Positions 1-64,000 of a DNA stretch of 64,000 bases are shown one piece after another; position 1 is the first letter of the stretch; the number at the start of each line of letters is the position of its first letter. The stretch covers positions 262,574 through 326,573 of the forward strand of contig CAZMLK010000001.1 of the NCBI GenBank assembly GCA_964567265.1. Direction: 5' to 3'. The notes under the pieces are model-generated. The model saw only the letters and a list, made by a program, of their open reading frames with translations. It had not been told where the DNA came from and searched no databases. This DNA comes from an uncultured Candidatus Saccharibacteria bacterium (GTDB lineage: Bacteria; Patescibacteriota; Minisyncoccia; Phycocordibacterales; UBA12088). Both the position numbers and the translations under genes were made by a program.

Positions 1-110
1 GTTTAAATAATAAAAAGAATAATAATCCTTGTGAGAAGCTATCCGCTGTAGAAGAGTGCAGCAAGCATCGGAAATAACGTACTGAATCGAATTGGCTTCT
101 AGGCTTCTCT

Positions 111-599
111 ATGGCAGAAACTAAAAAAAAAGTACAACTCAAGGTCGGAGACGTATTCGAAATACGTTTATCTGATGGCACCTATGCGTATGGTCAGTAC
201 TACGTACAGGATAAAGGGGGTGATGTCGGAAGGTTCTTTTCTTATAGAGGAAAAGAAAAAATTTCACCTGAAGAGGTCGTAAAATATCCATTGTTATTCC
301 CTCCGGTACATGTGGGGATACGTGCATCACTTAATGATGGAGTATGGGTGGTTGTAGGGAATGTACCAATAACAGATTTTGAAGAGCCCATGTTCCGAAG
401 TGAATTTTCTCTTACCCCGGGAAAGTTTGGAAAGTGGTATATCACACAGGGTGATAAGGTTGAAGAGGTGGGGTATGTGCTCCCAGAAAAATATAAAAAA
501 CTCGAACGCAAAGGCGTTTGGCCAGGTGACTGGGTAGATGAGCGTATTGAGAATGGAGGAAAAATACCAGAAAGATTGAAATGGATGGGCCAGTCCTGA
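111..599 (+). CDS. hypothetical protein, possible immunity protein of a displaced polymorphic-toxin cassette
   Basis: 162-aa ORF with ATG at 111 in an AT-rich block upstream of an orphan Rhs toxin tip. No recognisable catalytic motif. The function is inferred from context only. Confidence 0.45.
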   Translation: MAETKKKVQLKVGDVFEIRLSDGTYAYGQYYVQDKGGDVGRFFSYRGKEKISPEEVVKYPLLFPPVHVGIRASLNDGVWVVVGNVPITDFEEPMFRSEFSLTPGKFGKWYITQGDKVEEVGYVLPEKYKKLERKGVWPGDWVDERIENGGKIPERLKWMGQS

Positions 600-626
600 T
601 TGAAAGCAATAAAATAATAGTACAAT

Positions 627-896
627 ATGGAAATGGAATTTTTCTTGTATTTTTCTACAGAATCTAAAGCAGAGCAGGCGAAAAAAGAAATTCTAAAAGT
701 ATATCCGCAAGCTGTGATTGAAATTAGAAATGCTGCAGAAGGGGATCAGATTCTTTGTCTTACACGATTCACCGTCAATGGAGGTGCTCCAAGTGCGCTG
801 GATGAGATTGATGCGCGCCTTGAAAATATTTCACATCAATTTGGCGGTGACTATGACGGTTACGGTACTTCCCTAGAGGCAAATATTTCGGAATAA
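627..896 (+). CDS. hypothetical small protein, possible orphan immunity gene
   Basis: 89-aa ORF ending in TAA at 894-896, directly abutting the start of GC-rich Rhs-derived sequence at 897. Confidence 0.35.
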   Translation: MEMEFFLYFSTESKAEQAKKEILKVYPQAVIEIRNAAEGDQILCLTRFTVNGGAPSALDEIDARLENISHQFGGDYDGYGTSLEANISE

Positions 897-1026
897 ACCC
901 ACCTCCCAGACCAGTCTCTTCAAGGATGCCGTCACCTCCACCCTCGGCGCAGCGAGCTACGTCATCAGCACGACCACCGGCACGTATACCGACACCTACA
1001 CCGGCGGAGCCTTCCGCGACTGGTGC

Positions 1027-2028
1027 ATGGGCGCAGCCGCCTTCAAGCCGGCAAGCACCACTTCAAGTGCCACAACAACCACCCGCTATCTCCACACCGA
1101 CCACCTCGGCGGAACCCACTTCGTCTCTGATGCCACTGGTGCAGTCATCGAAGCCATCGACTACTACCCGTATGGACAGAATAGGGTTGATACCAAAGTA
1201 GGTACCTACACCGGAGAGAAGCGGAAGTACATTGGAGAAGAGTTTGACAGTGCGACGAATCTCTCGTACCTTAACGCGAGGTATTACAACGGGGCACGGG
1301 GGAACTTCCTGAGTGAGGATCCAGTATTCCTCGGCACTGAACAAAATCTTGAGGATCCTCAGGCTCTCAATTCCTATGCGTATGCGAATGGGAATCCGAT
1401 AACCAAAAGTGACCCTACTGGAAAGAGCTGGCAAACCTTTGGGCAAGGTGCCGCAAGTCCCTTTGTTTACGCTTATAATCATCCCTTACAGACAGCTGGA
1501 GTATTTGCATTGACCACTGTGGCAGTACTGGCAGCGCCTGTTACGGTCGCCGTGATAGGTGCTGCTGCTGGAGGTTATGCAATAGGAACAGCTGGCTTCA
1601 GTGCCTACACCGCTCCAAATGCAGATGCAAGAGATTACTATATTGGGCAGGCTCTCACATTCACTGGACTAACTGCTGTTGGAATCAAGGGGAGTTCCTC
1701 AGTAAGTGCTACAAAGTCAACATCACGGCAAACATCAGGCAGCCCAGATTTTATCGTAGATGTAAACGGACAAGTATTTCCTGTTCCCAAGGGGGCAACA
1801 GGACCAGTACCCGTTATAAATAAAGCTGGTAAGGTTACTGGCAGTGCATTTACTGGTGGTTCAGGCGGTGAAAATGGACAAGTCACTACGATGAGAATTA
1901 TGGATCCCAACTCAAGTAATCCGACTGGATATATAAAATACACAAATGCCAATAAACAAGGGGTGAATCCGAATACGGGAAAGACTGGCACACCTGCTGA
2001 GACGCATTACCCAGCAAACACTAAGTAA
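1027..2028 (+). CDS. orphan Rhs/YD-repeat C-terminal fragment with a variable toxin tip (no N-terminal Rhs body in the window)
   Basis: The translation carries the Rhs core C-terminal signature: TGTYTDTYTGGAF, RYLHTDHLGGTHFVSDATGAVIEAIDYYPYGQ, ARYYNGARGNFLSEDP and DPTGK. A hydrophobic stretch and an unrelated C-terminal domain follow. The frame is open from 877 and sequence homologous to Rhs cores starts at about 897. The first in-frame ATG is at 1027. Confidence 0.75.
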   Translation: MGAAAFKPASTTSSATTTTRYLHTDHLGGTHFVSDATGAVIEAIDYYPYGQNRVDTKVGTYTGEKRKYIGEEFDSATNLSYLNARYYNGARGNFLSEDPVFLGTEQNLEDPQALNSYAYANGNPITKSDPTGKSWQTFGQGAASPFVYAYNHPLQTAGVFALTTVAVLAAPVTVAVIGAAAGGYAIGTAGFSAYTAPNADARDYYIGQALTFTGLTAVGIKGSSSVSATKSTSRQTSGSPDFIVDVNGQVFPVPKGATGPVPVINKAGKVTGSAFTGGSGGENGQVTTMRIMDPNSSNPTGYIKYTNANKQGVNPNTGKTGTPAETHYPANTK

Positions 2029-2033
2029 CACTC

Positions 2034-2378
2034 ATGAATACCTTTGAACATGTCCTTAAGGGGAAAAAAGTAGAAGTTATCAACGATAAGCCAGAAAAAT
2101 ACGAAGACGGAACTGTCGGCAATGATTGGGGTCTGGGTTTCGAGGGAGATTGGGGCTTGGCAATCTATGCCAACAGGGTAATAAAAAATGCCGAGTCGCT
2201 GAAAGATTTCGTTGGTGAAAAACTTACTTCAATCCAAGAAACAGAGAATGCAGTTGTTTTCGACTTCACTCATGAAAAAAAAATAATAATTTCTTTGGAA
2301 GAAAAAGATTGGAACGGCCCGGAGATAATGATGCTACAACGAGATAATCAGATATATGTATGGGGTGTCGGTGAATAG
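2034..2378 (+). CDS. putative cognate immunity protein for the Rhs C-terminal toxin
   Basis: 114-aa acidic ORF starting 6 nt after the toxin stop, which is the typical toxin-immunity arrangement. It is AT-rich like the toxin tip. Confidence 0.55.
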   Translation: MNTFEHVLKGKKVEVINDKPEKYEDGTVGNDWGLGFEGDWGLAIYANRVIKNAESLKDFVGEKLTSIQETENAVVFDFTHEKKIIISLEEKDWNGPEIMMLQRDNQIYVWGVGE

Positions 2379-2447
2379 CCGGTAGCTGTAGTCAGAGATA
2401 CCTCCAATACTCTTTAAAAGGCAGGGCTCAATATTCTCCATATAATT

Positions 2448-2639
2448 ATGAAAAAGATACCAATAACGCTTCTGCCGATCGTTCTAATTTTGATCGTTCT
2501 CCTCCTGTTCACTTTCTACGTGCCGCAGAGCGGGGATTTGATTTCTAGTAAAGGTGACTATTACTTGGGGCAAGCGCTCGGCCTCCTAACAGTGCTTTCA
2601 CTCCTCTTGGATTTTATGAGGTTCCAGAATCGCAAGTAG
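2448..2639 (+). CDS. small membrane protein with two predicted TM helices
   Basis: 63-aa ORF with two hydrophobic segments, located in the AT-rich cassette region. Confidence 0.35.
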   Translation: MKKIPITLLPIVLILIVLLLFTFYVPQSGDLISSKGDYYLGQALGLLTVLSLLLDFMRFQNRK

Positions 2640-2683
2640 AAACCAGCTGTAGTCTGTCGCCGGGGACACATCCATTTGAAACT

Positions 2684-2908
2684 ATGAAAGAAGAAATACT
2701 AATGCCGCTTGATGAAGAGGGAATCACCGTCTATCGACCCGTTTTGGCATTAAGGATTAATGATCACATTTATAAAATTCTTGAAGATACCTTAAATAAC
2801 CAAAATGATGAAGTTTGGGCCTTTAAGCCAGGTGAAGTCGTAGAGGTTGTTGAAAAAGAATTCGAGAATAAAAAATCATTGGTTGCCGTAAATTTGTACA
2901 AAGAATAA
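2684..2908 (+). CDS. hypothetical small protein
   Basis: 74-aa ORF in the cassette region with the same orientation as its neighbours. Confidence 0.35.
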   Translation: MKEEILMPLDEEGITVYRPVLALRINDHIYKILEDTLNNQNDEVWAFKPGEVVEVVEKEFENKKSLVAVNLYKE

Positions 2909-2953
2909 TGTATTTAACGCAAAGTCAGTCGTAATTAAACTGAATTCAATTCT

Positions 2954-3214
2954 ATGAACGACGGAAATAAACTTACACCGGATGAAGCATATAAGGCTAT
3001 GTTTTTCTTTCTAGATCGATGGTGGAAAGAAGGAGGACAGAAAGAAGATAACATTGCAAATATACTCAGTAGTATGTCTCTTTTAGCAGATGGTTCTTCT
3101 GCGGACGGCGCTATGATGCAAGACTGGAAAAATAGTGTCAAAAAGGTTCTCGAGTATCGAGGAAGGGTGGAAACGGGGGAAGAACCATGGATGTTGAATT
3201 TGACTAATAATTAG
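2954..3214 (+). CDS. hypothetical small protein, possible orphan immunity gene
   Basis: 86-aa ORF. GGGGACACRTCCA-like junction motifs flank this gene and the previous one. Confidence 0.4.
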   Translation: MNDGNKLTPDEAYKAMFFFLDRWWKEGGQKEDNIANILSSMSLLADGSSADGAMMQDWKNSVKKVLEYRGRVETGEEPWMLNLTNN

Positions 3215-3382
3215 GTCTTAGAATGGTATTGTCTTGTGGCGGCGTAGGGGAGTAGCGGGGGGACACGTCCAATATTCCTCCAAAATCTGTGGAGTACTAT
3301 TCTCCATCTGTCCGGTAGGGGTGGGACCAACACCACTACTTGCTTTTTTCTGGGCTTGCTGCATAATGTCGCTCATTAAATT

Positions 3383-4258
3383 ATGACCGATTTAAAGCAG
3401 CAAATCCACGAGAATACCCTCCGTGCCTACATATGGATGGCCGCATTAACCACCATCATAGGCGTGCTTGGCACGCTGATTTCCTATTCATTTGATTGGG
3501 GACTCACTGGTACTGGCTCGTTTCTCCTTGTAGCCGGTTTCATCAATTTTCTTGCCTATTTCTTTTCAGATAAGCTCGTCCTTCGTGCAACGGGAGCAAA
3601 GCCTGTTTCTCTGGAACAGGCTCCTGAGCTCTACGAGATTGTCGAGCGGTTGTCACAAAAGGCCGGCATTCCTGTACCTAAAATATATCTCATTGACGAG
3701 CGTGCATTGAATGCGTTTGCCACAGGCAGAGACCAGAAGCATAGCGCGGTGGCAGTCTCAAGAGGTCTTCTTGAGCACATGACTGCAGATGAAGTTGAAG
3801 GAGTCGTCGCCCACGAGCTTTCACACATTCGGAATTACGATATGCGATTTGCAGCCATTGTTTCCGTACTTGTTGGCTTTGCGAGCATCGTAGCTGATCT
3901 GTACTGGTCATCTCGCATGGTCAGTGCAGCCCAGGAAAAAGATCGATCCGGCATACTGGCGATCATCGGACTTGTTCTTGCCGTGGCAACACCACTTACG
4001 GCCATGTTTATCCAGTTGGCAATATCGCGAAAGCGCGAATTCATTGCCGATGCTGCAGGAGCGACATTGACTGAGAATCCTAAAGCGTTGGCCTCGGCAT
4101 TAAAGAAGATTGCGCTTGATGTACGTCTCCCGTCGGGGATCAGTCCTGCTACTGCACATATTTATTTTTCCACCCCGAATAAAGACTCATTCATCGAGCG
4201 GCTGTTCGCAACCCATCCTCCAATCGAAGAACGAATCAATATCCTTGAGTCCAAATAA
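3383..4258 (+). CDS. htpX: HtpX-like M48 zinc metalloprotease
   Basis: Two N-terminal TM helices, a HELSH zinc motif (HEXXH) and a C-terminal ATHPPIEERI region typical of HtpX. A CATAAT-like -10 lies upstream near 3364. Confidence 0.9.
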   Translation: MTDLKQQIHENTLRAYIWMAALTTIIGVLGTLISYSFDWGLTGTGSFLLVAGFINFLAYFFSDKLVLRATGAKPVSLEQAPELYEIVERLSQKAGIPVPKIYLIDERALNAFATGRDQKHSAVAVSRGLLEHMTADEVEGVVAHELSHIRNYDMRFAAIVSVLVGFASIVADLYWSSRMVSAAQEKDRSGILAIIGLVLAVATPLTAMFIQLAISRKREFIADAAGATLTENPKALASALKKIALDVRLPSGISPATAHIYFSTPNKDSFIERLFATHPPIEERINILESK

Positions 4259-4284
4259 TCTAGATTAAAAAATTCAATACGAGC

Positions 4285-4905
4285 ATGTCAGATTCAACTA
4301 CAGCAGAAGCGCCAATAAAGATCGGAAATCACACGCAGGATATCGTGAGGTGTGCTAATTGCAACATGGAAGGAGTTGTCGGCGATTTCTTCACCTATCA
4401 GACGAAGGACGGCTCAGATACCTACCTCTGTTCAGACTGCCGCGTCAAAGCAAATGAGACGCTTGAGGCAGAGAAGAATCAAATCAATATGGTGTATGCG
4501 GCCGGGCTCGGTATCGTTGCAGCGATCGCGGGTGGAATCGCGTGGTACTATGTCACCCTGCTCACGAACATGGAATTCGGATATGCAGCGCTCGGACTCG
4601 GATATCTGGTCGGATATGCAGTATTTATCGGTGCTGGGAAGCGACGCGGACAAAAGTTGCAGATCCTGAGTGTGGTATTGACTTTGCTTAGTATTTTCTG
4701 GGCAGAATACTTCATTTTCAGTCACGGACTCTTCGAATACATGAGCGCGAATCCCTCTCAATTTGATTGGTGGGATGGTGCTAAAATTTGGCTAGATCCG
4801 TGGTCTTCTATCTTCCTCGAAACATTTATCTCTCCAATCAGCGCACTTATTTACGCAATCGGCCTCTACGTAGCGTACACTGTGTGCAAGCCTCAAAAAC
4901 TCTAA
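4285..4905 (+). CDS. zinc-ribbon membrane protein (N-terminal CxxC...CxxC followed by about four TM helices)
   Basis: CANCN...CSDC motif followed by hydrophobic helices. Followed by a strong terminator. Confidence 0.6.
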   Translation: MSDSTTAEAPIKIGNHTQDIVRCANCNMEGVVGDFFTYQTKDGSDTYLCSDCRVKANETLEAEKNQINMVYAAGLGIVAAIAGGIAWYYVTLLTNMEFGYAALGLGYLVGYAVFIGAGKRRGQKLQILSVVLTLLSIFWAEYFIFSHGLFEYMSANPSQFDWWDGAKIWLDPWSSIFLETFISPISALIYAIGLYVAYTVCKPQKL

Positions 4906-4914
4906 AATAGACCC

Positions 4915-4943
4915 AAAAAAACCTCCTATAGGAGGTTTTTTTG
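4915..4943 (+). terminator. rho-independent terminator (ACCTCCTATAGGAGGT stem plus T-run)
   Basis: Perfect palindrome flanked by an A-run and a T-run, so it can act in both directions. Confidence 0.7.
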
Positions 4944-5053
4944 TTGGGGTGTGGTGGAAATGGCGCGTACAGAATCCAAAGTAATCCACAGTTCGGGAAT
5001 ATGTTACACTGTACTTTCTACAGTCATTTATACGCATCACGGAAGCCAACAGC

Positions 5054-5572
5054 ATGAACGATCTCTATACATACACGGTCCCCATCTTCACCAAGATGCT
5101 CGGCGGGCTCGACAACGTGCTTACCAAGGCCGAGGCCTACGCGAATGCCGAAGGCATCGACAGCGAAGTCCTCTTCGACGCGAAGCTCGCGCCGGACATG
5201 TATCCGTTCATCCGGCAGGTCCAGATCGCATGCGACAACGCGAAGGGCGCGACCGCCCGGCTTGGCGGCGTCGAGAATCCGAAGTACGAGGACAATGAGC
5301 GGACCTTCAATGATCTCCATGCGCGCATCGCGAAGACGCTCGAGTTCATCAAGTCGGTACCCGAGTCAGCATTCAAGGATGCGGCGACCCGCGAGGTCAC
5401 GCTTCCGTACTTCCCGGGCAAGTACTTCACTGGCTTCGATTATGCCCGCGAATACGCGCTCCCGAACTTCTTCTTCCATACCACCATCGCGTACGGCATT
5501 CTCAGGAGCAAAGGCGTGCCGCTTGGCAAGCCGGATTATATGAACGGACTCTCGCTTAAGAATATCGGCTAA
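5054..5572 (+). CDS. DUF1993 family protein (DinB/YfiT-like fold)
   Basis: 172 aa. LAPDMYPFIRQVQIACD and the length and sequence pattern match DUF1993. Confidence 0.7.
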   Translation: MNDLYTYTVPIFTKMLGGLDNVLTKAEAYANAEGIDSEVLFDAKLAPDMYPFIRQVQIACDNAKGATARLGGVENPKYEDNERTFNDLHARIAKTLEFIKSVPESAFKDAATREVTLPYFPGKYFTGFDYAREYALPNFFFHTTIAYGILRSKGVPLGKPDYMNGLSLKNIG

Positions 5573-5581
5573 CATTCCCGT

Positions 5582-6502
5582 ATGGCGCTTGCCCTCAAGA
5601 TCGAAAATCTCGAAAAGACCTATGCGAGCGGTACCGTCGCGCTCCGCGGCGTGTCCTTGGATGTTCCTGAAGGAGACTTCTATGCGCTCCTGGGGCCGAA
5701 TGGCGCAGGAAAGACCACCATCATCGGTGTCGTCACCGGACTCGTCACGAAGACGGGTGGAACGGTCTCGGTCTTCGGCGCGGATATCGAGAAGGAGCCG
5801 GAGCTCGCGCGCACCTACATCGGCGTCGTGCCGCAGGAGCTCAACTTCAACATCTTCGAGAAGGTGATCGACGTCGTCATCAACCAGGGCGGCTACTATG
5901 GCATCCCGCGGAAGGTCGCGGCTGCGCGCGCAGAGAAGATCCTCGAAGGGCTCGGACTCTATGACAAGCGCTTCGCGGTCTCGAATACGCTCTCGGGCGG
6001 CATGAAGCGACGGCTCCTCATCGCACGGGCGCTCATCCATGAGCCGAAGTTCCTCGTCCTCGATGAGCCGACGGCGGGCGTCGATGTGGAGCTCCGCCGC
6101 GGCATGTGGGAGTACCTGAAGACGCTGACCGCGAAGGGAACGACCATTCTCCTCACCACGCACTATCTTGAGGAAGCGGAGCAGCTCGCGAAGCGCGTCG
6201 CTATCATCAACAAGGGCGAGATCATCGCTGACGGCACCATGAAGGACGTGCTCGCGAACCTGCACACGGAGACCCTGGTCCTCGAGCTCACGAAGCCGAT
6301 CAACGATGAGATGCTGGGAAGCCTCAAGGAATTCAACGCGAAGCGGGCAGACGACGATACGATCGAGATCGAGATCGACCGCGCTCAGAACGTGAGCGAC
6401 GCGGTCCGCGCGCTCGATCGCTTCGGCATCCCGGTCCGCACCGTGCACGGCAAGTCGGGCCGTCTCGAAGAAGTATTCCTCCGCCTCACCAGCAACAAAT
6501 AA
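5582..6502 (+). CDS. ABC transporter ATP-binding protein (ABC-2 / DrrA-like exporter ATPase)
   Basis: Walker A GPNGAGKTT, signature LSGGMKRRL, Walker B LVLDEPTAGVD. Confidence 0.9.
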   Translation: MALALKIENLEKTYASGTVALRGVSLDVPEGDFYALLGPNGAGKTTIIGVVTGLVTKTGGTVSVFGADIEKEPELARTYIGVVPQELNFNIFEKVIDVVINQGGYYGIPRKVAAARAEKILEGLGLYDKRFAVSNTLSGGMKRRLLIARALIHEPKFLVLDEPTAGVDVELRRGMWEYLKTLTAKGTTILLTTHYLEEAEQLAKRVAIINKGEIIADGTMKDVLANLHTETLVLELTKPINDEMLGSLKEFNAKRADDDTIEIEIDRAQNVSDAVRALDRFGIPVRTVHGKSGRLEEVFLRLTSNK

Positions 6503-6503
6503 T

Positions 6504-7280
6504 ATGGACGCTACACGACTCTGGATTTCTTTCTATACCATCATCCGCAAGGACGCGGTGCGCATCTTCCGCATCTGGCCGCAGACCTTCCTGCCGTCGG
6601 CGATCACCTCGGCGCTCTACTTCCTAATCTTCGGATCGTTCCTGGGGTCGAAGATCGGCGACGTCCACGGCGTGCCGTACATCAATTTCGTGATCCCGGG
6701 CCTCGTGATGCTCGCGGTCGTCACCAACGCGTACTCGAACGTCGCAACCATCGTCTTCCAGGCGAAATTCTTCTCGCGGAACATCGACGAGATCCTCGTC
6801 TCGCCGACCCCGCCGTGGGTCATCATCGCGGGATTCATGACGACGGGCGTCGTGCGCGGTATCGGGGTCGGCGTCGTGGTCCTTCTGGTCTCGATGCTGT
6901 TCGCGCATATCACGATCGCGCATTGGAGCATCGTCCTCCTCTTCCTCATCCTCACGAGCGTCGTCTTCTCGCTCGCGGGCCTCGTGAACGGCATCTATGC
7001 GAAGGGCTTCGACGCGATCACCATCGTGCCGACCTTCGTCCTCACGCCGATGGTGTACTTGGGCGGCGTCTTCTACTCGATCGCGACACTGAGCGGCTTC
7101 TGGCAGGCGATCTCTTTGGCGAATCCGATCTTCTACATCATCAACGGCTTCCGCTATGGCTTCCTCGGCTTCTCCGATATTCCGCTCATGACCAGCGTGT
7201 ACGTCCTCTTTGGCATCGGTGCGGTCCTGGTCGCCATCAACTGGTATCTCATCCGGACGGGTCTTGGTTTGAAGCAGTAA
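6504..7280 (+). CDS. ABC-2 family transporter permease
   Basis: 258 aa with six TM helices. Its start overlaps the ATPase stop. Confidence 0.85.
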   Translation: MDATRLWISFYTIIRKDAVRIFRIWPQTFLPSAITSALYFLIFGSFLGSKIGDVHGVPYINFVIPGLVMLAVVTNAYSNVATIVFQAKFFSRNIDEILVSPTPPWVIIAGFMTTGVVRGIGVGVVVLLVSMLFAHITIAHWSIVLLFLILTSVVFSLAGLVNGIYAKGFDAITIVPTFVLTPMVYLGGVFYSIATLSGFWQAISLANPIFYIINGFRYGFLGFSDIPLMTSVYVLFGIGAVLVAINWYLIRTGLGLKQ

Positions 7281-7285
7281 GATCT

Positions 7286-7795
7286 ATGCGGAAAAAAATC
7301 GTCCGGGTTTCTGATACGATGCAGACAGCCTATTCGTACGAACTCACTGAGCCCGCGGGACAGAACTTCGACAAGCGCTTCCGGCCGGAGCTCACTCCGA
7401 AGGAAATGCTCGCGCTCGGTGTCTTCGGTGGCGTGTATATGCGTGACTGCGTGAAGGAATTTCCGAAGGACTGGTTCAAAGATGCAAAGTTCGCCGAAGG
7501 CGCGCGCGATGTCTCACTCAACTATTTCAAAGTGGACGCGAGCCAGCCCCTTTCCGTCTGGAAAGCAAAGGGGTGGATCTATGCGGACGATCCGCGCGGC
7601 TGGTTCCAGTGGTATTGCCGATACTACATGGGCCGAAGGATTCCAGAAGAAGACGAGCGGCAGATCAAGCGCTGGCGGGCGATGGTGCGCCACATCGCGC
7701 AGATCCGGAATGCGTGCCGCCCTGGAGAAATGCACTGCCACCGCAAGCAGCGGCAGGCGCTCCTCCACTGGGCATATGACAGCAGAAAGGTATAA
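7286..7795 (+). CDS. DUF4385-like protein (conserved GWFQWY motif)
   Basis: ATG at 7286 with the frame continuing to 7795. GWFQWYCRYYMGRR is reminiscent of DUF4385. The long upstream extension 6815.. overlaps the permease and was rejected. Confidence 0.55.
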   Translation: MRKKIVRVSDTMQTAYSYELTEPAGQNFDKRFRPELTPKEMLALGVFGGVYMRDCVKEFPKDWFKDAKFAEGARDVSLNYFKVDASQPLSVWKAKGWIYADDPRGWFQWYCRYYMGRRIPEEDERQIKRWRAMVRHIAQIRNACRPGEMHCHRKQRQALLHWAYDSRKV

Positions 7796-7862
7796 TGCTG
7801 ATACTTTTCCGATCTCATCGGAAATATTTCCCCAGAGTGCGTTGTAGTAACTAAAACCTCGT

Positions 7863-8303
7863 ATGCAGATACATGAACTCGGGCACGTCGTGCTTTATGT
7901 TGCCGACCTCAACATCTCAGCTGATTTTTATAAAAATACACTCGGTTTCAACGAGATCACAAGGAAGCCGGGCATGGCGCTGTTTTCTGCCGGTCGGACA
8001 CACCATGAGATGCTCCTTCTCGAGGTCGGCGGCATCCCGCGCGCCAAGGATTTCCCTGAGCCAGGCCTCTATCACATCGGCTTCAAGATCGGCGACGGGC
8101 CGGAGGCGGCGCGGGTAGCATACCGCGAGCTCAAGGAGGCGGGAGTGCCGATCGTCGGCGCATCCGATCATGGGGTGACCCACAGCATCTACATCATGGA
8201 CCCCGATGGCAACGAGCTCGAGCTCTATGCCGATGTCTCGGATGCCTGGAAGACCGACCCCTTGGCAGTCATGGCTCCTGTGCGGCCCCTCAATCTCGAC
8301 TGA
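7863..8303 (+). CDS. VOC family protein (glyoxalase/bleomycin-resistance/dioxygenase fold)
   Basis: LGHVVLYVADL...FY...LGF N-terminal signature and HIGF...DPDGNELEL C-terminal signature. Confidence 0.8.
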   Translation: MQIHELGHVVLYVADLNISADFYKNTLGFNEITRKPGMALFSAGRTHHEMLLLEVGGIPRAKDFPEPGLYHIGFKIGDGPEAARVAYRELKEAGVPIVGASDHGVTHSIYIMDPDGNELELYADVSDAWKTDPLAVMAPVRPLNLD

Positions 8304-8304
8304 T

Positions 8305-8877
8305 ATGGATGATCTCCGGAAGCGCGTGGGCTTCTTCAAGACGGCGGTCGGCGACCCTGGCGTCGCCGCGATCGCCACGAGCTCGCGATTCGTGATCCGG
8401 AACGTGCTCCGCAGGATGCCTGAGGGCGCGAAGACGATCATCGAATACGGGCCGGGCGAGGGCGTCCTCACGAGGCCGCTCCTTTCGAGGCTTCCCGCCG
8501 ACGGCGTCCTTATTGCCATCGAGTCGAACCACGACTTCGCCGAAAGCCTCCGCAGGATCAATGATCCGCGGCTCCGCGTGCTCGAAGGGAAGGTGGAGGA
8601 CGTCCTCCATGACAAAGCACTCCTCGGCATCGAGTCTGCCGATTTCGTCGCCTCCTCGATCCCGTTCTCGTTCCTGTCTTCCGAGGAGCGTGCCGGGATT
8701 GCCGCAGAGACCGCGCGCATACTCGTGCCCGGGGGCAGGTTCGTCGTCTTCCATCAATACTCGCCGCTGATGCAGCCGGTCCTGAAGCACGGATTCGGGA
8801 AAGTGGATGTCGATTTCGAGTTCCGGAATGTCTTTCCATGCTTCATCATCGAAGGGGTGAAGTATAGAGGAAGGTAG
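8305..8877 (+). CDS. class I SAM-dependent methyltransferase
   Basis: IEYGPGEGVLT motif I. ATG at 8305 follows the VOC stop. Confidence 0.7.
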   Translation: MDDLRKRVGFFKTAVGDPGVAAIATSSRFVIRNVLRRMPEGAKTIIEYGPGEGVLTRPLLSRLPADGVLIAIESNHDFAESLRRINDPRLRVLEGKVEDVLHDKALLGIESADFVASSIPFSFLSSEERAGIAAETARILVPGGRFVVFHQYSPLMQPVLKHGFGKVDVDFEFRNVFPCFIIEGVKYRGR

Positions 8878-8882
8878 GAGAA

Positions 8883-8915
8883 CCCCCGCGCCGCCAAAGG
8901 CGGCGCGGGGGTTTC
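8883..8915 (+). terminator. rho-independent terminator
   Basis: CCCCCGCGCCGCC aaa GGCGGCGCGGGGG followed by TTTCG. Confidence 0.6.
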
Positions 8916-9083
8916 GTGTAAGAATCATGAACGTCGTACGTCACGGCAACTGTAGCTAGAAGAAAGGCAATCTAGGCATGAGCTGGCCCGTCCAGCGTGG
9001 TCAAGACCGCTTTTCTTCCGAAGATGCCCGCCATCCCGGCGAGCATTTTCGAATCTGTTCTTTCACAACTTGGAGATGCGAGA

Positions 9084-10261
9084 TGACTATCCCGACAGAG
9101 CTGCTTGGCAGCAATGCTGGCAGTCCCTTACGGATTGCCATGGTGAGCCAGTTATTCGAGCTCACGCCCCCGAAGAAGTATGGGGGCACCGAGCTCTTTG
9201 TAGCCACGCTCACGCGCACCCTCGTCAATATGGGCCACCATGTCACGCTCTACACCGCCGGCGGCTCGCTGCCGATCGGTTCGACGACGATCTACGCGAC
9301 ACCCGAGCCTCTCTGGATGGAAGGCAAGCCGCTCATCTCGGATTCTGATGCGGCTGAAATCCATGCGGATATGTACCGCACGGTCATCCGTGATGACCGC
9401 TATCGCAAGTATGATGTCATCATTCTCAATGGAGAATGGCATTTCATCGATACGGACCTCGCACGGGATCTGCAATGTGTGAAGCACAAATGCCTCACCG
9501 TCATGCATGGCCCGACGGAGACGTCGGATCGAAGCGACGCGTGGAAAATTGGCGCGTGCGGATGGAATCTCGTTTCCATATCGGATGCGCAGCGCATCGG
9601 CCTCGATGAGTTCGCGGCCAGGTCGAAGAAGGATCTCTCGCCCACCTGGATGGGAACCGTGTATCACGGACTGAATCCTAAGGATTTCCCGGAACCCGTC
9701 TTCGAATCCACCGGCGGACTTGTCTTCCTCGGTCGCATGCACGAGACCAAGGGTGCGCATACGGCAGTCGCGATCGCGAAGAAGGCCGGCATCCCGCTCC
9801 ACATCGCGGCGCGGATCCACGAAGGTCCCGAGGGCGACCACTACCGCGCGCATGTCGAACCCCACGTCGATGGCGTGAGTGTCATCTGCGTCGGGGAGGC
9901 AGACTTCGTGCAGAAGACTGCGCTTCTCCGCAACGCGGACGCGCTCTTGTTCCCGATCGAATGGCCTGAGCCGTTCGGCCTGGTCATGATCGAAGCGATG
10001 GCCTGCGGCTGTCCCGTCATCGGCTATGGGCACGGTTCCGTTCCCGAAGTCGTCGATGAAGGCGTCACCGGATTCGTGGTCAGTTCCATCGAAGAAGCCG
10101 TTGCGGCGATTCCGCGCGCACGTCTCCTCGATCGGAACAACATCCGCCGGCAGTTCAGGGTCCGTTTCTCTGCCACGCAGATGGCTACCCAGTACGTGCG
10201 CATCTTCCGCACGCTTCTCCAAGGAAAAAAAGACGCACCCGCCGCCCGTCTAGCGGCATAA
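9084..10261 (+). CDS. glycosyltransferase family 4 (GT1/GT4 fold)
   Basis: C-terminal EPFGLVMIEAMACGCPVIGY is a GT4 signature. GGAG lies 8 nt upstream of ATG 9084. The ORF is open further upstream to 8978. Confidence 0.85.
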
Positions 10262-10291
10262 CCTCTCCCAGTCGGAGAGGGTATCGAAAAT

Positions 10292-10330
10292 GACGCCCGC
10301 ATGCGAAGCATGCGGGCGTCTTTCTTTTTT
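10292..10330 (+). terminator. rho-independent terminator
   Basis: GACGCCCGCATGC gaa GCATGCGGGCGTC followed by TTTCTTTTTT. Confidence 0.7.
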
Positions 10331-10453
10331 CAATACTCGTGTCCTAATGTGTCATTGTGTAGGGGACAGCCCGCTCTGGCTTCTCCCGTGCCAGAAGTGC
10401 TAGAATAGTCGGACTCCCTGCATTACAATCGTTAATCAATCGAAGACACCACA

Positions 10454-11098
10454 ATGGATACGATGGATACCAAGCCTGAGATTTCGGGTAAGAAGAGCTG
10501 GAAGATGATGTTGAAGGACAAGAAGGTGATGGGCGGGCTTGTGATCGCAGTCGTCATCATCCTGATCGCGCTCCTGTATGTCTTCAAGGCATGCTTCGTT
10601 GCTGCGACCGTGAACGGTTCTCCGATCAGCCGCTGGAGCATCATGAAGGCCGCAGAGAAGCAGGTCGGCGCGCAGATTCTCGAGTCGAAGATCACCGAGA
10701 AGCTCATCAAGACCGAGCTTGCGAAGCAGAAGATTACTGTCGACCAATCTGAAATCGATGCTGAAGTGAAGAAGGTCGAGGACCAGATCACCGCACAGGG
10801 CGGCACGCTCGATCAGGCGCTCGCGCAGCAGGGCATGACCAAGGATCAGTTCATCGACCAGATCAAGGTCCAGAAGGAAGTCGAGAAGCTCCTCATGGAC
10901 AAGGTCGCCGTCTCTGACGAAGACATCACCAAGTACATCGCTGACAACAAGCTCACCGCGCCGGCAGGCATGAGCGCGGACGATATGCGAAAGCAGATCC
11001 GCGACATCATCAAGCAGCAGAAGTTCAGCGCGGCAGCGCAGGAGTGGGTCGCGGGACTCCGCACCAATTCGAAGGTGAATACGTACGTGAAGTTCTAA
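10454..11098 (+). CDS. membrane-anchored SurA N-terminal-domain-like chaperone protein
   Basis: N-terminal TM helix followed by a Lys/Glu-rich coiled domain resembling the SurA_N/PrsA N-terminal region. No PPIase motif is seen. Confidence 0.5.
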   Translation: MDTMDTKPEISGKKSWKMMLKDKKVMGGLVIAVVIILIALLYVFKACFVAATVNGSPISRWSIMKAAEKQVGAQILESKITEKLIKTELAKQKITVDQSEIDAEVKKVEDQITAQGGTLDQALAQQGMTKDQFIDQIKVQKEVEKLLMDKVAVSDEDITKYIADNKLTAPAGMSADDMRKQIRDIIKQQKFSAAAQEWVAGLRTNSKVNTYVKF

Positions 11099-11123
11099 TC
11101 GCAATTTCCGGATAGTCGAGAAA

Positions 11124-11155
11124 CCCCGCGCCTTCGGCGCGGGGTTTCGTTTTCA
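11124..11155 (+). terminator. rho-independent terminator
   Basis: CCCCGCGCC ttcg GGCGCGGGG followed by TTTCGTTTTC. Confidence 0.6.
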
Positions 11156-11254
11156 AGACCAAGCCTCCTGGCCGAAACTTGACAAATAAAATAATTACTC
11201 TATTGTTTTTTGGAAATCCATGTTCCCATTGCAACGTGAAAGGAACCAATCGGC

Positions 11255-11710
11255 ATGAATGAGACCCATGGCGGCAGCTCAGTAGAGATTCGCCGCCTGC
11301 ATCTGGGGGACGCGCATGCATGCTTTGAAAATCTGAGATATCTATATGAGCAGCTTTCCCAGGAACGCGGGTCACTATCGCTCTACCAGCTCCAGCGCGC
11401 CCTCAGCACGGCTTCAACGGTCGTGATGGTCGCTCGAAAGAGCAACATCCTTGTCGGTACCGCCACCATCTGCATTGCGCCCACCATCGGTGGCACGCTG
11501 GCATTCATCGAAGCAGTTGTCGTCGATTCGGATCATCACGGCCACGGGATCGGCAAAAGCCTCATGCTCCGTTTACTGGATCGCGCGAGATCCGAAGGCT
11601 GTACATCCGTCCAGCTGACCTGCCGACCGTCGAGGGAGATTGCGCACAAACTCTACGCGTCACTCGGATTCAAGTGCAGAGAGACTGATCTTTTACGGTT
11701 GATGTTGTAA
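11255..11710 (+). CDS. GNAT family N-acetyltransferase
   Basis: VVVDSDHHGHGIGKSLM acetyl-CoA binding motif. SD AAAGGAAC upstream. Confidence 0.8.
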   Translation: MNETHGGSSVEIRRLHLGDAHACFENLRYLYEQLSQERGSLSLYQLQRALSTASTVVMVARKSNILVGTATICIAPTIGGTLAFIEAVVVDSDHHGHGIGKSLMLRLLDRARSEGCTSVQLTCRPSREIAHKLYASLGFKCRETDLLRLML

Positions 11711-11716
11711 AGAAGT

Positions 11717-11752
11717 GCGCCCCGAGCTGTAAGCTCGGGGCGCTTTCCATTC
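11717..11752. terminator. bidirectional terminator between convergent genes
   Basis: GCGCCCCGAGC tgtaa GCTCGGGGCGC followed by a T-rich tract. Confidence 0.55.
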
Positions 11753-11763
11753 CAATTTCGCAC

Positions 11764-13416
11764 CTAGGAATGCGCCATGTTTGCCTTGATGTCCTCGACC
11801 GTCGCGCCGTATTTCTTGCCCGGATTGAGGATGCCGGCGGGATCGAAGATCTCCTTGGTCTGCCGGAAGAGGTCGTACATCTCCTTGCCGAACATCTGCT
11901 CGAGATAGGGCGTCCGTATGAGGCCATCGTTGTGTTCCGCGGTGATCGAGCCCTTGTACTCGTGCACGAGGTCGTACACCTTGGTATTGAGTTCCATGAT
12001 ATCGATCTTGGTCTGCGGATTCTTGAAGTCCATGAGCGGAATGATGTGGAAATTGCCGTCACCTGCGTGGCCGGCGATGGTGTAGAGGAGCTTGTGCTCG
12101 TCGAGGAGCGCCTGGAGCTTCGGAAGGAATGCGGGCAGATGCTCCGGCTTCACGACGACGTCCTCGATGAACGGCGCGGTCCGCATATTGCGCACATGCT
12201 TCCGAAGCAGATTGAAGCTCTCATGGCGGATGCGCCAATACTTCTCGGCCTCGCTTTGCGAGCGGGCGATGTGAATCTCGTAGCCGAAATGTATGACCTT
12301 TTCCTTGACCTCGACGAGCTGTTTCTTGATCGCAGCATCATCGTCGCCAGCAAATTCAACAAGAAGCATGAGCTTTGGGATCTTGCCGCCGCGGATAATT
12401 TTCCATGCGTCCGGGATGAACTGGAAGCCGAGCCGGACCATGCCGAATGTGCCGATCTGCTTCCAGAAATCGAAAAAGAATTTGACCGCGAGCTTCAAGC
12501 TGTAGTCATCGAAGGTCTCCAAAGTTTCAGGCCCAAAGGGAAGGATCTCGTTCACGATCTCGCTGAGGCGCGTGATGTCCGGCATGAAGACGACGAGGAT
12601 GTTCGACTTCGGATGCGCTGGGACAAGCTTGAAGGTCGCCTCGGTCACGAGCCCAAGCGTGCCTTGGGATCCGACGATCAGCTTGCAGAGGTCGAAAGTC
12701 CCAGTCTTCGGATCGTACACATCCCAGAGGTAGTAGCCGGCGGAATTCTTGGAGACATCGGGCTTCGCTGCCATGATGCGATCCTTGTTCGCCTCAATGA
12801 GCTGCCAGAGCTTCTTGTAGAGCTCGCTCTCTGAGGTGCCCTCAGCAATCTTCGCGTCGAGCTCTGCCTTCATGAGCGGCCGGACGACGTATTCATTGCC
12901 ATCCGTGAAGACGACCTTAAGGCCGGTCACGAAGTCGCGCACCTGTCCGTAGCGGAGGCTCTTCTCGCCGCCCGAATTATTAGAGACGATGCCGCCGATC
13001 GCGCAGAGCTCGCGCGATGCCGGGAAGGTGGGCATCAATGTATTATTCTTCATCGTCGCCTTCTCGAAGTCGCGGTAGTGGAGGCCAGGCTCGGCGGTGC
13101 CGGATTCAGGCGTGACGCTGCCCAAATGATTCATGTACTTGGTGAAGTCCGCGATGATGGACGCGCCGACCGCGCCGCCCGACATGTCGGTGCCGGCAGA
13201 TCGCGCGGTTATGGAAAGCGTCGGGTCTTCTGCTTTGTGTGCAGCCACCCATTTCACCAATGTCTGGACGTCCTTGGAGTGCTTTGGAAAAACGACGACC
13301 TTCGGACGGATCTCGAAAATGCTGGCGTCGCGCGAGTAGGTTGTTAAGGTCTTTTCAGAAGAATCGATATCGCCCTCGAAATCAGGCTTCAGGGAATCGA
13401 ATGAAATGGTGCTCAT
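11764..13416 (-). CDS. FAD-binding oxidoreductase (GlcD / D-lactate dehydrogenase family)
   Basis: FAD_binding_4-like N-terminus with the FAD-linked oxidase C-terminal domain. The start is chosen at MSTISFDS, with ATG at 13416 on the minus strand. Confidence 0.85.
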   Translation of the reverse strand: MSTISFDSLKPDFEGDIDSSEKTLTTYSRDASIFEIRPKVVVFPKHSKDVQTLVKWVAAHKAEDPTLSITARSAGTDMSGGAVGASIIADFTKYMNHLGSVTPESGTAEPGLHYRDFEKATMKNNTLMPTFPASRELCAIGGIVSNNSGGEKSLRYGQVRDFVTGLKVVFTDGNEYVVRPLMKAELDAKIAEGTSESELYKKLWQLIEANKDRIMAAKPDVSKNSAGYYLWDVYDPKTGTFDLCKLIVGSQGTLGLVTEATFKLVPAHPKSNILVVFMPDITRLSEIVNEILPFGPETLETFDDYSLKLAVKFFFDFWKQIGTFGMVRLGFQFIPDAWKIIRGGKIPKLMLLVEFAGDDDAAIKKQLVEVKEKVIHFGYEIHIARSQSEAEKYWRIRHESFNLLRKHVRNMRTAPFIEDVVVKPEHLPAFLPKLQALLDEHKLLYTIAGHAGDGNFHIIPLMDFKNPQTKIDIMELNTKVYDLVHEYKGSITAEHNDGLIRTPYLEQMFGKEMYDLFRQTKEIFDPAGILNPGKKYGATVEDIKANMAHS

Positions 13417-13481
13417 ATATGTAGTGTACCAATGCGTCGTCGGTTCCACCAAACCGCGTAATTTGCTACTCTGGAGGACAT

Positions 13482-15125
13482 ATGACCCAGGATGAAGCAT
13501 TCAGTGTACTCAAGACCGGAGCGAATGCCTTCGTCACGGGCGAGCCTGGATCGGGAAAGACGCATACGATTAACCGCTACATCCGGTATCTCCGCTCGCA
13601 CTCGATCGAGCCCTCAGTCACCGCCTCGACCGGAATCGCCGCGACGCATGTGGGCGGCATGACCATCCATTCCTGGAGTGGTATCAATATCCGGAAGACG
13701 CTCTCGCGCTACGAGCTTGATGCATTGTCCGAAAAGGAATACCTCGTGAAGCGCCTCACAGCGGCGAAGGTGCTCGTGATCGACGAGATCTCGATGTTGG
13801 ATGCGGATACGCTCGATACGGTCGAGCAGGTGTGCCGGACGCTCCGCCGAAAGGCAGAGCCGTTCGGCGGCCTCCAGATCATCTTCGTCGGAGACTTCTT
13901 CCAGCTTCCGCCGGTCGCCCGCATGGGCGAGCCGAAGCCGCGCTTTGCCTTTGAGTCGCGTGCATGGGAAGCCGCGCGGCCGTTCGTCTGCTATCTGACC
14001 GAGCAGCACCGACAAGAAGACGATGTCTTCCTGTCGGTGCTGGCTGAGCTCCGCCGTGGCGAGCCGAGCGACTACTCGCGCGAGCATCTCGCGACGCGCC
14101 GGGTGATGCCCGGAAGTCCCGTTCTTGAAATCCAAACGAAACTCTATACCCACAACGCGGATGTCGATCGGATCAATACCGAGAAGCTCGGACGGCTTGA
14201 GGGGGGCATGCGCACCTTCACGATGGAGCGGCATGGCTCGGGGACCATCGTCGAGAAGCTTGCTCAGACCTGCTTGTCGCCTGAGATCCTGAATTTGAAA
14301 GAGGGGGCGATCGTGATGTGCACCAAGAACAATCCCGAAATGGGATTCGTCAACGGCACGCTCGGCACCGTGATGCGTTTTGAAAAGGAAAGTGGCCGGC
14401 CGGTCATAAAGACGCATGACAAGCGCGAGCTCACGCTCGCGCCAATGGAGTGGACCATCGAGGATAACGGCAAGGTGATCGCGAAGGTGGTCCAGATCCC
14501 GCTTCGCCTCGCCTGGGCAATGACCGTCCACAAGAGCCAGGGCATGTCCCTCGACGCCGCTGTCATCGATCTCTCGAATGCATTTGAATATGGCCAGGGA
14601 TACGTCGCACTCTCGCGCATCCGCACGCTCGACGGCCTCCATCTCCTCGGCATCAATGAGCGCGCGCTCGAAGTGCATCCGCAGATTCTAGAAAAGGATG
14701 CTGACATGCGGAGCTCATCCAAAGATGTTGGCAACGCCTTCGGCAGTATGAGCGCCGTTGAAAAGAAAACGATGGAAGAGAATTTCATCCGTGCGCAGGG
14801 CGGCACGCTTGAGGAAGTGAAAGTCGAGAAGCAGACCGGCGTAACCCGAATCCGAAGCGCCAAGAAGAAGACGCCTGAGGAGCAGGCGAAAAGCGATTCC
14901 TACCAGGCGAAGCTCGCGAAGCTTCGTGAGAAATTCCCGAATGCATTCATGCCCTGGAAGAAGGAAGATGACGAGAAGCTCATCGCGAACTTCGACGGGG
15001 AAGAGTCGGTCCCGAAACTCATCAAGCTCATGGGCCGCCAGCGGGGCTCCATCCGCGCCCGCCTCGTGAAGCATGGCCTCATAGAAGACGACACCGTAGG
15101 AGCAGTCGAAGCGGAGATTTTCTAG
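13482..15125 (+). CDS. PIF1/RecD-family ATP-dependent DNA helicase with a roughly 110-aa C-terminal extension
   Basis: Walker A GEPGSGKTH. VLVIDEISML and PFGGLQIIFVGDFFQLPPV motifs. HKSQGMSLD lies in the C-terminal helicase domain. SD GGAGGA upstream. Confidence 0.8.
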   Translation: MTQDEAFSVLKTGANAFVTGEPGSGKTHTINRYIRYLRSHSIEPSVTASTGIAATHVGGMTIHSWSGINIRKTLSRYELDALSEKEYLVKRLTAAKVLVIDEISMLDADTLDTVEQVCRTLRRKAEPFGGLQIIFVGDFFQLPPVARMGEPKPRFAFESRAWEAARPFVCYLTEQHRQEDDVFLSVLAELRRGEPSDYSREHLATRRVMPGSPVLEIQTKLYTHNADVDRINTEKLGRLEGGMRTFTMERHGSGTIVEKLAQTCLSPEILNLKEGAIVMCTKNNPEMGFVNGTLGTVMRFEKESGRPVIKTHDKRELTLAPMEWTIEDNGKVIAKVVQIPLRLAWAMTVHKSQGMSLDAAVIDLSNAFEYGQGYVALSRIRTLDGLHLLGINERALEVHPQILEKDADMRSSSKDVGNAFGSMSAVEKKTMEENFIRAQGGTLEEVKVEKQTGVTRIRSAKKKTPEEQAKSDSYQAKLAKLREKFPNAFMPWKKEDDEKLIANFDGEESVPKLIKLMGRQRGSIRARLVKHGLIEDDTVGAVEAEIF

Positions 15126-15158
15126 CTTCTGGACAAGGGAATCATTTGCCCATACATA

Positions 15159-15186
15159 TTGACAGTCTGTCAAACGTATGTACTAT
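15159..15186 (+). promoter_or_regulatory. sigma70-like promoter whose -35 lies in a perfect palindrome TTGACAGtCTGTCAA
   Basis: TTGACA -16 nt- TACTAT. A 7-1-7 inverted repeat overlaps the -35 and is a possible operator. Confidence 0.45.
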
Positions 15187-15251
15187 ATGCAGCGGCTCAA
15201 CGCCTCTGGATGGCCATTCCGGCTCTCCTGAAGACGGAGGATCTTTGAATC

Positions 15252-16196
15252 ATGATGAAGTACGGACTCTTCGCTTCGACCGCCCTCAGCCTCGTCGTCG
15301 GCCTCAATCCGGCCGCGATGGCCGATGGGATCGTGGCTCCTGAGCCCATCAGCGCTGTTTCTCCGATGCAGCAGACCGCGGAATACCGCATCTGCACCGG
15401 CAGCACCAAGGGCGCCTACTATCTGAAGGCGTCGGCAATGCAGGGCATCATCAGTAATACGGGCAAGGTCAACGCGGTCGCATATCCGGCCGGCGGCACC
15501 GTCGACTGCCTCCAGAAGATGGGCAATGGCGAGGTCCAGGCGGCCGTGATCCAGATGGACGGGCTTCCCTGGCTCCAGCAGACCAAGTCGCCGCTCTTCA
15601 GCCTCCTCGGCCTCGGCGGGGCGGTCTTGACCGAGGAATTCCTCACATTCTGCAGCAGAGGAGACGGGGCCGAGGATTTCTCCGGCGTCGGCCAGTACGA
15701 CAATTATACGGTCTCGCTTGCCGGCACCGACAAGTCGGGTATCAATCTCGCACTCAACGTCATCGCCTACCAGGACGACGACTACAAGAGCGCGACCTAT
15801 CGGTACGCCGACACGCTCGACAGCGCGCTCCGGGAGGTCTCGAACGGCTTCGCGAACTGCGCGATCGTCGTGCTCGACAGCACGACGCCCTCGCTCAAGG
15901 AGCTCGACGCAACCTACGGCGACTCCGTGCGCCTGGTCGGCACCTGGGACAGCGATTTCCGCGCTCTCAAGTTCGCCAACAAGCAGGTCTACGGCTGGCG
16001 TCCGATTCCCGAGAATCTCCCCGGGATGACACACTTCCTCAGCTGGGAGAACGATGGCGACCATTGGTCGCCGGAGGTGATCGCCGAGCGGGCGGTCCTC
16101 GTCTACCGGAAGGATGCCACCAGCGACGACGTCGTCGCCGCAATGCGGACCGCGATCGACCAGGTCGCGACACTCAAGACTGACGTGCAGGACTAG
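15252..16196 (+). CDS. periplasmic solute-binding protein, TAXI/PhnD-like
   Basis: Signal peptide. CTGSTKGAYY...VNAVAYPAGGTVDC...QMDG pattern resembles TAXI-family receptors. Confidence 0.5.
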   Translation: MMKYGLFASTALSLVVGLNPAAMADGIVAPEPISAVSPMQQTAEYRICTGSTKGAYYLKASAMQGIISNTGKVNAVAYPAGGTVDCLQKMGNGEVQAAVIQMDGLPWLQQTKSPLFSLLGLGGAVLTEEFLTFCSRGDGAEDFSGVGQYDNYTVSLAGTDKSGINLALNVIAYQDDDYKSATYRYADTLDSALREVSNGFANCAIVVLDSTTPSLKELDATYGDSVRLVGTWDSDFRALKFANKQVYGWRPIPENLPGMTHFLSWENDGDHWSPEVIAERAVLVYRKDATSDDVVAAMRTAIDQVATLKTDVQD

Positions 16197-16275
16197 TCCG
16201 GCACTTCGGCCAATCATGGGGGCGGCTTCGGTCGCCCCCATTTCTCTTGGATCACGTCCACAAGGAGAACAGGCA

Positions 16276-16686
16276 ATGTCCAGTAGTGTCAGAGAATGGT
16301 GGAATCGGAAGGTGTTGGTGATTGCATGCGTCGCACTCAACACCATGGGTTTTCTCGTCTTCCTACTTGATGTCTTTGAGGATGCGCTTCCTGAGCTCTG
16401 GATCGACGAGGTCGCAGGGCTCATCGCGACAGTGGTCGCGTTCTTCCTTACACGCGCCATGCGTCAAGGGTACGCGCGGACACGATTCCAGACCGCACGG
16501 CAGTGGGTCATTTCGGGTCTGTTCGCGCTCGCATGGATCATCGATCTTCTCTCGAGGAGCGGCTCCGTCGCTGATGAGCTGTTTCTTGCGCTGGTCGTGT
16601 TCGTCATCATCCCGCTTCTGACGTGGGGGCCGCATCTCTTCCCACGCCTCAAGGTCTTCGCTCCAGTACATTCCCATTTCAAGTAG
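16276..16686 (+). CDS. small membrane protein
   Basis: SD AAGGAGAAC upstream of ATG 16276 and four hydrophobic helices. Confidence 0.5.
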   Translation: MSSSVREWWNRKVLVIACVALNTMGFLVFLLDVFEDALPELWIDEVAGLIATVVAFFLTRAMRQGYARTRFQTARQWVISGLFALAWIIDLLSRSGSVADELFLALVVFVIIPLLTWGPHLFPRLKVFAPVHSHFK

Positions 16687-16698
16687 ATCAGCATCCTT

Positions 16699-16728
16699 TG
16701 GCCGCAATTTTCTGCGGCCAATTTTCTT
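16699..16728 (+). terminator. rho-independent terminator
   Basis: GGCCGCA attttc TGCGGCC followed by AATTTTC. Confidence 0.55.
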
Positions 16729-16836
16729 ATAGAAGAATGTATCCTGTGCTTTACAATTACTTCCTTTGTGTTAGATTTTTCCGAGCCGGCCAATCTTGGC
16801 CTTGGGTCCAGAGGGAGCATTGCCTTGAAAGTAGAT

Positions 16837-17175
16837 ATGGGTACGCACGAGTACGAGCAATGGGTCTTGTCGAATGAGAGGCCACCAACCTGTCGCCAAA
16901 TTCTCACTGAGCGCCGTTTCGGAGTTTTTTGCGAGAGCTGGTGGCTGAATGCCGTACTCGCAGATAAGTTCTCCGCCACCGAAATCAGGGTAGAGCAAGA
17001 CGGCACCTGTATCCTCTACTTCTATCCAAATGGGTTTGGATATTCAGATACCAAGAGAGTTGCATTTGTAGGCCGACTCCGATCCACCGTTGAATCATGG
17101 CTTGGAAGGAAGATTTCAGATGTTCGACTTGCTTCGGAAGCAAAAGCCGCTGCTGTGCTGGATCTGACCGCATAA
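16837..17175 (+). CDS. hypothetical protein
   Basis: ORF in a lower-GC pocket. The ATG at 16837 is preferred over the alternative start at 16768. Confidence 0.3.
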   Translation: MGTHEYEQWVLSNERPPTCRQILTERRFGVFCESWWLNAVLADKFSATEIRVEQDGTCILYFYPNGFGYSDTKRVAFVGRLRSTVESWLGRKISDVRLASEAKAAAVLDLTA

Positions 17176-17200
17176 TGTCATGATTTCAGGCTTTGAAAAA

Positions 17201-17245
17201 CGCGCGCCCGCAAGGACTTCGTCCTTGCGGGCGCGCTATACTTTA
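17201..17245 (+). terminator. GC-rich hairpin terminator
   Basis: CGCGCGCCCGCAAGGAC ttc GTCCTTGCGGGCGCGC. Confidence 0.5.
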
Positions 17246-17383
17246 AAGCCCTGAAATGATTGACAGGACCGGAATACTATAGTACTGTGGCTGCAATTGG
17301 AAATTGGGAATACGAATACCCCTGTCTCCGAGCGGGTATTTAGTGAAAAAGTCCCATTTATATAGTTTAATTCAACGTGTCAT

Positions 17384-18709
17384 ATGGATTCTCACAGTAA
17401 CTCAGGAGGCAGTCATTCAGGGGCAAGTCGCCCACGAAGTGGCGGCTACCAGGGCTCGAAAGGCCCGCGAAGCGGCGCAAGCCGCTCATCGACCCCCCGC
17501 CATGCGGGTGGGTATAAGAGCCGCCCGAATGGAGGCCGCGGAAGCGCACGCCCATCCTACGGAGGCGGCCGTTCCGCGCCTAAGCGCGGCATGCACGGCG
17601 TCTACATCGACCCAGCTCGCCTCATCAACAAGGCAACCGTAATCGAGGAAATCGTCGAATACGTCCCAACACATAACTTCAAGGACTTCCAGGTCCAGGA
17701 GGCGCTCAAGCGCAACATCATCGCGAAGGGATACACGACCCCGACCCCGATCCAGGACAAATCAATCCCGCACGGACTCGAGGGGAAGGACATCATCGGC
17801 ATCGCGAACACCGGCACCGGCAAGACCGCAGCCTTCCTCATTCCGCTCATCAACAAGGTGATGCTGAATCCGAAGGAGCGCGTCCTCGTCATGGTCCCGA
17901 CGCGCGAGCTCGCGGTCCAGATCGAAGATGAATTCCGCGGATTCGCGAAAGGACTCCACATGAGCGCGGTCATCTTGATCGGTGGCGCGAACATCAACCC
18001 ACAGCTCGGCGCACTGAAGCGCCGCCCGAGCCCTGCATTCGTCATCGGCACGCCGGGACGCATCAAGGACGTCATCGAGCGCCGCGCGCTCGACCTCTCT
18101 GGTTTCAATACGCTCGTCCTCGACGAGGCTGACCGCATGCTCGACATGGGCTTCATTCGTGAGATGGAATACCTCGTCGGACTCATGCCGAAGGTTCGCC
18201 AGACCATGTTCTTCTCCGCGACCTTCACCAAGGAAATAGAGGCACTCACGCATGCATTCCTCAAAGAGCCAGTGAAGATCTCAGTGAAGGTGCAGGACAC
18301 CTCTGCAAATGTCGACCAGGACATCGTCCGCGTCGCCGACAAGAGCAAGAAAGTGGACACGCTCCACAACCTGCTTATCCAGCCAGGCTTCAAGAAGGTG
18401 CTTATCTTCGGACGCACCAAGCACGGCGTCGAGAATCTCTCGAAGATGCTCCGCGTGCTCGGCTTCAAGGCTGAGGCGATCCACGGCAACAAGACGCATG
18501 CGAACCGTCAGCGCGCGCTCCAGTCATTCAAGGGCAACCACGTGCAGATCCTCGTCGCGACCGACGTTGCGGCACGCGGACTCGACATCCCTGATGTCAC
18601 GCACGTCATCAACTTCGACATGCCGGCGACCTACGAGGATTATGTCCACCGCATCGGCCGAACTGGCCGCGCTGGGAAGAAGGGGAACGCCATCACGTTC
18701 GTCGACTAA
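17384..18709 (+). CDS. DEAD-box ATP-dependent RNA helicase with a Gly/Arg/Ser-rich N-terminus
   Basis: Q motif, GTGKTAAF, PTRELA, DEAD, SAT and HRIGRTGRAG motifs. A leader of about 140 nt precedes the ATG. Confidence 0.9.
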   Translation: MDSHSNSGGSHSGASRPRSGGYQGSKGPRSGASRSSTPRHAGGYKSRPNGGRGSARPSYGGGRSAPKRGMHGVYIDPARLINKATVIEEIVEYVPTHNFKDFQVQEALKRNIIAKGYTTPTPIQDKSIPHGLEGKDIIGIANTGTGKTAAFLIPLINKVMLNPKERVLVMVPTRELAVQIEDEFRGFAKGLHMSAVILIGGANINPQLGALKRRPSPAFVIGTPGRIKDVIERRALDLSGFNTLVLDEADRMLDMGFIREMEYLVGLMPKVRQTMFFSATFTKEIEALTHAFLKEPVKISVKVQDTSANVDQDIVRVADKSKKVDTLHNLLIQPGFKKVLIFGRTKHGVENLSKMLRVLGFKAEAIHGNKTHANRQRALQSFKGNHVQILVATDVAARGLDIPDVTHVINFDMPATYEDYVHRIGRTGRAGKKGNAITFVD

Positions 18710-18731
18710 GCCTCAATTCAAATACGAAACC

Positions 18732-18764
18732 AAACGGCCGCTCATGCGGCCGTTTGTTGTTTTG
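18732..18764 (+). terminator. rho-independent terminator
   Basis: AAACGGCCGC tcat GCGGCCGTTT followed by GTTGTTTTG. Confidence 0.65.
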
Positions 18765-18795
18765 AGGAGAGTGGAATCACTTGTATGATTCTGGT

Positions 18796-19344
18796 ATGGA
18801 AGAAAAGATTGCAGTATTCGGTGGCGGATGCTTCTGGTGCACGGAGGCGGTATTCAAGTTGCTTCGCGGCGTCGGATCGATCGCGCCTGGATACGCCGGC
18901 GGCCACACCGAGAATCCGACCTATGAGCAGGTCAGTCGGGGCGATACGGGTCACGCGGAAGCGATCCAGATTCACTACAATCCGGCGGAAATTTCCTACA
19001 AGGACCTCCTCACCGTTTTCTTTGTTGCACATGATCCGACGACGTTGAATCGCCAGGGGCCGGACACCGGCACGCAGTACCGTTCAGCGATTTTCTATAC
19101 TGACGAGGAGCAGAAACGTGAGGCGGAAGAGTATATCAAGGAACTCGAAGCATCCGATCCCGGCGGGAAGCCGATCGTGACCGAAGTCGCGCCGCTTACG
19201 AAATTCTACGAGGCGGAAGCGTATCATTTCGATTACGCCGCGCAGAATCCCGACCAGCCGTACATCCAGATCGTCTCGACTCCGAAAGTGGAGAAGGTCC
19301 AGAAGAAGTTCGACAATCTCTTGAAGACCCACGCGAAGCAGTAG
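18796..19344 (+). CDS. msrA: peptide-methionine (S)-S-oxide reductase
   Basis: GGGCFWC active-site motif with overall MsrA similarity. ATG at 18796; the ORF-track start at 18781 is a TTG. Confidence 0.9.
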   Translation: MEEKIAVFGGGCFWCTEAVFKLLRGVGSIAPGYAGGHTENPTYEQVSRGDTGHAEAIQIHYNPAEISYKDLLTVFFVAHDPTTLNRQGPDTGTQYRSAIFYTDEEQKREAEEYIKELEASDPGGKPIVTEVAPLTKFYEAEAYHFDYAAQNPDQPYIQIVSTPKVEKVQKKFDNLLKTHAKQ

Positions 19345-19358
19345 CCTCGTCCTGTTCC

Positions 19359-20738
19359 ATGCTGACACCAAAAACGAATAGAAGGCGTCTCGGCCTCTCC
19401 ATACTCATCCCGCTCATCGGGGTCATTCTGTGCGGGGCGTACGCGACCTACTACGTCTATCATTCGGTGGATGCATCGGTGATGGCGAGCATCCAGGTCC
19501 GCACTGAGACGATCGCAAGCGCGCTCGATGCTGAATCAGTCGAAGCGCTCGCGGGGAACGAGAGCGATCTTGATTCGGAGTGGTATCAGAAGCTGAAGGA
19601 GCGCATGATCGCGATCCATGAGGTCAACAAGGATTCCCGCTTCGTCTACCTCATGGGACGGAACGATGACGGCCGGATCTTCTTCTACGTGGATTCGGAA
19701 GATCCTTCTTCCGAGGATTATTCGCCGCCGGGACAGGTGTATTTCGAGGCGAGCAATGCCCTGAAAGCCGTGTTTACAGACGAGCAGAGCGGCATCGAGG
19801 TCGCGTCCGACCGATGGGGCGACTGGATCTCGGGATTCGCGCCGGTCATCGATCCCGTGAGTGGAAGAGCGGTCGCCGTTGCCGGGATCGACATCGACAT
19901 GCATCAGCATCTTCCGACGCTCCTCGCGTACTCGTCGCTCCCGTTCCTCGCGACCCTGATCCTGCTCCTCATCCTCGCGATCACCTACCAGATCAGGCGG
20001 AGCGAGGAGCGGCGCATCGACGAGCGCGCGGAACTTCTCGCGATCGCATCCCATGAGATCCGCTCGCCCCTTACGGGCATCCGCTGGGCGGCGGACGCGC
20101 TCCTCAACGGCAGCGAGCCGCTTTCTGAAAGCGTCCGGCATCGCGTCGGAAGCGTCTATGAAAGCGCGCTCCTCATCATCGACCGCATCAACAACCTGCT
20201 CGCGGTGAATGCACTTGAAGCGAAGCATCAGAAACTGAAGCTCGGTCCCGTCGCGATCCGTCCGCTCATCGACGATACCATGCACATGCTGAACCTGGTC
20301 GCCGAGCAGAAGGGACTCACTATCGATGTCTCTCCTGCGCTTCGGGCTGATGTGCATGTCCACGGCGATCTCGAGAAGATGCGCACCCTCTTCACTAATC
20401 TCATTTCGAACGCCGTGAAGTACGGGAAACCGGGGACGCCGATTGAGATCGGCTACCGAGAGGAAGCAGGACGGCATATCCTGACCGTCTCGAATAGCGG
20501 TGATGGCATTCCCGAAGAAGATATCCCGTTCATATTCACTGGCTACTACCGTGCGCGCAATGTCGCCGGGCACACTGATGGCACCGGCATGGGACTTTTC
20601 CTCGCGAAGAAGATCGTCGACATGCATAACGGGAAGATCACCGTCGCATCCGTCGAGCATGGAAAAACGACGTTCACGCTCTCGTTCCCGAAGGCGAAAG
20701 GAGATACGAAGCCGGAGCCGGCTTCGACAACTCCATAA
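19359..20738 (+). CDS. sensor histidine kinase (TM - periplasmic domain - TM - HisKA - HATPase_c)
   Basis: H-box HEIRSPLTGI. N, G1 and G2 boxes: NLISNAVKYG, DGIGI, GTGMGL. Confidence 0.85.
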   Translation: MLTPKTNRRRLGLSILIPLIGVILCGAYATYYVYHSVDASVMASIQVRTETIASALDAESVEALAGNESDLDSEWYQKLKERMIAIHEVNKDSRFVYLMGRNDDGRIFFYVDSEDPSSEDYSPPGQVYFEASNALKAVFTDEQSGIEVASDRWGDWISGFAPVIDPVSGRAVAVAGIDIDMHQHLPTLLAYSSLPFLATLILLLILAITYQIRRSEERRIDERAELLAIASHEIRSPLTGIRWAADALLNGSEPLSESVRHRVGSVYESALLIIDRINNLLAVNALEAKHQKLKLGPVAIRPLIDDTMHMLNLVAEQKGLTIDVSPALRADVHVHGDLEKMRTLFTNLISNAVKYGKPGTPIEIGYREEAGRHILTVSNSGDGIPEEDIPFIFTGYYRARNVAGHTDGTGMGLFLAKKIVDMHNGKITVASVEHGKTTFTLSFPKAKGDTKPEPASTTP

Positions 20739-20741
20739 TCG

Positions 20742-21128
20742 TTATTGCGCGGCTCCTGCGAGCGTCTTCTTCACGACCGCGATGATCGAATCGAGCCCGT
20801 GGTCGGACTTGATGAGATAGGTCGTCAGGTCTTCCGCGACCGCTTTCGCGATGTTGGCGGCATCGTCATTATTGCTGAGGATGATCACGGGCACGGCGCT
20901 CGTGATCGGCTCCTTGCGGATCTCGTGAGCCATCTCGATGCCGTCCATGCCGGGAAGGGTGACATCGGTCACGATGATGTCAGGGGTCGCGCTCTTCGCC
21001 ATCGCGATGCCTTCCTCGCCGCTTTTCGCGAGGAGGAGCTCGAAGCCTTCGGTCTTGAATTTCTCTCCGAGCGATTCGGCAAGGAGGGTGTCATCCTCGA
21101 CGAGGAGGACTATGGCGTTCTGGTTCAT
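20742..21128 (-). CDS. single-domain response regulator (CheY-like receiver)
   Basis: LLVEDD...DIIVTDVTLPGMDG...ILSN receiver motifs. Start chosen at MNQNAIV. Convergent with the histidine kinase. Confidence 0.8.
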   Translation of the reverse strand: MNQNAIVLLVEDDTLLAESLGEKFKTEGFELLLAKSGEEGIAMAKSATPDIIVTDVTLPGMDGIEMAHEIRKEPITSAVPVIILSNNDDAANIAKAVAEDLTTYLIKSDHGLDSIIAVVKKTLAGAAQ

Positions 21129-21204
21129 GCCGCTAAGTGTATATGAAACCCGCTCGTTCCCCAATCGAGTTTTCCCACCGCACCCGTTTTCCGTGATTCT
21201 TGGG

Positions 21205-21213
21205 TGGTATACT
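21205..21213 (+). promoter_or_regulatory. extended -10 promoter element TGGTATACT
   Basis: TGnTATACT lies about 17 nt upstream of ATG 21230. Confidence 0.4.
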
Positions 21214-21229
21214 TTAGGGCAACGGACGT

Positions 21230-21952
21230 ATGCGAACCTATCACTCATTCCCGACCGCGCGGTCCCTGCCGCATCTCCTCTCATTCGCCGGCATCCTCCT
21301 CCTGCCGCTCTTCGCGCTCTTCACCTTTTCATACGTCACGAAGACGAGCATCTCCGAACTGGGTGTCGATATCGGGGCATCGGTCGCGCGCATCGTGGTC
21401 GCATTCGCGATCTCGGTAGTCCTCGCGTGGCTCTTCGCTGTCCTCTTCTACCGCGGCCGCCGCGCTGCTTTCGCGCTTCCGGTATTCGATGTTCTCCAAA
21501 GCATCCCGTCCTTCGCGGCGCTTCCGATGGCCATCCTCCTCTTCGGCCCGAGCAATACCACGGTCATCATCTTCCTCGTCCTTGCCATTATCTGGCCGAT
21601 CTTCTTCTCGATCACGAGCTCTCTCAAGTTGGTGCGGCACGACTGGACCGAGGCGGTCGAGATGTCGCGGATCAAGGGCGTCCGCTACCTGACTCACTAC
21701 CTGATTCCCGTGACCATTCCCGGCCTCGTGACGGGTTCGATCATCGGGCTCGGCGAAGGTTGGGAGGCGCTCATCGCGACCGAGATCATCGTCCACTCGA
21801 ACGCCGGACTTGGTGAATTCTTCAATTCAGTCTCTGACAAGCCATTCGTGACTCTCTTCGGCGTCCTGACCTTCCTCATCCTCATTTTCGTGCAGAATAA
21901 GCTCATCTGGCTCCCGCTCCTCGAATGGAGCCATCAGCTGGTCGAAGAATAA
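21230..21952 (+). CDS. ABC transporter permease (NitT/TauT family)
   Basis: Six TM helices with a binding-protein-dependent permease EAA-like loop. Adjacent to an ATPase. Confidence 0.8.
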   Translation: MRTYHSFPTARSLPHLLSFAGILLLPLFALFTFSYVTKTSISELGVDIGASVARIVVAFAISVVLAWLFAVLFYRGRRAAFALPVFDVLQSIPSFAALPMAILLFGPSNTTVIIFLVLAIIWPIFFSITSSLKLVRHDWTEAVEMSRIKGVRYLTHYLIPVTIPGLVTGSIIGLGEGWEALIATEIIVHSNAGLGEFFNSVSDKPFVTLFGVLTFLILIFVQNKLIWLPLLEWSHQLVEE

Positions 21953-21953
21953 T

Positions 21954-22712
21954 ATGGAACACATCCTCGAAATCTCGAATCTCTACAAGCACTTCGGCAA
22001 GGGCCGGAAGAAGAATGCTGAGGCGCTGAAGGACATCACGCTCACGGTCCGCTCCGGGGAATTCTTCGTGCTCCTCGGACCTTCGGGATCAGGGAAGTCG
22101 ACGCTCCTCAGGATCGCCTGCGGGCTCGATACGGCGTCCTCAGGCACCGTGAAATACCCACATCTCCTTGAAAAGGACGACATGAGCTTCGTGTTCCAGC
22201 AATTCGCGCTCCTTCCGTGGCTCACGGTCGGCGAGAACGTAGAGCTCGGCCTCATCGGACGGAATATTCCGGAACAGACCCGCGACATGCTCGTGAAGCG
22301 GGAGCTTGAGGAATTCGGGCTCTCCAAATTCCGTCACTCGCATACGCGGAATCTCTCGGGCGGCATGAAGCAGCGCGTCGGGCTCGCCCGCGCCTTCGTG
22401 ACCGAGCCGAAGCTCATGTTTCTCGATGAGCCGTTCTCTGAGCTCGACTTCTTCACCGCAGAGGATCTGCGCAAGGAACTCCTCCGTCTCTCGCGCGAGC
22501 GCGGCATGACCGTCATTATGGTGAGTCACAATATCCAGGAAGCGGTTGCCCTCGCCGACCGTATCAGCGTCCTCACTTCACGTCCCGGGCAGCTCAAGGA
22601 AGTCATCGAGAACACGCTCCCATACCCGCGCATCCCACGCTCACCAGAATTCTTCGCAATGGAAGATCGTCTTTCGGCGCTTTTGAAGATCCCTGATGAA
22701 TCGAATCATTGA
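21954..22712 (+). CDS. ABC transporter ATP-binding protein (NitT/TauT family)
   Basis: GPSGSGKST, LSGGMKQRV and LDEPFSELD motifs. Confidence 0.9.
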   Translation: MEHILEISNLYKHFGKGRKKNAEALKDITLTVRSGEFFVLLGPSGSGKSTLLRIACGLDTASSGTVKYPHLLEKDDMSFVFQQFALLPWLTVGENVELGLIGRNIPEQTRDMLVKRELEEFGLSKFRHSHTRNLSGGMKQRVGLARAFVTEPKLMFLDEPFSELDFFTAEDLRKELLRLSRERGMTVIMVSHNIQEAVALADRISVLTSRPGQLKEVIENTLPYPRIPRSPEFFAMEDRLSALLKIPDESNH

Positions 22713-22992
22713 AAAAATGAGTCAAAACTCCATCATGCAAATCGTCTTTCTTGTCCTGGGTATCTGGGGAGTGTACCGCGGATTTATGATTACCTACTCA
22801 AAGAAGTATTTTCTCGAGAAAGTTCTGCGAGTTTATGACATAGACAGTGATACTGCTTACGAAAAAATTCCAATATCCACTCGAAAATACCTACGGTATC
22901 GCGGCGGATTGGGAGGCCTCGGCGTAGGAATTATTTTGCTCGGTCTTTTCTGTGTAATGACGTTTATTGATTGTCACGGATTTTGTAAATAA
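22696..22992 (+). CDS. small membrane protein
   Basis: 98-aa ORF, low GC, two TM helices, overlaps the ATPase stop. Confidence 0.3.
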   Translation: MNRIIEKMSQNSIMQIVFLVLGIWGVYRGFMITYSKKYFLEKVLRVYDIDSDTAYEKIPISTRKYLRYRGGLGGLGVGIILLGLFCVMTFIDCHGFCK

Positions 22993-23070
22993 GCAATAAC
23001 TTACACCGTCCCCGACAGTTAGGAACATCTTCATGGCCGCAATTTTTTTCTACAGTCGGAAGTACTAAGA

Positions 23071-23119
23071 AAAAACAAACCACCGCAAAGGCTATGCCTT
23101 TGCGGTGGTTTGTTTTTTT
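23071..23119. terminator. bidirectional terminator (long perfect palindrome with A and T flanks)
   Basis: AAAAAACAAACCACCGCAAAGGC tat GCCTTTGCGGTGGTTTGTTTTTTT. Confidence 0.7.
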
Positions 23120-23132
23120 AAAGTCATTCAGT

Positions 23133-23573
23133 TTAGCGCGGAATTGCAGGGCTCCCTGCACCGCGGAGCTGGATCGATTTCGCGGTGAGGCTACCGTCGG
23201 TGTTGCCGGTGCCCATGACGGTCACTTCTGTGCCCGCCGCGAGATCGGCAAGCGAGCCTGCCGCTGACTTGAGCACTTCGGTCGAGGTCGCGAAGAGCAC
23301 GATCTTGGTGCTGCCGTCCATCATCTTGAGGGTCAGGCTGGTGTCATCCTTCGAGAGGATCGCGCCTGAAGCAAATCCGGTTCCGCGCGCGAAATTGCCC
23401 CGCGCTGCGCCGCCGCGCTGTCCGCCTGGACCGCCCTGGAATGCGCCATTCGCGAAGGCATCCGCGCGGGACGCGCGCGCGTAGCGCATGCCAGCATAAA
23501 ACGAACTGCTTCCAACGACAAGAAGTGCGATCACGAACGGCACCAACAGCTTCGGCTCCATGTATTTTTTCAT
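23133..23573 (-). CDS. secreted protein of unknown function, last gene of the efflux operon
   Basis: Signal peptide followed by a Gly-rich region. Co-oriented and tightly linked with the MacB-like genes. Confidence 0.5.
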   Translation of the reverse strand: MKKYMEPKLLVPFVIALLVVGSSSFYAGMRYARASRADAFANGAFQGGPGGQRGGAARGNFARGTGFASGAILSKDDTSLTLKMMDGSTKIVLFATSTEVLKSAAGSLADLAAGTEVTVMGTGNTDGSLTAKSIQLRGAGSPAIPR

Positions 23574-23603
23574 ACTGTGTTATTTGTGAATGATAATAAT
23601 TTC

Positions 23604-24830
23604 CTACTCGTACCGAAGGGCCTCGATTGGGTTCAAGCTCGCGGCACGCCGCGCCGGATAGTATCCGAATACGATGCCGATCGCGCCCGAGACGCCGAAC
23701 GCGAGTAGGATCGATCCCAAGGACACGCTCGTCTGCACAATTCCCGTCAGATTGACTCCGAAGGCGATCAACCATCCGAGCGCGATGCCGATGCTGCCGC
23801 CGATCAAGGTCAGCGCGACCGCCTCGGTGAGGAACTGCCGGCTGATATCGCTCTTCCGCGCGCCGATCGCCTTCCGGAGCCCGATCTCGCGCGTCCGTTC
23901 GGTCACGGTCGTGAGCATCATGTTCATGATGCCGATGCCGCCGACGACGAGCGAGATGCCCGAGATCGCCGCAAGGAGATAGGTGAGGGTAGAGGTGACG
24001 CTTGATGCGGCCCCGAGGATGTCGTTCTGGTTGAGAACGCTGAAGTCGGCAGCGGTCGCGTCGCTCAGGTGATGCCGTTCGAGGAGAAGTGTGGTGATAT
24101 CCGCCTGCACGGTTGCCATGGTCTCGGATTCCGTCGCCTGGACAGAGATGCTGGTGAGGTACTGGTCGCCCGATAAAAAGCGCTGGGCGCTTTTTGTCGG
24201 GATATAAATGACGTCGTCGGCATTGTTGAAGCCGCTGCCGCCCTTCGAGGCTGTGATGCCGATCACCTTGAATTCCATGCCCTTGATGCGGATGGTCTGC
24301 CCGACCACGTCTTCGGCATTCTCGCCGAAAAGGTCATCGCGAACGGTGGGACCGATGACTGCGACCTTCGACGCTGAATCATTCTGCGTATCTGAAATGA
24401 AGACGCCGTCAGCCACCGTTACATTGCGGATCGTCGCGTAGCCCGGCGTCACGCCGGTGACGCTCGTGTTCGTGTTCGTGCCTTTTGCGGTGACCTGGTA
24501 GCGGCCCGAGACTTCAGAAGAGACCGCCTCGATATTCTGGACGCTCCCGCGGATCGCATCTGCATCTGCAGTTGTCAGCGTCTTCGCGTTACCGCGGCCG
24601 CCGCTCGCGCCGAATCCCTGGGTGCGCGCCGCGCCCGGCGAGATGATGAGCAGGTTCGAACCAAGCGACTCGATGCTCGATGAGATCGAGTTCGAAGCGC
24701 CGGTCCCTATCGAGACCATCGCGATTACTGACGAGATGCCGATGACGATGCCGAGGATGGTCAGGCTCGAGCGCACCTTGTTCGCCGAAAGCGCAGTATA
24801 GGTCTCCTGAAGGGTGTCCTTGTAGGTCAT
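23604..24830 (-). CDS. ABC transporter permease, MacB/FtsX-like
   Basis: N-terminal TM helix, a large periplasmic domain and three C-terminal TM helices (FtsX). Overlaps the ATPase by ATGA. Confidence 0.85.
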   Translation of the reverse strand: MTYKDTLQETYTALSANKVRSSLTILGIVIGISSVIAMVSIGTGASNSISSSIESLGSNLLIISPGAARTQGFGASGGRGNAKTLTTADADAIRGSVQNIEAVSSEVSGRYQVTAKGTNTNTSVTGVTPGYATIRNVTVADGVFISDTQNDSASKVAVIGPTVRDDLFGENAEDVVGQTIRIKGMEFKVIGITASKGGSGFNNADDVIYIPTKSAQRFLSGDQYLTSISVQATESETMATVQADITTLLLERHHLSDATAADFSVLNQNDILGAASSVTSTLTYLLAAISGISLVVGGIGIMNMMLTTVTERTREIGLRKAIGARKSDISRQFLTEAVALTLIGGSIGIALGWLIAFGVNLTGIVQTSVSLGSILLAFGVSGAIGIVFGYYPARRAASLNPIEALRYE

Positions 24831-25546
24831 GATCCGTGTACGTGATGATGCGTTTTCCGGCGCGTATGTGCCTTGGTGTCCGAGACGATCTTCCCATCGC
24901 GGAGCGTGATGATGCGCTTCGCATGCTCCGCGACATCTGCTTCGTGCGTGATGAGGACGACGGTCCGGCCATGCTCCTCGTTGAGGCGCTGGAACGTGCC
25001 AAGCACGATCTCGCCGGTCTTCGTATCGAGGTTTCCTGTCGGCTCGTCGGCGAGGATGAGGGACGGGTCATTCACGAGCGCCCGCGCGATCGCGACGCGC
25101 TGGATCTGGCCGCCCGAGAGTTCGTTGGAGCGATGCATGAAGTGCGATTCCTGGAGTCCGGCGGCCTGGAGCGCCGCGCCCGCGCGGGCCTCGCGCTCTT
25201 CCTCGCCGACGCCTGCATATACCAACGGGAGCATCACGTTCCTGAGGACGGTCGTACGGGGAAGCAGGTTGAATGCCTGGAAGACGAATCCGATCTTGTC
25301 CTTCCGGATATCCGCGAGCGCCTCGTCGTCGAGTGTCGACACATCCTTGTCGTCGAGGGTGTAGGTGCCGGACGTCGGCGTGTCGAGGCAGCCGAGGATA
25401 TGCATCAGCGTCGATTTTCCTGAACCAGACGGTCCCATGATCGCTACGAATTCGCCGTCCTCGATCCGGAAGGAGACGCCGGCGAGCGCCTGGAACGCGT
25501 TCTCTCCGGTGCCATAGGTCTTGGTGATGTCCTGTATCTCGATCAT
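24827..25546 (-). CDS. ABC transporter ATP-binding protein (MacB/LolD-like)
   Basis: GPSGSGKST, LSGGQIQRV and LADEPTGNLD motifs. Start MIEIQDITK at 25546. Confidence 0.9.
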   Translation of the reverse strand: MIEIQDITKTYGTGENAFQALAGVSFRIEDGEFVAIMGPSGSGKSTLMHILGCLDTPTSGTYTLDDKDVSTLDDEALADIRKDKIGFVFQAFNLLPRTTVLRNVMLPLVYAGVGEEEREARAGAALQAAGLQESHFMHRSNELSGGQIQRVAIARALVNDPSLILADEPTGNLDTKTGEIVLGTFQRLNEEHGRTVVLITHEADVAEHAKRIITLRDGKIVSDTKAHTRRKTHHHVHGS

Positions 25547-25547
25547 G

Positions 25548-27350
25548 TTAGAGCCTGATTGCGCCTGGTCCGCCGAATCCGCCTCCACGGTTGCCGCCGG
25601 TTGTCGAAGTAGTCGTCTGCGTCGTCGCGGCACCGGTCGTCGTCTTCGTGACGATCTGCTCATTCTCAGAAAGTCCGCCGAGGATCTCGACATTGGTGTC
25701 ATCAGATATGCCGACGGTGACGGGAACCTGTCTTGGTAACGTTTTTGAGGGGATGCCGCTCGCGTCCCCGGTTTCCGCGAGCGGCGGGTCGAACACGAGC
25801 ACATAGCTCGCGTTGTTCTGCGATTTGACCGCGCTTGAGGGGACCATCAGCACGTCCTGGCGCGTCGCGACCTGGATGGTCGCGTTCACGGTCATGCCGG
25901 ATTTCACGCGCTCATCCTGCGTATCGAGCTTGATCTTCACGCTGTACGACACGACGCCCTGGGTCACCGTACCGACCGTGTCCACTTCAGCGACGCTTCC
26001 GGTCAAGGTCAGGTCATCGAATGCGTCGAAGGTGAGCGTCACTTTGTTGCCGACCTTCACTTTCGCCGCGTCGACTTCGTTGAGCGAGAGCTCAGCGATC
26101 TGCTCGTTCGTGATGAGGGTCGCGATCGCGGTTGATCCGCCCATGTCGCCCGCAAAGCCGTCAACAGAAGTGATCTGCCCGTCGAACGGCGCGCGGAGCG
26201 AATACTTCGCGAGCGTGGTGTACGCATCGGCGAGGGCGTTCTCACGCGCAGCAACGGTGAGCTCTGAACTCCTGATGTCGAGAGAGTCTGCGCCATCCTC
26301 GACGTCTGTAAGCGTCAGCTTCTTCTCAGCAATCGATGTCTTCGCGTTCTCGATCGCGTTCTTGCTGCTTTGGATGGAATTGATGTCCGCGAGAAGCCCG
26401 GTCTCATGGGTCCGCGATTGCGAAAGATAGGTATTCAGGGTCGTGAGCTGGGTCGCCGCTGCCGCGATCGGCGTCTTATTCGCGCGGGTCACCTGGTCCG
26501 AGTAGAACTGGATGAGATTATTCGCGCTCTTGGCGGCAGTCGAGATCGCGGTCGCCGTCTTTGCCGTGCTTGCAAGGAGTGCCTCAGTCGTCGCTTGGTC
26601 GGGAATGGTGCCGACCGCCTTGTATGCAGCGAACGCGGCGTCATATTCCTTTTGTGCGGCAATGTAGTCGTTATATGCGCTGTCCCGATAGGCGGTCGCG
26701 TCAGCGTAGCCTTTGGTCTGGTCGCGATAGAAATCGATGTTCCACTGCACGCCCTTGCTGAGATCGGTCGCGAGCAGCATGTTCTGGAGGCCAGTGATGA
26801 CGGTAGGGAAGTCGAGGAACGCATTGGTCACGTCGGTGTAGCTTTCCTGGTATGTCGTGACGAGCGCATTCTGGTTGGTAGCCAGCGACTGCTCCGCCTG
26901 CGTCAGCGCATTCTGTGCCTGGAGGAGCGTAAGCCCGCTTGCCGGTTCCTTCAATTTCGCGAGAGAGAGCTTCGCGGTCTCGAGATTGTTCTTCGCATCG
27001 CGCACTGCCTTCGATGCGTCCGTCGCGTCGATTTGAGCGATCAGCGTCCCGGCCTTCACCTGCTGGCCGGCTTTGACTCCGACATAGGTGATCTTTCCGG
27101 AAACTTCCGGCTTCAAGTCGATCTGGCGCGAGGTTGAGATCTGCCCCGATCCGGATACGGTCGCGATGATGGTTCCTTTCTCGACATTCGCGAGCACGTA
27201 GCGCGTCTCGCCCGCCGTGCTGGTGATCTTGCCATACGCGTAGTACCCGACCCCGAAGAGGACGAGTAACATGAGCCCGCTCAGGATTTTATGCTTGCCG
27301 ATGAATGCCCTTGATGAAAGGAAAAAACGCGTTCCAAAAAATCTTTTCAT
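25548..27350 (-). CDS. HlyD-family periplasmic adaptor (membrane fusion protein)
   Basis: N-terminal TM helix, biotinyl-lipoyl-like hairpin, long coiled-coil, beta-barrel and a Gly-rich C-terminal tail. Sits 1 nt upstream of the ATPase. Confidence 0.8.
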   Translation of the reverse strand: MKRFFGTRFFLSSRAFIGKHKILSGLMLLVLFGVGYYAYGKITSTAGETRYVLANVEKGTIIATVSGSGQISTSRQIDLKPEVSGKITYVGVKAGQQVKAGTLIAQIDATDASKAVRDAKNNLETAKLSLAKLKEPASGLTLLQAQNALTQAEQSLATNQNALVTTYQESYTDVTNAFLDFPTVITGLQNMLLATDLSKGVQWNIDFYRDQTKGYADATAYRDSAYNDYIAAQKEYDAAFAAYKAVGTIPDQATTEALLASTAKTATAISTAAKSANNLIQFYSDQVTRANKTPIAAAATQLTTLNTYLSQSRTHETGLLADINSIQSSKNAIENAKTSIAEKKLTLTDVEDGADSLDIRSSELTVAARENALADAYTTLAKYSLRAPFDGQITSVDGFAGDMGGSTAIATLITNEQIAELSLNEVDAAKVKVGNKVTLTFDAFDDLTLTGSVAEVDTVGTVTQGVVSYSVKIKLDTQDERVKSGMTVNATIQVATRQDVLMVPSSAVKSQNNASYVLVFDPPLAETGDASGIPSKTLPRQVPVTVGISDDTNVEILGGLSENEQIVTKTTTGAATTQTTTSTTGGNRGGGFGGPGAIRL

Positions 27351-27604
27351 ACTATTGAAAGAGTCAAAAAATGGATTGATAAAGACGGTCCTTGAGATGC
27401 GCTATCAGCTGGGGTGGGGCAGGGTCCAGGATTGCCGGAAAGGATAGCATGGAGCGCTTGGCGGCCAGCGAATCCCCTCATCCCGTTGCATGTACTACAA
27501 CCATGCTCGCCATATATTTCATGAAACCATGGCCGAGGAAGGGGCAGCGACCTCCTCTGCGCTCGGCCAGAAATCACTCTATCCACGTGATACAATGTCG
27601 CCTA

Positions 27605-28222
27605 ATGGCATGGAAGCCCTTCTATAATCTCGCGGTCGAATTCGGGCCGATCTGCGTCTTCCTCTTCACCTACGCGATCTCCGATTTTTATACGGCCGTG
27701 GCTGCCTGCATCGCCGCGACGACGGTCGCGGTACTCCTCGCGGCCATCCGCGACCGCCGGGTCGCGCTCTTCCCGATCATCGGCCTCACGAGCGTGCTCA
27801 TATTCGGCCTCTCGAGCATCGCCGACCGCAACCCCGACCTCTTCATCATCCGCGACACGGTCGCTGATCTTTTCTTTTCCGCGCTCCTCTTCGGCAGCAT
27901 CGCCATCGGGAAGCCGATCCTGAAAACGATGTTCGAAGCCGCCTTCGCGATCACAGACAAGGCGTGGCGGATCCTCACCATCCGGTGGGCGACCTTCTAT
28001 CTGATCCTCGGGATTATGAACGAGCTCGTGCGCCGCATGGCGACCGATGATGCCTGGGTCGACTACAAGTGCGCTGCAGTCATTCTCACCATCCTCTTCG
28101 GCACGTACCAGTTCACGCTTGCCTCACGGAACCGGATCCCGGGAGAGTCAGACTGGCTCGGCCTCCGGATCTCTGATGCTGAGACTGAAATTCCTGCCGA
28201 GGTGCAGGCATCCAGCGTATGA
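27605..28222 (+). CDS. inner-membrane protein, YciB/IspZ-like (septation protein A family)
   Basis: 205 aa with five TM helices. Architecture and spacing resemble YciB. ATG at 27605. Confidence 0.5.
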   Translation: MAWKPFYNLAVEFGPICVFLFTYAISDFYTAVAACIAATTVAVLLAAIRDRRVALFPIIGLTSVLIFGLSSIADRNPDLFIIRDTVADLFFSALLFGSIAIGKPILKTMFEAAFAITDKAWRILTIRWATFYLILGIMNELVRRMATDDAWVDYKCAAVILTILFGTYQFTLASRNRIPGESDWLGLRISDAETEIPAEVQASSV

Positions 28223-29067
28223 CGAATGCGAAGCTGCAAAAAACGCTTGTCGGGCTCGTTCTCCTCATAGTCGGAGCATTTCTTGGCGCGTATCTCGATA
28301 GCAGTACGAAGGAGCCTGTGAATAATCAGATTCCCGAGGAAGAAGCAGAAGTAACTCCGACTTCGACGCCGGAGGCCGTACGAGTAGAGGGAAGACAGGG
28401 TCCATTCTCAGTGGTCCGAGTTGTCGACGGCGATACAGTGACGATTTCCATGAATGGTGTCAATGAAACTACGCGTCTTATCGGCATCAATACGCCGGAG
28501 ACGGTTGATCCACGGAAGGTCGTCGAGTGTTTCGGTGCCGAGGCGTCAGCACGCGCAAAGACGCTTCTTTCCGGCAAAAAAATATACATAGAGCAGGACG
28601 CATCACAGGATACGCGCGATAAGTACGGCCGCCTGCTCGTCTATGTGTTCCTGGAGGACGGAACGAATTTCAACAAGAAGATGATCGAGGACGGATACGC
28701 ATACGAATATACGTATGATCGCCCGTACGCGTACCAGGCAGATTTTAAAGCTGAGGAAAAAACGGCCAGAGATGGAAAGCATGGCCTCTGGGCAGCGGGA
28801 ACCTGTAATGGCCAGAAGTCCGGGAAGTCTGAGACTCCGGTTGCATCCAAAAGCAGCAGCGTAGCTCTGCCAGCAGCCGCACCTGCGCTTTCCGCAGGTG
28901 CGGAAAGCGCAGGTGCCTATTCCTGCAGCGCAAATATCTATAACTGCACCAGCTTCAAGACCCACGCCGAAGCGCAAGCCGCATATGAGGCATGCGGCGG
29001 CCCGGCATCAGACATCCATAAGCTCGACCAGGACGGCGATGGCAACGCCTGCGAGACGCTTCCATAA
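28219..29067 (+). CDS. secreted thermonuclease (SNase-like) with a C-terminal Excalibur calcium-binding domain
   Basis: SNase motifs: VVRVVDGDT, GINTPE, RLLVYVF. C-terminal DQDGDGNACE is the Excalibur signature. An N-terminal TM anchor is present. Confidence 0.85.
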   Translation: MTNAKLQKTLVGLVLLIVGAFLGAYLDSSTKEPVNNQIPEEEAEVTPTSTPEAVRVEGRQGPFSVVRVVDGDTVTISMNGVNETTRLIGINTPETVDPRKVVECFGAEASARAKTLLSGKKIYIEQDASQDTRDKYGRLLVYVFLEDGTNFNKKMIEDGYAYEYTYDRPYAYQADFKAEEKTARDGKHGLWAAGTCNGQKSGKSETPVASKSSSVALPAAAPALSAGAESAGAYSCSANIYNCTSFKTHAEAQAAYEACGGPASDIHKLDQDGDGNACETLP

Positions 29068-29119
29068 ACGTTCTCCACTTCCGCGTTTTCAGATTCAATG
29101 AGAAGATGGCCGTACACCA

Positions 29120-29734
29120 ATGCATACGACGCGTTCTCTTTTGATTCTTCTCGCGATCGCCTTCGTCCTCGGGGGCGCAGTCCTCTTGTGGCAGCGCGAT
29201 CACCGTCCGGCACCGGCAGCTGTCGATACGGTCGTAGATGAAACGCCCGCAGAATCAGTCCTCACGCGCCTCTCGCGTACCACCATCGATGTCCCGGATA
29301 TAAATACGCTCGTGACCCTGACCGATGGCCAGGGCCGATTCCCGATCGCGGACGCGAGCGCGGAAGGTACCGTTTCCCTGAATGATGTCTACGCGGAACG
29401 CCTTGTCGCGGCCGTGGGGACGTCTCCGAAGCGTCACGATGTCCTCGCGATCATTTCCGTGAACAGCGGCGGTACCGGCCATTTCAGCTACCTGATACTT
29501 TTCGAAGATTCCGGCTCGCGGCTTGTCCAGAAATCGTGGCGCTTCCTCGGCGACCGAATCGGCATCGACGGCATCGCCATCCACGAATCCGGAGTTGTCG
29601 CTGAAGACTACACTGCAGCAATATCGATCCGTGAGCGTGCGCCGGGCGAGCCGATGGCCGCCGATCCGACCGTCAAGAAGGTCATCGAGATACCCGTCGT
29701 GAAGGGAGCATTCCCGGTCGAAAAGAAGAAATAG
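29120..29734 (+). CDS. membrane-anchored hypothetical protein
   Basis: 204-aa ORF with an N-terminal TM helix. Confidence 0.5.
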   Translation: MHTTRSLLILLAIAFVLGGAVLLWQRDHRPAPAAVDTVVDETPAESVLTRLSRTTIDVPDINTLVTLTDGQGRFPIADASAEGTVSLNDVYAERLVAAVGTSPKRHDVLAIISVNSGGTGHFSYLILFEDSGSRLVQKSWRFLGDRIGIDGIAIHESGVVAEDYTAAISIRERAPGEPMAADPTVKKVIEIPVVKGAFPVEKKK

Positions 29735-29799
29735 GAAGCGAGAACGACGCACTCTTTTTACATTGGCAAATCTGCCGATACTAGGATAGTCTTACACGC

Positions 29800-30393
29800 G
29801 TGGAACACTTTCTCGCGAACATGCTGCTTTGGTGGCATCCGCTTGGCTATGTCCTCGCGTTCCTCCTCATGATCTTCGAGGGGGATTTGGCGCTGCTTCT
29901 CATCGCCTTCCTTACCCATGAGGGCCTGTTCTCGCTCCCGCTCATGATAATTGCCGTCTATGCCGGTCTCCTTGTTGGTGACAGTATCTGGTACTACATC
30001 GGCGAACACCTCGGAAAGCGCGCCAATGGCCGTTTCGCGAAATGGGTGGAGCATATCGCAGGTCCTTTTGATGAGCGGATCCTCAAGAAGCCGTTCACGA
30101 CGCTCCTCTTTGCGAAATTTACCTACGGATTTCATAGAGCGCTCATCATCCGCTCCGGATGGATCGGCCTCTCATACCGGACCTTTCTTCTCAGCAACAT
30201 CGTCGCGGGCGGGCTCTGGATGCTGATGGTCGGCGCGCTCGGATACGGCACGAGCGCGACCTTCATGTTCCTCCGCGGCTATCTCAAATATGCGGAAATC
30301 GCGCTCCTCGCAGTTGCGATCCTCTACGTCGGCATCCAGCTTGTCGTCCGCCATTACGCGGTCAAGGATATCGAGAAACATGATGGAGCGTGA
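29800..30393 (+). CDS. DedA/TVP38 family membrane protein
   Basis: GDSIWYYIGEHLG DedA motif. GTG at 29800; the first in-frame ATG is at 29821. Confidence 0.8.
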   Translation: MEHFLANMLLWWHPLGYVLAFLLMIFEGDLALLLIAFLTHEGLFSLPLMIIAVYAGLLVGDSIWYYIGEHLGKRANGRFAKWVEHIAGPFDERILKKPFTTLLFAKFTYGFHRALIIRSGWIGLSYRTFLLSNIVAGGLWMLMVGALGYGTSATFMFLRGYLKYAEIALLAVAILYVGIQLVVRHYAVKDIEKHDGA

Positions 30394-30775
30394 TGAATTC
30401 GAAAAGCTGGTCGCCGACGGGTATGCGCTCATCCCTGATAAGTTCCGGGAGGAGATCGCGAACGTGGCGATCCTGATTGAGGATGTCGCATCCCCGAGCG
30501 TCCGGCGCGAGCAGGAGCTCGCGCCGGACGAGACCCTGCTCGGCCTCTACCGTGGCGTGCCGCTCACGGCTCGCGGCAGCGAATACGGGGTCGGCGTCAC
30601 GATGCCAGACACCATCACGCTCTACCAGGCAGCGATCGAGGAGGAGGCAGAAGGGGATCCGGAGCGCATCCGCCAGGTGGTCGCTGATACCATCTGGCAT
30701 GAGTTCGCCCATCATTTCGGGCTCGACGAAGATGCGGTGCGGCGCCGCGAGCGCGAGCGTGGCGTCCGCGACTGA
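30380..30775 (+). CDS. zincin-like metallopeptidase family protein (DUF1025-like)
   Basis: HEFAHHFG HEXXH motif in a protein of about 130 aa. Confidence 0.6.
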   Translation: MMERDEFEKLVADGYALIPDKFREEIANVAILIEDVASPSVRREQELAPDETLLGLYRGVPLTARGSEYGVGVTMPDTITLYQAAIEEEAEGDPERIRQVVADTIWHEFAHHFGLDEDAVRRRERERGVRD

Positions 30776-30797
30776 AGTGGTATAATCCAAAGCACCT

Positions 30798-31421
30798 ATG
30801 AACAAGAACCGGCTCGAATTCCTCTCCGATGGCGTCTTCGCGATCGTGATGACCTTGATCACGATCGAGATCGGCTTTGCAGCTGATTTTCATGCCACTA
30901 CCGACGCGGAGCTCTGGCATGCCCTCCGGGAGATCCTGCCGCTCTTCGTCGCCTACTTCGTCAGCTTCAACGTGCTCGCGATGTTCTGGATCTCGCACAA
31001 CTTCTTCTTCCATTCGCTCACCAAGAACATCAACCGGGGGCTCGTCATCATCAACTTCATCTATCTCTCCTTCATCGCGCTCATCCCGTTCTTCACGAAG
31101 CTGGTCGGCGAGTACTCGACGTCCCAGCTCGCGGTCCAGCTCTATGGCCTCGATGTCCTCGCCATCGGCATCATGACCTCCGTCGCGTACGCATACGCAC
31201 GCTATTCTGACGAGATCGAGACCCACGACCTCGGCTCCCGCATCCAGAAGCAGGGCTTCATACGGAGGGCGATCACCCCTTTTTTCACCATCCTCGGCAT
31301 TGTTGCGGCTTTCTACAACATCCCGCTGGCTCTCTTCTTCTACGCGTTCCCGGTCGTCTTCAACACGGTTCCAGGCACTCTGAACGCGCTCGAGCGCTTG
31401 TTCGGCTTCGAGCTCAAGTGA
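30798..31421 (+). CDS. TMEM175/DUF1211 family potassium channel-like membrane protein
   Basis: RLEFLSDGVFAIVMTL signature with six TM helices. Confidence 0.85.
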   Translation: MNKNRLEFLSDGVFAIVMTLITIEIGFAADFHATTDAELWHALREILPLFVAYFVSFNVLAMFWISHNFFFHSLTKNINRGLVIINFIYLSFIALIPFFTKLVGEYSTSQLAVQLYGLDVLAIGIMTSVAYAYARYSDEIETHDLGSRIQKQGFIRRAITPFFTILGIVAAFYNIPLALFFYAFPVVFNTVPGTLNALERLFGFELK

Positions 31422-31584
31422 TTTTTTGAAAAGTCGTGTAAGAAGTGCGGCCGGCTGCCGTCCCCGGATATACAGCCGCATTTCATATGATTACCCTCAC
31501 CACAGCGTTGATACTTTATCTTGTGCAGACCGTACGGAAGCGGCGGGCTCTGTAATGCACGACCGAGGGGAATCCGACGACTAC

Positions 31585-31620
31585 AAAACCGCTGCTCCCG
31601 AATGGGAGCAGCGGTTTTTG
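31585..31620 (+). terminator. rho-independent terminator
   Basis: CCGCTGCTCCC gaat GGGAGCAGCGG followed by TTTTTG. Confidence 0.65.
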
Positions 31621-31681
31621 CAATCCCTTGGTCCCTCAGTCCCCGTGCACTTTCAATTCGATGGAGTTATAGTATGGCCAT

Positions 31682-32020
31682 ATGAGTACACGGACGGCGA
31701 CGCTCATCGTGCTTGGAGCGCTGATCCTCGGGGGAGCGCTCTACCATGATCGCAAGAAGGTCGCGGCGCTGCCTCCGGAGAACCCTCCCGTTTCTCATAT
31801 GATGCCGGAACCCGTGACCCCCGTCCCGATGGATTCGGAAGACGCGATCACGGTGCCCGAGTCTCCAGGCGCCGGAAGCTGTCTCTCGACCTGTAGCAGG
31901 CAGAACTCGACCGCAGAGGCCTACCAATCCTGCCTCATGCTCTGCAAGAAGGGGGTGCCGGTCATCCAGACAGGGACTTCCAAGAAAGGAAATCTTCCGC
32001 CGGCGACTCAAGTGTTTTAA
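31682..32020 (+). CDS. small secreted Cys-containing protein
   Basis: Signal/TM segment followed by CLSTC and CLMLC pairs. Located upstream of a DsbA-like gene. Confidence 0.45.
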   Translation: MSTRTATLIVLGALILGGALYHDRKKVAALPPENPPVSHMMPEPVTPVPMDSEDAITVPESPGAGSCLSTCSRQNSTAEAYQSCLMLCKKGVPVIQTGTSKKGNLPPATQVF

Positions 32021-32050
32021 CATCGTCATTAACTCGTAACTCGGCTGTAT

Positions 32051-32740
32051 ATGAAATCATATTCGAAACTGTTCGTGATCGGCGGCGTCCTCCTCGTGGG
32101 GGCAGGACTCATGATGTACTTCGGCAATCGCGGCATTCCAGGGACCAGTACAACGAATACCGGCACGCTTGAAGTCACTGCTGCTGACTGGACGCGCGGC
32201 GGCACCGAGACGGCGCCCGCCACACTCGTCGAATATGGCGACTTCCAGTGCCCGGCATGCGGAGCCTACTATCCGCTCGTAAAGCAGCTGGAAGCAGACT
32301 TCGGGCCGTCTGTACGCATGGTGTTCCGCCACATGCCGCTCTGGGATCTCCATCCAAATGCGCTTCCGGCAGGGCTTGCTGCTGAAGCAGCCGGAAAGCA
32401 GGGTAAGTTCTGGGAGATGGCCGACATGCTCTATGAGAAGCAGAAGGACTGGTCAACGCTCCCAAGCGCGAAGGCAACCTTCGAGACCTACGCGGAGACG
32501 CTGGGGCTCGACAAGGCGAAGTTCACTGCCGATATGGAAGACAAGGCGCTTCTCGAGAAGATTCAGAACAGTCGCAAGGAAGGCGTACAGCGCGGCGTAC
32601 AGGGAACGCCGACCTTCTACCTGAACGGCAAGAAGCTTGAGAATCCTCAGAGCTACGAGGCATTCAAAGGACTTGTGACTGCAGAAATTGCGAAGAATCC
32701 GAACGGCGCGGCCCCGGTCGCGACGACGACGCTTCCGTAA
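32051..32740 (+). CDS. DsbA-family thiol:disulfide oxidoreductase
   Basis: CPAC active site within a thioredoxin fold. N-terminal membrane anchor. Confidence 0.85.
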   Translation: MKSYSKLFVIGGVLLVGAGLMMYFGNRGIPGTSTTNTGTLEVTAADWTRGGTETAPATLVEYGDFQCPACGAYYPLVKQLEADFGPSVRMVFRHMPLWDLHPNALPAGLAAEAAGKQGKFWEMADMLYEKQKDWSTLPSAKATFETYAETLGLDKAKFTADMEDKALLEKIQNSRKEGVQRGVQGTPTFYLNGKKLENPQSYEAFKGLVTAEIAKNPNGAAPVATTTLP

Positions 32741-32748
32741 GGAGTGTC

Positions 32749-32780
32749 AAAAAGCCGCCGGCTCACGCCGGCGGCTTTTT
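32749..32780 (+). terminator. rho-independent terminator
   Basis: AAAAAGCCGCCGGC tcac GCCGGCGGCTTTTT. Confidence 0.7.
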
Positions 32781-32817
32781 GATTACCTCAATCCCGGAAT
32801 GCTATACTTGGCCGCAT

Positions 32818-33828
32818 ATGAAAATTGCATTCTTCAAATGTCTCCCGTGGGAGCGGGGAAAGCTCGAAGCGGCGCTTGGTGGTGGCAATACGCTCACTTT
32901 TTTTGATTCAGTCCTCACTGCCGCCACTGTCCCGCCTGAGACCGGCTTCGATGCCATCTCGGTGTTCGTCGATTCAGCGGTCACGAAAGACGTGCTCGAG
33001 AAATTCCCGAACCTGAAACTGATCGCGACCCGCTCGACTGGTTTTGATCATATTGATACCACCTACTGCAAGGCAAAGGGAATCGCGGTTTCGACCGTTC
33101 CTTCCTATGGAGAGAACACGGTTGCGGAACACGCCTTCGGCCTTCTCCTCGCGCTCTCAAAGCGGATCTATGACGGCTTCGAGCAGGTCCGCATGCACGG
33201 AGATTTCAATCCGAACGCGCTCGAAGGATTCGATCTCCTCGGGAAGACCATCGGCGTCCTCGGGACCGGCCGTATCGGCCGCCATACCATCCAGATCGCG
33301 AACGGTTTCGGCATGAAGGTCATTGCGTATGATCCCTATCCGAACCAGGAACTCCCCGCAAAACTCAATTTTGAATATCGAGCGTCCGTTGACGAGATCC
33401 TCGCGGAGAGCGATGTCGTGACCATCCACGTGCCGTACACCAAGGAAACGCACCACCTCATCAACCGGAACAACATCATGAAGATGAAACAGGGAGCGGT
33501 CCTCATCAACACGAGCCGGGGGGCGATTGTTGAGACCTTGGCACTTGTCGAATGCCTCAAATCCAAGCATCTCGGCGGCGCAGGCCTCGATGTGCTCGAA
33601 GAGGAGAGCATGATCAAGGACGAGCTCGATTTCCTTGCCGAAGCCAATATGGACGGCCACGACCTCAAGACCGTGCTCGCGAACCATGTCCTCATCGATC
33701 TCCCGAACGTCGTCATCACGCCACATAGCGCCTTCAATACGAAGGAGGCCCTGGGGCGCATCCTCCAGACTACGCTTGAGAACATCCAGGCATTCGCGGC
33801 AGGGAAGCCAGCGAATCTCGTCCCCTAG
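32818..33828 (+). CDS. D-isomer-specific 2-hydroxyacid dehydrogenase (D-lactate / phosphoglycerate dehydrogenase family)
   Basis: NAD-binding GVLGTGRIGR. Catalytic residues in NTSRG...ALVE...GAGLDV...H region. Start MKIAFF. Confidence 0.9.
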   Translation: MKIAFFKCLPWERGKLEAALGGGNTLTFFDSVLTAATVPPETGFDAISVFVDSAVTKDVLEKFPNLKLIATRSTGFDHIDTTYCKAKGIAVSTVPSYGENTVAEHAFGLLLALSKRIYDGFEQVRMHGDFNPNALEGFDLLGKTIGVLGTGRIGRHTIQIANGFGMKVIAYDPYPNQELPAKLNFEYRASVDEILAESDVVTIHVPYTKETHHLINRNNIMKMKQGAVLINTSRGAIVETLALVECLKSKHLGGAGLDVLEEESMIKDELDFLAEANMDGHDLKTVLANHVLIDLPNVVITPHSAFNTKEALGRILQTTLENIQAFAAGKPANLVP

Positions 33829-33851
33829 GGTAGTAAAAAACTAAGAAGAAA

Positions 33852-34070
33852 ATGATGGTTTTTTTGAATTGGCTATTTGTTCAGGGATATTGGCAACCAG
33901 TATCAGCGATAATTCTTGGTTGTTTGCCCTACCTCTGGGTTATTCGAAAACGTGGATTCAATCGTCAAGGAGTCACCCTTCTGGATTCCTATTTGCTCAT
34001 GTACGGCGGACTCCTCATTCTTCTTGGAATTATGTATTTGGACGCCTACTTCGATCCACAAAATTGGTAG
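33852..34070 (+). CDS. small membrane protein
   Basis: 72-aa ORF in low GC with two TM helices. Confidence 0.3.
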   Translation: MMVFLNWLFVQGYWQPVSAIILGCLPYLWVIRKRGFNRQGVTLLDSYLLMYGGLLILLGIMYLDAYFDPQNW

Positions 34071-34170
34071 GTTAATTTGACGTCGAGACGACTAGACGGA
34101 CACTTGCGCTATTTAAAAACATGTGGTATGGTTTTGAAAGTTAGATTCCACAGCCTTGGAGGCTATCCAC

Positions 34171-34611
34171 ATGGCTCGGCCAAAGACCGATACCAGCCTT
34201 GCGAACCTCTGGATCCTGTTTAATACAGCTGGCTGGGTGACTGCATACGTCGTCAGCCGATATCACCGCGGTTCAACCCTGTCGTTCGTCGCGATCCCCA
34301 TGTACAAGGGTAGAAGGAGTCTCGACGCCGCACACGCGGTTCTTGTGCGCCCATTCGGCAAGAGTGGAAAGTTCAGGATCCAGCCACTCGAAATACCACT
34401 GCAGGTGAAGGAATCGAAACGTGTGCATGGTCCCGTGAATGATGCGCTTTCGCACCCCAATGTCACCTACTGGGGCAAGCCCTTCAACATGCTGCCGAAC
34501 GGCTCGGCACGCGACCGCAACAAGGCACGTGCTTGGCACTTTTTCCTCAACGATTCCGAGTGGTGCCGAATCGGCCGTGAGTACGGCCCCTTCGATGAGC
34601 CGCCCAAATAG
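34171..34611 (+). CDS. hypothetical protein
   Basis: GGAGG lies 8 nt upstream of ATG 34171. The ORF-track start at 34156 is a TTG. Confidence 0.45.
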   Translation: MARPKTDTSLANLWILFNTAGWVTAYVVSRYHRGSTLSFVAIPMYKGRRSLDAAHAVLVRPFGKSGKFRIQPLEIPLQVKESKRVHGPVNDALSHPNVTYWGKPFNMLPNGSARDRNKARAWHFFLNDSEWCRIGREYGPFDEPPK

Positions 34612-34633
34612 TACGTTACCGACATAAATTTAC

Positions 34634-34668
34634 AACGGCCCCAAGGGGCCGTTGTTTTCTTTTATTTC
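34634..34668 (+). terminator. rho-independent terminator
   Basis: AACGGCCCC aa GGGGCCGTT followed by GTTTTCTTTTATTT. Confidence 0.6.
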
Positions 34669-34701
34669 GGTTAAGCGCTGCTTCCGCGTTATGCTGAATG
34701 C

Positions 34702-35679
34702 GTGAATGCACGTACACTCGCGCTCTTCGCCGTATCTTTCGGTGTGGTCGCCATAATCGTTGGATTCCCATTCTTCGTACTCGGTCCGGGGTCCGTATTC
34801 TCGCTGCCACAACTTCGGAAGCCTGAGCCGGAAGCAGTCACCGTCATCTTTACGGGTGACGTGATGCTCGACCGCCAGATCAGGCTCCGCGGACTCCAGT
34901 TCGGGTATGATTCGCTGCTCGCCAATCTTGTGCCGCTTTTCAAATCAGCGGATGCGGTCCTCGTGAATCTCGAGGGGCCGATCACATCGACCTCGTCGGT
35001 GAGTGTCGGCACGATACCCGGTTCGGCTCTCAACTACTCGTTTACGTTTGCGACCGAGACTGCGCCGTTCCTTGCGCGCACGGGCATCACCTATGCATCT
35101 CTCGGCAACAACCACATCCTCAATCAAGGCTGGCAAGGACTCGCGGAGACTGAGGAGCATCTCGCCAATGCAGGAATCCGGTACTTCGGCGTGCCGGGGA
35201 GTGAAAATAGGCGGAGCGTGCTCTTCGAGAAGGACGGCATCCGCATCATATTTGTGAATCACAATGAATTCTGGCGGCCGAATGCGACCACAACGCTCCG
35301 AGCGGTCGCCGAAGCCAAGCGGAATGCGGACTTCGTTGTGATGTACGCACACTGGGGCAATGAGTACGAAAAAGAACCGCGCGAGGACCAGCGGCAGCTC
35401 GCGGAGGCGGCAGTCGCCGCAGGAGCGGATCTGGTCATCGGCTCGCATCCGCATGTGGTGCAGTCACACGAGCTTTTCCGTGGCGTGCCTATCTACTATT
35501 CGCTCGGCAATTTCGTCTTCGACCAGTACTGGAACAAGGAGGTGTCTTGCGGCCTCGTGCTCCGCATTTCTTTCCAGAAAGCGCGGCTCCTCCAGGTGGA
35601 AGAAGTGCCAGTCTCGCTCCACAAGAAGACCGGAGCGACCACGCTTGGGTGTGATCCAGAGCTCGCTCCGGGAGCATAG
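34702..35679 (+). CDS. CapA family protein (poly-gamma-glutamate synthesis-type metallophosphatase)
   Basis: GDVMLDR, NLEGP, GNNH, YAHWGNEY, GSHPHVVQ and YSLGNFVFDQ motifs. The apparent start is a GTG. Confidence 0.85.
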   Translation: MNARTLALFAVSFGVVAIIVGFPFFVLGPGSVFSLPQLRKPEPEAVTVIFTGDVMLDRQIRLRGLQFGYDSLLANLVPLFKSADAVLVNLEGPITSTSSVSVGTIPGSALNYSFTFATETAPFLARTGITYASLGNNHILNQGWQGLAETEEHLANAGIRYFGVPGSENRRSVLFEKDGIRIIFVNHNEFWRPNATTTLRAVAEAKRNADFVVMYAHWGNEYEKEPREDQRQLAEAAVAAGADLVIGSHPHVVQSHELFRGVPIYYSLGNFVFDQYWNKEVSCGLVLRISFQKARLLQVEEVPVSLHKKTGATTLGCDPELAPGA

Positions 35680-36034
35680 CGAAGGAGCGTATTTCGGAGC
35701 AGAAAAATTTTCCTCATGAAACTGTATTTTGTAAAGTAGGTCGCAAACGGGCCCGAAACTGCGGGCCCGTTTAGGAGGCAATTTGACATGCGCTTTGAAA
35801 AATTCTGCAGGGTAAAATTGGGGCTGTTATCCACACCCAGACCCAACTTTTAGAGATACAATACTCCTACAACCATCCCGATTCTGGAAACGGTTCGTGG
35901 CGAAGACCGTACGTTCTTGGATAAATAACAGACATGAGAGGCGTTCGATGCACGAAAAGGCATTGAGGCCGGGAGTCCCGTCGCCGATATTTCAAAATTC
36001 GCTTATCAACGGTGATTAACTGGTGGGAGACAAT

Positions 36035-38953
36035 ATGAGCATCACAATCACAAAGCGTGACGGCACGCGAGAACTATTCGACGCCGATAAGATCAACCAG
36101 TCTATCGCGCGCGCATGCGAAGGCCTTCCTGAGAAGGAGTCTTTGGTGATGCAGATCGCCTCAGAGACGCGCCTCACGATGTACGACGGCATGACGACGG
36201 AAGAGATGGATCGCGCCACCATCGACGCAGCTGTCCAGAACATCAAGGACGATCCTGCCTTCGACAAGGCCGCGACACGCCTTCTCCTCAAGACCATCTA
36301 CCGTCGCGCGCTCGGCGACTTCACCACGCACGAGGAGCTGAAGCGCCTCTACCGCGAGCAGTTCGTCGCCTATATCGAGAAGGGAGTCGCGCTCTCGCTC
36401 CTCGACAGCCGCCTCCAGAGCACCTACGACCTCGTCCGCATGGCCGAAGCCATCAATCCGGAACGCGACGAGCTCTTTACGTACACGGGCCTCGATACGC
36501 TCCTCAAGCGCTATTCGATCCGCGAGCACGGCGAGAAGCCGCTCGAGCCGCCGCAGTACGTCTTCATGCGCATCGCGATGGGCCTCGCGCTCAATGAATC
36601 CAATCCGAACGATTGGGCAATCCGCTTCTATGAGAAGATGTCGAAGCACGAGTACATCGCGGGCGGCTCGACCAACATCGGCGCCGGAACCACGAAGCCG
36701 AAGCTCTCGAACTGCTTCCTCATCGACATGCAGGACGACATGGAGAACATCTCCAAGTGCGTCGCCGACACGCTCTTGATTTCCAAGGCGACGGGCGGCA
36801 TCGGCATGACGGTCACCCGCATGCGCGCGAACGGCTCGCCGCTAGGCGCGTCGAACTCGGTCTCATCCGGTCCCGTCCCATTCCTCCACATCATCGACTC
36901 CTGCATCCATGCGATCGTGCGCGGCGGCAAGAAGAAGGGCGCCCTCTGCTTCTACATGGAGCCATGGCACCTCGATATCGATGACTTTTTGAACTTGAAG
37001 CAGAACGCGGGCGATGACTATCGCCGTACCCGGACCGCGAATACCGCCGTCTACATTCCCGACGAATTCATGCGCCGCGTCCGCGATGACGAGATGTGGT
37101 ATCTCTTCGACCCGAAGGAGACCTATGATCTCGTGGATCTCTATGGCGCCGCATTCGCGAAGCGCTACGCGACCTACGCGCAGATGGCAGAAGCGGGGCA
37201 TCTCCGCCTCTGGAAGAAGCTCCCGGCTGCTGAATTGTGGCGGAAGATCGTCGTATCCCTCCAGACCACCTCGCATCCGTGGATCACTTGGAAGGACACT
37301 ATCAACCTCCGCGCCCTCAACAACAATACCGGCACCATCAACGGATCGAACCTCTGCACCGAGATCACGCTCCCGCATGACCGCAACAACACGGCCGTCT
37401 GCAACCTCATCTCGCTCAACCTCGCGCGCCACATCCGGAACGGCGCCATCGAATGGCAGAAGCTCGAGCAAAGCGTGCGCCTCGGCATCCGCCAGCTCGA
37501 CAACCTGATCGACATCAACGTGCTCCCGATCCCGGAGGCCGTGAAGTCGGACAGCGAGAACCGCGCGATCGGCATGGGGGTCATGGGCGTCGCCGATGCG
37601 CTCGAGCAGCTCGCGCTTCCGTACGACTCCGAAGGTGCATACGATTTCGTCGACCGCATCATGGAGTTCGTGAGCTATATGGCGATCGATGAATCGACCC
37701 GCCTTGCCGAAGAGCGCGGCAACTACGCGAATTTCGAAGGTTCAGGCTGGTCGAAGGGAATGGTCCCGGTTGATACCGTCGGCCTCCTCGAGCTCGATCG
37801 CGGCCTTCCGGTCACCGTCAATAAGGCGAGCGCGCACCGCGGACTCGACTGGAACGTCCTCCGCGAGAAGGTGAAGAAGGGCATGCGGAACGCGACTCTG
37901 CTCGCGATCGCGCCGAACGCGAACATCGGCCTCGTCGCCGGAACGTCTCCGGGCATCGATCCGCGCTTCACGCAGATGTTCAGCCGCAGCAAGTACTCGG
38001 GGAAGTACATGGAAGTGAACCCGAACCTCGTGCACGCGCTCCGCGCGCGCGGCCTCTGGGAGAAGGTGCGTGACCGTATCCTCGAGGAGCATGGCGAGCT
38101 CACCAACATCGATGAGATCCCCGATGACATCAAGGCCGTCTACAAGACCTCGTTCATCCTTCCTGCGAACGCATTCATCGAGGTCGCTGCGCGCGCGCAG
38201 AAGTGGGTGGACCAGGCGATCAGCCGCAACATGTACCTCGCGACCCGCGACACCGACGAGACGATGAACATCTACATGAATGCATGGGAGAAGGGCTTGA
38301 AGACCACCTACTACCTCCACATGAAGCCGCGCCACACCGCCGAGCAGAGCACGGTCAAGGTCAACAAGTCGGTCCTTGTCGGCAAGAAGGGCTTCGGCGT
38401 CCTTACGGAGAACGAGAATGGAGATGTGCTCTCGCCGGTCGGATTCGCGCAGGTCTCTCTCGAGATGCCGGTCGCAGCGGGACGCGGTGAGATGAACGAA
38501 TCAACTGCGCCTGAACCGGAGCCCATGGCACCACCCGTCCCGACGATCCCGCAGCCGACTCCGCTTCCGGAAATCCCGATGCAGCCGAAAGGCCCAGCAC
38601 CGGTGACGCCGAACGCAGCAGGATTCGGCGCAGTCACACGCACGCCGGAGCGTCCGCTCATGAGCGTCGAGGATGCGATGTCGTTCCCGCTCGAACAGAA
38701 GAACGTGGTGACGGATGCAAAGAAAGGATTCGGCGCAGTCGCGACCGCGCCAATCGCTCCGATTGCCGCAGTCCCGCATTCATTCAATCCGCCACAGGCT
38801 TCGTATACGCCGCCGCAGCCCCGCGCAGAGACGCAGTCATTCAGCCAGCCGCAGGTCCGGCCCCAGACTCAGGTACGACAGCCGATCCAGGATCGCAATA
38901 CCGATGACCTGGTTGATCCGAATGAACTGAATGTTTGCGACTCTTGTCAGTAG
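36035..38953 (+). CDS. nrdA: ribonucleoside-diphosphate reductase alpha subunit, class Ia, with a long Pro/Gln-rich C-terminal extension
   Basis: N-terminal ATP-cone, catalytic NLCTEI, and a C-terminal CDSCQ redox tail. GGGAG SD upstream of ATG 36035. Confidence 0.95.
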   Translation: MSITITKRDGTRELFDADKINQSIARACEGLPEKESLVMQIASETRLTMYDGMTTEEMDRATIDAAVQNIKDDPAFDKAATRLLLKTIYRRALGDFTTHEELKRLYREQFVAYIEKGVALSLLDSRLQSTYDLVRMAEAINPERDELFTYTGLDTLLKRYSIREHGEKPLEPPQYVFMRIAMGLALNESNPNDWAIRFYEKMSKHEYIAGGSTNIGAGTTKPKLSNCFLIDMQDDMENISKCVADTLLISKATGGIGMTVTRMRANGSPLGASNSVSSGPVPFLHIIDSCIHAIVRGGKKKGALCFYMEPWHLDIDDFLNLKQNAGDDYRRTRTANTAVYIPDEFMRRVRDDEMWYLFDPKETYDLVDLYGAAFAKRYATYAQMAEAGHLRLWKKLPAAELWRKIVVSLQTTSHPWITWKDTINLRALNNNTGTINGSNLCTEITLPHDRNNTAVCNLISLNLARHIRNGAIEWQKLEQSVRLGIRQLDNLIDINVLPIPEAVKSDSENRAIGMGVMGVADALEQLALPYDSEGAYDFVDRIMEFVSYMAIDESTRLAEERGNYANFEGSGWSKGMVPVDTVGLLELDRGLPVTVNKASAHRGLDWNVLREKVKKGMRNATLLAIAPNANIGLVAGTSPGIDPRFTQMFSRSKYSGKYMEVNPNLVHALRARGLWEKVRDRILEEHGELTNIDEIPDDIKAVYKTSFILPANAFIEVAARAQKWVDQAISRNMYLATRDTDETMNIYMNAWEKGLKTTYYLHMKPRHTAEQSTVKVNKSVLVGKKGFGVLTENENGDVLSPVGFAQVSLEMPVAAGRGEMNESTAPEPEPMAPPVPTIPQPTPLPEIPMQPKGPAPVTPNAAGFGAVTRTPERPLMSVEDAMSFPLEQKNVVTDAKKGFGAVATAPIAPIAAVPHSFNPPQASYTPPQPRAETQSFSQPQVRPQTQVRQPIQDRNTDDLVDPNELNVCDSCQ

Positions 38954-38992
38954 CGATTCAAATAAGAAAACTACCAATTAATCCAAAGGCTT

Positions 38993-40012
38993 ATGATCCT
39001 CGGAAAACCACGTGAGAAAGACATGTCGCTCCGGCCCATCCAGTACCAGTGGGCGTACGACCTGTACAACCAGGCGGTCGCGAACACTTGGTTCCCGCAC
39101 GAGATCGCGCTCGGCGAGGATCTCCGCGACTGGGAGACCATGACCGAGGATGAGCGCTACGCAGTGACCTTCCTCCTCAGCTTCTTCAATCCGGCTGAGC
39201 TCATTGTGAACCGCTCGCTCGCGCTCGGCCTCTATCCATATCTCCGCGCGCCAGAGACGCACATCTACCTCGCGAAGCAGATGTGGGAGGAAGCGAATCA
39301 TGCGGTCGCCTTCGAATACGTGCTTGAAACATTTCCCGTCGACCGCGAGAAGGTGTTCAACCAGCACGCAGAAATCCCGTCGATGATGGCGAAGGAAGCA
39401 TTCCTCCACAAATATTTGGAGCGGATGACGGATCTCAATCTCGACATCACCAGCGTCGCAGGCAAGCAGGACTTCGTACGCAACCTCGTCGCCTACAACA
39501 TCGTGATGGAAGGCATCTGGTTCTATTCCGGCTTCATGGTCGCGCTCTCGTTCCGCCAGCGGAACCAGCTCCGCAACTTCGGCTCGATGGTTGACTGGGT
39601 GCTCCGCGATGAATCCCTGCACCTCAAGTTCGGCATCAACATCGTCCTCACCGTCCTTGAAGAGAATCCGGAGATCGTGACGCAGGAATTCGCGAACGAG
39701 ATCCAGCAGATCATCATCGAGGGCGTGCAGATCGAATCGAACTACAACCGCGATCTCTTCCCGCGCGGCATCCTCGGACTCAACGCAGACTACGTGAACC
39801 AGTACGTGCAGTATGTCGCCGACCGCCGCCTCGAGGAGCTCGGCTTCCAGCCGCACTTCAAGGTCACGAACCCGGCGAAGTGGATGTCGACCGCGACGGA
39901 CGTCCTCGAGCTCGTGAACTTCTTCGAGTCGCAAAACACCAGCTACGAAGTCGATGTCCGCGCCCACAAGGCAAGCGACGCGGCCGAAAAGGAGCCGGTA
40001 TCAGCGGAGTAG
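38993..40012 (+). CDS. nrdB: ribonucleoside-diphosphate reductase beta subunit, class Ia
   Basis: Ferritin-like di-iron ligands (EANHAVAFEY ... EGIWFYSGF) and the radical-site region. Confidence 0.95.
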   Translation: MILGKPREKDMSLRPIQYQWAYDLYNQAVANTWFPHEIALGEDLRDWETMTEDERYAVTFLLSFFNPAELIVNRSLALGLYPYLRAPETHIYLAKQMWEEANHAVAFEYVLETFPVDREKVFNQHAEIPSMMAKEAFLHKYLERMTDLNLDITSVAGKQDFVRNLVAYNIVMEGIWFYSGFMVALSFRQRNQLRNFGSMVDWVLRDESLHLKFGINIVLTVLEENPEIVTQEFANEIQQIIIEGVQIESNYNRDLFPRGILGLNADYVNQYVQYVADRRLEELGFQPHFKVTNPAKWMSTATDVLELVNFFESQNTSYEVDVRAHKASDAAEKEPVSAE

Positions 40013-40035
40013 TGGAGGTACGTATTTAAAAAAAT

Positions 40036-40070
40036 GAAAAACCCCCGAAATATGTCTTTCGGGGGCTTGT
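40036..40070. terminator. bidirectional terminator
   Basis: CCCCCGAAA tatgtc TTTCGGGGG with an A-run on the left and T-rich sequence on the right. Confidence 0.65.
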
Positions 40071-40073
40071 CGC

Positions 40074-40385
40074 TTATTGACCGCCGTTGGGGCCGGTCGC
40101 TGGTTTTTTTGGAAAATGAACTGATGGGGGGTACGGGTACCCAGCCTCGCGCGGGTCTACTCGTTCAATTGAGCCGTGACTTCTATCCGTGGACGGATTG
40201 ATGTCCGCGATGTACAGGAAGCGAGGTGCTCCCTCTAGTTCGACCAGGCGCTCACTAGAAGTGAAGATGTAGCCGGCCGGCGCTCTCCGCTTCGAAACAA
40301 TACGACCTCTTCGTTCGCGGATGCCGCCATTCGTTATGTAGACAAGATCTCCGATGCAGAAGCGACGCGTGCTCGCAGTTTTCAT
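40074..40385 (-). CDS. hypothetical protein
   Basis: 103-aa ORF followed on the minus strand by the terminator. Poor SD spacing lowers confidence. Confidence 0.3.
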   Translation of the reverse strand: MKTASTRRFCIGDLVYITNGGIRERRGRIVSKRRAPAGYIFTSSERLVELEGAPRFLYIADINPSTDRSHGSIERVDPREAGYPYPPSVHFPKKPATGPNGGQ

Positions 40386-40456
40386 TCCTTAGATCCTCAC
40401 CTGGTTCCAAAGAAAACCGTACGTGAGATTCCACCGAGTGTCAAAGGAAATGAGAA

Positions 40457-40479
40457 GGGCCCGCGCGAAGCGCGGGCCC
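40457..40479 (-). terminator. GC hairpin terminator of small-membrane-protein paralog A (repeat copy 1)
   Basis: GGGCCCGCGC gaa GCGCGGGCCC lies 21 nt after the stop of paralog A. The same hairpin recurs at 40844. Confidence 0.55.
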
Positions 40480-40499
40480 GGTTACGCTGATGCAATGCG

Positions 40500-40760
40500 T
40501 CAGTAGTGTCGATGTGTGCGAGCGTCATGGTTCCGATGAGCAAGACAGTCGATGGCCCATGCAAGTGCGCCGATGAGCGCGGTAACAATGAGGCAGAAGA
40601 TGATGAGCGGGCTGTATGCTGACAGCCACCAGGCGAAGTCTCTCTCGGGTATTCCAAGAAGAAACGCAGTGACAGGTTCCGCTGTCATGGTCTCCGCTAG
40701 ATGAAGGCCGAAGATAATGACGAATCCGACGAAGATGAGCCGCCAAAGTGCTCCGATCAT
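40500..40760 (-). CDS. small two-TM membrane protein, paralog A of a tandem pair
   Basis: 87 aa starting at MIGALWRLIF. The GIPERDF motif is shared with paralog B. SD AGGGGG upstream. Confidence 0.55.
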   Translation of the reverse strand: MIGALWRLIFVGFVIIFGLHLAETMTAEPVTAFLLGIPERDFAWWLSAYSPLIIFCLIVTALIGALAWAIDCLAHRNHDARTHRHY

Positions 40761-40793
40761 TCCGTGCCCCCTTAGTTGGTACGAACTTCGACC

Positions 40794-40822
40794 ATATAAC
40801 CATATATACGAGTATATGTCAA
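40794..40822 (-). promoter_or_regulatory. sigma70-type promoter of paralog A (TTGACA-17-TTATAT on the minus strand)
   Basis: Same architecture and spacing as the promoter at 41192-41220. Confidence 0.55.
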
Positions 40823-40843
40823 TGGTTTGGCATGTAGGAAAAT

Positions 40844-40864
40844 GGCCCGCGCGAAGCGCGGGCC
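40844..40864 (-). terminator. GC hairpin terminator of paralog B (repeat copy 2)
   Basis: GGCCCGCGC gaa GCGCGGGCC lies 16 nt after the stop of paralog B, followed by TTTTCC on the minus strand. Confidence 0.55.
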
Positions 40865-40879
40865 GGAGGCTGAATGAGC

Positions 40880-41158
40880 TCATTTGTTCCGAGACCTGTC
40901 GATATTGCGGACGCGGTCCATGAGTTGCTCATACTGGTTAATACGGTCGAAACCCCACGCGACGATGCCGATGATTCCGACCAGTGCGAACACGAGGAAA
41001 CTGAGCGAGCCGTATTCATACTGCCAATCGTAGAAGTCCCTCTCAGAGATTCTCAGTATGAATGGGGTCAAAGGCACTGTAGTCATAATCTCCGCCAAGT
41101 ACAGACCGACGATGGGCGTGAGTACAATCAGAATGAAACGCCAGATGAATCCGAGCAT
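40880..41158 (-). CDS. small two-TM membrane protein, paralog B of a tandem pair
   Basis: 92 aa with two TM helices, a RISERDF motif and a charged C-terminal tail. SD AAGGA is 8 nt upstream. Confidence 0.55.
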   Translation of the reverse strand: MLGFIWRFILIVLTPIVGLYLAEIMTTVPLTPFILRISERDFYDWQYEYGSLSFLVFALVGIIGIVAWGFDRINQYEQLMDRVRNIDRSRNK

Positions 41159-41191
41159 TTCTCTATCCTTCCGGTTGCTATAACTTTGGCA

Positions 41192-41220
41192 ATATAACCA
41201 TAGATAAAACGTACTGTCAA
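41192..41220 (-). promoter_or_regulatory. sigma70-type promoter of paralog B (TTGACA-17-TTATAT on the minus strand)
   Basis: -35 at 41215-41220 and -10 at 41192-41197 read on the minus strand. Confidence 0.55.
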
Positions 41221-41293
41221 TTTTTTTGTGGGTACCGCATGGCGCTACCCATTCGGAATCTAAAATGCGCAGCTTTGTGCTAAGGTGTCATGG

Positions 41294-42466
41294 ATGACCG
41301 AATTCTCATACGAAATACTGAAGCGAAAAGGTAATGCCCGTGCAGGCATCATTCATACCCCGCATGGCGATATCGAGACGCCGGCTTTCGTCGCGGTCGG
41401 CACCAAGGGCACGGTGAAGGCGCTCACGCCCGAGATGCTGGAGTCCCTCGGCTCCCAGATCATCCTTTCGAATACCTACCATCTCTACCTCCAGCCGGGC
41501 GATGAGACCGTCCGTGACGCGGGCGGTCTCCATAAATTCGCCAACTGGGACAAGCCGTTCATGACGGATTCTGGTGGCTTCCAGGTATTCTCGCTCGGCG
41601 CTGCCTACGGGAAGCAGCTCACCAAGATCGCGAAGGAGGCGATTCCGGATGAATCGAGCACGCCTGCAATCTACGACGAGGATATCGCGACACAGCACGG
41701 CCAGCTCGCGATTATCGATGAAGAGGGTGTCACCTTTACCTCGCACATCAATGGCAGCCTCCATCGCTTCACGCCGGAGCGCTCGATCGAGATCCAGCAT
41801 AATCTCGGAGCAGACATCATCGTCGCATTCGACGAATGCACGTCGGCAACGGCTTCGAAGGACTATCAGCATGAAGCGATGGATCGCACGCATCGGTGGG
41901 CAGAACGCTCCTGGAAAGCGCACAAGCAGAATCTGGATGCGTCCCGAAAGCAGGCGCTCTTTGGTGTCGTCCAAGGCGGACGATTCGAAGATCTCCGGCG
42001 TGAAAGTGCAAAGGCAATTGCCGACATGCCATTTGATGGATTCTGCATCGGCGGTTCATATGTGAAGGAAGACCTCGACACCGCCGTCGGCTGGGTATGC
42101 GAGGAATTGCCTGAAGACCGCCCACGTCATCTCCTTGGTATCGGTGAGCCGTCGGACCTCGTCTCAGGAATCGCGAAAGGTGTCGACATGTTCGACTGCG
42201 TCGCGCCGACGCGCATAGGCAGGAATGGCTGCGTGTACTCCAAAGCAGGGAAGTTAAATCTTTTGAATGCAAAATTTGTCCGCGACTTCGGTCCGCTGGA
42301 CGAAGGGTGCAGCTGCTACGCCTGCCGGAACTACTCCCGCGCGTACATCGCGCATCTTTTCCGCGCAGACGAGATGCTCGCAGCCGTCCTCGCCAGCATC
42401 CACAACATCCATTTCATCGTGAACCTCGTCAAAGCAGAGCGCGAGAAGATATTGATGATGAGATAG
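41294..42466 (+). CDS. tgt: queuine tRNA-ribosyltransferase (tRNA-guanine transglycosylase)
   Basis: ARAGIIHTPHGDIETPAFVAVGT, DCVAPTR and CSCYAC zinc-site motifs. ATG at 41294 with SD AAGGTG. Confidence 0.95.
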   Translation: MTEFSYEILKRKGNARAGIIHTPHGDIETPAFVAVGTKGTVKALTPEMLESLGSQIILSNTYHLYLQPGDETVRDAGGLHKFANWDKPFMTDSGGFQVFSLGAAYGKQLTKIAKEAIPDESSTPAIYDEDIATQHGQLAIIDEEGVTFTSHINGSLHRFTPERSIEIQHNLGADIIVAFDECTSATASKDYQHEAMDRTHRWAERSWKAHKQNLDASRKQALFGVVQGGRFEDLRRESAKAIADMPFDGFCIGGSYVKEDLDTAVGWVCEELPEDRPRHLLGIGEPSDLVSGIAKGVDMFDCVAPTRIGRNGCVYSKAGKLNLLNAKFVRDFGPLDEGCSCYACRNYSRAYIAHLFRADEMLAAVLASIHNIHFIVNLVKAEREKILMMR

Positions 42467-42530
42467 CTTTTCGGAGGAGCTTCTCGAAGCATACCCTCTC
42501 ACTATCCACAGTTTTCTGTTCTAATGCCAT

Positions 42531-42558
42531 TTGCAACATTCGCGCACAGCGGTAGAAT
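42531..42558 (+). promoter_or_regulatory. sigma70-like promoter TTGCAA-16-TAGAAT
   Basis: Lies upstream of a structured non-coding segment. Confidence 0.45.
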
Positions 42559-42564
42559 GATATG

Positions 42565-42736
42565 GCTGAAGCGTGGATTGGTTTTATGAGCAATCATTAT
42601 TAGAAGTAGGGGCTCTTATCTTGATTGCGAAGTATCAGGGGTAAAACCTTAAATGCTTCAGCAAAACATTGCGGTATCGGTCTTCTAACGATGACTTGTG
42701 CCTTGATGCTTCGCAATCAGTACGAGAGCCTTTTTA
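42565..42736 (+). ncRNA. candidate structured small RNA (promoter plus long imperfect hairpin plus T-run), family unknown
   Basis: 5' arm 42609-42640 pairs with 3' arm 42701-42730, including GATTGCGAAGyATCA on both arms. An outer GGCTCT/AGAGCC pair closes the stem, followed by TTTTT. No convincing ORF. Confidence 0.3.
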
Positions 42737-43111
42737 ATTCCTCCTCAAAGTTCCCATGAGGGGGCGTTAGAAATAGTAGGGCACCCCCCCCTGTACCCTC
42801 GAATGTTGCACGTTACGCGACTGCATCATGGGAAAATATTTTCTCAGGTGTTTCCCGGGTGAGAACGGCACGGTTTGCTGTGAACATCCAAATGGCAGCT
42901 GGATTTGCTTTCCAGCTGGAAATGCAAAAGACCCGTCAAACGACGAGTCTCTCGCATAAGTCTGGCGACTTCACAACGCTCCCTACGGGGAGCTTTGTGT
43001 TTTTATTTTACCCTGCTTCGCATGAAGCAGAGATGTGCACTTTACCGTATTTGGGGATAGCTACGCAAATCAATTTTGTCTACCTGTCTTTATGGAATAG
43101 GTACCAAAATG

Positions 43112-43140
43112 TTGACTGATTAGCTAAATACTTGTATAAC
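43112..43140 (+). promoter_or_regulatory. sigma70-like promoter TTGACT-17-TATAAC
   Basis: About 35 nt upstream of the GGAGG SD and ATG 43176. Confidence 0.5.
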
Positions 43141-43175
43141 CCCTATAGCACAATTTCGTGCGCGGAGGTTATTCG

Positions 43176-43736
43176 ATGCCAAGAGGAAAAAAAGCCACTG
43201 GGGCGGATGCGAACAAGCAAGGCACTGCAGTAATAGGCAACGGGGCGCCGAGGCCAAGACGGCCGAGAGTTAATCCAGAAACCGCAGTATTGCCGCTTGT
43301 AAATGTTCCTGCACGCGACACGGTCGATGAGATCCCGGCCGATTCCGTGGTTGCGGAGGAAAATCCAGATTTCACAGCGGGCGAACGAGACGGTCTCGTC
43401 GAAAGGGTGGAGCTGCTCTCGAGTGAACTGGTAGGGCGCGACAGCACTATCGAAACCCTGCGTGCGGAAATTGCCACACTCAAGATGGAGAATGCATCTT
43501 TTCGAGAAGAAGGTACCACCGGCGGAATCCAGTTCGCAGTCCTGAAGACCGCTGCTCTGATGCTCCTATTTCCGAACGGCATCTCAAAAAAAAGAGCGGG
43601 TGAGCTGAGACAGGCGTACATTCATGCTCCCAAAAGTATGGCGAGCAAGGAGGTCTTAGCAGCAATCATCTGGCTCATCAGAGAGGCATACGAACAGGAG
43701 TTGCTGGAGGAATTTCCAGAAGCCGGACACGTGTGA
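43176..43736 (+). CDS. hypothetical protein with a basic N-terminus and a coiled-coil
   Basis: GGAGG lies 7 nt upstream of ATG 43176. Low GC. No recognisable domain. Confidence 0.55.
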   Translation: MPRGKKATGADANKQGTAVIGNGAPRPRRPRVNPETAVLPLVNVPARDTVDEIPADSVVAEENPDFTAGERDGLVERVELLSSELVGRDSTIETLRAEIATLKMENASFREEGTTGGIQFAVLKTAALMLLFPNGISKKRAGELRQAYIHAPKSMASKEVLAAIIWLIREAYEQELLEEFPEAGHV

Positions 43737-43752
43737 CATCCTGAATCACTGC

Positions 43753-43792
43753 GGCCGACACGAACCATATGGTTCGTGTCGGCCTTTTTTAT
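43753..43792 (+). terminator. rho-independent terminator
   Basis: GGCCGACACGAACC atat GGTTCGTGTCGGCC followed by TTTTTT. Confidence 0.75.
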
Positions 43793-43799
43793 TTGACAG

Positions 43800-44231
43800 A
43801 TGCAGTCATACCGCGTATGCAAAGGAAGGAATCGTTTCACTTGTCGTGGATGGACTGGAATCGATATGCCGAAGAGAAGGAATGATCCTGATGAGGATCT
43901 CGCCCGTGAAGTACGGATGTCAGGACTCCCTGATGAGATCATTGAGATCCTCGTCTCAATCCTCAAGTTGACGAGAGGATTTACAAGGCCGGCACGGCGA
44001 AAGATCGAAAAGCCATGGGACACGCATACTGTGAAAGCGTTCATCGCATTCCGCAAACGCCTTTCCGCGAAATATCCAAATCTCACCCTCCTTCCGTTCT
44101 ACGTGAAGCGGCCGAAGAAAAGCGTATGGCATTGTGCCTGGCTTACCAAGCGGACCGGGCCGGGAAGAAAGCATCCGTACGCTGCAAGCAGTTCATTTGC
44201 TTCGAATGAACGTTCACAGGCGGCGAGTTAG
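43800..44231 (+). CDS. hypothetical protein (basic)
   Basis: 143-aa ORF. The start is uncertain, with an alternative ATG at 43866. Confidence 0.4.
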   Translation: MQSYRVCKGRNRFTCRGWTGIDMPKRRNDPDEDLAREVRMSGLPDEIIEILVSILKLTRGFTRPARRKIEKPWDTHTVKAFIAFRKRLSAKYPNLTLLPFYVKRPKKSVWHCAWLTKRTGPGRKHPYAASSSFASNERSQAAS

Positions 44232-44255
44232 CAAACGAGGACACGAAGGAGGGGC

Positions 44256-44286
44256 GAAGCCGGCGCGTGAGCGCCGGCTTTTTCTA
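44256..44286. terminator. bidirectional terminator
   Basis: AGCCGGCGC gtga GCGCCGGCT followed by TTTTTC. It lies between convergent genes. Confidence 0.6.
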
Positions 44287-45297
44287 TTTCTGAAGCGAGA
44301 AGTGGCGGAGCGCGCGGTACATTTCAATCACGGAGCCACCAAATGTTGTCTCATGATAAGGGAGACCTTCCGCCTCACAGAACCGCTTTACTATCTTCTG
44401 CGCTTTTCCGAGGTTCGGCCGGGGCAAGTATGAGAATAGATGGTGCTCGATCTGGTAGTTGAGGCCGCCGAGCGCGAGGTCGGTAAGAGGTGATGCATAG
44501 ATATTGCGCGTGCAGATGATCTGCGTCCGATAGGTGACCTTCTCGTCTGCCCCAAGCACCTCCTCACCCTTGTGGTTCGGCGCGAACGAGAACCCCGCAT
44601 ATGCGCCGGCGACGAGCATGGTCACGATGAGGAACGCGATGCCGAGCCAGATTCCCAAGCTCGCGAAGATGATCCAGAAGAGGAAAACGAAATGAATCCC
44701 CATGAGTGCAAGCTCGAAAAGACGGATGGGGCGGAACAAGGTCACCCATGAAAGCGGAATGCTTTTGAGGACGTAATTGAAGTACGCAAGCGGCATGAAC
44801 AGGAAGAAGTACCAGTGCTGGTGCGGCAGGACGTACTTCCGGTACCATGGGCCGCGCGTCGCAAGCTGCTCAGCGGTGAACACAAGCGGGAGATCGATAT
44901 CCGGATCCTCGCCGATCTTATTCGTGTTCTTATGGTGCTCGTTATGGCCGGTGTACCAGAAATCGAGGCTGATGCCGAGACCGAGCGCGTACACGAGCGA
45001 TCCCACCCAGGTATCGGCAGTCTGCGACGAGAACACTTGGTGGTGCGCGATATCGTGCCCGAGGAAGCCGAGTTGCATGAAGGTGATGCCGAGAAACACC
45101 GCATTCAGGAGCTGGACGATGACATTATCGACCAGTGCGATGCAGACAAAGGAAAGTAGAAGGCAGGTGAGCACGACCACGGTGTAAAGGAAATAGAATC
45201 CCGGCCGCTTCCTGAAGAGGTTCGCCTGCTCAAGATCAGCCTTGAGACGGAGATAGGGCTCCATCGATACCGTCGTCGTGTGTGAAGGAGCATTCAT
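44284..45297 (-). CDS. membrane fatty acid desaturase (three histidine boxes)
   Basis: HDIAHH, HNEHH and HQIEHHLF histidine boxes. Start at MNAPSH is uncertain; the ORF is open to 45333. Confidence 0.85.
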   Translation of the reverse strand: MNAPSHTTTVSMEPYLRLKADLEQANLFRKRPGFYFLYTVVVLTCLLLSFVCIALVDNVIVQLLNAVFLGITFMQLGFLGHDIAHHQVFSSQTADTWVGSLVYALGLGISLDFWYTGHNEHHKNTNKIGEDPDIDLPLVFTAEQLATRGPWYRKYVLPHQHWYFFLFMPLAYFNYVLKSIPLSWVTLFRPIRLFELALMGIHFVFLFWIIFASLGIWLGIAFLIVTMLVAGAYAGFSFAPNHKGEEVLGADEKVTYRTQIICTRNIYASPLTDLALGGLNYQIEHHLFSYLPRPNLGKAQKIVKRFCEAEGLPYHETTFGGSVIEMYRALRHFSLQK

Positions 45298-45397
45298 TGC
45301 GCACCAAGTATACAGGTTTAGGGAACGATGCACTATTATTCATGAGGAAATCCGGTCACGCGCCCCTTGCGGACTTTTTTGCTATAGTGAGCACGAA

Positions 45398-47443
45398 ATG
45401 GCAGGATTCAAACTCAAATCAAAATTCGAGCCGGCAGGTGATCAGCCGAAAGCAATCGAAGGCTTGGTGAAAGGCCTTGAAAAAGGAATGGAACACCAGA
45501 CCTTGCTTGGCGTGACCGGTTCTGGGAAGACGTTCACCATCGCGAACGTGATCGAGAAGCTGCAGAAGCCGACCTTGGTAATCGCGCACAATAAGACGCT
45601 GGCGGCGCAGCTGGCGCAGGAATACACGGAGTTCTTCCCGGATGCCGCCGTGCACTACTTCGTTTCGTACTATGACTACTACCAGCCGGAGGCCTATGTG
45701 GCGGTATCTGATACCTATATAGAGAAGGAGGCGCAGATCAACGAGGAGATCGACCGGCTTCGCCATGCGGCCACCCAGGCGCTTCTGACGCGGAAGGATG
45801 TGATCGTGGTCGCATCCGTCTCCTGCATCTATGGACTCGGAAGCCCGGTCCAGTACGAGAAGGTCCATATAAAGGTGGAGAAGGGAGCGGCGCTTTCTCG
45901 CGCCGAGCTCCTTCGGAAGCTCGTGGGGGTCTATTTCACGCGCACGACCGCGGATATCCTCCCGGGCACGTTCCGCGCACGCGGCAACATGATCGAGATC
46001 ATGCCGACGTCGGAGCGGGTCATCTTCCGCATCGAGTTCTCGGCCGATGTCGTCACCGGTATCTCCAAAATAGACCCGCTCACGCGCGCGATCACCGAAA
46101 CGCCCGATTCCTTCTTCCTCTTCCCGGCAAAGCACTATGTGACGCCGGAGGATGAGCGCGGCCGCGCGATCGCGGATATCCGCATCGAGCTCAAGGATCA
46201 ATTGAAAAAATTCGAAGCCGAAGGGAAGATCATCGAAGCGGAGCGCTTGAAGCGCCGTACGAGCTACGATCTCGCGCTTATCAAGGAAGTGGGCTACTGC
46301 AACGGCATCGAGAACTATTCGCGCCATTTCGACGGACGCGCTCCCGGCGAGCCGCCCTATACGCTCCTCGACTACTTCCCGCACACGAAAGACGGCAGGG
46401 CGGACTTCCTGACCGTCATCGATGAGTCGCATGTCACGATCTCGCAGATCGGCGGCATGTATGCCGGCGATCGCTCCCGGAAGACCACGCTCGTGGACTA
46501 TGGATTCCGCCTTCCCTCGGCAATCGACAACCGCCCGCTCAATTTCGATGAATTCTACGCGCGCGTAGGGCAGCGCATCTACACATCCGCGACGCCGGGT
46601 AATTACGAGCGCGAGCACTCCGAGCAGGTCGTCGAGCAGATCATCCGCCCGACCGGACTTCTCGATCCTGAGATCGTGCTCCGTCCCGTGACGGAAGCAG
46701 GCGCATACAAAGGCCAGGTTGCTGACTTCATGGCTGAGACTGCTGCTGCGGTGACGCATGGCGGCCGTGTGCTCGTGACCACACTCACCAAGAAGATGGC
46801 GGAAGACTTCAGCGAATACCTGAAGGAAAAGGGCATCAAATCGGAATATCTCCATAGCGATGTCGAGACTTTGGACCGCATCACGACCTTGACCGAGTTC
46901 CGCAAGGGCACCTTCGATGTGCTCGTTGGCGTGAACCTCCTCCGTGAAGGCCTCGATCTTCCTGAAGTCGAGCTCGTCGGCATCTTCGATGCGGACAAGG
47001 AAGGCTTTCTCCGCTCTGAGACCTCGCTCATCCAGACCATGGGCCGTGCCGCGCGTAATATCGACGGCCGCGTGATCCTCTACGCGGATACCATGACCAA
47101 CTCGCTCACGAAAGCGATCGACGAGACCAATCGCCGCCGCAAGATCCAAGCGGATTACAACCAGAAGCACGGCATCACGCCGCAGTCGATCAAGAAGACC
47201 ATCAGCGACATCACCGAGCTCCTCCAGAGCGAACGCAAGAAGACAGCGCAGGCGCTCCTCGCAATCGAGCAGGATGCGTTCAAGGGAGATGCCGAGGCAT
47301 TCATCCGAGAGAAGAAGCTCCAGATGCAGGAAGCAGTGAAGCTGCTCGACTTCGAAACCGCGGCCGTCCTTCGTGATGAGATCGCCGTACTCGAGGGCGG
47401 AGACGCGAAGCCGAAAAAGAGCGGCACCTATCGGCGTCGGTAG
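45398..47443 (+). CDS. uvrB: excinuclease ABC subunit B
   Basis: GVTGSGKTF Walker A, helicase motifs and a C-terminal UVR domain. ATG at 45398. Confidence 0.95.
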   Translation: MAGFKLKSKFEPAGDQPKAIEGLVKGLEKGMEHQTLLGVTGSGKTFTIANVIEKLQKPTLVIAHNKTLAAQLAQEYTEFFPDAAVHYFVSYYDYYQPEAYVAVSDTYIEKEAQINEEIDRLRHAATQALLTRKDVIVVASVSCIYGLGSPVQYEKVHIKVEKGAALSRAELLRKLVGVYFTRTTADILPGTFRARGNMIEIMPTSERVIFRIEFSADVVTGISKIDPLTRAITETPDSFFLFPAKHYVTPEDERGRAIADIRIELKDQLKKFEAEGKIIEAERLKRRTSYDLALIKEVGYCNGIENYSRHFDGRAPGEPPYTLLDYFPHTKDGRADFLTVIDESHVTISQIGGMYAGDRSRKTTLVDYGFRLPSAIDNRPLNFDEFYARVGQRIYTSATPGNYEREHSEQVVEQIIRPTGLLDPEIVLRPVTEAGAYKGQVADFMAETAAAVTHGGRVLVTTLTKKMAEDFSEYLKEKGIKSEYLHSDVETLDRITTLTEFRKGTFDVLVGVNLLREGLDLPEVELVGIFDADKEGFLRSETSLIQTMGRAARNIDGRVILYADTMTNSLTKAIDETNRRRKIQADYNQKHGITPQSIKKTISDITELLQSERKKTAQALLAIEQDAFKGDAEAFIREKKLQMQEAVKLLDFETAAVLRDEIAVLEGGDAKPKKSGTYRRR

Positions 47444-47523
47444 GAGACACTGTCCACACCTAAGAGAAGAGGGTGGAGCAAAGGGCTATATACTGGTCCT
47501 ATACTCGTCAATAATCTTTTCAT

Positions 47524-48732
47524 ATGCTTAAAGCGGGAGTCGGCGTAAGTAACGGCAGTGATGCATTTCAAGTAGGTACGGAAGCAGCAACAGAAGCGCT
47601 CAAGCATGCCGACGGAGGCGACGTCAAAATCGCATTCGTGTTCGCCTCGGTCCAGTACGATCAGGAGCAGGTCTTGCGGGGCGTCGAAAGCGTCTTCCCC
47701 GGGGCGCATGTCGTCGGCGCATCGACTGCTGGAGAAATCTCGACAGCGGGTCCTTCGAAGCAGAGCGGCGTGACGGTCATGGCAGTGAGGGCCGACCAGA
47801 TCAAGATGTTCGTCGGTACGGGCACCGGCATCAAGGATAATCCGCATGCGGTCGGCGTTTCCGCAGCAGAACAGGTCAAGAAGGCCGCCGCAGGCGAGGA
47901 GCTCAAATTCGGCATCATGTTCGCGGACGGGCTTTCCGGGAATGGCTCGGAAGTCCTTCGCGGAATCCTTCAAGTGCTCGGCTCGCATTTCCCGGTCGTC
48001 GGCGGTTCTGCCGCTGACGACGCGCGGTACAAGCAGACATTCCAATACCACGGGGGTTCCGTGCTCACGGATTCCGTCGTCTTCATCGGCTTCTCCGGTC
48101 CCGTGGAATTCTCGTTCGGAGTGAATCACGGCTGGGTGCCGGTCGGACTTCCGAAGCGCGTCACGAAGGCAGAGGGTGCGATTCTGAAAGAGATCGATGG
48201 ACAGCCTGCGCTCAGGTTGTACGAGGATTATCTCGGCGTCGAAGAGATGGAGCGCATGAAAGAGAAGACGCTTGGAGATCTCGCGCTCTCGTACCCGCTC
48301 GGCATCAAGCAGGAAGGCATGGATGAACTCCTCCTCCGCGCTCCGTTCTACGTGAATACCGACGGATCTATCGTTTGCGGCGCTGAGGTGCCGGAGGGTG
48401 TCGAGGTCCGCCTGATGGTCGGCAGCAAGGAGGAAGCGATCACAGCTGCGGCCACTGCAGCGACGCACGCACAGACGCAGCTCGCGGGGGCGGCTGACCT
48501 GGCGCTCATATTCAGCTGCCATGTCCGCGACAAGCTTTTCGCCAATCGGGAGAAGGGCAAGGAGGAGATCGACGCGATCCAGAAGGTCATCGGCACCGAG
48601 GTTCCGCTTGCAGGATTCTATACCTACGCAGAACAGGCGCCGATCGGCGGCGAGTCTCGAAATGTCGAGAAGTGTAACCCGTCATTCCACAATGAAACAG
48701 TCGTCATCTGCCTTCTCAGGGAACAAGTGTAG
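47524..48732 (+). CDS. FIST domain protein (FIST_N plus FIST_C, stand-alone)
   Basis: Layout and sequence pattern FVFASVQYD...GASTAGEI...GGSAADD...FSCHVRDKLF resemble FIST sensory domains. The overlapping antisense ORF 47428-48522 was rejected. Confidence 0.65.
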   Translation: MLKAGVGVSNGSDAFQVGTEAATEALKHADGGDVKIAFVFASVQYDQEQVLRGVESVFPGAHVVGASTAGEISTAGPSKQSGVTVMAVRADQIKMFVGTGTGIKDNPHAVGVSAAEQVKKAAAGEELKFGIMFADGLSGNGSEVLRGILQVLGSHFPVVGGSAADDARYKQTFQYHGGSVLTDSVVFIGFSGPVEFSFGVNHGWVPVGLPKRVTKAEGAILKEIDGQPALRLYEDYLGVEEMERMKEKTLGDLALSYPLGIKQEGMDELLLRAPFYVNTDGSIVCGAEVPEGVEVRLMVGSKEEAITAAATAATHAQTQLAGAADLALIFSCHVRDKLFANREKGKEEIDAIQKVIGTEVPLAGFYTYAEQAPIGGESRNVEKCNPSFHNETVVICLLREQV

Positions 48733-48753
48733 GTCTGCGCTCATTGCTAATCA

Positions 48754-50022
48754 TTGCCAATAGGAACACCGCGTATGCAACAGGGATATAGCCGCATGCA
48801 AGAGCTGGTACTCGCATCTGCGCTTACCACGCTGGTTTTAGTCGGATTCCTTACCTTGAGCGGTCTCGGGGTTCCTTTTTTCAAAAATGCAGATTCGTCA
48901 CCATCGGTCGGTGTCTATTTGAGCGTGCCGATGCAGCTTTCGACGGGAAAAGAAATCGCAAATGGCGCAACCCTCGCGTTCGAAGAGCGAGGATACAAGG
49001 CAGGTACCGCGGACGTCCAGCTCCTGGTGAATGATGATGGTGATGAGACGGGCAACTGGACCACTGAAAAGGAGGATGGCATCGCGAGGAGCGCAGCCGC
49101 GAACCCGAAGGTCGTCGCCTATCTCGGTACCTTCAACAGCGGCGCCGCGAAAGTCAGCATGCCGATCCTGAATGAGGCCGGCATCGTGCAGGTGAGTCCG
49201 GGAAATACCTGGCCAGGGCTCACGAAACCAGGATTCCTTCCGGGAGAGCCGGGCATCTTCTATCCGACCGGCGTCCGGCACTATTTCCGCGTGAGCCCGA
49301 CCGATGATCTCCAGGGTCCTGCAGGCGCCCTGTGGGCGAAGAATCTCGGATTCAAGACCGTGTTCATCATCGATGATAACGACGTATATGGGAAAGGGAT
49401 CGCAGATCTTTTCCAGGATAGCGCGAAGGTGCTCGGGCTTTCAGTTCTCGACCACATGCACTTCGATCCCATGGCGGCAAACCAGCAGGAACTGATTGAT
49501 GCTGCGGTAACCAAGGCGCTCGCGCTGAAGCCTGATGTCATTTATTACGGAGGAACGACTCCAAACGGCGCACCGGAATTCATCGCGAAGCTGCGCCAGG
49601 CCAGCTCGACCGCCGCTTTCATGGGTCCTGACGGCATCCTCGAGCAGGATTTCATCGACCGTACCGGCAACGACTATGCAGAAGGTGTGTATGCGACCAC
49701 GGTGGGCGCGCCGCCCCTTGCTGTCGATACTCCACGGGCCCGTGCCTTTAGCGAAGCCTATCAGAAGCGTTTCAGCACACAGGCAGGGGTTTTTGCCGCA
49801 TTCGGTTATGAAGGTGCAGAAATAATCCTCGATGCGATTCAGCGTGCACCGGAGAAAACGCGCGCCGCCGTCTTGCAGGAAGTACGGGCGACCAAGAATA
49901 TCGCAGGCCTCTTCGGACCGCGTGCCTTCGATCAAAATGGCGATACCACGCTCACCCTCCTGTCCGGAAATGTCGTGCACGGCGGCCGATTTGAATTCGT
50001 AACGAAACTCCTCGTTCCATAA
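48754..50022 (+). CDS. periplasmic binding protein, LivK/LivJ (branched-chain amino acid) family
   Basis: N-terminal TM/signal segment and a type I periplasmic binding fold (Peripla_BP_6-like). The start could also be 48775 or 48796. Confidence 0.8.
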   Translation: MPIGTPRMQQGYSRMQELVLASALTTLVLVGFLTLSGLGVPFFKNADSSPSVGVYLSVPMQLSTGKEIANGATLAFEERGYKAGTADVQLLVNDDGDETGNWTTEKEDGIARSAAANPKVVAYLGTFNSGAAKVSMPILNEAGIVQVSPGNTWPGLTKPGFLPGEPGIFYPTGVRHYFRVSPTDDLQGPAGALWAKNLGFKTVFIIDDNDVYGKGIADLFQDSAKVLGLSVLDHMHFDPMAANQQELIDAAVTKALALKPDVIYYGGTTPNGAPEFIAKLRQASSTAAFMGPDGILEQDFIDRTGNDYAEGVYATTVGAPPLAVDTPRARAFSEAYQKRFSTQAGVFAAFGYEGAEIILDAIQRAPEKTRAAVLQEVRATKNIAGLFGPRAFDQNGDTTLTLLSGNVVHGGRFEFVTKLLVP

Positions 50023-50025
50023 CCT

Positions 50026-51936
50026 ATGCCGACTGAAGATCAGAAAGTAATACCGCTCCGGCGGCGCCTATCGTTCCAGCTCGGCGTCCCGTTCGTGGCG
50101 TTCATCATGCTGGTCTTCGCGACTGTACTCGCGGGATCATACATCTCGATCCAATTCGATGAGGCGACCATCGCCGGCCAGCCGCGCCGCCTCAGCGAGG
50201 GTGCTGCGAACGAGATCGTCTATTTCTTCAGGAGCCTGGAGGGTAGTCTCAAGGTCGTCGCTGAGAGTACTTCGCCGACGCTTGCAATTTCCCCGATCGA
50301 AGAGACGTATGTCCGGAACCTTCTGCGCGAGAACCCTACCATACTCGAGGTCATTTTCTTCAATGCAAACGGCGAGCGCGTCAGCCGCATCGCGGGACCC
50401 ACCATTCCTGATGTGCTCGAGAAGAATGCTTCGGACACCGATGACGCCGATGTCATGGATGATGCGCATTCTGGGGAGGAGCGCTTCTTGAAGCCGATCC
50501 CGTCAATCTATGACACATCGATCGTGCACTGGATTTTCCCCATTCGAGATCAGCAAGGCGTCGCGAAAGGCTCGCTCCGCGCCACCGTCGATCTCTCGGG
50601 ACTGTGGAGCATCCTCGCGAAATACCGCGAACGCAACGTTGCGACATTGTTCATCGCTGACGACGAAGGTTCCATCATCGTCTCGAACACCAAGCTTCCG
50701 GAATCGGCCTATGAAGAAAGCACCCGTGCACAGATTCGTGCCCGCATGCAGTCGAAATCGGAGACCACGGCGTACCAGGGGATCCTCGGAGGTGATGTCG
50801 TCGGGTTCATAACGCCGATCGCACCCACTGACTGGAGCGTGGTCGCGGAAGTGCCGACGAACAGCTTCGCGGACCGCCGCGCGCATACGACGACGACGAT
50901 CGTCGGCGTGTTCGCAGCCCTCATCGTCCTCCTAGTGTATGAGCTCTACGCCGTACGGAATATGCTTCTCAGGCCTCTTGATGTCCTCAGCCGTACAATT
51001 TCAGAACTCGCAAACGGCAATTATAAGGCGGAGGCGCGCGTCGGCGTCGACAATGAGTTCAAGTCGCTCTCGCTCGTACTCAATGGCATGGCGCGGAACG
51101 TCGATAAGGCGACTTCAAGCATTGTCGTCCGGCTCCAGGAGCTGCTCGGGGAACAGGATCGGAGCTCCAAGCTCTTGATTCGTCGCGACCTCGAGCTGGT
51201 GAAGGCGAATGAGAAGCTGCGCCTTCTTGATGATGCGAAGTCTGAGTTCGTCTCTGTAGCCGCGCATCAGCTCCGGACGCCGCTCTCAGCCGTCAAATGG
51301 GCGCTCCACATGCTCCTGGGTGGAGACCTCGGCGCGCTCGAGCTCCGCCAGAAGGAAGTCCTTTTGAAGGCCGCGCAGAGCAATGACCGCATGATCAAGC
51401 TCGTGAATGACCTCCTCAATGTGGACCATATAGAGAGCGGTAAATCCGAGTACCTGTTCGTGCCCCTCCAGGCGTCCGATCTCATCGGGAGCGTCCTTGC
51501 CGAGCTCCGGCCGATCGCCGAGCAGCGCAGCATCCTTCTTAATTTCGACTCAGGGAGCGCGGTCTCCGGCGAAGTCCTTGGCGATCGCGACAAGCTTCGG
51601 GGCGTATTCCAGAATTTGATAGAGAATGCGATCAAATATACACTGAAGGGAGGTACCGTCACGGTGAATCTCTTCGAGGAAGAAAATCTCGTCCGCGTCT
51701 CTGTCGCGGACAGCGGCATCGGTATCCCTGCGAGCGACCAGCCGAAAGTATTCGGCAAGTTCTTCCGGAGCAAGAACGCTATCAAGATCGCTACAGATGG
51801 CACCGGTCTCGGCCTTTTCATCGTAAAGGAAATTATCAGCCAGCATCACGGCAAGATTTGGTTCGAAAGCATGGAAGGCGTCGGCACGACGTTCCACGTC
51901 TCGCTTCCGAAGCTTGTCCAAAAGCCGAACGCGTAA
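50026..51936 (+). CDS. sensor histidine kinase with a periplasmic Cache-like domain and HAMP
   Basis: TM - roughly 250-aa periplasmic domain - TM - HAMP - HisKA (H-box HQLRTPLSAV) - HATPase_c (N, G1 and G2 boxes). Confidence 0.85.
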   Translation: MPTEDQKVIPLRRRLSFQLGVPFVAFIMLVFATVLAGSYISIQFDEATIAGQPRRLSEGAANEIVYFFRSLEGSLKVVAESTSPTLAISPIEETYVRNLLRENPTILEVIFFNANGERVSRIAGPTIPDVLEKNASDTDDADVMDDAHSGEERFLKPIPSIYDTSIVHWIFPIRDQQGVAKGSLRATVDLSGLWSILAKYRERNVATLFIADDEGSIIVSNTKLPESAYEESTRAQIRARMQSKSETTAYQGILGGDVVGFITPIAPTDWSVVAEVPTNSFADRRAHTTTTIVGVFAALIVLLVYELYAVRNMLLRPLDVLSRTISELANGNYKAEARVGVDNEFKSLSLVLNGMARNVDKATSSIVVRLQELLGEQDRSSKLLIRRDLELVKANEKLRLLDDAKSEFVSVAAHQLRTPLSAVKWALHMLLGGDLGALELRQKEVLLKAAQSNDRMIKLVNDLLNVDHIESGKSEYLFVPLQASDLIGSVLAELRPIAEQRSILLNFDSGSAVSGEVLGDRDKLRGVFQNLIENAIKYTLKGGTVTVNLFEEENLVRVSVADSGIGIPASDQPKVFGKFFRSKNAIKIATDGTGLGLFIVKEIISQHHGKIWFESMEGVGTTFHVSLPKLVQKPNA

Positions 51937-51953
51937 GCGGAACAATATATTTC

Positions 51954-52778
51954 ATGGAGCCCCAGAAAAAGACAACCATACTCGTCGTCGAGGACAATGA
52001 CCTTCTCGGGGATATTATCGTGACCAAGCTGACTGGAAGCGGATACGCCGTCTCGATTGCACGCACAGGGCCTGATGCGCTGAAGCGTATCCAGGAAGAA
52101 GGCTTCGACCTCATCCTTCTCGATATCGTCCTCCCCATGATGAGCGGCTACGAGATCCTGGAGCATATGCGTACGGATCCGCGCACCAAAGGCATCCCGG
52201 TCATCATCATTTCGAATTCAGGCCAGCCCGTCGAGCTTGAGCGCTTGAAGGCGCTCGGCGTGAAGGATTACCTGATCAAGGCGGATTTTACCCCTGAGGA
52301 GGTCCTTGGTAAGATCCGCGCGCTCATGGGCGAACCATCGGGCGCGCTCTCCTGGCCGCCTGGGTTCTCGATCCTCCTCGTCGAGGACGATCCTTTCCTC
52401 AAAGAGCTTCTCGGCCGCAAGCTCGGCAGCGAGGTCAAATTGTTTTATGCGGGCGACGGCGAGGAGGCGGTCCGCATCATCGAGGAAAGCCACCCTGATC
52501 TCATACTCCTCGACATCCTCCTTCCGGGCATCGATGGATTCGAAGTCCTGCGCCGGACGCACATGAACGAGAAGAACAAGGATATCATCGTGATCGTACT
52601 CTCCAACTTCAACCAGGCATACGACATTAAGAAGGCCGAAGAGCTCGGCGCGGATGACTATCTCGTGAAATCGAACTTCACCGTCGATGAAATCCTGACG
52701 AAGGTGCGTGAGCATGTCGCTCGCCGCTATCAGGCAAGCACCGCCGCATCGCAGAATACCAAACTCGTCGCAGGGTAG
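51954..52778 (+). CDS. response regulator with two tandem receiver domains and no output domain
   Basis: Two receiver domains, each showing the characteristic Asp and Lys motifs (ILVVEDND...LILLDIVLP; ILLVEDDP...LILLDILLPGIDG). Confidence 0.8.
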   Translation: MEPQKKTTILVVEDNDLLGDIIVTKLTGSGYAVSIARTGPDALKRIQEEGFDLILLDIVLPMMSGYEILEHMRTDPRTKGIPVIIISNSGQPVELERLKALGVKDYLIKADFTPEEVLGKIRALMGEPSGALSWPPGFSILLVEDDPFLKELLGRKLGSEVKLFYAGDGEEAVRIIEESHPDLILLDILLPGIDGFEVLRRTHMNEKNKDIIVIVLSNFNQAYDIKKAEELGADDYLVKSNFTVDEILTKVREHVARRYQASTAASQNTKLVAG

Positions 52779-52846
52779 CGCCCGCAGCCGCACATTGCTA
52801 TACTCGGTGTATACCCCCTCTATGAACAGAGCGGGGATACATTCAT

Positions 52847-55444
52847 ATGCAGGACAAAATCGTCGTCAAAGGCGCGAAAACTCACAATCTCAAGAACGTC
52901 ACGGTAGAAATGCCGCGGAACAAGATGATCGTGATGACCGGGCTCTCTGGATCAGGGAAGTCGTCGTTGGCATTCGACACCATTTTCGCGGAAGGACAGC
53001 GCCGCTACGTCGAATCGCTCTCCGCGTACGCGCGACAGTTCCTTAACCAGATGCAGAAGCCCGATGTCGAGGAGATTACCGGCCTCTCGCCGGCGATCTC
53101 GATCGATCAGAAGAGCCGCTCCAACAACCCGCGCTCGACGGTCGCGACCATCACTGAGATCTACGACTACCTCCGCATCCTCTACGCTCGCGTCGGCAAG
53201 GCATACTGCCTCCAATGCGGCCATGAGATCGTGAAGCTCTCGAACGAGGAAATGATCAAGATCGCCGAGAAGATCGTCTCCGAAGGCAATTTCACGGGCG
53301 ACAAGAAGAAAGTCCTCGGCGTCGAATATACGGACGCGAAGCTGCGCATCTACGCGCCTCTGATCGTTGGCCGGAAGGGCGAGTACTACCAACTCCTCTA
53401 TGATCTGCTCGGCAAGGGATATGAGCGCGCGAAGATCGACGGCGAGGTCATGAACCTCCGCGAGAAGATCGAGCTCGACCGTAACAAGCGCCACGACATC
53501 GACATCCTCGTCGATGAGATTTTCGTAAGCGAATTCACGGAAAACGCGAAGAACGCGCGGGAGCGCCTCTCGGAAGGCCTCGAGCTCGCGCTTGAGGAGG
53601 GAAGCGGGCTCGTCCGGCTTGAGGGGCCGGATGGCGTCGTGAAGACATTGTCTGCGAAATTCATCTGTCCGATAGACGGCTCGTCGTTCGTGGAGATCGA
53701 GCCGCGCCTTTTCTCCTTCAATTCACCATATGGCGCTTGCCCGGAATGTAACGGGCTTGGCACGGTTGGTTTTTTCAACATGGACGTCTGTCCGGTGTGC
53801 GAAGGCAAGCGCCTCCGCCCCGAAGCCTTGAACGTCTTTATCGGCGGCGACAATCCGAACAGGGGCGGCAAGGGCATCAATATCGTCGACTACACCTCTC
53901 TCTCGATCAAAGATGCGATGGACACCATCCTGGGGCTCAAGCTCACGAAGAAGGAGCAGGAAATCTCTGGTGTCGTGCTGAAGGAAATCATGAATCGTCT
54001 CCAATTCATGATCAACGTGGGCATCGAGTACCTGACCCTCGACCGTCGCGCGAACACCCTCTCGGGTGGTGAGGCGCAGCGCATCCGCTTGGCTTCGCAG
54101 CTCGGCAGCGGCCTCGTCGGCGCCCTTTATGTCCTCGACGAACCGACCATCGGACTTCACCAGCGCGACAATGACCGCCTCATCCAGACGCTTCTCAAGC
54201 TCCGCGATCTCGGCAACACCATCATCGTTGTCGAGCACGATGAAGACACAATCTACGCGGGCGACTATCTCATTGATATCGGCCCCGGGGCGGGCGTCCA
54301 CGGCGGGGAGATCGTCGTTGCTGACTATCTTGAAAAACTCCTGACCGCAAAGAAAAATGTGTCAGGCTCGCGCACGCTCGCGTATCTCCGCGGCGAGAAA
54401 TCGATCCCGATTCCTTCTGAGCGCCGAAGCGATGACCGCGGCATGCTCCGCATCCGGAACGGGAACGCCTTCAACATTAAGAACCTCGACGTGGATATCC
54501 CGCTCGGGCGGCTGATTACGGTCACTGGCGTTTCTGGCTCCGGAAAATCGACATTCCTCTACGAGATCCTCGACAAGAATCTCCGTGCGCGGCTCGAGAA
54601 GAAGTACCGCACGAACGATCTCTATAACGTCTCTTCGTTCACGGGCACCGAATACGTCTCCCGTGTAGTCCTTATCGACCAGTCCGCGATCGGCCGCACG
54701 CCTCGTTCGAATCCTGCTACCTATACTGGCGCCTTCACTTATATCCGCGAGCTCTTCGCGGAAACATCAGAAGCGCGCGTCCGCGGCTGGAAGCCGAGCC
54801 GGTTCTCGTTCAACGTGAAAGGCGGACGCTGCGAGGCGTGCCAGGGAAACGGCGAGATCGCCGTCGAGATGCACTTCCTCCCGACCGTCTATGTGACCTG
54901 CGATGTCTGCAACGGCAAGCGCTTTATGAAAGAGACGCTCGAAGTGCGCTTCAATAAGAAGAATATCTACGAAGTCCTCAACATGACCGTCGAGGAAGCA
55001 ATGAGCTTCTTCAAGGAGATCCCGCAGATTTCAGATCGTCTGAATACGCTTATGGATGTGGGCCTCGGGTATCTCACGCTCGGCCAGAGCGCGACGACGC
55101 TCTCGGGCGGCGAGGCGCAGCGCGTGAAGATCTCTTCTGAGCTCTATCGCCCGCATGTGCAGAAGACCATCTACCTCCTCGATGAGCCGACGGTCGGGCT
55201 CCACTACGACGATGTGCAGAAGCTCATCGATATCCTCCAGGAGCTCGTGAATCGCGGCAATACGGTCGCCGTGATCGAGCACAACATGGACGTGATCAAG
55301 AATGCGGATTTCATCGTCGATATCGGTCCTGAGGGGGGAGTCGGTGGCGGCAACATCGTTGCCAAGGGGACTCCGGAGGAAGTCGCGAGGACCAAGGGCT
55401 CGCACACCGGCCACTATCTCAAGAAAGTACTGGCAAAAAATTAG
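52847..55444 (+). CDS. uvrA: excinuclease ABC subunit A
   Basis: Two ABC ATPase modules ([18 protein letters not shown]), LSGGEAQR signatures and zinc-finger Cys clusters. Confidence 0.95.
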
Positions 55445-55504
55445 GACGCGATTGACAATTCGACTCTGAATCGTACTATCATCTCCAGACAATGGTGCAC
55501 TGGA

Positions 55505-55888
55505 GTGCTGGAAATGAGACAGTTGGTTGCTCGAGCGAGGCGTGCTGTTCGGGGAGAATGGAATTCCTACGTTGAAGCCAGGCAAAGCCTCAAGCTCCAT
55601 TACTTCCTTCGGGAAGGGAAGATGCTGCGTACCTGGCAGTTATTCATTTTCAAAGGTCTCAAGGAACTTTTCCGCCAATGCTACGGCCGCGCGGATTGGC
55701 GATTCTTGGCGATCCAAGCCGTCGCTTTCTTGTGGATCCTGTGCGCACCGCTCTTTGAGGGAATTAGAATGACCTTCAATGATTTTGTTTTCGGGGGAAT
55801 GTTCGTATTTTTGGGAATCTATGTGATCATGCCGGTCATGCTCGTCCTCCTGGCATCACTCTTCCACAAGCCCGCACGTCGCTCCTGA
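55505..55888 (+). CDS. hypothetical membrane protein
   Basis: 127-aa ORF with a C-terminal pair of TM helices, followed by a terminator. Confidence 0.4.
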   Translation: MLEMRQLVARARRAVRGEWNSYVEARQSLKLHYFLREGKMLRTWQLFIFKGLKELFRQCYGRADWRFLAIQAVAFLWILCAPLFEGIRMTFNDFVFGGMFVFLGIYVIMPVMLVLLASLFHKPARRS

Positions 55889-55895
55889 CGAACTG

Positions 55896-55934
55896 CCCCT
55901 TCCTGCACTGAATGCGGGAAGGGGATTTGCTTTT
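55896..55934 (+). terminator. rho-independent terminator
   Basis: CCCCTTCC tgcactgaatgc GGGAAGGGG followed by ATTTGCTTTT. Confidence 0.6.
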
Positions 55935-55976
55935 GAATACGTACTTGCGGAATAGGTGGTTTGTGGGCAGGAGGCC

Positions 55977-55985
55977 TGGTATACT
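55977..55985 (+). promoter_or_regulatory. extended -10 promoter element TGGTATACT
   Basis: About 45 nt upstream of ATG 56032, with a strong AGGAGG SD at 56018-56023. Confidence 0.45.
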
Positions 55986-56031
55986 AAGGGCTTAGACCTC
56001 TCCACCCAGCTTTCCGTAGGAGGAAATCGGA

Positions 56032-56316
56032 ATGGCCGAACAAAAACCTGCGCTCATGATGAATGGGCACAGCGTCGCATTCATGTGGGCTGTGGTCGCA
56101 CCGATGCGCTTGCGACGCGCCACGGATGCGCCGAATGAATCGACATACCAGTTCATACTACGCGTGCTCGAGAAGCCAGACACCATCTCTTCCACTGCAG
56201 ATCTGCGTGTTTTTTGTGAATGGGTACTTGAATGCCAAGCCCGGCTTACGGACTGGGAGCGGTGGCACTTGCACGACTTGTTCCCCTCACTGTCCTGGCT
56301 CGCACTCGCTGCGTGA
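56032..56316 (+). CDS. hypothetical protein
   Basis: AGGAGG SD 8 nt upstream. 94 aa with no recognisable domain. Confidence 0.4.
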   Translation: MAEQKPALMMNGHSVAFMWAVVAPMRLRRATDAPNESTYQFILRVLEKPDTISSTADLRVFCEWVLECQARLTDWERWHLHDLFPSLSWLALAA

Positions 56317-56430
56317 ATCCGACCTTGGCGCCCTCGCGGGCGCCATCTCTTTTATCGCTCTTGCACAGAATCCATTTCGGGCGTTCACTATGTAGCGAAC
56401 AAGGGCCTTTTTCGGACTCGGAGAAGTCCT

Positions 56431-56658
56431 ATGCAAGCTCGCGACACGATTATCATGCAAGCGACCAGTACATTGTTTGTATGCGGATTACAGGAAGCCC
56501 GTCTGGCTGAATTCGCTGCAGAAGTCACGAGGTGTCTGCGCTCCTATCCGCAAAAACAGGCGCTCGAGATCCATCGGAATTTGCCGGATATGCTCGCAGA
56601 ACACATCCCGGTGAAAAGCATCCTCAACGGAAACAGCCGGCACTGCGTCGGCCACTGA
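56431..56658 (+). CDS. hypothetical small protein
   Basis: 75-aa ORF with weak signals. Confidence 0.25.
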   Translation: MQARDTIIMQATSTLFVCGLQEARLAEFAAEVTRCLRSYPQKQALEIHRNLPDMLAEHIPVKSILNGNSRHCVGH

Positions 56659-56751
56659 ACATAAGAGATCTGATGGCGTTCCGGATTCGGGGAGCGCCAT
56701 CTTTGTGTATGGATTTCGCATCGGTTCCCATTCTGGTACCATTGGCCACGT

Positions 56752-57993
56752 ATGGAGAAAGCACATCTGGTAAAACGGAAGCTCCCAGACACGCCCGGCG
56801 TGTATTTTTTCCTGGGTCCGCGTAAGAAGATCCTGTACATCGGCAAGGCGACATCGCTCCGCTCGCGCGTGCGGAGCTATTTCGACGCGGATATCGCGGC
56901 CAAGCGGAGCCCGCTCATCGCCCAGATGGTTGCGGAGGCAAAGACCATCGACTTCCGGAAGACCGACTCTGTCCTCGAAGCGCTGATTCTTGAAGCAAAT
57001 CTGATCACGCATTGGAAACCCGCCTACAACACAGACGGCAAGGACGACAAGAGCTTTAATTATGTAGTGATCACGAACGAGGAGATCCCGCGCGTTCTTA
57101 TGGTCCGCGCGCATGAGCTCTATCAGACGTATGAGGAGAGCGAGCTCAAGCGAGTGTTCGGGCCGTTCCCGCATGCAGCGCAGCTCAAGGAAGCCCTCCA
57201 TCTCGTGCGGAAGATCTTCCCGTTCTTCGACACCAAGAAGCCAGTCCTCGCGAACATGACGCCGCACGAGGCAGGGAAGATCCGCTTCAACCAGCAGATC
57301 GGCGTGTACCCGAGCATGCTGTCTTCTGATGAATATGCGCGTTCAATCCGCCACATCATTCTTCTGTTCGAAGGGAAGAAGCCGCTCCTCGTTCGAGAGC
57401 TGAAGAAGGAAATGAAACTCGCTGCCTCGGAGCAGCGCTTCGAAGATGCAGAACGCGCGAAACGCCAGATGTTCGCGCTCACGCATCTTCGTGATATCGC
57501 CCTCATCAAGGAAGACATGGCGGCCGGCCCTGGGGATTTCAGGATCGAGGCATATGACATCGCGCATCTGGGCGGCAAGGCGATGACGGGCGTCATGGTC
57601 GTGGTCGAGGACGGAGTCGCAAAGAAATCAGACTACCGCAAATTTAAGGTTCGCACAGTGGCAGCCTCGAATGACACGAAGGCGCTCAAGGAAGTGATTG
57701 AGCGGCGCCTCGGACACTCAGAATGGCCGCTTCCGAACCTCATAGTCGTTGATGGGGGCCAGGCGCAGATCAACGCTGCAGAATCAGTGCTCGCCACCTT
57801 CGGCTACATGATCCCGGTCACGAGCGTGGTCAAGGATGACAAGCACCGCGCCCGCGACATCATGGGCGACCAGCTCCATCGAAAGCTCCGGGAAAAGGAG
57901 ATCCTTCTCGCCAACGCAGAGGCGCATCGCTTCGCGATCGCCTATCACCGCCTCACAGGACGCCGAGCGCTCATCAGGCCCTCGAACGGATAA
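56752..57993 (+). CDS. uvrC: excinuclease ABC subunit C, short form lacking the C-terminal HhH domain
   Basis: GIY-YIG motifs (PGVYFFLGPRKKILYIGKATSLRSRVRSY), a UVR-like helix (RFEDAERAKRQ) and the UvrC RNase H-like endonuclease domain (AYDIAHLGG...LIVVDGGQAQ). Confidence 0.85.
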   Translation: MEKAHLVKRKLPDTPGVYFFLGPRKKILYIGKATSLRSRVRSYFDADIAAKRSPLIAQMVAEAKTIDFRKTDSVLEALILEANLITHWKPAYNTDGKDDKSFNYVVITNEEIPRVLMVRAHELYQTYEESELKRVFGPFPHAAQLKEALHLVRKIFPFFDTKKPVLANMTPHEAGKIRFNQQIGVYPSMLSSDEYARSIRHIILLFEGKKPLLVRELKKEMKLAASEQRFEDAERAKRQMFALTHLRDIALIKEDMAAGPGDFRIEAYDIAHLGGKAMTGVMVVVEDGVAKKSDYRKFKVRTVAASNDTKALKEVIERRLGHSEWPLPNLIVVDGGQAQINAAESVLATFGYMIPVTSVVKDDKHRARDIMGDQLHRKLREKEILLANAEAHRFAIAYHRLTGRRALIRPSNG

Positions 57994-58030
57994 AAACTGT
58001 GGACAGCCTTGGGTGGTATACTGGTCGCAT

Positions 58031-58999
58031 ATGCAGAAGAAGCGCATCGGCGTCCTACGTGGAGGGCCATCCAGCGAATACGAGGTCTCCCTGAAGACGG
58101 GTGCGAGCATTTTGAAGCATCTTCCGAGCGAACGATACGAGGGGAAGGATATCCTCATCGACCGATCCGGAGTGTGGCACTTGCGCGGACTCCCGATTGA
58201 GCCCCGGCGTGCGCTCAGCCAGGTGGATGTCGTCATCAACGGACTGCATGGTACGTACGGCGAGGATGGGACGGTGCAGAAGATCCTCCAGATGCACAAT
58301 GTGCCCTATACGGGTTCCGATGCGCTCTCTTCCGGTATCGCGATGAATAAGGTGATGACCAAGACCCGTGCCGCGGCAGCGGGGCTCAAGCTCGCAAACC
58401 AGATCGTGCTCTCGATGCCTCGAGATGAAGAGGTCTCGCTTTCGGATGTCTACAAGATGCTCTCGCCGCCGATCGTCATCAAGCCCGCCGATGGCGGCTC
58501 ATCGGTCGGCACCATGGTTGCGCGGACATTCGATCAATTTTTGGTGGGCGTTCCCGCGGCATTCGCGCATTCGAACACCGTACTCCTAGAGGAATTTGTG
58601 TTCGGAAAGGAGGCCACCTGTGGGGTCATTGATGATTTCCGCGGTGAGGAAATTTACGCACTCCCGCCAATCGAGATTCGCCCCCCGAAGGACAGACCGT
58701 TTTTTGACTATGACGCTAAGTACACCGGCGTGACGCAAGAAATCTGCCCGGGCAATTTCACCGCATCCGAAAAGCGTGCGATTGAAGAGGCTGCGAAAGC
58801 GATCCATCGCGAAATCGGCCTCCGACACTATTCGCGCTCTGACTTCATTGTCTCGAAGAAGGGGATTTACTTCCTTGAGGTGAATACGCTGCCGGGCATG
58901 ACTTCGGAATCCCTCCTCCCGAAAGCTTTGGCAGCAGTGGGGTGCAGCTACCCGGACTTCCTTGATCACCTGGTCGGTCTTGCGGAACGTACGCATTGA
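58031..58999 (+). CDS. ddl: D-alanine--D-alanine ligase
   Basis: IGVLRGGPSSEYEVSL, HGTYGEDGTVQ and EVNTLPGMT motifs. Confidence 0.9.
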   Translation: MQKKRIGVLRGGPSSEYEVSLKTGASILKHLPSERYEGKDILIDRSGVWHLRGLPIEPRRALSQVDVVINGLHGTYGEDGTVQKILQMHNVPYTGSDALSSGIAMNKVMTKTRAAAAGLKLANQIVLSMPRDEEVSLSDVYKMLSPPIVIKPADGGSSVGTMVARTFDQFLVGVPAAFAHSNTVLLEEFVFGKEATCGVIDDFRGEEIYALPPIEIRPPKDRPFFDYDAKYTGVTQEICPGNFTASEKRAIEEAAKAIHREIGLRHYSRSDFIVSKKGIYFLEVNTLPGMTSESLLPKALAAVGCSYPDFLDHLVGLAERTH

Positions 59000-59062
59000 C
59001 TCCCGTCCTAAGGCGTGTTTTGATAATAGCAGCAAGTTCAAGCTCATTACGGGGTTTATACG

Positions 59063-59596
59063 ATGACGGTTCAGGATCTCGAAGCAGTTGCCTTTTCGGA
59101 TAGAACACGACGCATCCTTTTGTCTCACCTGCGAAATGCATTCCCGCGCATTAATCGAGCGGATATCGAGGACGTGGTCCAAGAGACGCTCATTACAGCA
59201 CACGCAAATCTTCACCGGTACGATCCGGAGCGTAGTCCCTTTCTCGGATGGCTCCATGTGATTGCAGACTCGCGAGCTATCGATCACCTTCGGAAATGCA
59301 GGACCATTACGCTTCACAATGATTGCATTGCGGAACACCGTACTCCTGAGCGAGCCGTTTGCGGGCGTGAGATGCTCCAAAAGATATTCCAAGCATTCGA
59401 TCCTGCACCTGGCCGGCCTTGCTTTAAGAATGGTGAACGTTACCGAATATTCCTTGTCCTTCGCGCGATGGGAGTCAAGGAATCGGAAATGCAAAGACGA
59501 TTTTCAGTTCCGCCGGGGACGCTGAAGTCTATACGTCGTCTCGCAATGCATGCAGCACTGTATCGATTGGAGCAGCTACAGGGCGAAGCCTTGTAA
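59063..59596 (+). CDS. ECF-subfamily RNA polymerase sigma factor
   Basis: Region 2 (DIEDVVQETLITAHANLHRYDP...FLGWLHVIADSRAIDHLRK) and region 4 HTH. Confidence 0.8.
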   Translation: MTVQDLEAVAFSDRTRRILLSHLRNAFPRINRADIEDVVQETLITAHANLHRYDPERSPFLGWLHVIADSRAIDHLRKCRTITLHNDCIAEHRTPERAVCGREMLQKIFQAFDPAPGRPCFKNGERYRIFLVLRAMGVKESEMQRRFSVPPGTLKSIRRLAMHAALYRLEQLQGEAL

Positions 59597-59599
59597 GCA

Positions 59600-59634
59600 G
59601 CCGGCCACCCCCAGGTGGCCGGCATTTTCTTTCC
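59600..59634 (+). terminator. rho-independent terminator
   Basis: GCCGGCCAC cccccag GTGGCCGGC followed by ATTTTCTTTCCC. Confidence 0.65.
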
Positions 59635-59664
59635 CAAAACTACAAACAGCGGTAGAGTACGTGC

Positions 59665-60009
59665 ATGTCAGAACTTGCCAAAAAACACTGCGAAGCGTGC
59701 GAAAAAAAAGGGACGCCGCTGGCGCTCCCTGCTGCCGAGGAATTCCACAAAGAGGTGTCTCTGTGGCACCTCGCCGAGGACGCATCTAAGATCGAGCGGA
59801 CCTTCCATTTCGGCGATTTCGAGGAAGCGATGGAATTTGTGAACGCGGTCGCGGAGCTGGCGGAAACAGAGGGCCATCATCCTGATTTCTTCATTTCCTG
59901 GAACAAGGTCCGGCTCACCCTTTCCACTCACTCCATCAAGGGGCTGTCCGAAAACGACTTCATTCTGGCCGCGAAAATCGACGAAATCCTTCCCCCGCCA
60001 GAACTTTAA
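59665..60009 (+). CDS. 4a-hydroxytetrahydrobiopterin dehydratase (pterin-4-alpha-carbinolamine dehydratase)
   Basis: EGHHPDF signature with the length and pattern of PCD/DCoH. Confidence 0.85.
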   Translation: MSELAKKHCEACEKKGTPLALPAAEEFHKEVSLWHLAEDASKIERTFHFGDFEEAMEFVNAVAELAETEGHHPDFFISWNKVRLTLSTHSIKGLSENDFILAAKIDEILPPPEL

Positions 60010-60051
60010 AATTCTGGGAAGGTATGGTATTCTCTCGAAGTCCGCAGATAC

Positions 60052-60124
60052 GGGCCCGTAGCTTAGTTGGTAGAGCACCTCATTTGCAATGAGGGGGTCA
60101 GGAGTTCGAATCTCCTCGGGTCCA
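60052..60124 (+). tRNA. tRNA-Ala (anticodon UGC)
   Basis: Cloverleaf folded by hand. Acceptor stem GGGCCCG/CGGGUCC with a G3:U70 wobble pair, D-arm GCUU..GAGC, anticodon loop UUUGCAA, T-arm AGGAG-UUCGAAU-CUCCU and discriminator A73. CCA is not encoded. Confidence 0.9.
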
Positions 60125-60126
60125 CA

Positions 60127-60167
60127 AAATACAAAAGCCCTGCCACTTTGGCAGGGCTTTTGTATTT
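60127..60167. terminator. 19-bp perfect-stem hairpin terminator, bidirectional
   Basis: AAATACAAAAGCCCTGCCA ctt TGGCAGGGCTTTTGTATTT. Inner stem of a larger 89-nt palindrome. Confidence 0.7.
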
Positions 60168-60378
60168 CAGTGAATGACCCGAGGAGATTCGAAAGCCGGA
60201 AAACAATGCTCCCGGGGAGCAGTGTTTGAGGCGGGGTCGCGAACACTGAGCAACTCGTGAGCGAAAATGCGCTCGTCAGGATGTTCCAATCACCAATAAG
60301 AACATTTCCTGGAGAAAGCCAAGATGGTAGCATATCTACTATACGTTTTTTATAAGTCGATTTTTCAAATTTTGAAGC

Positions 60379-61788
60379 ATGTCAACATCACACACCCTGA
60401 AGGCACTCGCATTCGGGATTACACTGCTCGCGTTCGCTCCTATCTCTTACGCGGCATTTGATACCGATCTCCAGTTTGGCGCAAAGGGCGCTGAGACAGT
60501 TGAGCTCCAAAAAGTACTGATTAGTCAAGGATATCTGAACGGGACTGCGACCGGTAATTTCCTTTCGTTGACAAAACAGGCAGTTATCAAATTCCAGAAA
60601 GCGTCGAATGTTCCGGGAACGGGCTATGTAGGCCCGCTGACTCGTGCGAAGCTTAGACTTCTAGTCGGAACCCCTGTTACATCAACTCCAATCATTGCGA
60701 CAACAACGATCGCTGTTCCTGCAGTGCCAGCTCCAAGTGTTTCAACTCCCCAAGTGCCGGCAATTCCATTTTACGTTGCGAAAACTATCTGGGAGTTTTC
60801 CGATAACACGAGCCCGTTCCAACTTCCGGCCACGAATACTCCCCCCGCTTCAAATTTCGTAGACCCAGCACTTTTTACAGAGAAGCAAATAGATCCACGT
60901 GCGATCGTGCTTGTGCGGTGCCTGTATGTGCCTGACTACTCCAAAACGAGTTACAAGGGAAGTACCGAACCCCAAGTGTTTTCAGGTACGGGCGTCGTCG
61001 TTTCGCCGGAAGGGCATATTCTCTCGGCTGGCCATATCTTGAATGGTGCAGTGCTGCTTGAAGAGTCGGGCTCGAATGTCACTTGGACAAGAAAGGGGTG
61101 CGACATTGCGCCAACATCTTCCTCACTAACCCCTATAGACCCATCTGCTGGTGTTTCAAATAAAACACACTTCGATCCTGTGGAAATCGTCTTCGAACCT
61201 TCCGCAACGGAGTTCAATGTCATCAAGGTGACTGATCCAGACAGCCCCGGAAAGACAATAACGCTTGGAGGAGGTGCCGATCTTGATTTCGCCCTCCTGC
61301 AGGTGAAGGGTCTCAATCTTCCGTATGCGCCCCTTGCGTCAAAATTGCTTTCTCTGAAGCCTGGCGAAAAAACAATAGGGCTTGGATACCCTGGAGTTGC
61401 CGGTAACCCATATGGGTTGGAGCGTATCGACGGACAGTTTGATGGATATATCTGGTCAGAATATTCCACATGTGTAGGGAAGATGATCGTTGAGCGCTGT
61501 GGAGTCAGTTACCAGACAAAACGCTATAAGAATGAGTACAAGAAGCTCTACGGCGTCCAGACTGAACTCGGCAAACATACGAGTTACTTCCGCGGCGGTT
61601 TCTCAGGCGGACCATTGTTCTATAAAGGAAATGTTATCGGCATCATTACATTCGGACGCGAAAATTCCTACACCAATCTGTATGATCTCTCAACGGTCGG
61701 ACTCTGGAACTGGGTGGTCGCGCTTTCATCCAACGAGATCGTGACGACATTGAGGATGCACGGAATCAATCTCGCAACGGTTCCATAG
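60379..61788 (+). CDS. secreted trypsin-like (S1) serine peptidase with an N-terminal peptidoglycan-binding domain
   Basis: Signal peptide. PG_binding_1-like repeat (ETVELQKVLISQGYL...KFQKASNV). His region LSAGHIL, GGFSGGPLF serine motif. Low GC. Confidence 0.7.
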   Translation: MSTSHTLKALAFGITLLAFAPISYAAFDTDLQFGAKGAETVELQKVLISQGYLNGTATGNFLSLTKQAVIKFQKASNVPGTGYVGPLTRAKLRLLVGTPVTSTPIIATTTIAVPAVPAPSVSTPQVPAIPFYVAKTIWEFSDNTSPFQLPATNTPPASNFVDPALFTEKQIDPRAIVLVRCLYVPDYSKTSYKGSTEPQVFSGTGVVVSPEGHILSAGHILNGAVLLEESGSNVTWTRKGCDIAPTSSSLTPIDPSAGVSNKTHFDPVEIVFEPSATEFNVIKVTDPDSPGKTITLGGGADLDFALLQVKGLNLPYAPLASKLLSLKPGEKTIGLGYPGVAGNPYGLERIDGQFDGYIWSEYSTCVGKMIVERCGVSYQTKRYKNEYKKLYGVQTELGKHTSYFRGGFSGGPLFYKGNVIGIITFGRENSYTNLYDLSTVGLWNWVVALSSNEIVTTLRMHGINLATVP

Positions 61789-61914
61789 AGCCTACGATCA
61801 ATGCTCGAGCAGAGTAATGTTGTCCGCGTTCTTCCTTGCCACGCGCATGATTTCGTGTTTTATTTCCGCTAGACCAATGGCGCATTCCGCGCCATATGAG
61901 TGGAGTTGCTTGTC

Positions 61915-63630
61915 ATGATGTCCGAAAACGCCCGCTATCTCTACGAAGTGCTGTTTGCTGGATTTGATTTCCGTCCACCACATCCGAATAGGTCGCTTCC
62001 GGAAGTGGTTCGGGATGCAACCGAAGCGGTTGAGAAGCATCTGAAGAATTCTCCACTGCTCCGTGCCTATCTAGAAACCGTTCCAAAAGGGCCGGGTACC
62101 GATTGTCCCGATTCACCGCTTGATGAGCTTGTCTACTATGTAGCCACTCAGAAAGGCTGGGTCGACAAGAAGGATCCGTATCTGAATCTCAGATTCCTCG
62201 CACGCTTCGTGCTTCCGGTCTTCGAGATGGAACGCCATGTGGTCGAGCGTGCTATTCACGGTCTTCGAGCGATCACTGAACAGCAGGAACTACTCTTTCT
62301 AGACTGCATTCTGCACGCGCGAGCCGTCGATCGGCTTTGGCAGCGCTGGTTCGAGAAGGTGGCTGCACCGTTCCAATCGCTCGACAAGGAGGGGCAAGAA
62401 CGGCAGAAAAAGAAGCTGGGGAATATCCTTCCACCATATGACTATACGGCTTTTGAGATTGATCCTTTTGGAGATATCCAGAATCGCCGTCCATGGGCAA
62501 AGGCATTCCCGAAGGAGATTGCGGCAATTGACGCGTCACTCCGCGAGCTTGAAGAAACGGAAGATCAGTATCTTGCCGAATACTTCCGAGCCCTTCGCCT
62601 GGCATACACCTGCGACCGCATCGAAAATCTGGAAGAACGCTGGGCAGAGGTAGACCGCGCGTGGGTACTGATTCCATCTGACAGCGAGATCATCCCTGTC
62701 CATGGCATGGAAAGCGCGTACGGTCATGCGTTCTGCGTCAGTCCGGAGTTCAGGCTCGAGTTCCGAACTCCGGATTCCATACGTGAGATCGAGCTCCAAC
62801 GAAAAGCTGCCGTAGAGCATGCAGACAAGATTCTCGGGCTCAGCAACGCGCTCATACTTGAGGCATCAAAAAAACTGCGGCGAATCGATGTCAGCGTCTT
62901 CACCCCCGGTATTCGTGCCGGCAGTTGCATCGATTTCCGGTATGCGGGCCAGGCGGTTCCAAATCGCCAGGCAGTGCTTCTGATCGGCGGCAAGATATTC
63001 GTCGATCAGAGCGATCCGGCGCGTGTTGCAGAGCGATATCAGACCTTGATTCTGCGTCACTGCGCTCCTCATACTGCCGCTCAAATCGCACCGCTCCTCA
63101 CGCGCGAAATGCAGATCATGGGTACGATCACTCATGAGTTCGCACATCCGATCGGAAGGACAAGCGCAAGCGACGAGATGCTTGGGCATACCGTCGTCTT
63201 CCAGCTCGAGGAAGGGAAGGCGACACTCGGCGGCATTTGCGCTGAGGAGTATGCCGATCCGTCTCCGGAACATCGCCTCCAGCTTGTCGCCAATGCTGTC
63301 GGTCGGATGCTCAGGTTCATGCAGCATTCTGAAATTACGAATCCGACCATTGCTCCCTATGTCCGGGAGAATCTCGTGACGGCGACGACGCTCTATGATG
63401 CGGGAATCTTGTCACTCTCCAAGCAGGGTTTGGAGATTGATATCGGGATGGCCAGCAGTCCGTATTGGTTCCAGAATCTCCGCGTTTTCTACGGAGATTT
63501 GGTCGCTGCATATGAGTCAAAGGATGCAGCGGCAATTGCATCCATGACCACTCTGTATGCCAATCCGGATGATCCGCAAATAGTCGAACTTATCGAGTGG
63601 GTAAACCGCGAGCTTCCGGCCGCAGCATAA
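61915..63630 (+). CDS. large hypothetical protein with an HEXXH motif (ITHEFAHPIG), unknown family
   Basis: 571 aa from ATG 61915; the ORF-track start at 61900 is a GTG. No recognisable family; possibly a zinc peptidase-like protein. Confidence 0.6.
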   Translation: MMSENARYLYEVLFAGFDFRPPHPNRSLPEVVRDATEAVEKHLKNSPLLRAYLETVPKGPGTDCPDSPLDELVYYVATQKGWVDKKDPYLNLRFLARFVLPVFEMERHVVERAIHGLRAITEQQELLFLDCILHARAVDRLWQRWFEKVAAPFQSLDKEGQERQKKKLGNILPPYDYTAFEIDPFGDIQNRRPWAKAFPKEIAAIDASLRELEETEDQYLAEYFRALRLAYTCDRIENLEERWAEVDRAWVLIPSDSEIIPVHGMESAYGHAFCVSPEFRLEFRTPDSIREIELQRKAAVEHADKILGLSNALILEASKKLRRIDVSVFTPGIRAGSCIDFRYAGQAVPNRQAVLLIGGKIFVDQSDPARVAERYQTLILRHCAPHTAAQIAPLLTREMQIMGTITHEFAHPIGRTSASDEMLGHTVVFQLEEGKATLGGICAEEYADPSPEHRLQLVANAVGRMLRFMQHSEITNPTIAPYVRENLVTATTLYDAGILSLSKQGLEIDIGMASSPYWFQNLRVFYGDLVAAYESKDAAAIASMTTLYANPDDPQIVELIEWVNRELPAAA

Positions 63631-63653
63631 AAAATCATCACTAGTAATTTCGA

Positions 63654-63680
63654 AGCGGCCCGAGGGCCGCTTTCTTTTTT
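63654..63680 (+). terminator. rho-independent terminator
   Basis: AGCGGCCC gag GGGCCGCT followed by TTCTTTTTT. Confidence 0.7.
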
Positions 63681-63779
63681 ACCCTTACACAGAAGGCTAT
63701 TTTGGAGCCTCGATTTTCAGATTTTGCGTGTGTGGAATGCGCTCGCGCCAGGCGGCATATTTGGTACAGTTAGAACATA

Positions 63780-64000
63780 TGCACATTCAGAAAAACAAAG
63801 GAGCGTCCCGGCGACTCTCGCTCCCCGTCGCATTTATTTTCAGCGCGCTGATCGTTTCATTCGCTTCCAATCAGAGCGCATCCGCAGAGACAAGCACTTC
63901 CACACCACCGGACCCGTACACCTCGGCGGGCGTCGAGGTGCGCGTACGAGAGTACTTCAAGGATATCCCTGTCATGATTCCGATCGCGAAATGCGAATCC
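63780..64000 (+). CDS. secreted protein, 5' partial at the window edge (possible transglycosylase-like IAKCES motif)
   Basis: ATG at 63780 with a signal peptide. The frame is open to the end of the window. Confidence 0.4.

Follow-up and report, generated by a model that had tools for sequence, protein, structure and literature searches.

Gene turnover between tgt and uvrB

That genes turn over at chromosomal hot spots flanked by conserved core genes is a general concept of comparative genomics, and the interval described here resembles such hot spots in that the housekeeping genes tgt and uvrB bracket variable small orphan genes. However, this interval is very small, it contains no integrase, tRNA gene or prophage remnant, and one of its resident genes, ORF1, has been exchanged precisely along its coding boundaries. 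Other described systems that share features with the locus are the PATEs of IS200/IS605 elements, MITEs and cis-mobilisable integrative elements, and small RNAs (sRNAs) that stand alone or derive from 3΄ UTRs.

In the window (the whole 64-kb stretch of DNA that was analyzed), tgt, encoding queuine tRNA-ribosyltransferase, occupies positions 41294–42466 of the plus strand (Pfam PF01702, E = 1e-138; a 390-aa gene call in the separate assembly L085), and uvrB, at 45398–47443 of the plus strand, forms the conserved right boundary of the variable interval (gene calls; tblastn matches beside tgt in 11 loci). Among 80 tgt loci searched by tblastn, the two genes were adjacent in 11 related loci, in which they were separated by a spacer of 69 to 1586 nt with unrelated small ORFs; overall, the interval measures 0.07–2.9 kb. 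Almost every related species has different content there, for the most part small orphan genes. The tgt–uvrB junction of this Saccharibacteria-like lineage is thus a gene-turnover hot spot. A synteny comparison had been proposed in the first-pass annotation, and it revealed content that is not conserved across the lineage.

In the clade of the window, the interval consists of ORF1 (186 aa), ORF2 (121 aa) and a fatty-acid desaturase of 326 aa (44284–45264, minus strand; Pfam PF00487; 326-aa gene calls; dN/dS 0.046). The first-pass annotation had described a low-GC islet that ended at the desaturase. However, the desaturase itself belongs to the variable interval: it is present in the clade, does not adjoin tgt in the outgroup locus L001 or in the other fetched loci, and gave no tblastn match in the 80 tgt loci. 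A hairpin at 44256–44281, located where ORF2 and the desaturase gene converge, was detected by terminator prediction and is kept in two relatives (L084 and L081); it is probably a bidirectional terminator. A scan for tRNA and tmRNA genes found none within the islet. When other strains were sought through exact matches to the RNR small subunit, desaturase and UvrB proteins, only the same strain was recovered (SRR16481186 and SRR16481187).

Comparison with relatives shows that the block in the window is composed of two layers, older clade genes and a strain-specific insertion, and is not a single unit. ORF1, ORF2 and the desaturase are clade-shared older residents that are under purifying selection and not degraded, and they are predicted to be transcribed independently in the window clade. 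The low GC content attributed to the entire block applies to its non-coding part (0.459, compared with 0.558 for the window), whereas ORF1 and ORF2, at 0.54 and 0.53, are not clearly low; their GC3 values are 0.55–0.57, compared with 0.70–0.84 in the neighboring genes. Elsewhere in the window, ORF-poor stretches have a GC content equal to or lower than that of the non-coding part of the islet.

Two fast-evolving orphan genes

ORF1 (43176–43736, plus strand) is preceded by a GGAGG sequence at 43164–43168 and by the promoter TTGACT-17-TATAAC at 43112–43140 of the plus strand. This promoter had been noted previously; it exceeds chance expectation, and both hexamers are kept in three diverged relatives (L082, L083 and L084), with the consensus TTGAC(T/C)-17-TATAA(C/A) when these are included. 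The intrinsic terminator already recognized after ORF1 also exceeds chance; terminator prediction places it at 43753–43794 of the plus strand, with a 14-bp stem at 43753–43784 in which L084 and L081 carry compensatory changes. ORF2 lies at 43866–44231 of the plus strand, downstream of the promoter TTGACA-17-TATGCA (43793–43821, plus strand), both hexamers of which are shared unchanged by the window, L084 and L081 although the surrounding sequence has diverged; this promoter, too, exceeds chance expectation. The promoters of both genes are thus of the sigma-70 type, with 17-nt spacing and hexamers conserved in relatives. The first-pass annotation had read ORF2 as a basic 143-aa ORF at 43800–44231; the ORF is present and the product is basic (pI 10.7), but its start is most likely at 43866, because the gene calls of relatives are 121 aa long and the ATG at 43800 falls inside the conserved promoter spacer.

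The coordinates given earlier for ORF1 were correct, but its product has 186 rather than 187 residues and is not basic: it is acidic overall (pI 5.25), being basic only in the first ~35 residues. AlphaFold2 models showed a disordered N-terminus, a long helix at approximately residues 68–112 and a small helical C-terminal domain, which contains the motif LLxFPxGxxxKR. ORF1 may be a coiled-coil scaffold whose small helical domain serves in interactions, and the pI of 10.7 suggests that ORF2 probably binds nucleic acid; these protein roles are read from composition and low-confidence models (pLDDT 51–58).

Profile searches of both proteins, also proposed previously, identified no known family, housekeeping or otherwise: neither ORF1 nor ORF2 matched a family or fold in Pfam, NCBIfam, PHROGs, PADLOC or the PDB, and no DNA-binding domain was detected in the ORFs. 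Only clade members were found when ORF1, a profile of its C-terminal domain and ORF2 were compared with 5.8 billion word-indexed proteins, and when 1.84 billion representatives were searched exhaustively with HMMER, ORF2 matched only its own cluster. The homologues of ORF1 are P0002 (71%), the L084 allele (33%) and P0005, an 84-aa protein of L001, and those of ORF2 are P0003 (98%) and P0004 (65%), both 121 aa in length; the other two small ORFs of L001 are not homologous to ORF2. The dN/dS values were 0.42 for ORF1 and 0.24 for ORF2, compared with 0.02–0.05 for neighboring genes. These values, the conserved promoters and the covarying terminator show that ORF1 and ORF2 are real, clade-restricted and fast-evolving orphan genes.

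In the nearest strain, L084, the flanks are 93–97% identical to the window at the nucleotide level, whereas the ORF1 coding sequence has no nucleotide similarity and retains 33% amino-acid identity. ORF1 alone has been replaced by a distant allele, the limits of the exchange coinciding exactly with those of the coding sequence. Such a replacement between flanks of this identity, within a turnover hot spot, together with dN/dS values 10–20 times those of neighbors, could indicate that ORF1, perhaps together with ORF2, is engaged in an arms race and subject to diversifying selection, for example in host-cell interaction, defence or counter-defence. However, both dN/dS values are below 1, PADLOC, PHROG and Pfam yielded nothing for either protein, neither sequence has an apparent signal peptide or membrane segment, and only four alleles are known. 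We consider this explanation unlikely.

A strain-specific insertion at the end of tgt

Between tgt and ORF1, the window contains a non-coding, strain-specific insertion of 656 bp (42456–43111, plus strand), which is absent from L081, L082, L083 and L084; in all four, the gap between the two genes is 52 nt. Alignment of the empty and filled sites placed the insertion point at a TTGA within the last tgt codons. TTGA is found at both junctions (42452–42455 and 43112–43115), so that the borders can slide by 4 nt, and the left filled junction reads TTGAT. Compared with L082, L083, L084 and L001, the insertion has altered two residues at the C-terminus of tgt, from ...KILTD* to ...KILMMR*. In the relatives, the –35 hexamer of ORF1 overlaps the last tgt codons, and the insertion split this overlap; the second TTGA restored the hexamer, and the ORF1 promoter was shifted 656 bp downstream intact. 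The insertion was tolerated because the tgt end and the promoter of ORF1 were both rebuilt. The insert is 100% identical in L085, which confirms the assembly; L085 is not an independent strain, as it and the window genome may share a sample of origin. Small insertions recur in this genome: another strain-specific one, 274 nt long, lies at 33828–34101 and carries a 72-aa membrane ORF.

The polarity of this event could be questioned: had the relatives lost an ancestral non-coding stretch from one TTGA copy to the other, an identical pair of alleles would result. However, the uninterrupted ...KILTD* end occurs in four lineages, including the outgroup L001, and the –35 hexamer overlaps the tgt end in L082–L084; a deletion therefore needs identical independent events. 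The size and strong structure of the insert also resemble those of an ORF-less intron, which might be self-splicing within the 3΄ end of tgt. Against this, the Rfam models of group I and group II introns gave no match at E ≤ 10, the insert contains two internal terminators, and none of the five possible boundary registers shows GUGYG...AY or combines a U ahead of the 5΄ splice site with a G at the end. Ancestral DNA lost from the relatives, or an intron, is thus scarcely credible as an explanation.

The 4-bp repeat at the junctions and the short, non-coding nature of the insertion are reminiscent of MITEs and cis-mobilisable integrative elements; however, no terminal inverted repeats were found (none of 23 inverted pairs over 42400–43200 links the two ends of the insert), no other copies were detected in the window or the fetched loci, and an extended att-like repeat at the junctions was not significant, with 248 of 2000 shuffles scoring as well. 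The four bases of TTGA equally fit target duplication, microhomology or chance. Inspection of ORFs in all frames and Pfam searches found no integrase or transposase remnant in the insert, and the first-pass statement that the block lacks mobility genes agrees with the absence of Pfam mobility domains from the ORFs tested. The ORFs wholly inside the insert, the longest of 21–51 aa, look spurious; an 86-aa GTG ORF extends 8 nt beyond the right end. Among small ORFs in the insert, sought as toxin or peptide genes, none has a ribosome-binding site. A 43-aa Cys-containing ORF at 42828–42959 was considered as a peptide gene and judged spurious. The idea of a degraded mobile element thus survives only in part: 656 bp of the block are a strain-specific insertion, but they bear no marks of a known mobile element, and the resident genes are not degraded.

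We searched for relatives of the insert in several collections. Rfam, applied to the window, the islet and the insert alone at the gathering threshold and at E ≤ 10, gave no relevant match; within 42440–43130, only a snoRNA model appeared (E = 7.8), and HEARO was not matched. BLAST of the insert returned only self-matches; this copy search covered the 64-kb window, approximately one tenth of the genome, and all fetched related loci. The insert had no blastn match in phage and plasmid collections, and exact-word scans of viral contigs and JGI metagenomes yielded only chance words, mostly in coding DNA.

RNA structure of the insertion

As plus-strand RNA, the insert folds far more stably than shuffled sequence, with z = –10.8 for the plus strand compared with –5.6 for the minus strand. 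In the background of 300-nt segments of the window, 3.8% reach z ≤ –4, and the plus-strand segments of the insert range from –5.3 to –5.9; for the right-hand half, folding of the minus strand equals or exceeds that of the plus strand. The insert includes the sRNA candidate of the first-pass annotation (42565–42738, plus strand; z = –4.66), in which a 125-nt branched hairpin at 42609–42733 comes after a 5΄ stem-loop and precedes U5; its inverted repeat I1 has arms of 30 nt. A promoter-like site, TTGCAA-16-TAGAAT (42531–42558, plus strand; 9 of 12 matches), lies 5΄ of the candidate. This match is no better than chance: 3 such sites were found, compared with 3.3 expected.

The two hairpins reported further downstream were reproduced at their original positions, 42896–42918 and 42978–43010. 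The first is an 8-bp hairpin on the plus strand (CAGCTGGA/TCCAGCTG), identified from the sequence and its inverted repeats. The second, detected as inverted repeat I8, resembles an intrinsic terminator (42972–43010, plus strand): a 12-bp stem with a UACG loop is followed by a T-tract, the core stem GCTCCC-tacg-GGGAGC spanning 42978–42993, the extended stem 42972–42999 and the T-tract running to 43010. The insert contains two terminator-like hairpins in all. Within the islet, the sites at 42978, 43753 and 44256 have the features of intrinsic terminators, with compensatory changes at 43753 and conservation of the hairpin at 44256; for the 42978 site no homologues were found. Close to the right end of the insert is a 7-bp hairpin, CTGCTTC-GCAT-GAAGCAG (43013–43030, plus strand), recognized from sequence and fold.

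This last hairpin and another at 42477–42488 on the same strand both have GCTTC/GAAGC stems, although the motif is also present elsewhere within the insert. Hairpins towards both ends, a strongly structured RNA, the lack of terminal inverted repeats and a short adjoining sequence with no longer duplication (TTGA being the sole junction repeat, and TTGAT the left filled junction) are reminiscent of PATEs. The insert could accordingly be a non-autonomous element of IS200/IS605 type located 3΄ of TTGA(T), with its RNA as a relic or relative of a guide RNA. However, we found no tnpA, tnpB or iscB remnant or notable ORF in any frame, no other transposase or nuclease gene, no known guide-RNA match in Rfam, HEARO included, and no further copy in the window, 16 related loci or the phage, plasmid, viral and metagenome searches; a single insertion beside TTGA(T) sets no fixed target. 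Moreover, the right hairpin is misplaced, 81 nt from the end of the insert, and a terminator ~100 nt before the right end is unsuited to a 3΄ guide. We regard a PATE-like origin as quite improbable. It is very improbable that the insert represents a hitherto unsampled and undescribed type of non-autonomous mobile element in Patescibacteria, one that moves as, or with the aid of, its own highly structured RNA and targets TTGA at gene ends.

As a small RNA, the segment of ~175 nt resembles described 3΄-UTR-derived and stand-alone sRNAs in its plus-strand orientation, promoter-like site, strong secondary structure, hairpin with U-run and position directly downstream of a terminator-less gene. In contrast to these, it shows no conservation, no Rfam family and no convincing target complementarity, and a covariance model of the candidate (R1) found only itself in the window and 16 related loci. 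The first-pass suggestion that the block is a regulatory module found no support in these analyses: no RNA family and no DNA-binding domain were detected, and the ORFs are predicted to be separate transcription units.

The insert could alternatively be functionless captured DNA that retains hairpins and terminators from intergenic regions of its donor and is neither expressed nor selected. Its presence in one strain only, its promoter match at chance level, the lack of homologues in the collections searched and the other small strain-specific insertions of the same genome are consistent with this explanation. However, the folding of the plus strand is extreme relative to the window background, and because tgt lacks its own terminator, read-through must extend at least 270 nt into the insert. 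We consider functionless DNA possible but doubtful.

Proposed origin and significance

The insert is most likely a recently captured non-coding fragment that carries a putative sRNA or terminator module. The 656 bp would have been captured from an unsampled donor, with either target duplication (4 bp) or microhomology joining as the mechanism, and the insert may still carry its sRNA/terminator module. It could be transcribed from its own weak promoter as an RNA of ~175 nt (42565–42738), or it could form a new structured 3΄ UTR of tgt, and its terminators would now uncouple ORF1 from tgt read-through. This account as a whole, a turnover hot spot with orphan genes and a captured insert bearing such a module, is one that we favor slightly. 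The islet reflects the ordinary plasticity of genomes, and it has no match among known mobile elements or regulatory systems.

The locus provides a base-resolved example of gene turnover in the very small genome of an episymbiont. Its orphan proteins and structured RNA are candidates for lineage-specific biology, and should more copies of the insert come to light, Patescibacteria could prove to have a new small mobile element or a new class of RNA.

Gene turnover between tgt and uvrB

Downstream of tgt (41294–42466; Pfam TGT, E=1e-138), a stretch of ~700 nt without a credible ORF is followed by two orphan small genes, ORF1 (43176–43736, with GGAGG upstream) and ORF2 (121 aa, starting at 43866), a desaturase gene on the minus strand (44284–45264; Pfam FA_desaturase) and, beyond it, uvrB. 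Among species-representative genomes, the best tgt relatives were uncultured Saccharibacteria/Patescibacteria MAGs, the closest being the outgroup locus L001 (83% amino-acid identity). In 11 related loci, uvrB lay directly 3΄ of tgt, and the gap between the two genes measured as little as 69 nt (L007) and as much as 1586 nt (L009) and held small ORFs that were unrelated from species to species; the window version measures 2.9 kb, desaturase included. The interval is thus not conserved under the synteny comparison called for by the first-pass annotation, and its differing length and content mark it as a lineage-wide variable interval. Four related contigs (L081–L084), those of the ORF1 and ORF2 homologues named below, have the gene order of the window (tgt, ORF1, ORF2, desaturase, uvrB), and the desaturase adjoins tgt in this clade only, being found in 0 of 80 other tgt loci. 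Gene content therefore turns over at a hot spot bounded by tgt and uvrB, in which three monocistronic genes reside here.

The gap in L001 (11183–12361 of that locus) holds three other small genes, each with a promoter-like site and a terminator. Only the first is related to the window content: it encodes a stand-alone 84-aa protein, at the same position, that corresponds to the C-terminal 70 residues of ORF1 (motif LLxFPxGxxxKR). In the stretch that separates the RNR small-subunit gene from tgt, window positions 40424–41256 lack nucleotide similarity to L081, so that variable DNA lies on both sides of tgt; this region carries, on the minus strand, small membrane-protein ORFs in tandem (40500–40883 and 40880–41158) that appear to be paralogues. 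Strong purifying selection acts on the desaturase (dN/dS 0.046), which is of the membrane fatty-acid type, and such a lipid-modifying enzyme is notable because these bacteria are thought to depend on host lipids.

Fast-evolving orphan genes

The dN/dS values against L081 were 0.42 for ORF1 and 0.24 for ORF2, compared with 0.02–0.05 for tgt, the desaturase, uvrB and the RNR small subunit; ORF1 and ORF2 are therefore protein-coding and evolve 10–20 times faster than their neighbours. When 5.8 billion proteins were searched by means of a word index, ORF1 matched only itself and P0002 (71% identical), and ORF2 matched only P0003 (98%) and P0004 (65%), both of 121 aa. Profile searches, as had been suggested, placed neither protein in a known family: no family or fold match was obtained in Pfam, NCBIfam, PHROGs, PADLOC or PDB sequence profiles, and the ORF2 profile recovered only its own cluster when 1.84 billion representatives were scanned exhaustively with HMMER. 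The AlphaFold2 models were poor (pLDDT 57.6 and 50.8).

The first-pass annotation proved largely correct here. The hexamers of its ORF1 promoter (TTGACT-17-TATAAC, 43112–43140) are kept in relatives, and the 14-bp stem of its textbook terminator (43753–43784) is maintained by compensatory changes. Both the –35 and –10 hexamers of the ORF2 promoter (TTGACA-17-TATGCA, 43793–43821) are unchanged in the relatives compared, and the hairpin between ORF2 and the desaturase (44256–44281) is also kept. Three points required correction. ORF1, described as basic, is acidic overall (pI 5.25), the basic part being its N-terminal tail. ORF2 is indeed basic (pI 10.7), but the proposed 143-aa reading from 43800 was replaced by a start at 43866, because the ATG at 43800 falls within the conserved promoter spacer and the relatives' genes are 121 aa long. 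The low-GC islet holds for the non-coding part, with GC of 0.45–0.49 limited to 42350–43250, but not for the ORF1 and ORF2 region (0.50–0.56), and the dip is not unique in the window. GC3 was ~0.55–0.57 in ORF1 and ORF2 versus 0.70–0.84 in the neighbours. The ORF-poor stretches 1–876 and 2026–3379 have a GC of 0.405, below that of the islet; several low-GC patches therefore exist in this genome.

In L084, the tgt flank is 93% and the sequence from ORF2 onward 97% identical to the window at the nucleotide level, whereas between the ORF1 coding sequences nucleotide similarity is absent and amino-acid identity only 33%. The replacement, by an allele of 203 aa (L084 1396–2007 versus window 43185–43753), is confined to ORF1, with break points at the start codon and just past the stop codon. 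ORF1 has thus been exchanged for a distant allele; it has not diverged gradually. An arms-race role for ORF1 would agree with the swap but is rather unlikely.

A recent 656-bp non-coding insertion

In L081–L084, ORF1 begins 52 nt past the tgt stop. This empty site reads ...AAGATATTGA joined directly to CTGATTAG, where TTGACT serves twice, as the final codons of tgt (...L T D stop) and as the ORF1 –35 hexamer. The filled site in the window reads ...GATATTGA-TGATGAGATAG...CCAAAATG-TTGACTGATTAG, with 656 extra bases (42456–43111, give or take the shared TTGA; hereafter the insert). Since tgt of the outgroup L001 also ends in ...KILTD-stop, insertion in the window strain is more parsimonious than deletion elsewhere. 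After insertion, tgt ends in ...KILMMR-stop, and the ORF1 promoter is intact at the right junction. L085, a separate Logan assembly, is 100% identical across the insert, which argues against an assembly artefact. Non-coding DNA of 656 bp was thus gained recently, and the functions on both sides of it were kept.

The insert contained no ORF with a ribosome-binding site and no terminal inverted repeats, and no junction repeat beyond TTGA was found (248 of 2000 shuffles scored equally). A second copy was present neither in the window nor in any related locus fetched; phage and plasmid collections and Rfam (both strands) gave no match, and viral and JGI metagenome contigs, scanned for exact words, yielded chance matches only.

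We computed the folding energy of the whole insert, which was –238 kcal/mol for the plus-strand RNA versus –183 in shuffles (z=–10.8); the minus strand gave z=–5.6. The background, 212 windows of 300 nt drawn from this sequence, had a mean z of –0.65 (sd 1.76), and 3.8% of it reached –4 or lower; 300-nt windows of the insert scored –5.3 to –5.9 on the plus strand, and in the right half the minus strand scored equally or better. In the left part, a TTGCAA-16-TAGAAT site (42531–42558), no better than chance, precedes a 125-nt branched hairpin followed by U5 (42609–42738, z=–4.66). The hairpin at 42896–42918 and, at the end of the right part, the canonical terminator (GCTCCC-tacg-GGGAGC plus T-tract, 42972–43010), which the first-pass annotation gave as 42978–43010, lie where it had placed them.

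Two other 300-nt windows were as extreme as the insert (9101–9400, minus, z –7.6; 22901–23200, plus, z –6.3), neither matching an Rfam family at gathering score. The window folds most strongly (z ~ –11) at 60101–60400, where tRNA-Ala (60052–60125) is followed by a terminator and then by 18 nt that exactly repeat the tRNA 3΄ end in inverted orientation (60176–60193), which may be the scar of an integration event.

Origin of the insert

An IS200/IS605-type non-autonomous element would agree with the lack of inverted ends, the TTGA(T) at the junction and the similar hairpins near both ends; however, with a single copy, no gene remnants found, a misplaced right-hand hairpin and an internal terminator, we consider it quite improbable. 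The boundaries, the Rfam results, the terminators inside the insert and the outgroup all speak against an intron and against an ancestral segment lost elsewhere. That the insert is functionless captured DNA is conceivable, if doubtful. Most likely, it would be a fragment captured from an unsampled donor, which may have arrived by a 4-bp duplication or microhomology joining and brought in an sRNA/terminator module. As tgt itself has no terminator, transcription would have to cover the first 270 nt of the insert or more, giving either a structured 3΄ UTR new to tgt or, from the internal promoter, an RNA of ~175 nt. Read-through from tgt into ORF1, possible in the ancestral arrangement with its 52-nt gap, would now be blocked by the two terminators.

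Compared with L081, the window has a second insertion specific to its strain (33828–34101; 274 nt, low GC), which is located just 3΄ of a 2-hydroxyacid dehydrogenase gene and contains a 72-aa membrane ORF with two hydrophobic segments (33852–34070); small insertions therefore recur in this genome.

The tgt–uvrB block bears no mark of the uncharacterised regulatory module once proposed for it, and of the other proposal, a degraded mobile element, only the variable and acquired character stands: the block combines old orphan genes with a single recent non-coding insertion. It represents a further example of genome plasticity of a known kind.

Follow-up and report, generated by a model that had tools for sequence, protein, structure and literature searches.

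Integrative elements that insert into the 3' ends of genes rebuild the gene that they enter and are flanked by direct repeats, attL and attR. The insert described here lies at the end of tgt in the window, i.e., the whole 64-kb stretch of DNA that was analyzed. It resembles these elements in that it is flanked by a repeat of the gene end, tgt stays whole apart from a small change at its terminus, and the original gene end now lies on the far side, whereas it differs from them in that it is only 637 bp in length, carries no integrase and no cargo genes, and has imperfect repeats with indels. A second comparison is with REP/BIME elements and MITEs. The extragenic position past the 3' end of a gene, the tandem palindromic units, the presence or absence by strain, and a GTAG just 5' of the large palindrome (42606-42609) are shared with these elements, whereas the insert is confined to a single locus, as neither the 64 kb nor the relatives contain another copy. 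The arms and loops of REPs are much shorter than those of the hairpin in this insert. MITEs possess terminal inverted repeats and a short exact target duplication; the insert, unlike them, has no terminal inverted repeats, and its direct repeat of ~20 nt is imperfect.

At the RNA level, the hairpin is similar to intrinsic terminators in that a GC-rich helix is followed by a U-run past the stop codon of a gene on the same strand, and it is dissimilar in its size, as the stem-loop spans 122 nt, of which 63 nt form a branched interior. In its length of roughly 130-170 nt and its irregular pairing, the hairpin recalls 6S RNA; in contrast to 6S RNA, the 5' 45 nt are unpaired with the 3' end, and the interior is a multi-branch loop and not an open-promoter-like bubble. 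The arrangement of four segments, in which the hairpins exclude one another and a U-run comes after the last of them, is that of classical attenuators. However, neither a recognizable leader peptide with regulatory codons nor an aptamer, T-box, or protein-binding motif is present at this locus, and there is no credible downstream gene inside the unit.

The explanation favored here, with a probability of approximately 0.5, is that the hairpin is a terminator-type stem-loop on an orphan insertion, where it would end both tgt read-through and a transcript of its own of ~170 nt. A low-GC, hairpin-rich segment of ~637 bp was inserted into the last codons of tgt in the lineage of this strain only. 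It borders a hypervariable locus that is prone to recombination, and an imperfect duplication of ~20 bp of the tgt stop region bounds it. The segment contains two copies of one palindromic unit, and the GC-rich basal helix of the large copy (42609-42733), together with U5, would constitute a factor-independent terminator. The product would be a structured 3' tail of tgt and/or an orphan RNA of ~170 nt. The features of the locus are listed in Table 1.

Table 1. Features of the tgt 3' end, the insert, and the adjoining gene (positions in the window).
Feature	Position	Strand	Remarks
tgt (queuine tRNA-ribosyltransferase)	41285..42466	+	Pfam TGT E = 1.2e-138
Left direct repeat AAGATATTGATGATGAGATAGCT	42446..42468	+	Carries present tgt stop; aligned with empty sites of L081 and L089
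Strain-specific non-coding insert, ~637 nt, hairpin-rich	42469..43105	.	Absent from relatives
SD-like hairpin	42472-42498	+	
Promoter-like TTGCAA-16-TAGAAT	42531..42558	+	TTGCAA 42531-42536, TAGAAT 42553-42558; 9/12 consensus matches
Palindromic unit 1, shorter and diverged version of the large-hairpin arms (GGCTGAAGCGTGGATTGG ... GCAATCATTATTAGAAG)	42565..42608	+	Arm alignment, repeats
Alternative fold	42565..42663	+	-35.1 kcal/mol, z = -4.4; mutually exclusive with terminator hairpin
Palindromic unit 2 (the hairpin under study)	42609..42735	+	U5 at 42731-42735
Small hairpin CCTCCTCA/TGAGGGGG	42741..42765	+	Related, in inverse orientation, to terminator 42972-42999
C8 run	42784..42791	+	Sequence
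ORF, 43 codons, without Shine-Dalgarno sequence or relatives	42828..42959	+	
Perfect 8-bp palindrome	42896-42919	+	
Strong intrinsic-terminator-like hairpin CACAACGCTCCC/GGGAGCTTTGTG then TTTTTATTTT	42972..43009	+	
7-bp hairpin	43013-43030	+	
Right direct repeat AAAATGTTGACTGATTAGCT	43106..43125	+	Displaced original tgt end, L-T-D-stop as in relatives
Promoter of next gene, TTGACT-17-TATAAC	43112..43140	+	Conserved in L081 and L089
Gene for 186-aa protein, fast-evolving, mosaic, function unassigned	43176..43736	+	Immediately right of insert

The insert has a GC content of 46%, compared with the window average of 56%, and is the largest ORF-free stretch of the 64-kb window. A comparison with a conspecific genome (L081), in which the flanks are 97-100% identical to the window and Tgt is 98% identical, reveals an empty site: only 52 nt lie between tgt and the next gene in L081, and the alignment runs to window position 42455 and resumes at 43106. 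The same empty site is present in L089, L090, and L091, which constitute the second close relative (nucleotide identity of 84-88%), and in L001-L003 and L082-L084; all of the more distant relatives, these six and others, lack the insert and have a short spacer. The distance between tgt and the next gene is 50-60 nt in the conspecific, in the second close relative, and in every more distant relative. In total, 80 genome loci were fetched via tgt, and further close relatives were obtained through protein look-ups; the relatives of tgt are from uncultured small-genome bacteria, mostly labeled Candidatus Saccharibacteria. All of the closer relatives from the protein look-ups are devoid of the insert except L088, which has the same sequence. 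L088, an independent assembly, matches the window at 100% identity across 5.5 kb that contain the insert, which indicates that the insert is not a scaffolding artifact.

The empty site of the relatives reads AAGATATTGACTGATTAGC(C/T), and two versions of it are present in the window, where they flank the insert. The resulting direct repeat is imperfect, ~20 nt in length with indels, and the blocks that are exactly common to both sides are TTGA, TGAT, and TAGCT. The reading frame of tgt, the gene to which the sequence-only reading had also assigned the upstream frame, is preserved despite the insertion. The C-terminus of the protein has changed because of the insertion, with the last codons reading ..KILMMR-stop here and ..KILTD-stop in the relatives. 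The insert-side ends, when joined (...AAAATGTTGA to TGATGAGATAGCT), resemble the empty site AAGATATTGACTGATTAGCT, and the circle junction expected from the ends of the insert would be ...GGTACCAAAATGTTGA-TGATGAGATAGCTTTT....

The insert forms the left edge of a mosaic, hypervariable segment (window 43140-43790). The gene of the 186-aa protein cannot be aligned with its L081 copy, although the L081 flanks are 96-100% identical, and over 43213-43403 it matches the copy of the more distant L089 at 91-93% identity. In the flanks, the relationship is reversed, which indicates that the locus has been shuffled by recombination. The 186-aa protein belongs to no Pfam family and has only one relative among 5.8 billion clusters. 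In the relatives, the promoter of this next gene (TTGAC[CT]-17-TATAA[CA]; L081 1333-1361, L089 near 3937-3965) has a -35 box that overlaps the tgt stop, and its conservation in L081 and L089 indicates that the lineage uses sigma-70-type promoters. This arrangement also indicates that tgt and the next gene are tightly coupled in genomes without the insert. The insert separates tgt from a promoter that overlaps it in the relatives, and local transcription is therefore probably changed.

The hairpin itself had been described from the sequence as long and imperfect, with (T/C)ATCA cores, a GGCTCT/AGAGCC closure, and a TTTTT end, and all of these elements are present. The repeat finder returns an inverted repeat with arms at 42611-42640 and 42701-42730, 30 nt each and 80% complementary, at a spacing of 60 nt. 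The arm cores GATTGCGAAGTATCA and GATTGCGAAGCATCA are each confined to these two places within the 64 kb, and the core pattern shared by the arms, GATTGCGAAG(T/C)ATCA, has no other occurrence in the window. The stem is closed by the GGCTCT/AGAGCC pair, and TTTTT follows directly at 42731-42735. From the base upward, the hairpin consists of a 9-bp basal helix (GGGGCUCUU/GAGAGCCUU), a 3x3 internal loop, a 17-bp helix that includes two G-U pairs, and the branched interior.

The hairpin alone (42606-42736, 131 nt) folds at -55.9 kcal/mol (z = -7.5), and none of 200 shuffles is equally stable. The longer stretch 42560-42736 reaches -64.4 kcal/mol on the plus strand (z = -5.5; 0/200 shuffles equally stable), in agreement with the structured region that had been proposed, and -44.4 kcal/mol on the minus strand (z = -4.6), which is 20 kcal/mol weaker. 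The hairpin is real and statistically strong, and it is not annotatable. A 15-nt exact match (GGGGTAAAACCTTAA) to the interior of the hairpin (window 42638-42652) is found in L010 (5179-5193), 8 nt past the tgt stop of this distant relative, whose Tgt is 58% identical; the match has no extension and is probably due to chance.

When the whole insert is folded, the z values are similar on the two strands (-6.3 for plus and -6.5 for minus), and the energy alone therefore cannot show the strand, or distinguish RNA from DNA. Three features point to the plus strand, namely, the U-runs, the greater stability of the hairpin there by 20 kcal/mol, and the promoter-like site. At 42927-42962, the minus strand forms a 16-bp hairpin with four G-U pairs that is far superior to its plus-strand counterpart, which indicates that some structure in the insert favors the strand opposite to that of the main hairpin.

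A role of the hairpin in ending tgt read-through is proposed because no terminator follows tgt ahead of the next gene in the relatives. On the plus strand of the window, the terminator scan detected no other terminator-like site between the tgt stop (42466) and the hairpin. In the putative mechanism, the 3' arm, on being transcribed, would close first the 17-bp helix and next the GC-rich basal helix beside the U-run, which corresponds to the geometry of an intrinsic terminator. The hairpin would also stop the transcript that begins at TTGCAA-16-TAGAAT, if that promoter is active. The GC-rich stem is located directly before the U-tract and follows a gene of the same orientation, as is characteristic of a terminator; the 60 nt between the arms are not the small loop of a compact terminator, and the terminator scan, which covers loops of 3-8 nt, missed the hairpin. 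Against this explanation, the hairpin is far larger than the compact terminators elsewhere in the window, which have arms of 18-34 nt (77-100% complementary) and loops of 3-6 nt.

The promoter is a further weak point of the terminator explanation. The site TTGCAA-16-TAGAAT, which the sequence-only reading had proposed as a promoter, is present and would place the transcription start near 42565, yet its match is no better than chance: the 1-kb region contains two promoter-like sites, compared with 1.0 +/- 1.0 in shuffles, and TTGCAA-16-TAGAAT alone is not above the chance level. With respect to coding potential, the earlier statement that about 170 nt contain no credible ORF agrees with the searches. 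The ORFs of the hairpin stretch are all 44 aa or shorter; Pfam and PHROG gave no match to them, and an exact look-up in a collection of 15 billion proteins did not return them. The gene callers called no gene within the insert, a 119-codon open frame gave 0 matches in an exhaustive HMMER search of 1.84 billion representative proteins, and the 43-codon ORF at 42828-42959 is probably non-coding. A 13-codon ORF (MAEAWIGFMSNHY, 42562-42603) overlaps palindromic unit 1 in a leader-peptide position; it is without a ribosome-binding site, and its ATG is 3 nt upstream of the predicted transcript start.

The same hairpin could instead be part of a strain-specific, trans-acting sRNA of ~170 nt that starts near 42565, ends at U5 (42735), and was acquired horizontally with the insert. 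The promoter-like site, a 5' stem from the predicted +1, and a terminator all lie on one strand, the fold is more stable on that strand by the 20 kcal/mol given above, and the stretch is without an ORF and is the largest non-coding one in a compact genome, as represented by the window. Nevertheless, this reading is considered unlikely, as the region is absent from the conspecific strain L081, the promoter match is at the chance level, no target or partner protein is evident, and no search returned a homologue that could provide covariation support.

These searches covered RNA families, the relatives, and several sequence collections. At the gathering score, Rfam 15 gave nothing in the whole window except a tRNA-Ala at 60052, which agrees with the earlier failure to match RNase P, tmRNA, SRP, or riboswitches by eye, and ARAGORN found no tRNA or tmRNA in the hairpin region. 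At E <= 10, one wide and two narrow regions yielded only chance or generic matches: the plant miRNA-precursor model MIR847 (36.5 bits compared with a gathering score of 184), a match explained simply by the presence of a long hairpin; RT-5 (13.4 bits compared with 45.7); and a Tetrahymena snoRNA model (E = 9.7). Conservation in related genomes was not borne out, as blastn and nhmmer with the intergenic region against the loci of the relatives returned no homologue, and a covariance model of the hairpin found nothing further in the window or in the loci of 19 relatives. A self-blast of the window, the part of the 622-kb contig in which copies within the source genome were sought, revealed no second copy of the insert in 64 kb. 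Phage and plasmid records contained no copy in the distant mode of blastn, and the matches of pattern scans of viral and metagenome contigs, which need exact seeds of 18-21 nt and which diverged copies would escape, all fell in unrelated coding sequence. The literature search found nothing on integration at tgt or on structured RNAs in Patescibacteria.

The only second copy of the hairpin, that in L088, is 100% identical and offers no base changes to compare, and no homologue with compensatory changes is present in the searched collections. By these comparisons, the hairpin does not appear to be a member of a conserved sRNA family. The suggested likeness to 6S RNA fails, as no Rfam 6S match is obtained at E <= 10 and the region is absent from L081 and the other relatives; this absence also excludes a housekeeping RNA such as 6S or SRP. 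Of the structured sRNA with its own promoter and terminator that the sequence-only reading proposed, the structure and the U-tract terminator stand, and a sigma-70-type promoter is plausible; the sRNA idea as such is neither confirmed nor refuted. The insertion of ~640 nt with its direct repeats, the tandem palindromic units, and the competing upstream fold had escaped that reading.

The possibility that the insert functions as DNA is comparably doubtful. The insert would then descend, as a remnant or in miniature form, from an integrative or mobile element with the tgt 3' end as its target, and the palindromes would be protein-binding or single-stranded DNA structures. The z values of the whole insert are equal on the two strands, such that the palindromes could act at the DNA level, which also counts against the terminator explanation. 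Both ends of the insert mimic the target, with the end of tgt rebuilt as at attL/attR. The low GC content and the presence/absence polymorphism within one species are also consistent with a mobile origin. However, the repeat finder detected no terminal inverted repeats between the two ends of the insert, Pfam and PHROG searches of all ORFs revealed no integrase, transposase, or recombinase in or next to it, no second copy occurs in the window or the searched collections, and 637 bp is far below the size of an autonomous element. The lack of terminal inverted repeats, a recombinase, and a second copy in the searches also counts against the explanation by a terminator on an orphan insertion.

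A more improbable reading is that of an attenuator or riboswitch-like leader, in which an antiterminator (42565-42663) would compete with the terminator (42609-42735), and a signal would decide on read-through into 42737-43005. The arm alignment resolves 42562-42735 into a tandem pair of diverged copies of one palindromic unit, of which the hairpin is the larger, and a competing fold is the consequence. In the alternative fold, 42565-42574 pairs with 42654-42663, 42580-42587 with 42641-42648, and 42590-42596 with 42622-42628, and the 5' arm is engaged by 42590-42604, a segment that repeats part of the 3' arm in direct orientation. The alternative fold begins exactly at the transcript start predicted from the -10 box and has 42614-42663 in common with the hairpin. 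Both mutually exclusive folds are significant (z = -4.4 and z = -7.5), and the alternative fold is the MFE structure of every transcript prefix that ends from 42660 to 42710, with the full-length hairpin winning later. Additionally, a second strong terminator closes the downstream unit.

In contrast, the competing pairings arise automatically because the palindromic unit is duplicated in tandem, and 9 nt of the 5' arm are free in the alternative fold, such that the terminator could displace it easily. The sole downstream ORF has 43 codons with neither a ribosome-binding site nor relatives, Rfam shows no match to a known aptamer, and there is no conservation. The readings are not fully exclusive of one another. 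A very improbable further reading is that of a miniature, protein-less integrative element whose cargo RNA has a terminator/antiterminator switch and which is mobilized in trans into the tgt 3' end; if true, it would represent an RNA-gene cassette that moves between strains of a small-genome, Patescibacteria-type bacterium.

Several other candidates were rejected: a decayed tandem copy of the next gene (tblastn of the neighboring small proteins against the insert returned nothing); a group I or II intron (no Rfam match, tgt intact without splicing, and no possible splice point in the repeat that would restore ..KILTD-stop and provide both the 5'-exon U and the terminal G); a REP/BIME or MITE (no further copies found, no terminal inverted repeats); and a retron, DGR, integron attC site, or omega/bridge RNA (no nearby reverse transcriptase or recombinase, matching repeats, core sites, or Rfam matches).

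The main value of the insert lies in a well-delimited presence/absence polymorphism, represented by a single-copy orphan on a recent insertion, with no comparative support. Approximately 700 nt of non-coding DNA is exceptional in so streamlined a genome, and expression of the RNA, if it occurs, would make it a rare case of a strain-specific, horizontally acquired non-coding RNA in such a highly streamlined genome.

Two further observations concern other parts of the window. The 3' part of the tRNA-Ala gene (60052-60125) has a 25-nt inverted copy (88%) at 60176-60200 (window 60098-60200), and a perfect 19-bp terminator hairpin at 60127-60167 separates the two; the inverted copy may be a trace of an integration event. 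Additionally, the GC content is 0.43-0.49 at window positions 1-4000 and 60001-62000, compared with about 0.56-0.60 elsewhere, and these regions may be further foreign or non-coding segments.

Follow-up and report, generated by a model that had tools for sequence, protein, structure and literature searches.

Four co-oriented genes lie between uvrB and uvrA at positions 47524-52778 of the window, which is the whole stretch of 64,000 nucleotides of saccharibacterial DNA analysed here. They encode a stand-alone FIST protein, a LivK-like binding protein (PBP), a sensor histidine kinase and a response regulator with two receiver domains (REC-REC) (Table 1). The four open reading frames of the initial annotation match the ORF calls exactly, and all four of its domain assignments are correct according to Pfam. 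The spacing of 3-20 nt that it gave is close to the measured gaps: 21-42 nt between the FIST and PBP genes, 3 nt between the PBP and kinase genes and 17 nt between the kinase and regulator genes. The first gap depends on the start of the PBP, which is ATG 48775 in public gene calls (415 aa), with TTG 48754 as the alternative. The regulator almost certainly starts at ATG 51954, in agreement with public gene calls, and not at TTG 51858 of its ORF. Elsewhere in the window there are genes for a class I RNR and a desaturase, both O2-dependent, and for a second receiver without an output domain at 20742-21125.

Table 1. Features of the four-gene cluster and its flanks (positions in the window)
Feature	Position	Strand	Basis or remark
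uvrB, upstream flank, outside the signalling unit proper	45395..47443	+	tblastn + Pfam
uvrB-FIST intergenic region, probable promoter of the four-gene unit	47444..47523	+	two TATACT boxes; predicted function
Stand-alone FIST protein, 402 aa, predicted NosP-like cytoplasmic accessory sensor	47524..48732	+	Pfam
FIST_N, residues 36-227	47629-48204	+	Pfam FIST E 5e-50
FIST_C, residues 229-373	48208-48642	+	Pfam E 8.5e-31
LivK/LivJ-family (Peripla_BP_6) binding protein, N-terminal membrane anchor or signal sequence	48775..50022	+	Pfam 4.5e-36
Sensor histidine kinase, 636 aa, TM-dCache-TM-HAMP-HisKA-HATPase	50026..51936	+	Pfam + hydrophobicity
Kinase TM1, residues 19-37; TM2, residues 292-310			hydrophobicity
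Kinase dCache ectodomain, residues 38-291	50137-50898	+	dCache_1 E 2e-9
Kinase HAMP, residues 311-359			Pfam 1.4e-5
Kinase conserved coiled-coil motif KLLIRRDLELVKANEKL, residues ~382-398	51169-51219	+	
Kinase HisKA, residues 404-472			Pfam 1.7e-13
Predicted phospho-His H414, H-box HQLRTPL	51265-51267	+	
Kinase HATPase_c, residues 519-629			Pfam 3e-30
Response regulator, two receivers and nothing else, 274 aa	51954..52778	+	Pfam Response_reg twice, 1.7e-43
D57 of REC1 (REC1: residues 9-125)	52122-52124	+	
D187 of REC2 (REC2: residues 140-251)	52512-52514	+	
uvrA, downstream flank	52847..55444	+	own TGCTATACT box at ~52795-52806

Judging from its sequence, the uvrB-FIST intergenic region is probably the promoter of the four-gene unit. 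It contains an exact CTATACTCG at 47499-47507, and this 9-mer has two copies in the whole window, one before the FIST gene and one upstream of uvrA. Promoter-like sites in a sigma-70 consensus scan are no more numerous than in shuffles. No terminator between the cluster genes was found in a consensus scan, and an Rfam scan gave neither a riboswitch nor any other RNA within the cluster or close to it.

The FIST protein has no further domain in Pfam and no transmembrane segment. It aligns to positions 9-353 of the 368 of the NCBIfam NosP model NF041558 (E 2e-29) with 102.7 bits, and does not reach the equivalog cut-off of 450. By this profile comparison it is a homologue of NosP, not an equivalog. 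The AlphaFold model of the protein (pLDDT 90.9) has the FIST domain of human FBXO22 as its closest solved structure in Foldseek (E 3e-12); a search by sequence returned no solved structure, even with E up to 1, and no bacterial NosP structure is available for comparison. Across 30 CPR (Candidate Phyla Radiation) homologues 69 residues are invariant. H389 of the C-terminal HNET motif is the only histidine common to all FIST proteins compared, including those of Legionella, Nostoc and Aliiroseovarius, and H202, C285, C384, R146 and D166 are invariant in the CPR proteins only. Since the protein shares only 25-33% identity with FIST proteins of proteobacteria and cyanobacteria and scores far below the NosP cut-off, its ligand may differ.

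The FIST assignment had been made together with the claim that FIST domains are usually fused to transduction domains and that a stand-alone one is odd. The assignment is upheld by the profile search, and the claim is not: the best 120 FIST homologues are all stand-alone proteins of ~400 aa, and a stand-alone FIST-FIST_C protein beside a kinase is the published NosP/NahK (NosK) architecture (PMC12570481, PMC8846402). On plasmids of Nostoc and Aliiroseovarius, too, stand-alone FIST genes have a kinase or cyclase gene beside them.

The FIST protein, the kinase and the receiver protein form a core module conserved across the CPR. In all 45 distinct loci with enough sequence, sampled from Saccharibacteria, Paceibacteria, Nomura-, Kaiser-, Taylor- and Daviesbacteria, the FIST gene is followed by the kinase gene and then by the receiver gene, with gaps of a few bases or overlaps. 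The receiver protein is a tandem REC-REC in 42 of these loci; three separate single-receiver genes take its place in Daviesbacteria. The FIST proteins of different CPR classes are ~50% identical, and a metagenome scan yielded 504 relatives. The arrangement is far beyond chance, as it recurs in many distinct genomes, and the neighbourhood conservation that had been proposed as a check is thus found. In full-text searches of one library of papers, none was seen to link FIST to Patescibacteria, the candidate phyla radiation or Saccharibacteria.

Most of the partner kinases have no sensor domain of their own (for example, 286 aa and soluble at locus L002, 291 aa at L011), hence FIST is the only candidate input in those loci; the same argument has been made for NosK (PMC12570481). 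The input side of the FIST-linked kinases varies: it is bare, membrane-anchored, PAS-bearing, accompanied by a small membrane protein, or composed of dCache and a PBP. The flanks recur as well. uvrB lies at most 1.5 kb upstream of the FIST gene in 15 of 43 distinct loci, uvrA lies downstream in 12 of 31, and the association persists after local rearrangement (L003, L042). The uvrB flank is recurrent synteny and not a part of the signalling unit proper.

The kinase of the window belongs to the dCache type. The dCache_1 match of its ectodomain, 37.8 bits, is under the Pfam cut-off of 45, and the call is upheld because the 40 best ectodomain homologues of an exhaustive representative search all match dCache_1 (best E 1.4e-33). 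A PDB sequence search with the ectodomain gave chance matches only, and the N-terminal 360 residues, modelled by AlphaFold without an alignment, have a pLDDT of 42. The coiled-coil motif and the H-box are kept in 44 of the 45 FIST-linked kinases. In the H-box, Gln instead of Glu or Asp is located beside the phospho-His, which, considering mutagenesis of HisKA kinases, might mean weak autokinase activity. This Gln was rejected as a hallmark of FIST-linked kinases, since dCache and PAS kinases from elsewhere in the same broad subfamily share it.

The PBP has a hydrophobic segment at residues 18-36. Its best PDB match is 3td9, a branched-chain amino-acid binding protein (1.3e-24). LivJ/LivK residues S79, T102, Y150, Y202 and E226 are those which we take to hold the alpha-amino-acid group. 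Four of these five polar residues have invariant counterparts in the PBP, namely S129, T152, Y212 and D293 for LivK S79, T102, Y150 and E226, the last one with Asp in place of Glu; at the position of Y202 there is Thr. The PBP also contains an invariant 13-residue insertion (TWPGLT..GF.PGEPGIFYPTG.R), absent from LivK, and does not reach the curated subfamily score of NCBIfam PRK15404 (83 bits, cut-off 477).

The PBP is tied to the dCache ectodomain of the kinase, not to FIST. Its gene is found directly upstream of all six dCache-type FIST-linked kinases and of none of the 39 others. Five of the six binding proteins belong to Peripla_BP_6 and one (L093) to ABC_sub_bind, and the PBP-bearing loci occupy at least three separate places in crude neighbour-joining trees of FIST, kinase and regulator. 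Outside the set of FIST loci, five of five PBP homologues looked up (from Moranbacteria, Acidimicrobiales, Euryarchaeota, L101 and L103) have a dCache-HAMP receptor encoded immediately downstream and no FIST in the neighbourhood; the sixth look-up, L102, is another full four-gene cluster. L101 and L103 carry a PBP-kinase-regulator set with no FIST within 6 kb, which argues that a kinase with a sensor of its own can do without FIST. The amino-acid-sensing pathway of the initial annotation, therefore, does not hold for the whole pathway, because the PBP is absent from 39 of the 45 FIST loci and the PBP-dCache pair exists without FIST; amino-acid sensing is plausible for the PBP branch only.

In the regulator both receivers retain the acidic pocket, the phospho-acceptor Asp (D57 and D187), the Ser and the Lys, all conserved in 10 orthologues, and REC1 contains an invariant SNSGQP.E segment. 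In the PDB, the regulator matches the REC-REC stem of PleD best, across both domains (residues 8-258). Pfam gives no output domain.

We suggest that the cluster is one signalling unit, where two known accessory-sensor partnerships converge on one histidine kinase; of the explanations considered, this is the one we favour, with moderate confidence. Control of a histidine kinase by a separate, NosP-like FIST protein is a known bacterial design, and the cluster is a version of it specific to its lineage, whose kinase has in addition gained an outside sensor domain and the binding protein that belongs to it. From the domain content, the topology, the strict gene linkage and the PBP-dCache co-variation observed here, we infer the physical contacts, the ligands, the sign of regulation and the output as follows.

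At the cytoplasmic side, the soluble FIST protein would bind a small ligand, as a NosP-like sensor, and contact the cytoplasmic part of the kinase, raising or lowering autophosphorylation at H414. The contact might be made at the conserved coiled coil just ahead of the phospho-acceptor helix. At the extracellular side, the membrane-tethered LivK-type PBP would act as a ligand receptor, as we propose, capturing probably an alpha-amino acid. It would then dock on the dCache ectodomain, similarly to BasB/BasT or LuxP/LuxQ, and the signal would proceed via TM2 and HAMP. The kinase would pass the phosphate to REC-REC, its only cognate regulator. As REC-REC has no enzymatic or DNA-binding domain, it must act by protein-protein contacts, which would be phosphorylation-dependent and possibly include dimerisation of the PleD-like stem.

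Both halves of the scheme have precedents. A stand-alone FIST_N+FIST_C protein encoded beside a histidine kinase and its regulator makes the cluster similar to the NosP-NahK and NosP-NosK-NosR systems of Pseudomonas aeruginosa, Vibrio cholerae, Legionella pneumophila and Burkholderia pseudomallei. As with NosK, most kinases of the CPR relatives are without their own sensor domain, and by analogy the accessory protein presumably binds the kinase and sets its autophosphorylation rate; physical binding to the kinase is described for NosP (PMC12570481). However, unlike in the NosP systems, the FIST protein falls far below the equivalog threshold and the host is a saccharibacterium, a member of the CPR. 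The kinase of the cluster has its own dCache-HAMP sensor with a partner PBP, an HQLRTPL H-box and an invariant motif ahead of the DHp, and the REC-REC regulator has no c-di-GMP or other output domain and no HPt relay.

Pairs of a binding protein and a dCache-like receptor have been reviewed, including BasB (Peripla_BP_6; Val, Ile, Met, Cys) with BasT (PMC8050422). In BasB-BasT of Halobacterium salinarum, LuxP-LuxQ and HptA-HptS, as in the cluster, the binding-protein gene adjoins a dCache-like receptor with two TM segments and transporter genes are absent. BasB, which senses branched-chain and sulphur amino acids, is of the same Pfam family as the PBP, whereas LuxP and HptA belong to other families; LuxQ and HptS are histidine kinases like that of the cluster, and BasT is a chemotaxis transducer. 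No additional cytoplasmic accessory sensor such as FIST is known for BasT-, LuxQ- or HptS-type receptors. Unlike in BasB-BasT and LuxP-LuxQ, the interaction of the PBP with the ectodomain is suggested here by gene co-variation alone.

PleD has tandem receivers like the cluster regulator, but in PleD they are joined to a GGDEF output domain, and the second one is not known to be phosphorylated; in the cluster regulator the phosphorylation residues are complete in both receivers, and an output domain is missing. FrzZ of Myxococcus likewise has two CheY-like domains and no known output domain, but, unlike in FrzZ-type systems, no chemotaxis-type kinase is present in the cluster. The CPR module also resembles the H-NOX-HnoK networks, with their separate small sensor protein, sensor-less kinase and receiver proteins, some of which have no catalytic output (PMC8846402, PMC8738867). 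However, the H-NOX fold is unrelated to FIST, and no H-NOX gene is present at this locus.

A more specific version of our explanation, possible though we lean against it, is an orthodox NosP system as in Pseudomonas, Vibrio, Legionella and Burkholderia: FIST would bind haem and sense NO or haem availability, making the cluster a nitrosative-stress or haem sensor. The full-length homology to the NosP model and the general conservation of H389 agree with this. An oxidase that requires haem is found in some soil Saccharibacteria, for which haem scavenging has been suggested (PMC6031116), the O2-dependent RNR and desaturase of the window imply that the organism meets oxidants, and the recurrent uvrB/uvrA flanks would fit a link to DNA-damaging stress. 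The score, less than a quarter of the equivalog cut-off, argues against, as does the regulator, for those of the described NosP systems are c-di-GMP enzymes and this one is not; a review, moreover, calls the binding of substrates by FIST poorly understood (PMC8846402). The CPR-specific invariant residues suggest chemistry absent from other FIST proteins.

These residues also lead to a bolder and rather doubtful proposal, that FIST, the HQ-type kinase and REC-REC are a CPR hallmark module, which responds through H202, C285 and C384 to a cue other than that of NosP, is tied to nucleotide excision repair and reads amino acids, too. The cytoplasmic cue might be redox, a metal or a host-derived metabolite, for example, rather than haem-NO, and the tandem receiver might bind a cellular machine directly. 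The functional tie to nucleotide excision repair is proposed because in over a third of lineages the module is flanked by uvrB, uvrA or both. In the lineage of the window the kinase would additionally read extracellular amino acids via the dedicated PBP. If true, a single minimal pathway would let an episymbiont merge information on host-derived nutrients with information on internal stress.

It is unlikely that the PBP is an ordinary part of a branched-chain amino-acid ABC importer, with incidental kinase adjacency or with a dual role in transport and signalling. The Peripla_BP_6/LivK family membership, the mostly retained amino-acid-holding residues and the source annotation of its homologues as 'branched-chain amino acid ABC transporter substrate-binding protein' are consistent with such a role. 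However, no Liv permease or ATPase is found among the 34 large ORFs scanned in the window, which covers 64 kb of the 622 kb contig, or in 12 gene tables of homologous loci. The perfect tracking of dCache by the PBP, the same pairing in distant phyla and the insertion absent from LivK also speak against it.

Equally improbable in our estimate is that REC-REC serves as a phosphate sink or a phosphorelay intermediate, as the initial annotation suggested, and not as the final output. The missing output domain, the three single-receiver genes of Daviesbacteria, which recall branched pathways, and the second output-less receiver of the window are in its favour. But a sink works only beside a competing output regulator, and a relay only with an HPt protein; neither an HPt protein nor an output-bearing regulator is seen in the 45 loci or the gene tables inspected. 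GGDEF, EAL and HD-GYP are likewise absent from the neighbouring genes of the loci inspected. The strong conservation of both receivers, with the invariant SNSGQP.E, suggests a specific partner surface. In 42 of 45 loci the kinase is accompanied by no regulator gene other than that of REC-REC, and no HPt or output regulator is seen, so that REC-REC is more probably a terminal output of the adaptor type than a sink.

Finally, that FIST does not regulate the kinase and is, for instance, a relative of the 'Toblerone-fold' cyclic amide hydrolases linked by co-expression alone is very improbable: it would fit the many invariant polar residues and the Foldseek matches of the second tier, cyanuric acid hydrolase and barbiturase (E 1e-7 to 1e-4), but their TM scores are only 0.33-0.39 at an rmsd of 12-15 A, which rules out an enzyme assignment from them, the top matches are FIST domains (FBXO22), the gene order is constant in 45 of 45 loci with tiny or overlapping gaps, the partner kinases are otherwise sensor-less, and the NosP precedent binds its kinase (PMC12570481).

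The preferred reading, two accessory sensors on one kinase, is of interest for several reasons. The genomes of CPR bacteria (Patescibacteria) are very small and encode few signalling systems, and to our knowledge almost nothing is known of what they sense. Here a three-gene module of FIST, kinase and tandem receiver is strongly conserved across CPR classes while its input side is modular, and the version of the window would be a clean case, found in nature, of accessory ligand-binding proteins that serve a single kinase from either side of the membrane. The widespread and highly conserved LivK-like subfamily, always paired with dCache-HAMP receptors in bacteria and archaea, offers a testable case of binding-protein-mediated sensing. 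The analysis also corrects an older inference, as the proximity of FIST to an amino-acid PBP here reflects the kinase ectodomain and not the FIST ligand.

The idea of a laterally acquired island is unsupported, with the GC content of the cluster (0.57-0.59) like that of its surroundings and the synteny kept in relatives.

We suggest that the cluster of four genes between uvrB and uvrA is best explained as a NosP-like accessory-sensor system, conserved across the Candidate Phyla Radiation (CPR). In this Saccharibacterium lineage the system would be combined with an input that depends on a LivK-type binding protein (PBP) and a dCache ectodomain, and the resulting two-input kinase would drive a tandem receiver (REC) without output. 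Every part has a known counterpart. However, unlike the described systems, the cluster joins the FIST and PBP/dCache inputs on one kinase, and it is also set apart by CPR-wide conservation, the REC-REC output and the HQ signature of the kinase.

The arrangement of the initial annotation, four co-oriented genes with the domains claimed for them, is confirmed by ORF and Pfam analysis and is real and non-random (Table). The genes are separated by 21-42, 3 and 17 nt, and GC content is even over the cluster and its flanks. The regulator ORF could also start at TTG 51858, overlapping the kinase; this start is unused in public gene calls. The cluster is inserted into a group of uvrB, uvrA and uvrC lying on one strand within 13 kb. 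Elsewhere, uvrB lies at most 1.5 kb upstream of the FIST module in 15 of 43 distinct loci and uvrA lies downstream in 12 of 31, thus the module stands between or beside uvrB/uvrA in roughly one third of distinct loci from different CPR classes. The linkage outlasts local rearrangement: the order is FIST, uvrB, PBP, kinase, regulator in the compared locus L003 and FIST, kinase, regulator, uvrB, uvrA in L042. The exact 9-mer CTATACTCG has only two copies in the 64-kb window, 47499-47507 and 52798-52806, both in short intergenic regions, 17-40 nt ahead of where FIST and uvrA begin translation. The uvrA-side copy reads TGCTATACT and resembles an extended -10 box. Judged by sequence, these boxes are possibly a local promoter -10 element, and their presence ahead of both genes suggests separate promoters for FIST and uvrA.

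Table. Features of the window, with one comparison locus in the last line
Feature	Position	Strand	Remarks
Second two-component kinase	19359-20738	+	two predicted TM segments, HEIRSPL H-box; no recognised sensor domain
Single-domain receiver protein	20742-21125	-	no output domain; convergent with kinase 19359-20738
MacB-type permease (MacB_PCD plus FtsX) and HlyD-family adaptor	23604-27350	-	efflux- or export-type system
Class I ribonucleotide reductase, large and small subunits; membrane fatty-acid desaturase	36023-40012 and 44284-45333	-	oxygen-requiring, CPR genome
uvrB	about 45395-47443	+	upstream flank of cluster
FIST protein, 402 aa	47524-48732	co-oriented with other three	Pfam FIST_N E 5e-50, FIST_C 8.5e-31; no other domains
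PBP, Peripla_BP_6 (LivK-type)	48775-50022, or from TTG 48754	co-oriented	Pfam; single N-terminal hydrophobic segment; mature protein about residues 49-422
13-residue insertion of PBP	49195-49240		PBP residues about 148-172; kept from CPR to Acidimicrobiales and Euryarchaeota
Kinase, 636 aa	50026-51936	co-oriented	TM, 255-aa ectodomain, TM, HAMP, HisKA, HATPase_c; ectodomain at residues 38-291, cytoplasmic part at 311-636
Pre-DHp motif KLLIRRDLEL.RANE.L	51169-51219		kinase
H-box HQLRTPL	51265-51285		kinase; Gln (Q415) adjoins phospho-His
Regulator, two receiver domains	51954-52778	co-oriented	Pfam; no output domain
uvrA	52847-55444	+	downstream flank of cluster
uvrC	56752-57993	same strand as uvrB and uvrA	1.3 kb past uvrA
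tRNA-Ala (TGC)	60052-60125	opposite to 221-aa ORF	
ABC_sub_bind (PF04392) binding protein between FIST and dCache_1 kinase	L093 9201-11966		domain match

Related loci were gathered by a genome scan, by exact-protein look-ups and by searching metagenomes with an alignment of 30 FIST sequences; the latter gave 504 FIST relatives, of which 80 loci were kept. The gathered loci were annotated by ORF-level BLAST. The FIST proteins were collapsed at 90% identity into 68 clusters, and in 45 representatives the sequence extends 3.5 kb or more past FIST. In all 45 a histidine kinase comes next after FIST and a receiver protein follows the kinase. The receiver is a tandem REC-REC protein of about 255-325 aa in 42/45; the exceptions are a Daviesbacteria locus with three separate single receivers and L065 and L070 with one short single receiver each. 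The partner kinases are mostly short and have no sensor domain. In L002 (286 aa) and L011 (291 aa) they are soluble proteins in which the DHp and catalytic domains follow a coiled coil, whereas the L004 and L013 kinases have a pair of TM helices that follow each other without a loop. In a variant seen in L005, L006 and L014, FIST and a soluble kinase are separated by a gene for a small membrane protein (9204-9476, 424-696 and 7242-7559, respectively). This protein is 90-109 aa long, is predicted to have two or three TM segments and matches no Pfam family; the kinase carries an N-terminal region of about 160 aa without assigned domain. The closest relative of the window, L001, has two tandem FIST paralogues (8001-10401) before PBP, kinase and regulator; they share 65% and 51% identity with the FIST protein of the window.

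The H-box of the FIST-linked kinases is H-Q-(L/M)-R-T-P-L in 44 of 45, and the coiled-coil segment ahead of it is nearly invariant in 44 of 45, (K/R)(L/M)L(I/V)RRDLEL.RANE.L..LD..KS.F, whatever N-terminal domain precedes; the Daviesbacteria PAS kinase is the sole exception to both motifs. In the FIST-less loci L101 and L103, which represent one lineage, the segment has drifted to TLMKRDEELSRANDRL, a weak hint that it may serve as the FIST docking site. HisKA kinases do not usually have Gln beside the phospho-His; they need Glu or Asp at this position for autokinase activity. Among 24 homologues of the same broad subfamily the residue is Q in 16, E in 7 and D in 1. We ruled out this Gln as a hallmark of FIST partners, since it also occurs in other dCache and PAS kinases and is thus not specific to the partnership.

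In proteobacteria, the solo FIST-FIST_C protein NosP attaches to a sensor-less kinase encoded by a neighbouring gene and determines how fast this kinase autophosphorylates (PMC12570481; PMC8846402; PMC8738867). The CPR FIST loci, where most partner kinases have no sensor, show the same situation. Stand-alone FIST genes are also found on plasmids, beside a soluble kinase in Nostoc and beside a nucleotide cyclase in Aliiroseovarius. Given these and the published NosP systems, the premise that a stand-alone FIST protein is unusual fails. The NCBIfam NosP model aligns with the window protein over the full length of the model, but with 102.7 bits versus an equivalog cut-off of 450, and the protein shares 25-33% identity with FIST proteins of proteobacteria and cyanobacteria. 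Within CPR the protein is highly conserved: 30 sequences, drawn from several classes, have a mean column identity of 67% and share 69 invariant positions. Of these positions, 26 are also present in the Nostoc, Legionella-plasmid and Aliiroseovarius proteins, including the T-x-G-E motif, D165, R335, the GFY.Y.E motif and H389, while H202, C285, C384, R146 and D166 are confined to the CPR set relative to the same three proteins. An alignment-based AlphaFold model of the window protein (pLDDT 90.9) has the FIST domain of human FBXO22 as its best solved match (E 3e-12, TM 0.52); our structure searches with this protein found no solved bacterial NosP. Haem binding may be possible for the window protein: a haem-dependent oxidase is described from at least one soil Saccharibacterium, which is believed to scavenge haem (PMC6031116). 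Enzymes that depend on O2 are also encoded in the window, namely a fatty-acid desaturase and a ribonucleotide reductase of class I.

The PBP goes with the dCache ectodomain of the kinase, not with FIST. The dCache_1 match of the window kinase scores 37.8 bits, under the Pfam cut-off of 45; in an exhaustive HMMER search all 40 best ectodomain homologues match dCache_1. A kinase N-terminal half like that of the window occurs in 5/45 representatives (L001, L003, L069, L080 and the window locus itself, L007), and in all five a LivK-type gene lies directly 5' of the kinase. A sixth case, L093, is an independent example of this wiring, with a dCache_1 kinase of another subtype and an ABC_sub_bind protein in the same position. 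In the remaining 39 representatives the FIST-kinase gap is below 450 nt, leaving no room for a PBP gene. Crude neighbour-joining trees were built for FIST, for the kinase core and for the regulator. Loci with a PBP take up three or more separate positions in them, and L069, for instance, is sister to the PBP-less L075 in all three; thus it seems that PBP and ectodomain were jointly acquired or lost on more than one occasion.

The PBP subfamily reaches far beyond CPR. It has 3442 hits at E < 1e-10, and members in Acidimicrobiales, Caldilineae and Euryarchaeota are about 47-50% identical. Six further gene contexts were looked up. In Moranbacteria, Acidimicrobiales and Euryarchaeota SM23-78 the PBP gene is directly 5' of a dCache-HAMP receptor, which in Moranbacteria has no kinase, and these three loci have neither FIST nor ABC genes. 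L102, on a 1.03 Mb contig, is a further complete four-gene cluster. L101 and L103 (3898-10080) carry uvrB, PBP, dCache kinase and REC-REC but lack a FIST gene over a distance of 6 kb, and their upstream synteny is as in the window (PGA_cap ... TGT-uvrB). No Liv-type permease or ATPase was seen among the 34 large window ORFs scanned. Binding proteins are known to signal via dCache-like receptors: BasB (Peripla_BP_6; Val, Ile, Met, Cys) with Halobacterium BasT, LuxP with LuxQ, and HptA with HptS (PMC8050422).

Among solved structures, the PBP comes closest to binding proteins for branched-chain amino acids: 3td9 matches at 1e-24, and LivK and LivJ match at 1e-15 to 1e-11. In LivJ/LivK the amino-acid ligand is held by S79, T102, Y150, E226 and Y202. 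The counterparts of the first four, S129, T152, Y212 and D293, do not vary among eight orthologues of CPR, actinobacterial and archaeal origin; that of Y202 is Thr. These residues and the closest structures make an alpha-amino-acid-like ligand plausible. The subfamily, which was always paired with dCache-HAMP receptors in the contexts looked up, also has an invariant 13-residue insertion absent from LivK, TWPGLT..GF.PGEPGIFYPTG.R, a candidate receptor-contact surface.

The regulator has two receivers and no output domain, as first described, and both retain the acidic pair, phospho-acceptor Asp (D57, D187), Ser and Lys in 10/10 aligned orthologues; the first also carries an invariant SNSGQP.E segment. 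Its best solved match, spanning both domains, is the REC-REC stem of PleD. REC-REC is the sole regulator encoded with the kinase, and neither an HPt protein nor an output-bearing regulator was seen in the gene tables and annotation of the compared FIST loci. We therefore favour a terminal adaptor acting via protein contacts over the phosphate sink or phosphorelay component proposed initially.

The closest genomic relatives found by the genome scan are MAGs labelled Candidatus Saccharibacteria and Paceibacteria, and UvrA and UvrB are 81-88% identical to their counterparts in one Saccharibacteria MAG. The best FIST homologues with named sources are all from CPR (Daviesbacteria, Nomurabacteria, Kaiserbacteria, Taylorbacteria, Zambryskibacteria and Paceibacterota). 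The first 4000 nt of the window have a GC content of 0.43-0.46 versus about 0.57 elsewhere and are possibly foreign or otherwise atypical DNA. The MacB/HlyD-type system occurs in an organism expected to have no outer membrane. Finally, the 221-aa ORF at 59668-60333 overlaps the tRNA-Ala, matches no Pfam family and is unlikely to be a gene.

Follow-up and report, generated by a model that had tools for sequence, protein, structure and literature searches.

The question raised by this locus is why the 3' end of an intact tRNA gene should recur, 52 nt past the end of that tRNA, as an exact inverted copy on the far side of a perfect hairpin. The gene, a tRNA-Ala(UGC), is the sole tRNA gene of the 64-kb window (the whole stretch of DNA analysed here), and the first-pass annotation described its 3' flank as an 89-nt composite palindrome that could be either the scar of an inversion or a designed structural element. 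The reading we favour, with confidence only a little above even, is that this palindrome is the junction of three parts: the tRNA-Ala(UGC), a hairpin, and an insertion of about 110 nt (60167-60276) belonging to a family termed X here, which would be an insertion element, non-autonomous and directed at the 3' ends of tRNAs, that acts via a folded, target-mimicking strand. Our confidence in this mechanism is much lower than that in the family membership. The features of the locus are as follows:

60052-60124, + strand: intact tRNA-Ala(UGC) gene (Rfam tRNA RF00005, 71.8 bits; called by ARAGORN, with anticodon tgc, at 60052-60125)
60105-60122, + strand: S1, the arm template, covering the T-loop, the 3' strand of the T-stem and the acceptor as far as position 71 (sequence comparison)
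60127-60167, + strand: hairpin H, a perfect stem of 19 bp closed by a 3-nt loop (stem strands 60127-60145 and 60149-60167)
60167-60276, + strand: segment of linker, inverted arm and X core that is absent in the closest relative, L233/L234 (alignment; boundaries within a few nt)
60176-60193, + strand: g, which forms the 5' arm of X and complements S1 exactly by Watson-Crick pairing (sequence comparison)
60183-60270, + strand: X core by covariance model R1, comprising the P1 5' strand, P2, P3 and the P1 3' strand (37.4 bits)
60195-60232, + strand: P2, with outer pairs GCC/GGC (60195-97 with 60230-32) and an internal loop GGA/GA
60201-60213 with 60215-60227, + strand: inner 13-bp hairpin of P2 (inverted-repeat search, R1 alignment, family covariation)
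60235-60262, + strand: P3, GGTCGCGA...TCGTGAGC (R1 alignment)
60262-60270, + strand: decayed 3' arm of X, CGAAAATGC in place of CGAATCTCC, with three non-standard P1 pairs

The palindrome behind tRNA-Ala(UGC)

By ARAGORN, Rfam and direct reading of the sequence, the tRNA-Ala(UGC) is a bacterial tRNA-Ala cloverleaf that keeps the G3:U70 identity pair; its CCA is unencoded, the 3' end of the gene reading ..TCCA-CAA. S1 (TTCGAATCTCCTCGGGTC) covers tRNA positions 54-71, and g (GACCCGAGGAGATTCGAA) is its exact reverse complement at 18 of 18 positions. If mismatches are allowed, the inverted repeat reaches a length of 25 nt (60098-60122 with 60176-60200, 88%). Since g has an A facing U70, it was not copied from the 5' half of the tRNA. 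No third copy of S1 is found in the 64 kb at up to 3 mismatches, and by our estimate an exact 18-nt inverted copy is expected by chance anywhere in the window about 2e-6 times. The coordinates first given for the 18-nt arms and for the hairpin with its 19-bp stem and 3-nt loop are confirmed, and the palindrome is real and non-random: chance is excluded because the same architecture stands at more than 100 other tRNA genes, with arms matching in each case their own tRNA. We also agree that ordinary integrative elements do not leave the 3' end of a tRNA behind in inverted copy.

The inner, GC-rich part of hairpin H reads GCCCTGCCA-CTT-TGGCAGGGC, followed by TTTTGTATTT. With its GC stem and T-tract the hairpin looks like an intrinsic terminator; a simple terminator scanner does not list it, since the T-tract takes part in the pairing of the 19-bp stem. 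Competition with tRNA folding, as had been suggested, is predicted for the case that transcription passes through H: the pre-tRNA is then modelled to form a long palindrome over the cloverleaf, the read-through transcript of the locus having a predicted MFE of -123 kcal/mol (z = -9.7).

A family of folded elements behind tRNA genes

The element reaches beyond the 89 nt of the palindrome, to about 60270-60276, and what follows the inverted arm recurs at many other loci. An alignment of 35 copies yields a three-way junction of helices P1, P2 and P3, from which the covariance model R1 was built; RNAalifold predicts 25 pairs for these copies, 16 of them with compensatory changes. Across 117 distinct copies, 90.4% of cells pair; shuffling lowers this to 68.3% and sliding the partners to 32-49%, and double changes number 664 against 229+/-17 expected, a value that none of 500 shuffles reaches. 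The stems are almost purely Watson-Crick: G.U pairs (80) show no clear excess over A.C mismatches (59), and at these counts the wobble asymmetry by which we tried to tell RNA-level from DNA-level pairing is not decisive. R1 matches the window copy across the full model (E 4.6e-7 in 760 kb searched), and we consider it very probable that this copy belongs to the family. In the sense of membership in a conserved folded family, the designation of the palindrome as a designed structural element was apt.

At the tRNA-Ala loci, the common layout of X runs from the tRNA through a hairpin, the motif GGAGATTCGAA(A/C)GNCGGAG, a second hairpin, the motif CGAGNCGG(G/T)G and a second helix to a terminal CGAATCTCCTCGGGTCCA, in which the 3' end of the tRNA is repeated directly; the 5' GGAGATTCG of X pairs with the 3' CGAATCTCC. 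The invariance of the junction motifs is no evidence in itself, because the search pattern fixed several of them, a bias that does not touch the helices. In 93 of the 99 members listed, tRNA and X are separated by a hairpin of at least 6 bp, and only about a quarter of these hairpins resemble U-tract terminators. A further hairpin, P0, of 24-25 nt with a covarying 9-bp stem and often a CUGC loop, can interrupt the 5' arm: among 40 listed copies that retain the acceptor complement it is placed exactly between the 7-nt complement of the acceptor and the 5-nt complement of the T-stem in 32, and the other 8 have a continuous arm without P0.

The arms track the adjacent tRNA. The 5' arm is the exact reverse complement, over 9-21 nt, of the T-loop, T-stem and acceptor 3' strand of the tRNA at that very locus, and the 3' end of X repeats that segment directly from the T-loop CGAAT onward, typically over 18-21 nt. 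Where the T-stem of the tRNA contains a G.U pair (L136, L137 and L147), the arm complements the 3' strand and is no copy of the 5' strand; at a tRNA-Gly with the variant T-loop TTCGATT (L020) the arm reads AATCGAA. As the arms complement the 3' strand, variants included, they are therefore templated on the 3' segment of the tRNA. Some older arms (L066 and the L025/L059/L069/L072 group) carry C-to-U changes that preserve pairing as G.U, and some X-like cores of a more distant relative (L235) carry arms of other than tRNA origin.

The window copy has a continuous arm g, without P0, and a P3 that is a shortened form of the family helix GGUCGCG...CGUGACC, with one pair broken. In intact members CGAATCTCC is followed by the remainder of the tRNA 3' end; the window copy has CGAAAATGC... 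at this place and no CGAATCTCCTCGGGTCCA, so that the direct repeat is missing, which we read as decay or loss. Many other members likewise retain just 8-13 nt of it. Because its own 3' arm has decayed, the only perfect partner of g is the 3' end of the tRNA itself, across H. A perfect g beside a decayed 3' arm is unlike the expectation for simple neutral ageing. The stretch at 60266-60297, 75% like a variable loop and T-arm, was considered as a decayed second tRNA 3' half and may be a coincidence; no tRNA model matches it, and it aligns with ordinary intergenic DNA of the closest relative.

A query with the 27-nt 3' end of this tRNA-Ala, at one genome per species, returned 98 stretches, nearly all from MAGs of Patescibacteria (CPR), among them Paceibacterota, Saccharibacteria, Magasanikbacteria, Adlerbacteria, Kaiserbacteria and other groups. 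X-like sequence lies about 55 nt past the tRNA-Ala in about 16 of the roughly 90 Patescibacteria genomes sharing its 3' end, and an inverted T-arm piece lies about 55 nt downstream in eleven genomes with that same 3' end; about four fifths of such genomes lack the inverted copy. A metagenome scan with a pattern of the core only gave more than 120 loci among the matches listed. Altogether, more than 140 X copies were found among the matches listed from Patescibacteria genomes and metagenomes; 121 of the R1 matches lie in 100 metagenome loci listed, with further copies elsewhere.

A tRNA on the same strand is located at most 150 nt upstream (median about 57 nt) in 100 of the 142 R1 matches listed; among the remainder, 9 stand farther out in arrays and 14 at locus edges. 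The host tRNAs are of 15 amino-acid types (Ser, Tyr, Val, Pro, Asn, Gln, Leu, Arg, Thr, Gly, Lys, Glu, His, Ile and Ala), and several copies follow what appear, judged by eye from the sequences, to be tmRNA 3' ends. The window's own genome holds a second case, as the proposal to look for inverted 3'-end copies at its other tRNAs had envisaged: just past the window end, tRNA-Arg(CCG) is followed by two tandem units of the same architecture with a second type of core, which is also present in L058 and L140. Cores of one genome are not mutually closest, and similar cores occupy different tRNAs. An attempt to delimit a mobile unit by near-identical cores at different tRNAs yielded only L116 against L127/L135 (92%), both with tRNA-Tyr-like ends and with compensating differences in their arms.

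Rfam 15 contains no family for X: only the tRNA passes, other matches being far below the gathering score. In the full-text literature we found no published description of such elements, although one beyond the searchable text is possible; a paper on group I introns in Patescibacteria tRNAs deals with introns of the anticodon loop (PMC13011429). X is apparently an undescribed, widespread family of small, folded, non-coding elements behind tRNA genes of Patescibacteria.

Gain, loss and gene neighbourhood

Related loci differ by the presence of X. The first-pass annotation would have abandoned its proposal had the inverted 18-mer been found in all relatives without structural variation; it does go along with structural variation, and it is absent from the closest relative, which was recovered from two samples (L233/L234), is 97% and 84% identical to the window in its pterin-4a-carbinolamine dehydratase (PCD) and protease respectively, and keeps the same tRNA and the 19-bp hairpin. 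After the hairpin this relative reads TCGGGCCCTAC, and because this resembles the acceptor 3' end (8 of 11 positions), it may have lost X. Two further pairs of alleles are informative. L070 is filled and L011 empty, with flanks 87% identical: the surplus in L070 consists of about 500 nt of serial units that start precisely where the tRNA ends, and beyond the outermost, most decayed copy of the 3' segment of the tRNA the native flank continues. L025 differs from L093 by a single additional unit adjoining the tRNA, and an encoded CCA is present on the tRNA of the filled L025 and missing from the empty L093. A CCA/CAA difference of this kind also distinguishes the window from L233. Filled and empty alleles are contained in the samples SRR16481186, SRR31757429 and SRR31757426. 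The hairpin comes with the insert in L070/L011 and L025/L093, whereas it is common to both alleles in the window and its relative; either the boundaries of the unit are non-uniform, or X was lost secondarily in the closest relative.

Arrays of units are seen in L071, L070, L183, L190/L214, L140 and L235, the outermost copies being the most decayed; that of L235 consists of X-like cores after a tRNA-Ala(UGC). One apparently circular contig of 3,073 bp (L161) carries an X with mutually mismatched arms and a DUF3800 gene, with no recombinase found by Pfam or PHROGs. We considered it as an excised circle; its ends are identical over 127 nt, and a tandem repeat or a cycle in the assembly graph is a possible origin as well.

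Upstream of the tRNA-Ala lie genes for a UvrC-like protein, a D-Ala-D-Ala ligase, a sigma factor and PCD; downstream follow a protease with PG_binding and Trypsin domains and then a DUF7897 protein (Pfam), with no integrase there, and the G+C content falls past the tRNA from about 0.56 to 0.47-0.51. The region 60379-63630 had been hinted at as the cargo of a repeat-bounded island, which is not supported: one relative at 84% identity and another at 50% have the protease gene in the same surroundings (with gene order UvrC-protease-AOX-Ddl-PCD in the latter), and it is native to the locus and not island cargo. The only variable gene of the neighbourhood is that for DUF7897, which is missing from the close relative. 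Neither a second tRNA-Ala(UGC), a fragment of one nor a direct repeat is found within 9.7 kb downstream. An island ending at a convergent tRNA-Ala was rejected: the continuation of the contig, 5.8 kb past the window (L001), has no further 18-mer and, as its only tRNAs, tRNA-Arg(CCG) and tRNA-Ala(GGC), and no convergent minus-strand tRNA gene is found in the loci of the relatives.

A search for genes linked to X was made by all-against-all clustering of the ORFs within 4 kb of 120 loci listed, and no X-linked protein family emerged. All clusters are housekeeping families, the best of them reaching 9 of the 120 loci. Among these neighbours we could tie X to no recombinase, nuclease or reverse transcriptase; nor is any family of recombinases enriched, a large serine recombinase being present within about 4 kb in 4 of the 120. 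A phage origin was likewise rejected: the 18-mers on viral contigs are only 3' ends of tRNA-Ala and tmRNA in the tRNA arrays of jumbo phages, and the viral collection contains no true copies of X, its motif matches being chance occurrences in coding regions of two phage groups.

A proposed insertion element and rival explanations

A complete unit comprises a tRNA ending in the segment S, a hairpin, the exact complement g of S (often split by P0), a three-way-junction core and a direct repeat of S. We propose that X is a non-autonomous mobile insertion that enters tRNA genes at the segment from the T-loop to the 3' end; the insertion would spare the tRNA, with the earlier 3' end being pushed outward as the direct repeat. 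X would probably act as a folded single strand, with g and S paired and the target duplex thereby recreated in the stem; a recombinase or nuclease would be supplied from elsewhere in the genome, and S would be the template on which the inverted arm is made or corrected. The insertion element is favoured because of the filled and empty alleles, the arrays decaying outward, the strict T-loop target, the apparent tmRNA target, the lack of coding capacity and the near-pure Watson-Crick stems, the last of which fit templated or DNA-level pairing. Several observations run counter to it: no enzyme among the neighbouring genes is tied to X; the proposal does not account for the matching of both arms to each new tRNA, especially with P0 inside the inverted arm; the extent of the unit differs between allele pairs, unless the closest relative lost X; the window copy pairs an intact 5' arm with a decayed 3' arm; some arms in L235 are of other than tRNA origin; and the placement of P0 together with the constant tRNA strand would be more natural for a tRNA-mimicking RNA.

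It is conceivable, if on balance improbable, that X goes further and represents a new class of mobile element, or a small circular single-stranded replicon, specific to Patescibacteria: its arms would be rewritten from the target at each move, and its folded core would home to any T-loop and 3' end of a tRNA or tmRNA without damage. The unit of tRNA 3' segment, hairpin, complement and core would then fold as a rod or dumbbell, and the tandem copies would be rolling-circle products. This would amount to an integration system guided by structure and able to reprogram itself, with a recombination site in the shape of a tRNA.

The main rival of the insertion element, rather improbable in our view, is that X is a tRNA-like small RNA gene or co-transcribed module, whose arms form an acceptor/T-stem minihelix with the sequence of the neighbouring tRNA; P0 would replace the D and anticodon arms and the three-way junction the T-loop. 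Such an RNA would be excised by tRNA-processing enzymes or RNase III and could serve as a decoy, in maturation control or as a spare 3' half for the cognate tRNA; in the window copy the arm would pair instead with the 3' end of the pre-tRNA. The exact seating of P0 at the acceptor/T-stem boundary and the strong covariation of the core speak for this, as do the position downstream on the tRNA strand in most listed matches and the arms that, in many copies, run as far as the discriminator or CCA. Between species, tRNA-Ala loci with X can be aligned over tRNA and X at 75-87%, and their flanks cannot; the C-to-U changes in older arms that preserve G.U pairing and the stability of the read-through transcript are further points in its favour. 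Against it, G.U pairs are rare and hardly exceed A.C, unlike in typical structured RNAs; a hairpin, terminator-like in the window, separates nearly all listed copies from their tRNA; and the window offers neither space nor signal for a promoter. Moreover, an A3-U70 pair abolishes alanine identity, Rfam has no match, and the copies decay, stack in arrays and come and go between near relatives; a host RNA gene would have no need of arms re-derived for 15 tRNA types.

The derivation of X from integrase-borne islands or prophages at the T-loop of tRNA or tmRNA is unlikely. Here attL, attR and attP arms would have been joined by internal deletion, and the core would be arm-type protein-binding DNA. 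The direct repeat from the T-loop to the 3' end is indeed the classic identity block of integrases, and the apparent tmRNA targets, the tandem arrays with decayed distal repeats and the few large serine recombinases nearby point the same way. However, the copies, more than 140 in number, are tiny without exception (0.1-0.25 kb), and none flanks a large element in the loci examined; nearby integrases are not enriched and the viral collection lacks true X. Compensatory base-pair changes in the core are foreign to linear protein-binding sites, an exact inverted copy of the target is useless in a normal attP, and closely related cores stand at different tRNAs with arms matching each.

A one-off event, either an inversion scar between two copies of tRNA-Ala or a palindrome grown by template switching at a bidirectional terminator, is very improbable: hairpins can be extended by quasi-palindrome correction and the closest relative does have the terminator-like hairpin without X, but the sequence after the inverted arm fits R1, a model built from other loci, the layout recurs at 15 tRNA types with a conserved core beside the inverted arm each time, and the 9.7 kb downstream hold no second tRNA-Ala(UGC) or fragment.

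Comparison with known systems

Tyrosine integrases reportedly use the T-loop of tRNA and tmRNA genes, with an identity block running from the T-loop to the 3' end (a finding attributed to Williams, 2002). Like X, the islands and prophages at tRNA genes target the 3' part of a tRNA or tmRNA and leave the tRNA intact, have a direct repeat from the T-loop to the 3' end, occur as filled and empty alleles among relatives, and accrete serially, with the oldest and most decayed repeat farthest from the tRNA. In contrast to them, X measures 0.1-0.25 kb, has no integrase or other gene, adds an exact inverted copy of the target, and has a covarying folded core of which one family serves many tRNAs with matching arms. 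A distal direct repeat bounding foreign DNA is found neither in the window nor in the following 9.7 kb (at up to 3 mismatches).

The attC sites of integrons and the attP(+) of CTX phage are folded single-stranded recombination sites, in which the stem rebuilds a duplex. X shares with them the imperfect palindrome, the conservation of structure above sequence, a branched or variable distal part and arrays beside a fixed entry site, with an enzyme acting in trans (for X by analogy). It departs from attC in that its arms are tRNA-derived without R boxes (RYYYAAC/GTTRRRY; by eye), its stem copies the target tRNA and it has no cargo gene: neither gene cassettes nor intI are found in the X loci listed, and no link to IntI or Xer emerged. 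By analogy with these folded sites, action as a single strand would be the most likely mode for X. MITEs and REPINs resemble X in being small, non-coding, intergenic, multi-copy and hairpin-forming, with terminal inverted repeats and no transposase of their own; unlike those of MITEs, the inverted repeats of X change with the site and match the 3' end of the neighbouring tRNA, the placement is strictly behind a tRNA and on its strand, and the duplication is of at least 18-21 nt and tRNA-defined.

Several RNA-level likenesses were also considered. In tmRNA and permuted tRNA genes, as in X, a T-arm/acceptor 3' strand is followed by a hairpin and an acceptor 5'-like strand, and the GGAGAUUCGAA-N-GG motif of X recalls the tmRNA 5' region. 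Prompted by this motif, and by GGGGCGU in L015 and L018, we looked for a tmRNA or two-piece tmRNA and found no support: none is detected in the window or 10 X-bearing loci (ARAGORN; Rfam at E<=1 or E<=0.1), and the space ahead of the protease gene is only about 200 nt, with no plausible tmRNA tag. The paired arms of X equal a tRNA minihelix of 7+5 bp, with the side arm correctly placed. Set against tRNA-like RNAs in general, X has no tag reading frame, A3-U70 in place of G3:U70, no T-loop fold and a complete upstream tRNA. Finally, g in the window recalls the primer-binding site of LTR retroelements in being an 18-nt exact complement to the 3' part of a specific tRNA. It covers positions 54-71, however, with the discriminator and CCA usually excluded from X, and there are neither LTRs nor a reverse transcriptase, while the matching tRNA gene is adjacent in cis.

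We regard X as a variant on the themes of tRNA-targeted integrative elements, folded att sites and MITEs, and see something categorically new as a minority prospect. The copying of the target into the arms, both inverted and direct, is nevertheless foreign to known integrative elements, MITEs and attC sites, and points to one of two things: site-specific insertion with an as yet unrecognised step of templating, or a tRNA-mimicking RNA of a new kind. Both would bear on the use of tRNA genes as landing sites, and possibly on programmable insertion. If the family is as it appears, it is an overlooked, abundant component of the genomes of the Candidate Phyla Radiation, with a conserved fold missed by RNA and repeat libraries, and decorates a large share of the tRNA genes in these tiny genomes. 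In annotation, such repeats of tRNA ends should not be counted as island boundaries. X also appears to break assemblies at tRNA genes, as suggested by Logan contigs that end at this locus.

Diversity of element X

The element X family, folded non-coding elements behind Patescibacteria tRNA genes whose arms match the 3' segment of the neighbouring tRNA, is more diverse than R1, our covariance model of its three-way-junction core. In L235, a more distant relative of the window's organism, an array of X-like cores lies behind tRNA-Ala(UGC) (10800-11200); these cores are closed by a CACGTGG/CCACG..TGG helix in place of the T-loop-derived sequence, and the array also includes an extra repeated hairpin module. 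A second core type occurs behind tRNA-Arg(CCG) in the window's own genome, on L001, the same contig extended past the window's end:

L001 6800-7190 (about +66900 to +67290 in window numbering, past its end), minus strand: two tandem units of the second core type

The core of these units reads GAAAACCTTTGCG...CGCAAAGGTGTACTG...CTGTAAGG, and their arms match the tRNA-Arg, including its TTCGATT T-loop.

A single X, the two arms of which do not match each other, is present on the metagenome contig L161 (1-3200; 3,200 nt). Since its 127-nt ends are identical, this contig is either circular or tandemly repeated, with a unit of 3,073 bp. Neither a tRNA nor a recognizable recombinase was found on its 3,200 nt; besides the X, it has a gene for a DUF3800 protein, along with six small ORFs that have no family matches.

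The tRNA-Ala locus

The window's tRNA-Ala does not encode CCA, reading TCCA-CAA (60123-60128), while that of its closest relative does, reading TCCA-CCA (L233, approximately 60-65). The same CCA/CAA difference is seen between L025 and L093, the filled and empty alleles of an X unit. The Logan short-read contigs of the window's organism and of the relative all break inside or beside the T-arm of this tRNA:

L001: contig start (window 60097)
L232: contig end
L233 and L234: contig starts

We infer that the tRNA and X repeats fragment assemblies at tRNA genes.

A variable gene of unassigned function adjoins the locus:

Window 61900-63630: DUF7897 gene, with an ORF of 576 aa (571 aa as annotated in L001)

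It is missing in the closest relative (L233), where the protease gene is directly followed by the second PG-binding protein.

Possible look-alikes and viral copies of the tRNA segment

A partial and weak R1 match at 13848-13982 (15.8 bits, E 0.35), far from any tRNA, is probably due to chance. Further, AATGCGCTCGTCAGGATGTTCCAATCACC (60266-60297) resembles the variable loop and T-arm of tRNA-Ala (about 17/21 in the best stretch), but ordinary intergenic sequence of the relative aligns with it; the resemblance may be coincidental, or the segment may be the 3' half of a tRNA displaced very long ago.

The 18-mer from the tRNA-Ala 3' segment (60105-60122) also occurs in viral DNA, on two large contigs of 74 and 136 kb whose arrays comprise 12 and 23 tRNA genes:

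L002 3528-3602: 18-mer-bearing viral locus
L003 6634-7007: 18-mer-bearing viral locus

In one contig, a phage tRNA-Ala(UGC) has the 18-mer as its 3' end; in the other, a phage tmRNA with the tag ANKVKSLFTVNALSFA does. One of the two arrays includes a predicted tRNA-SeC.
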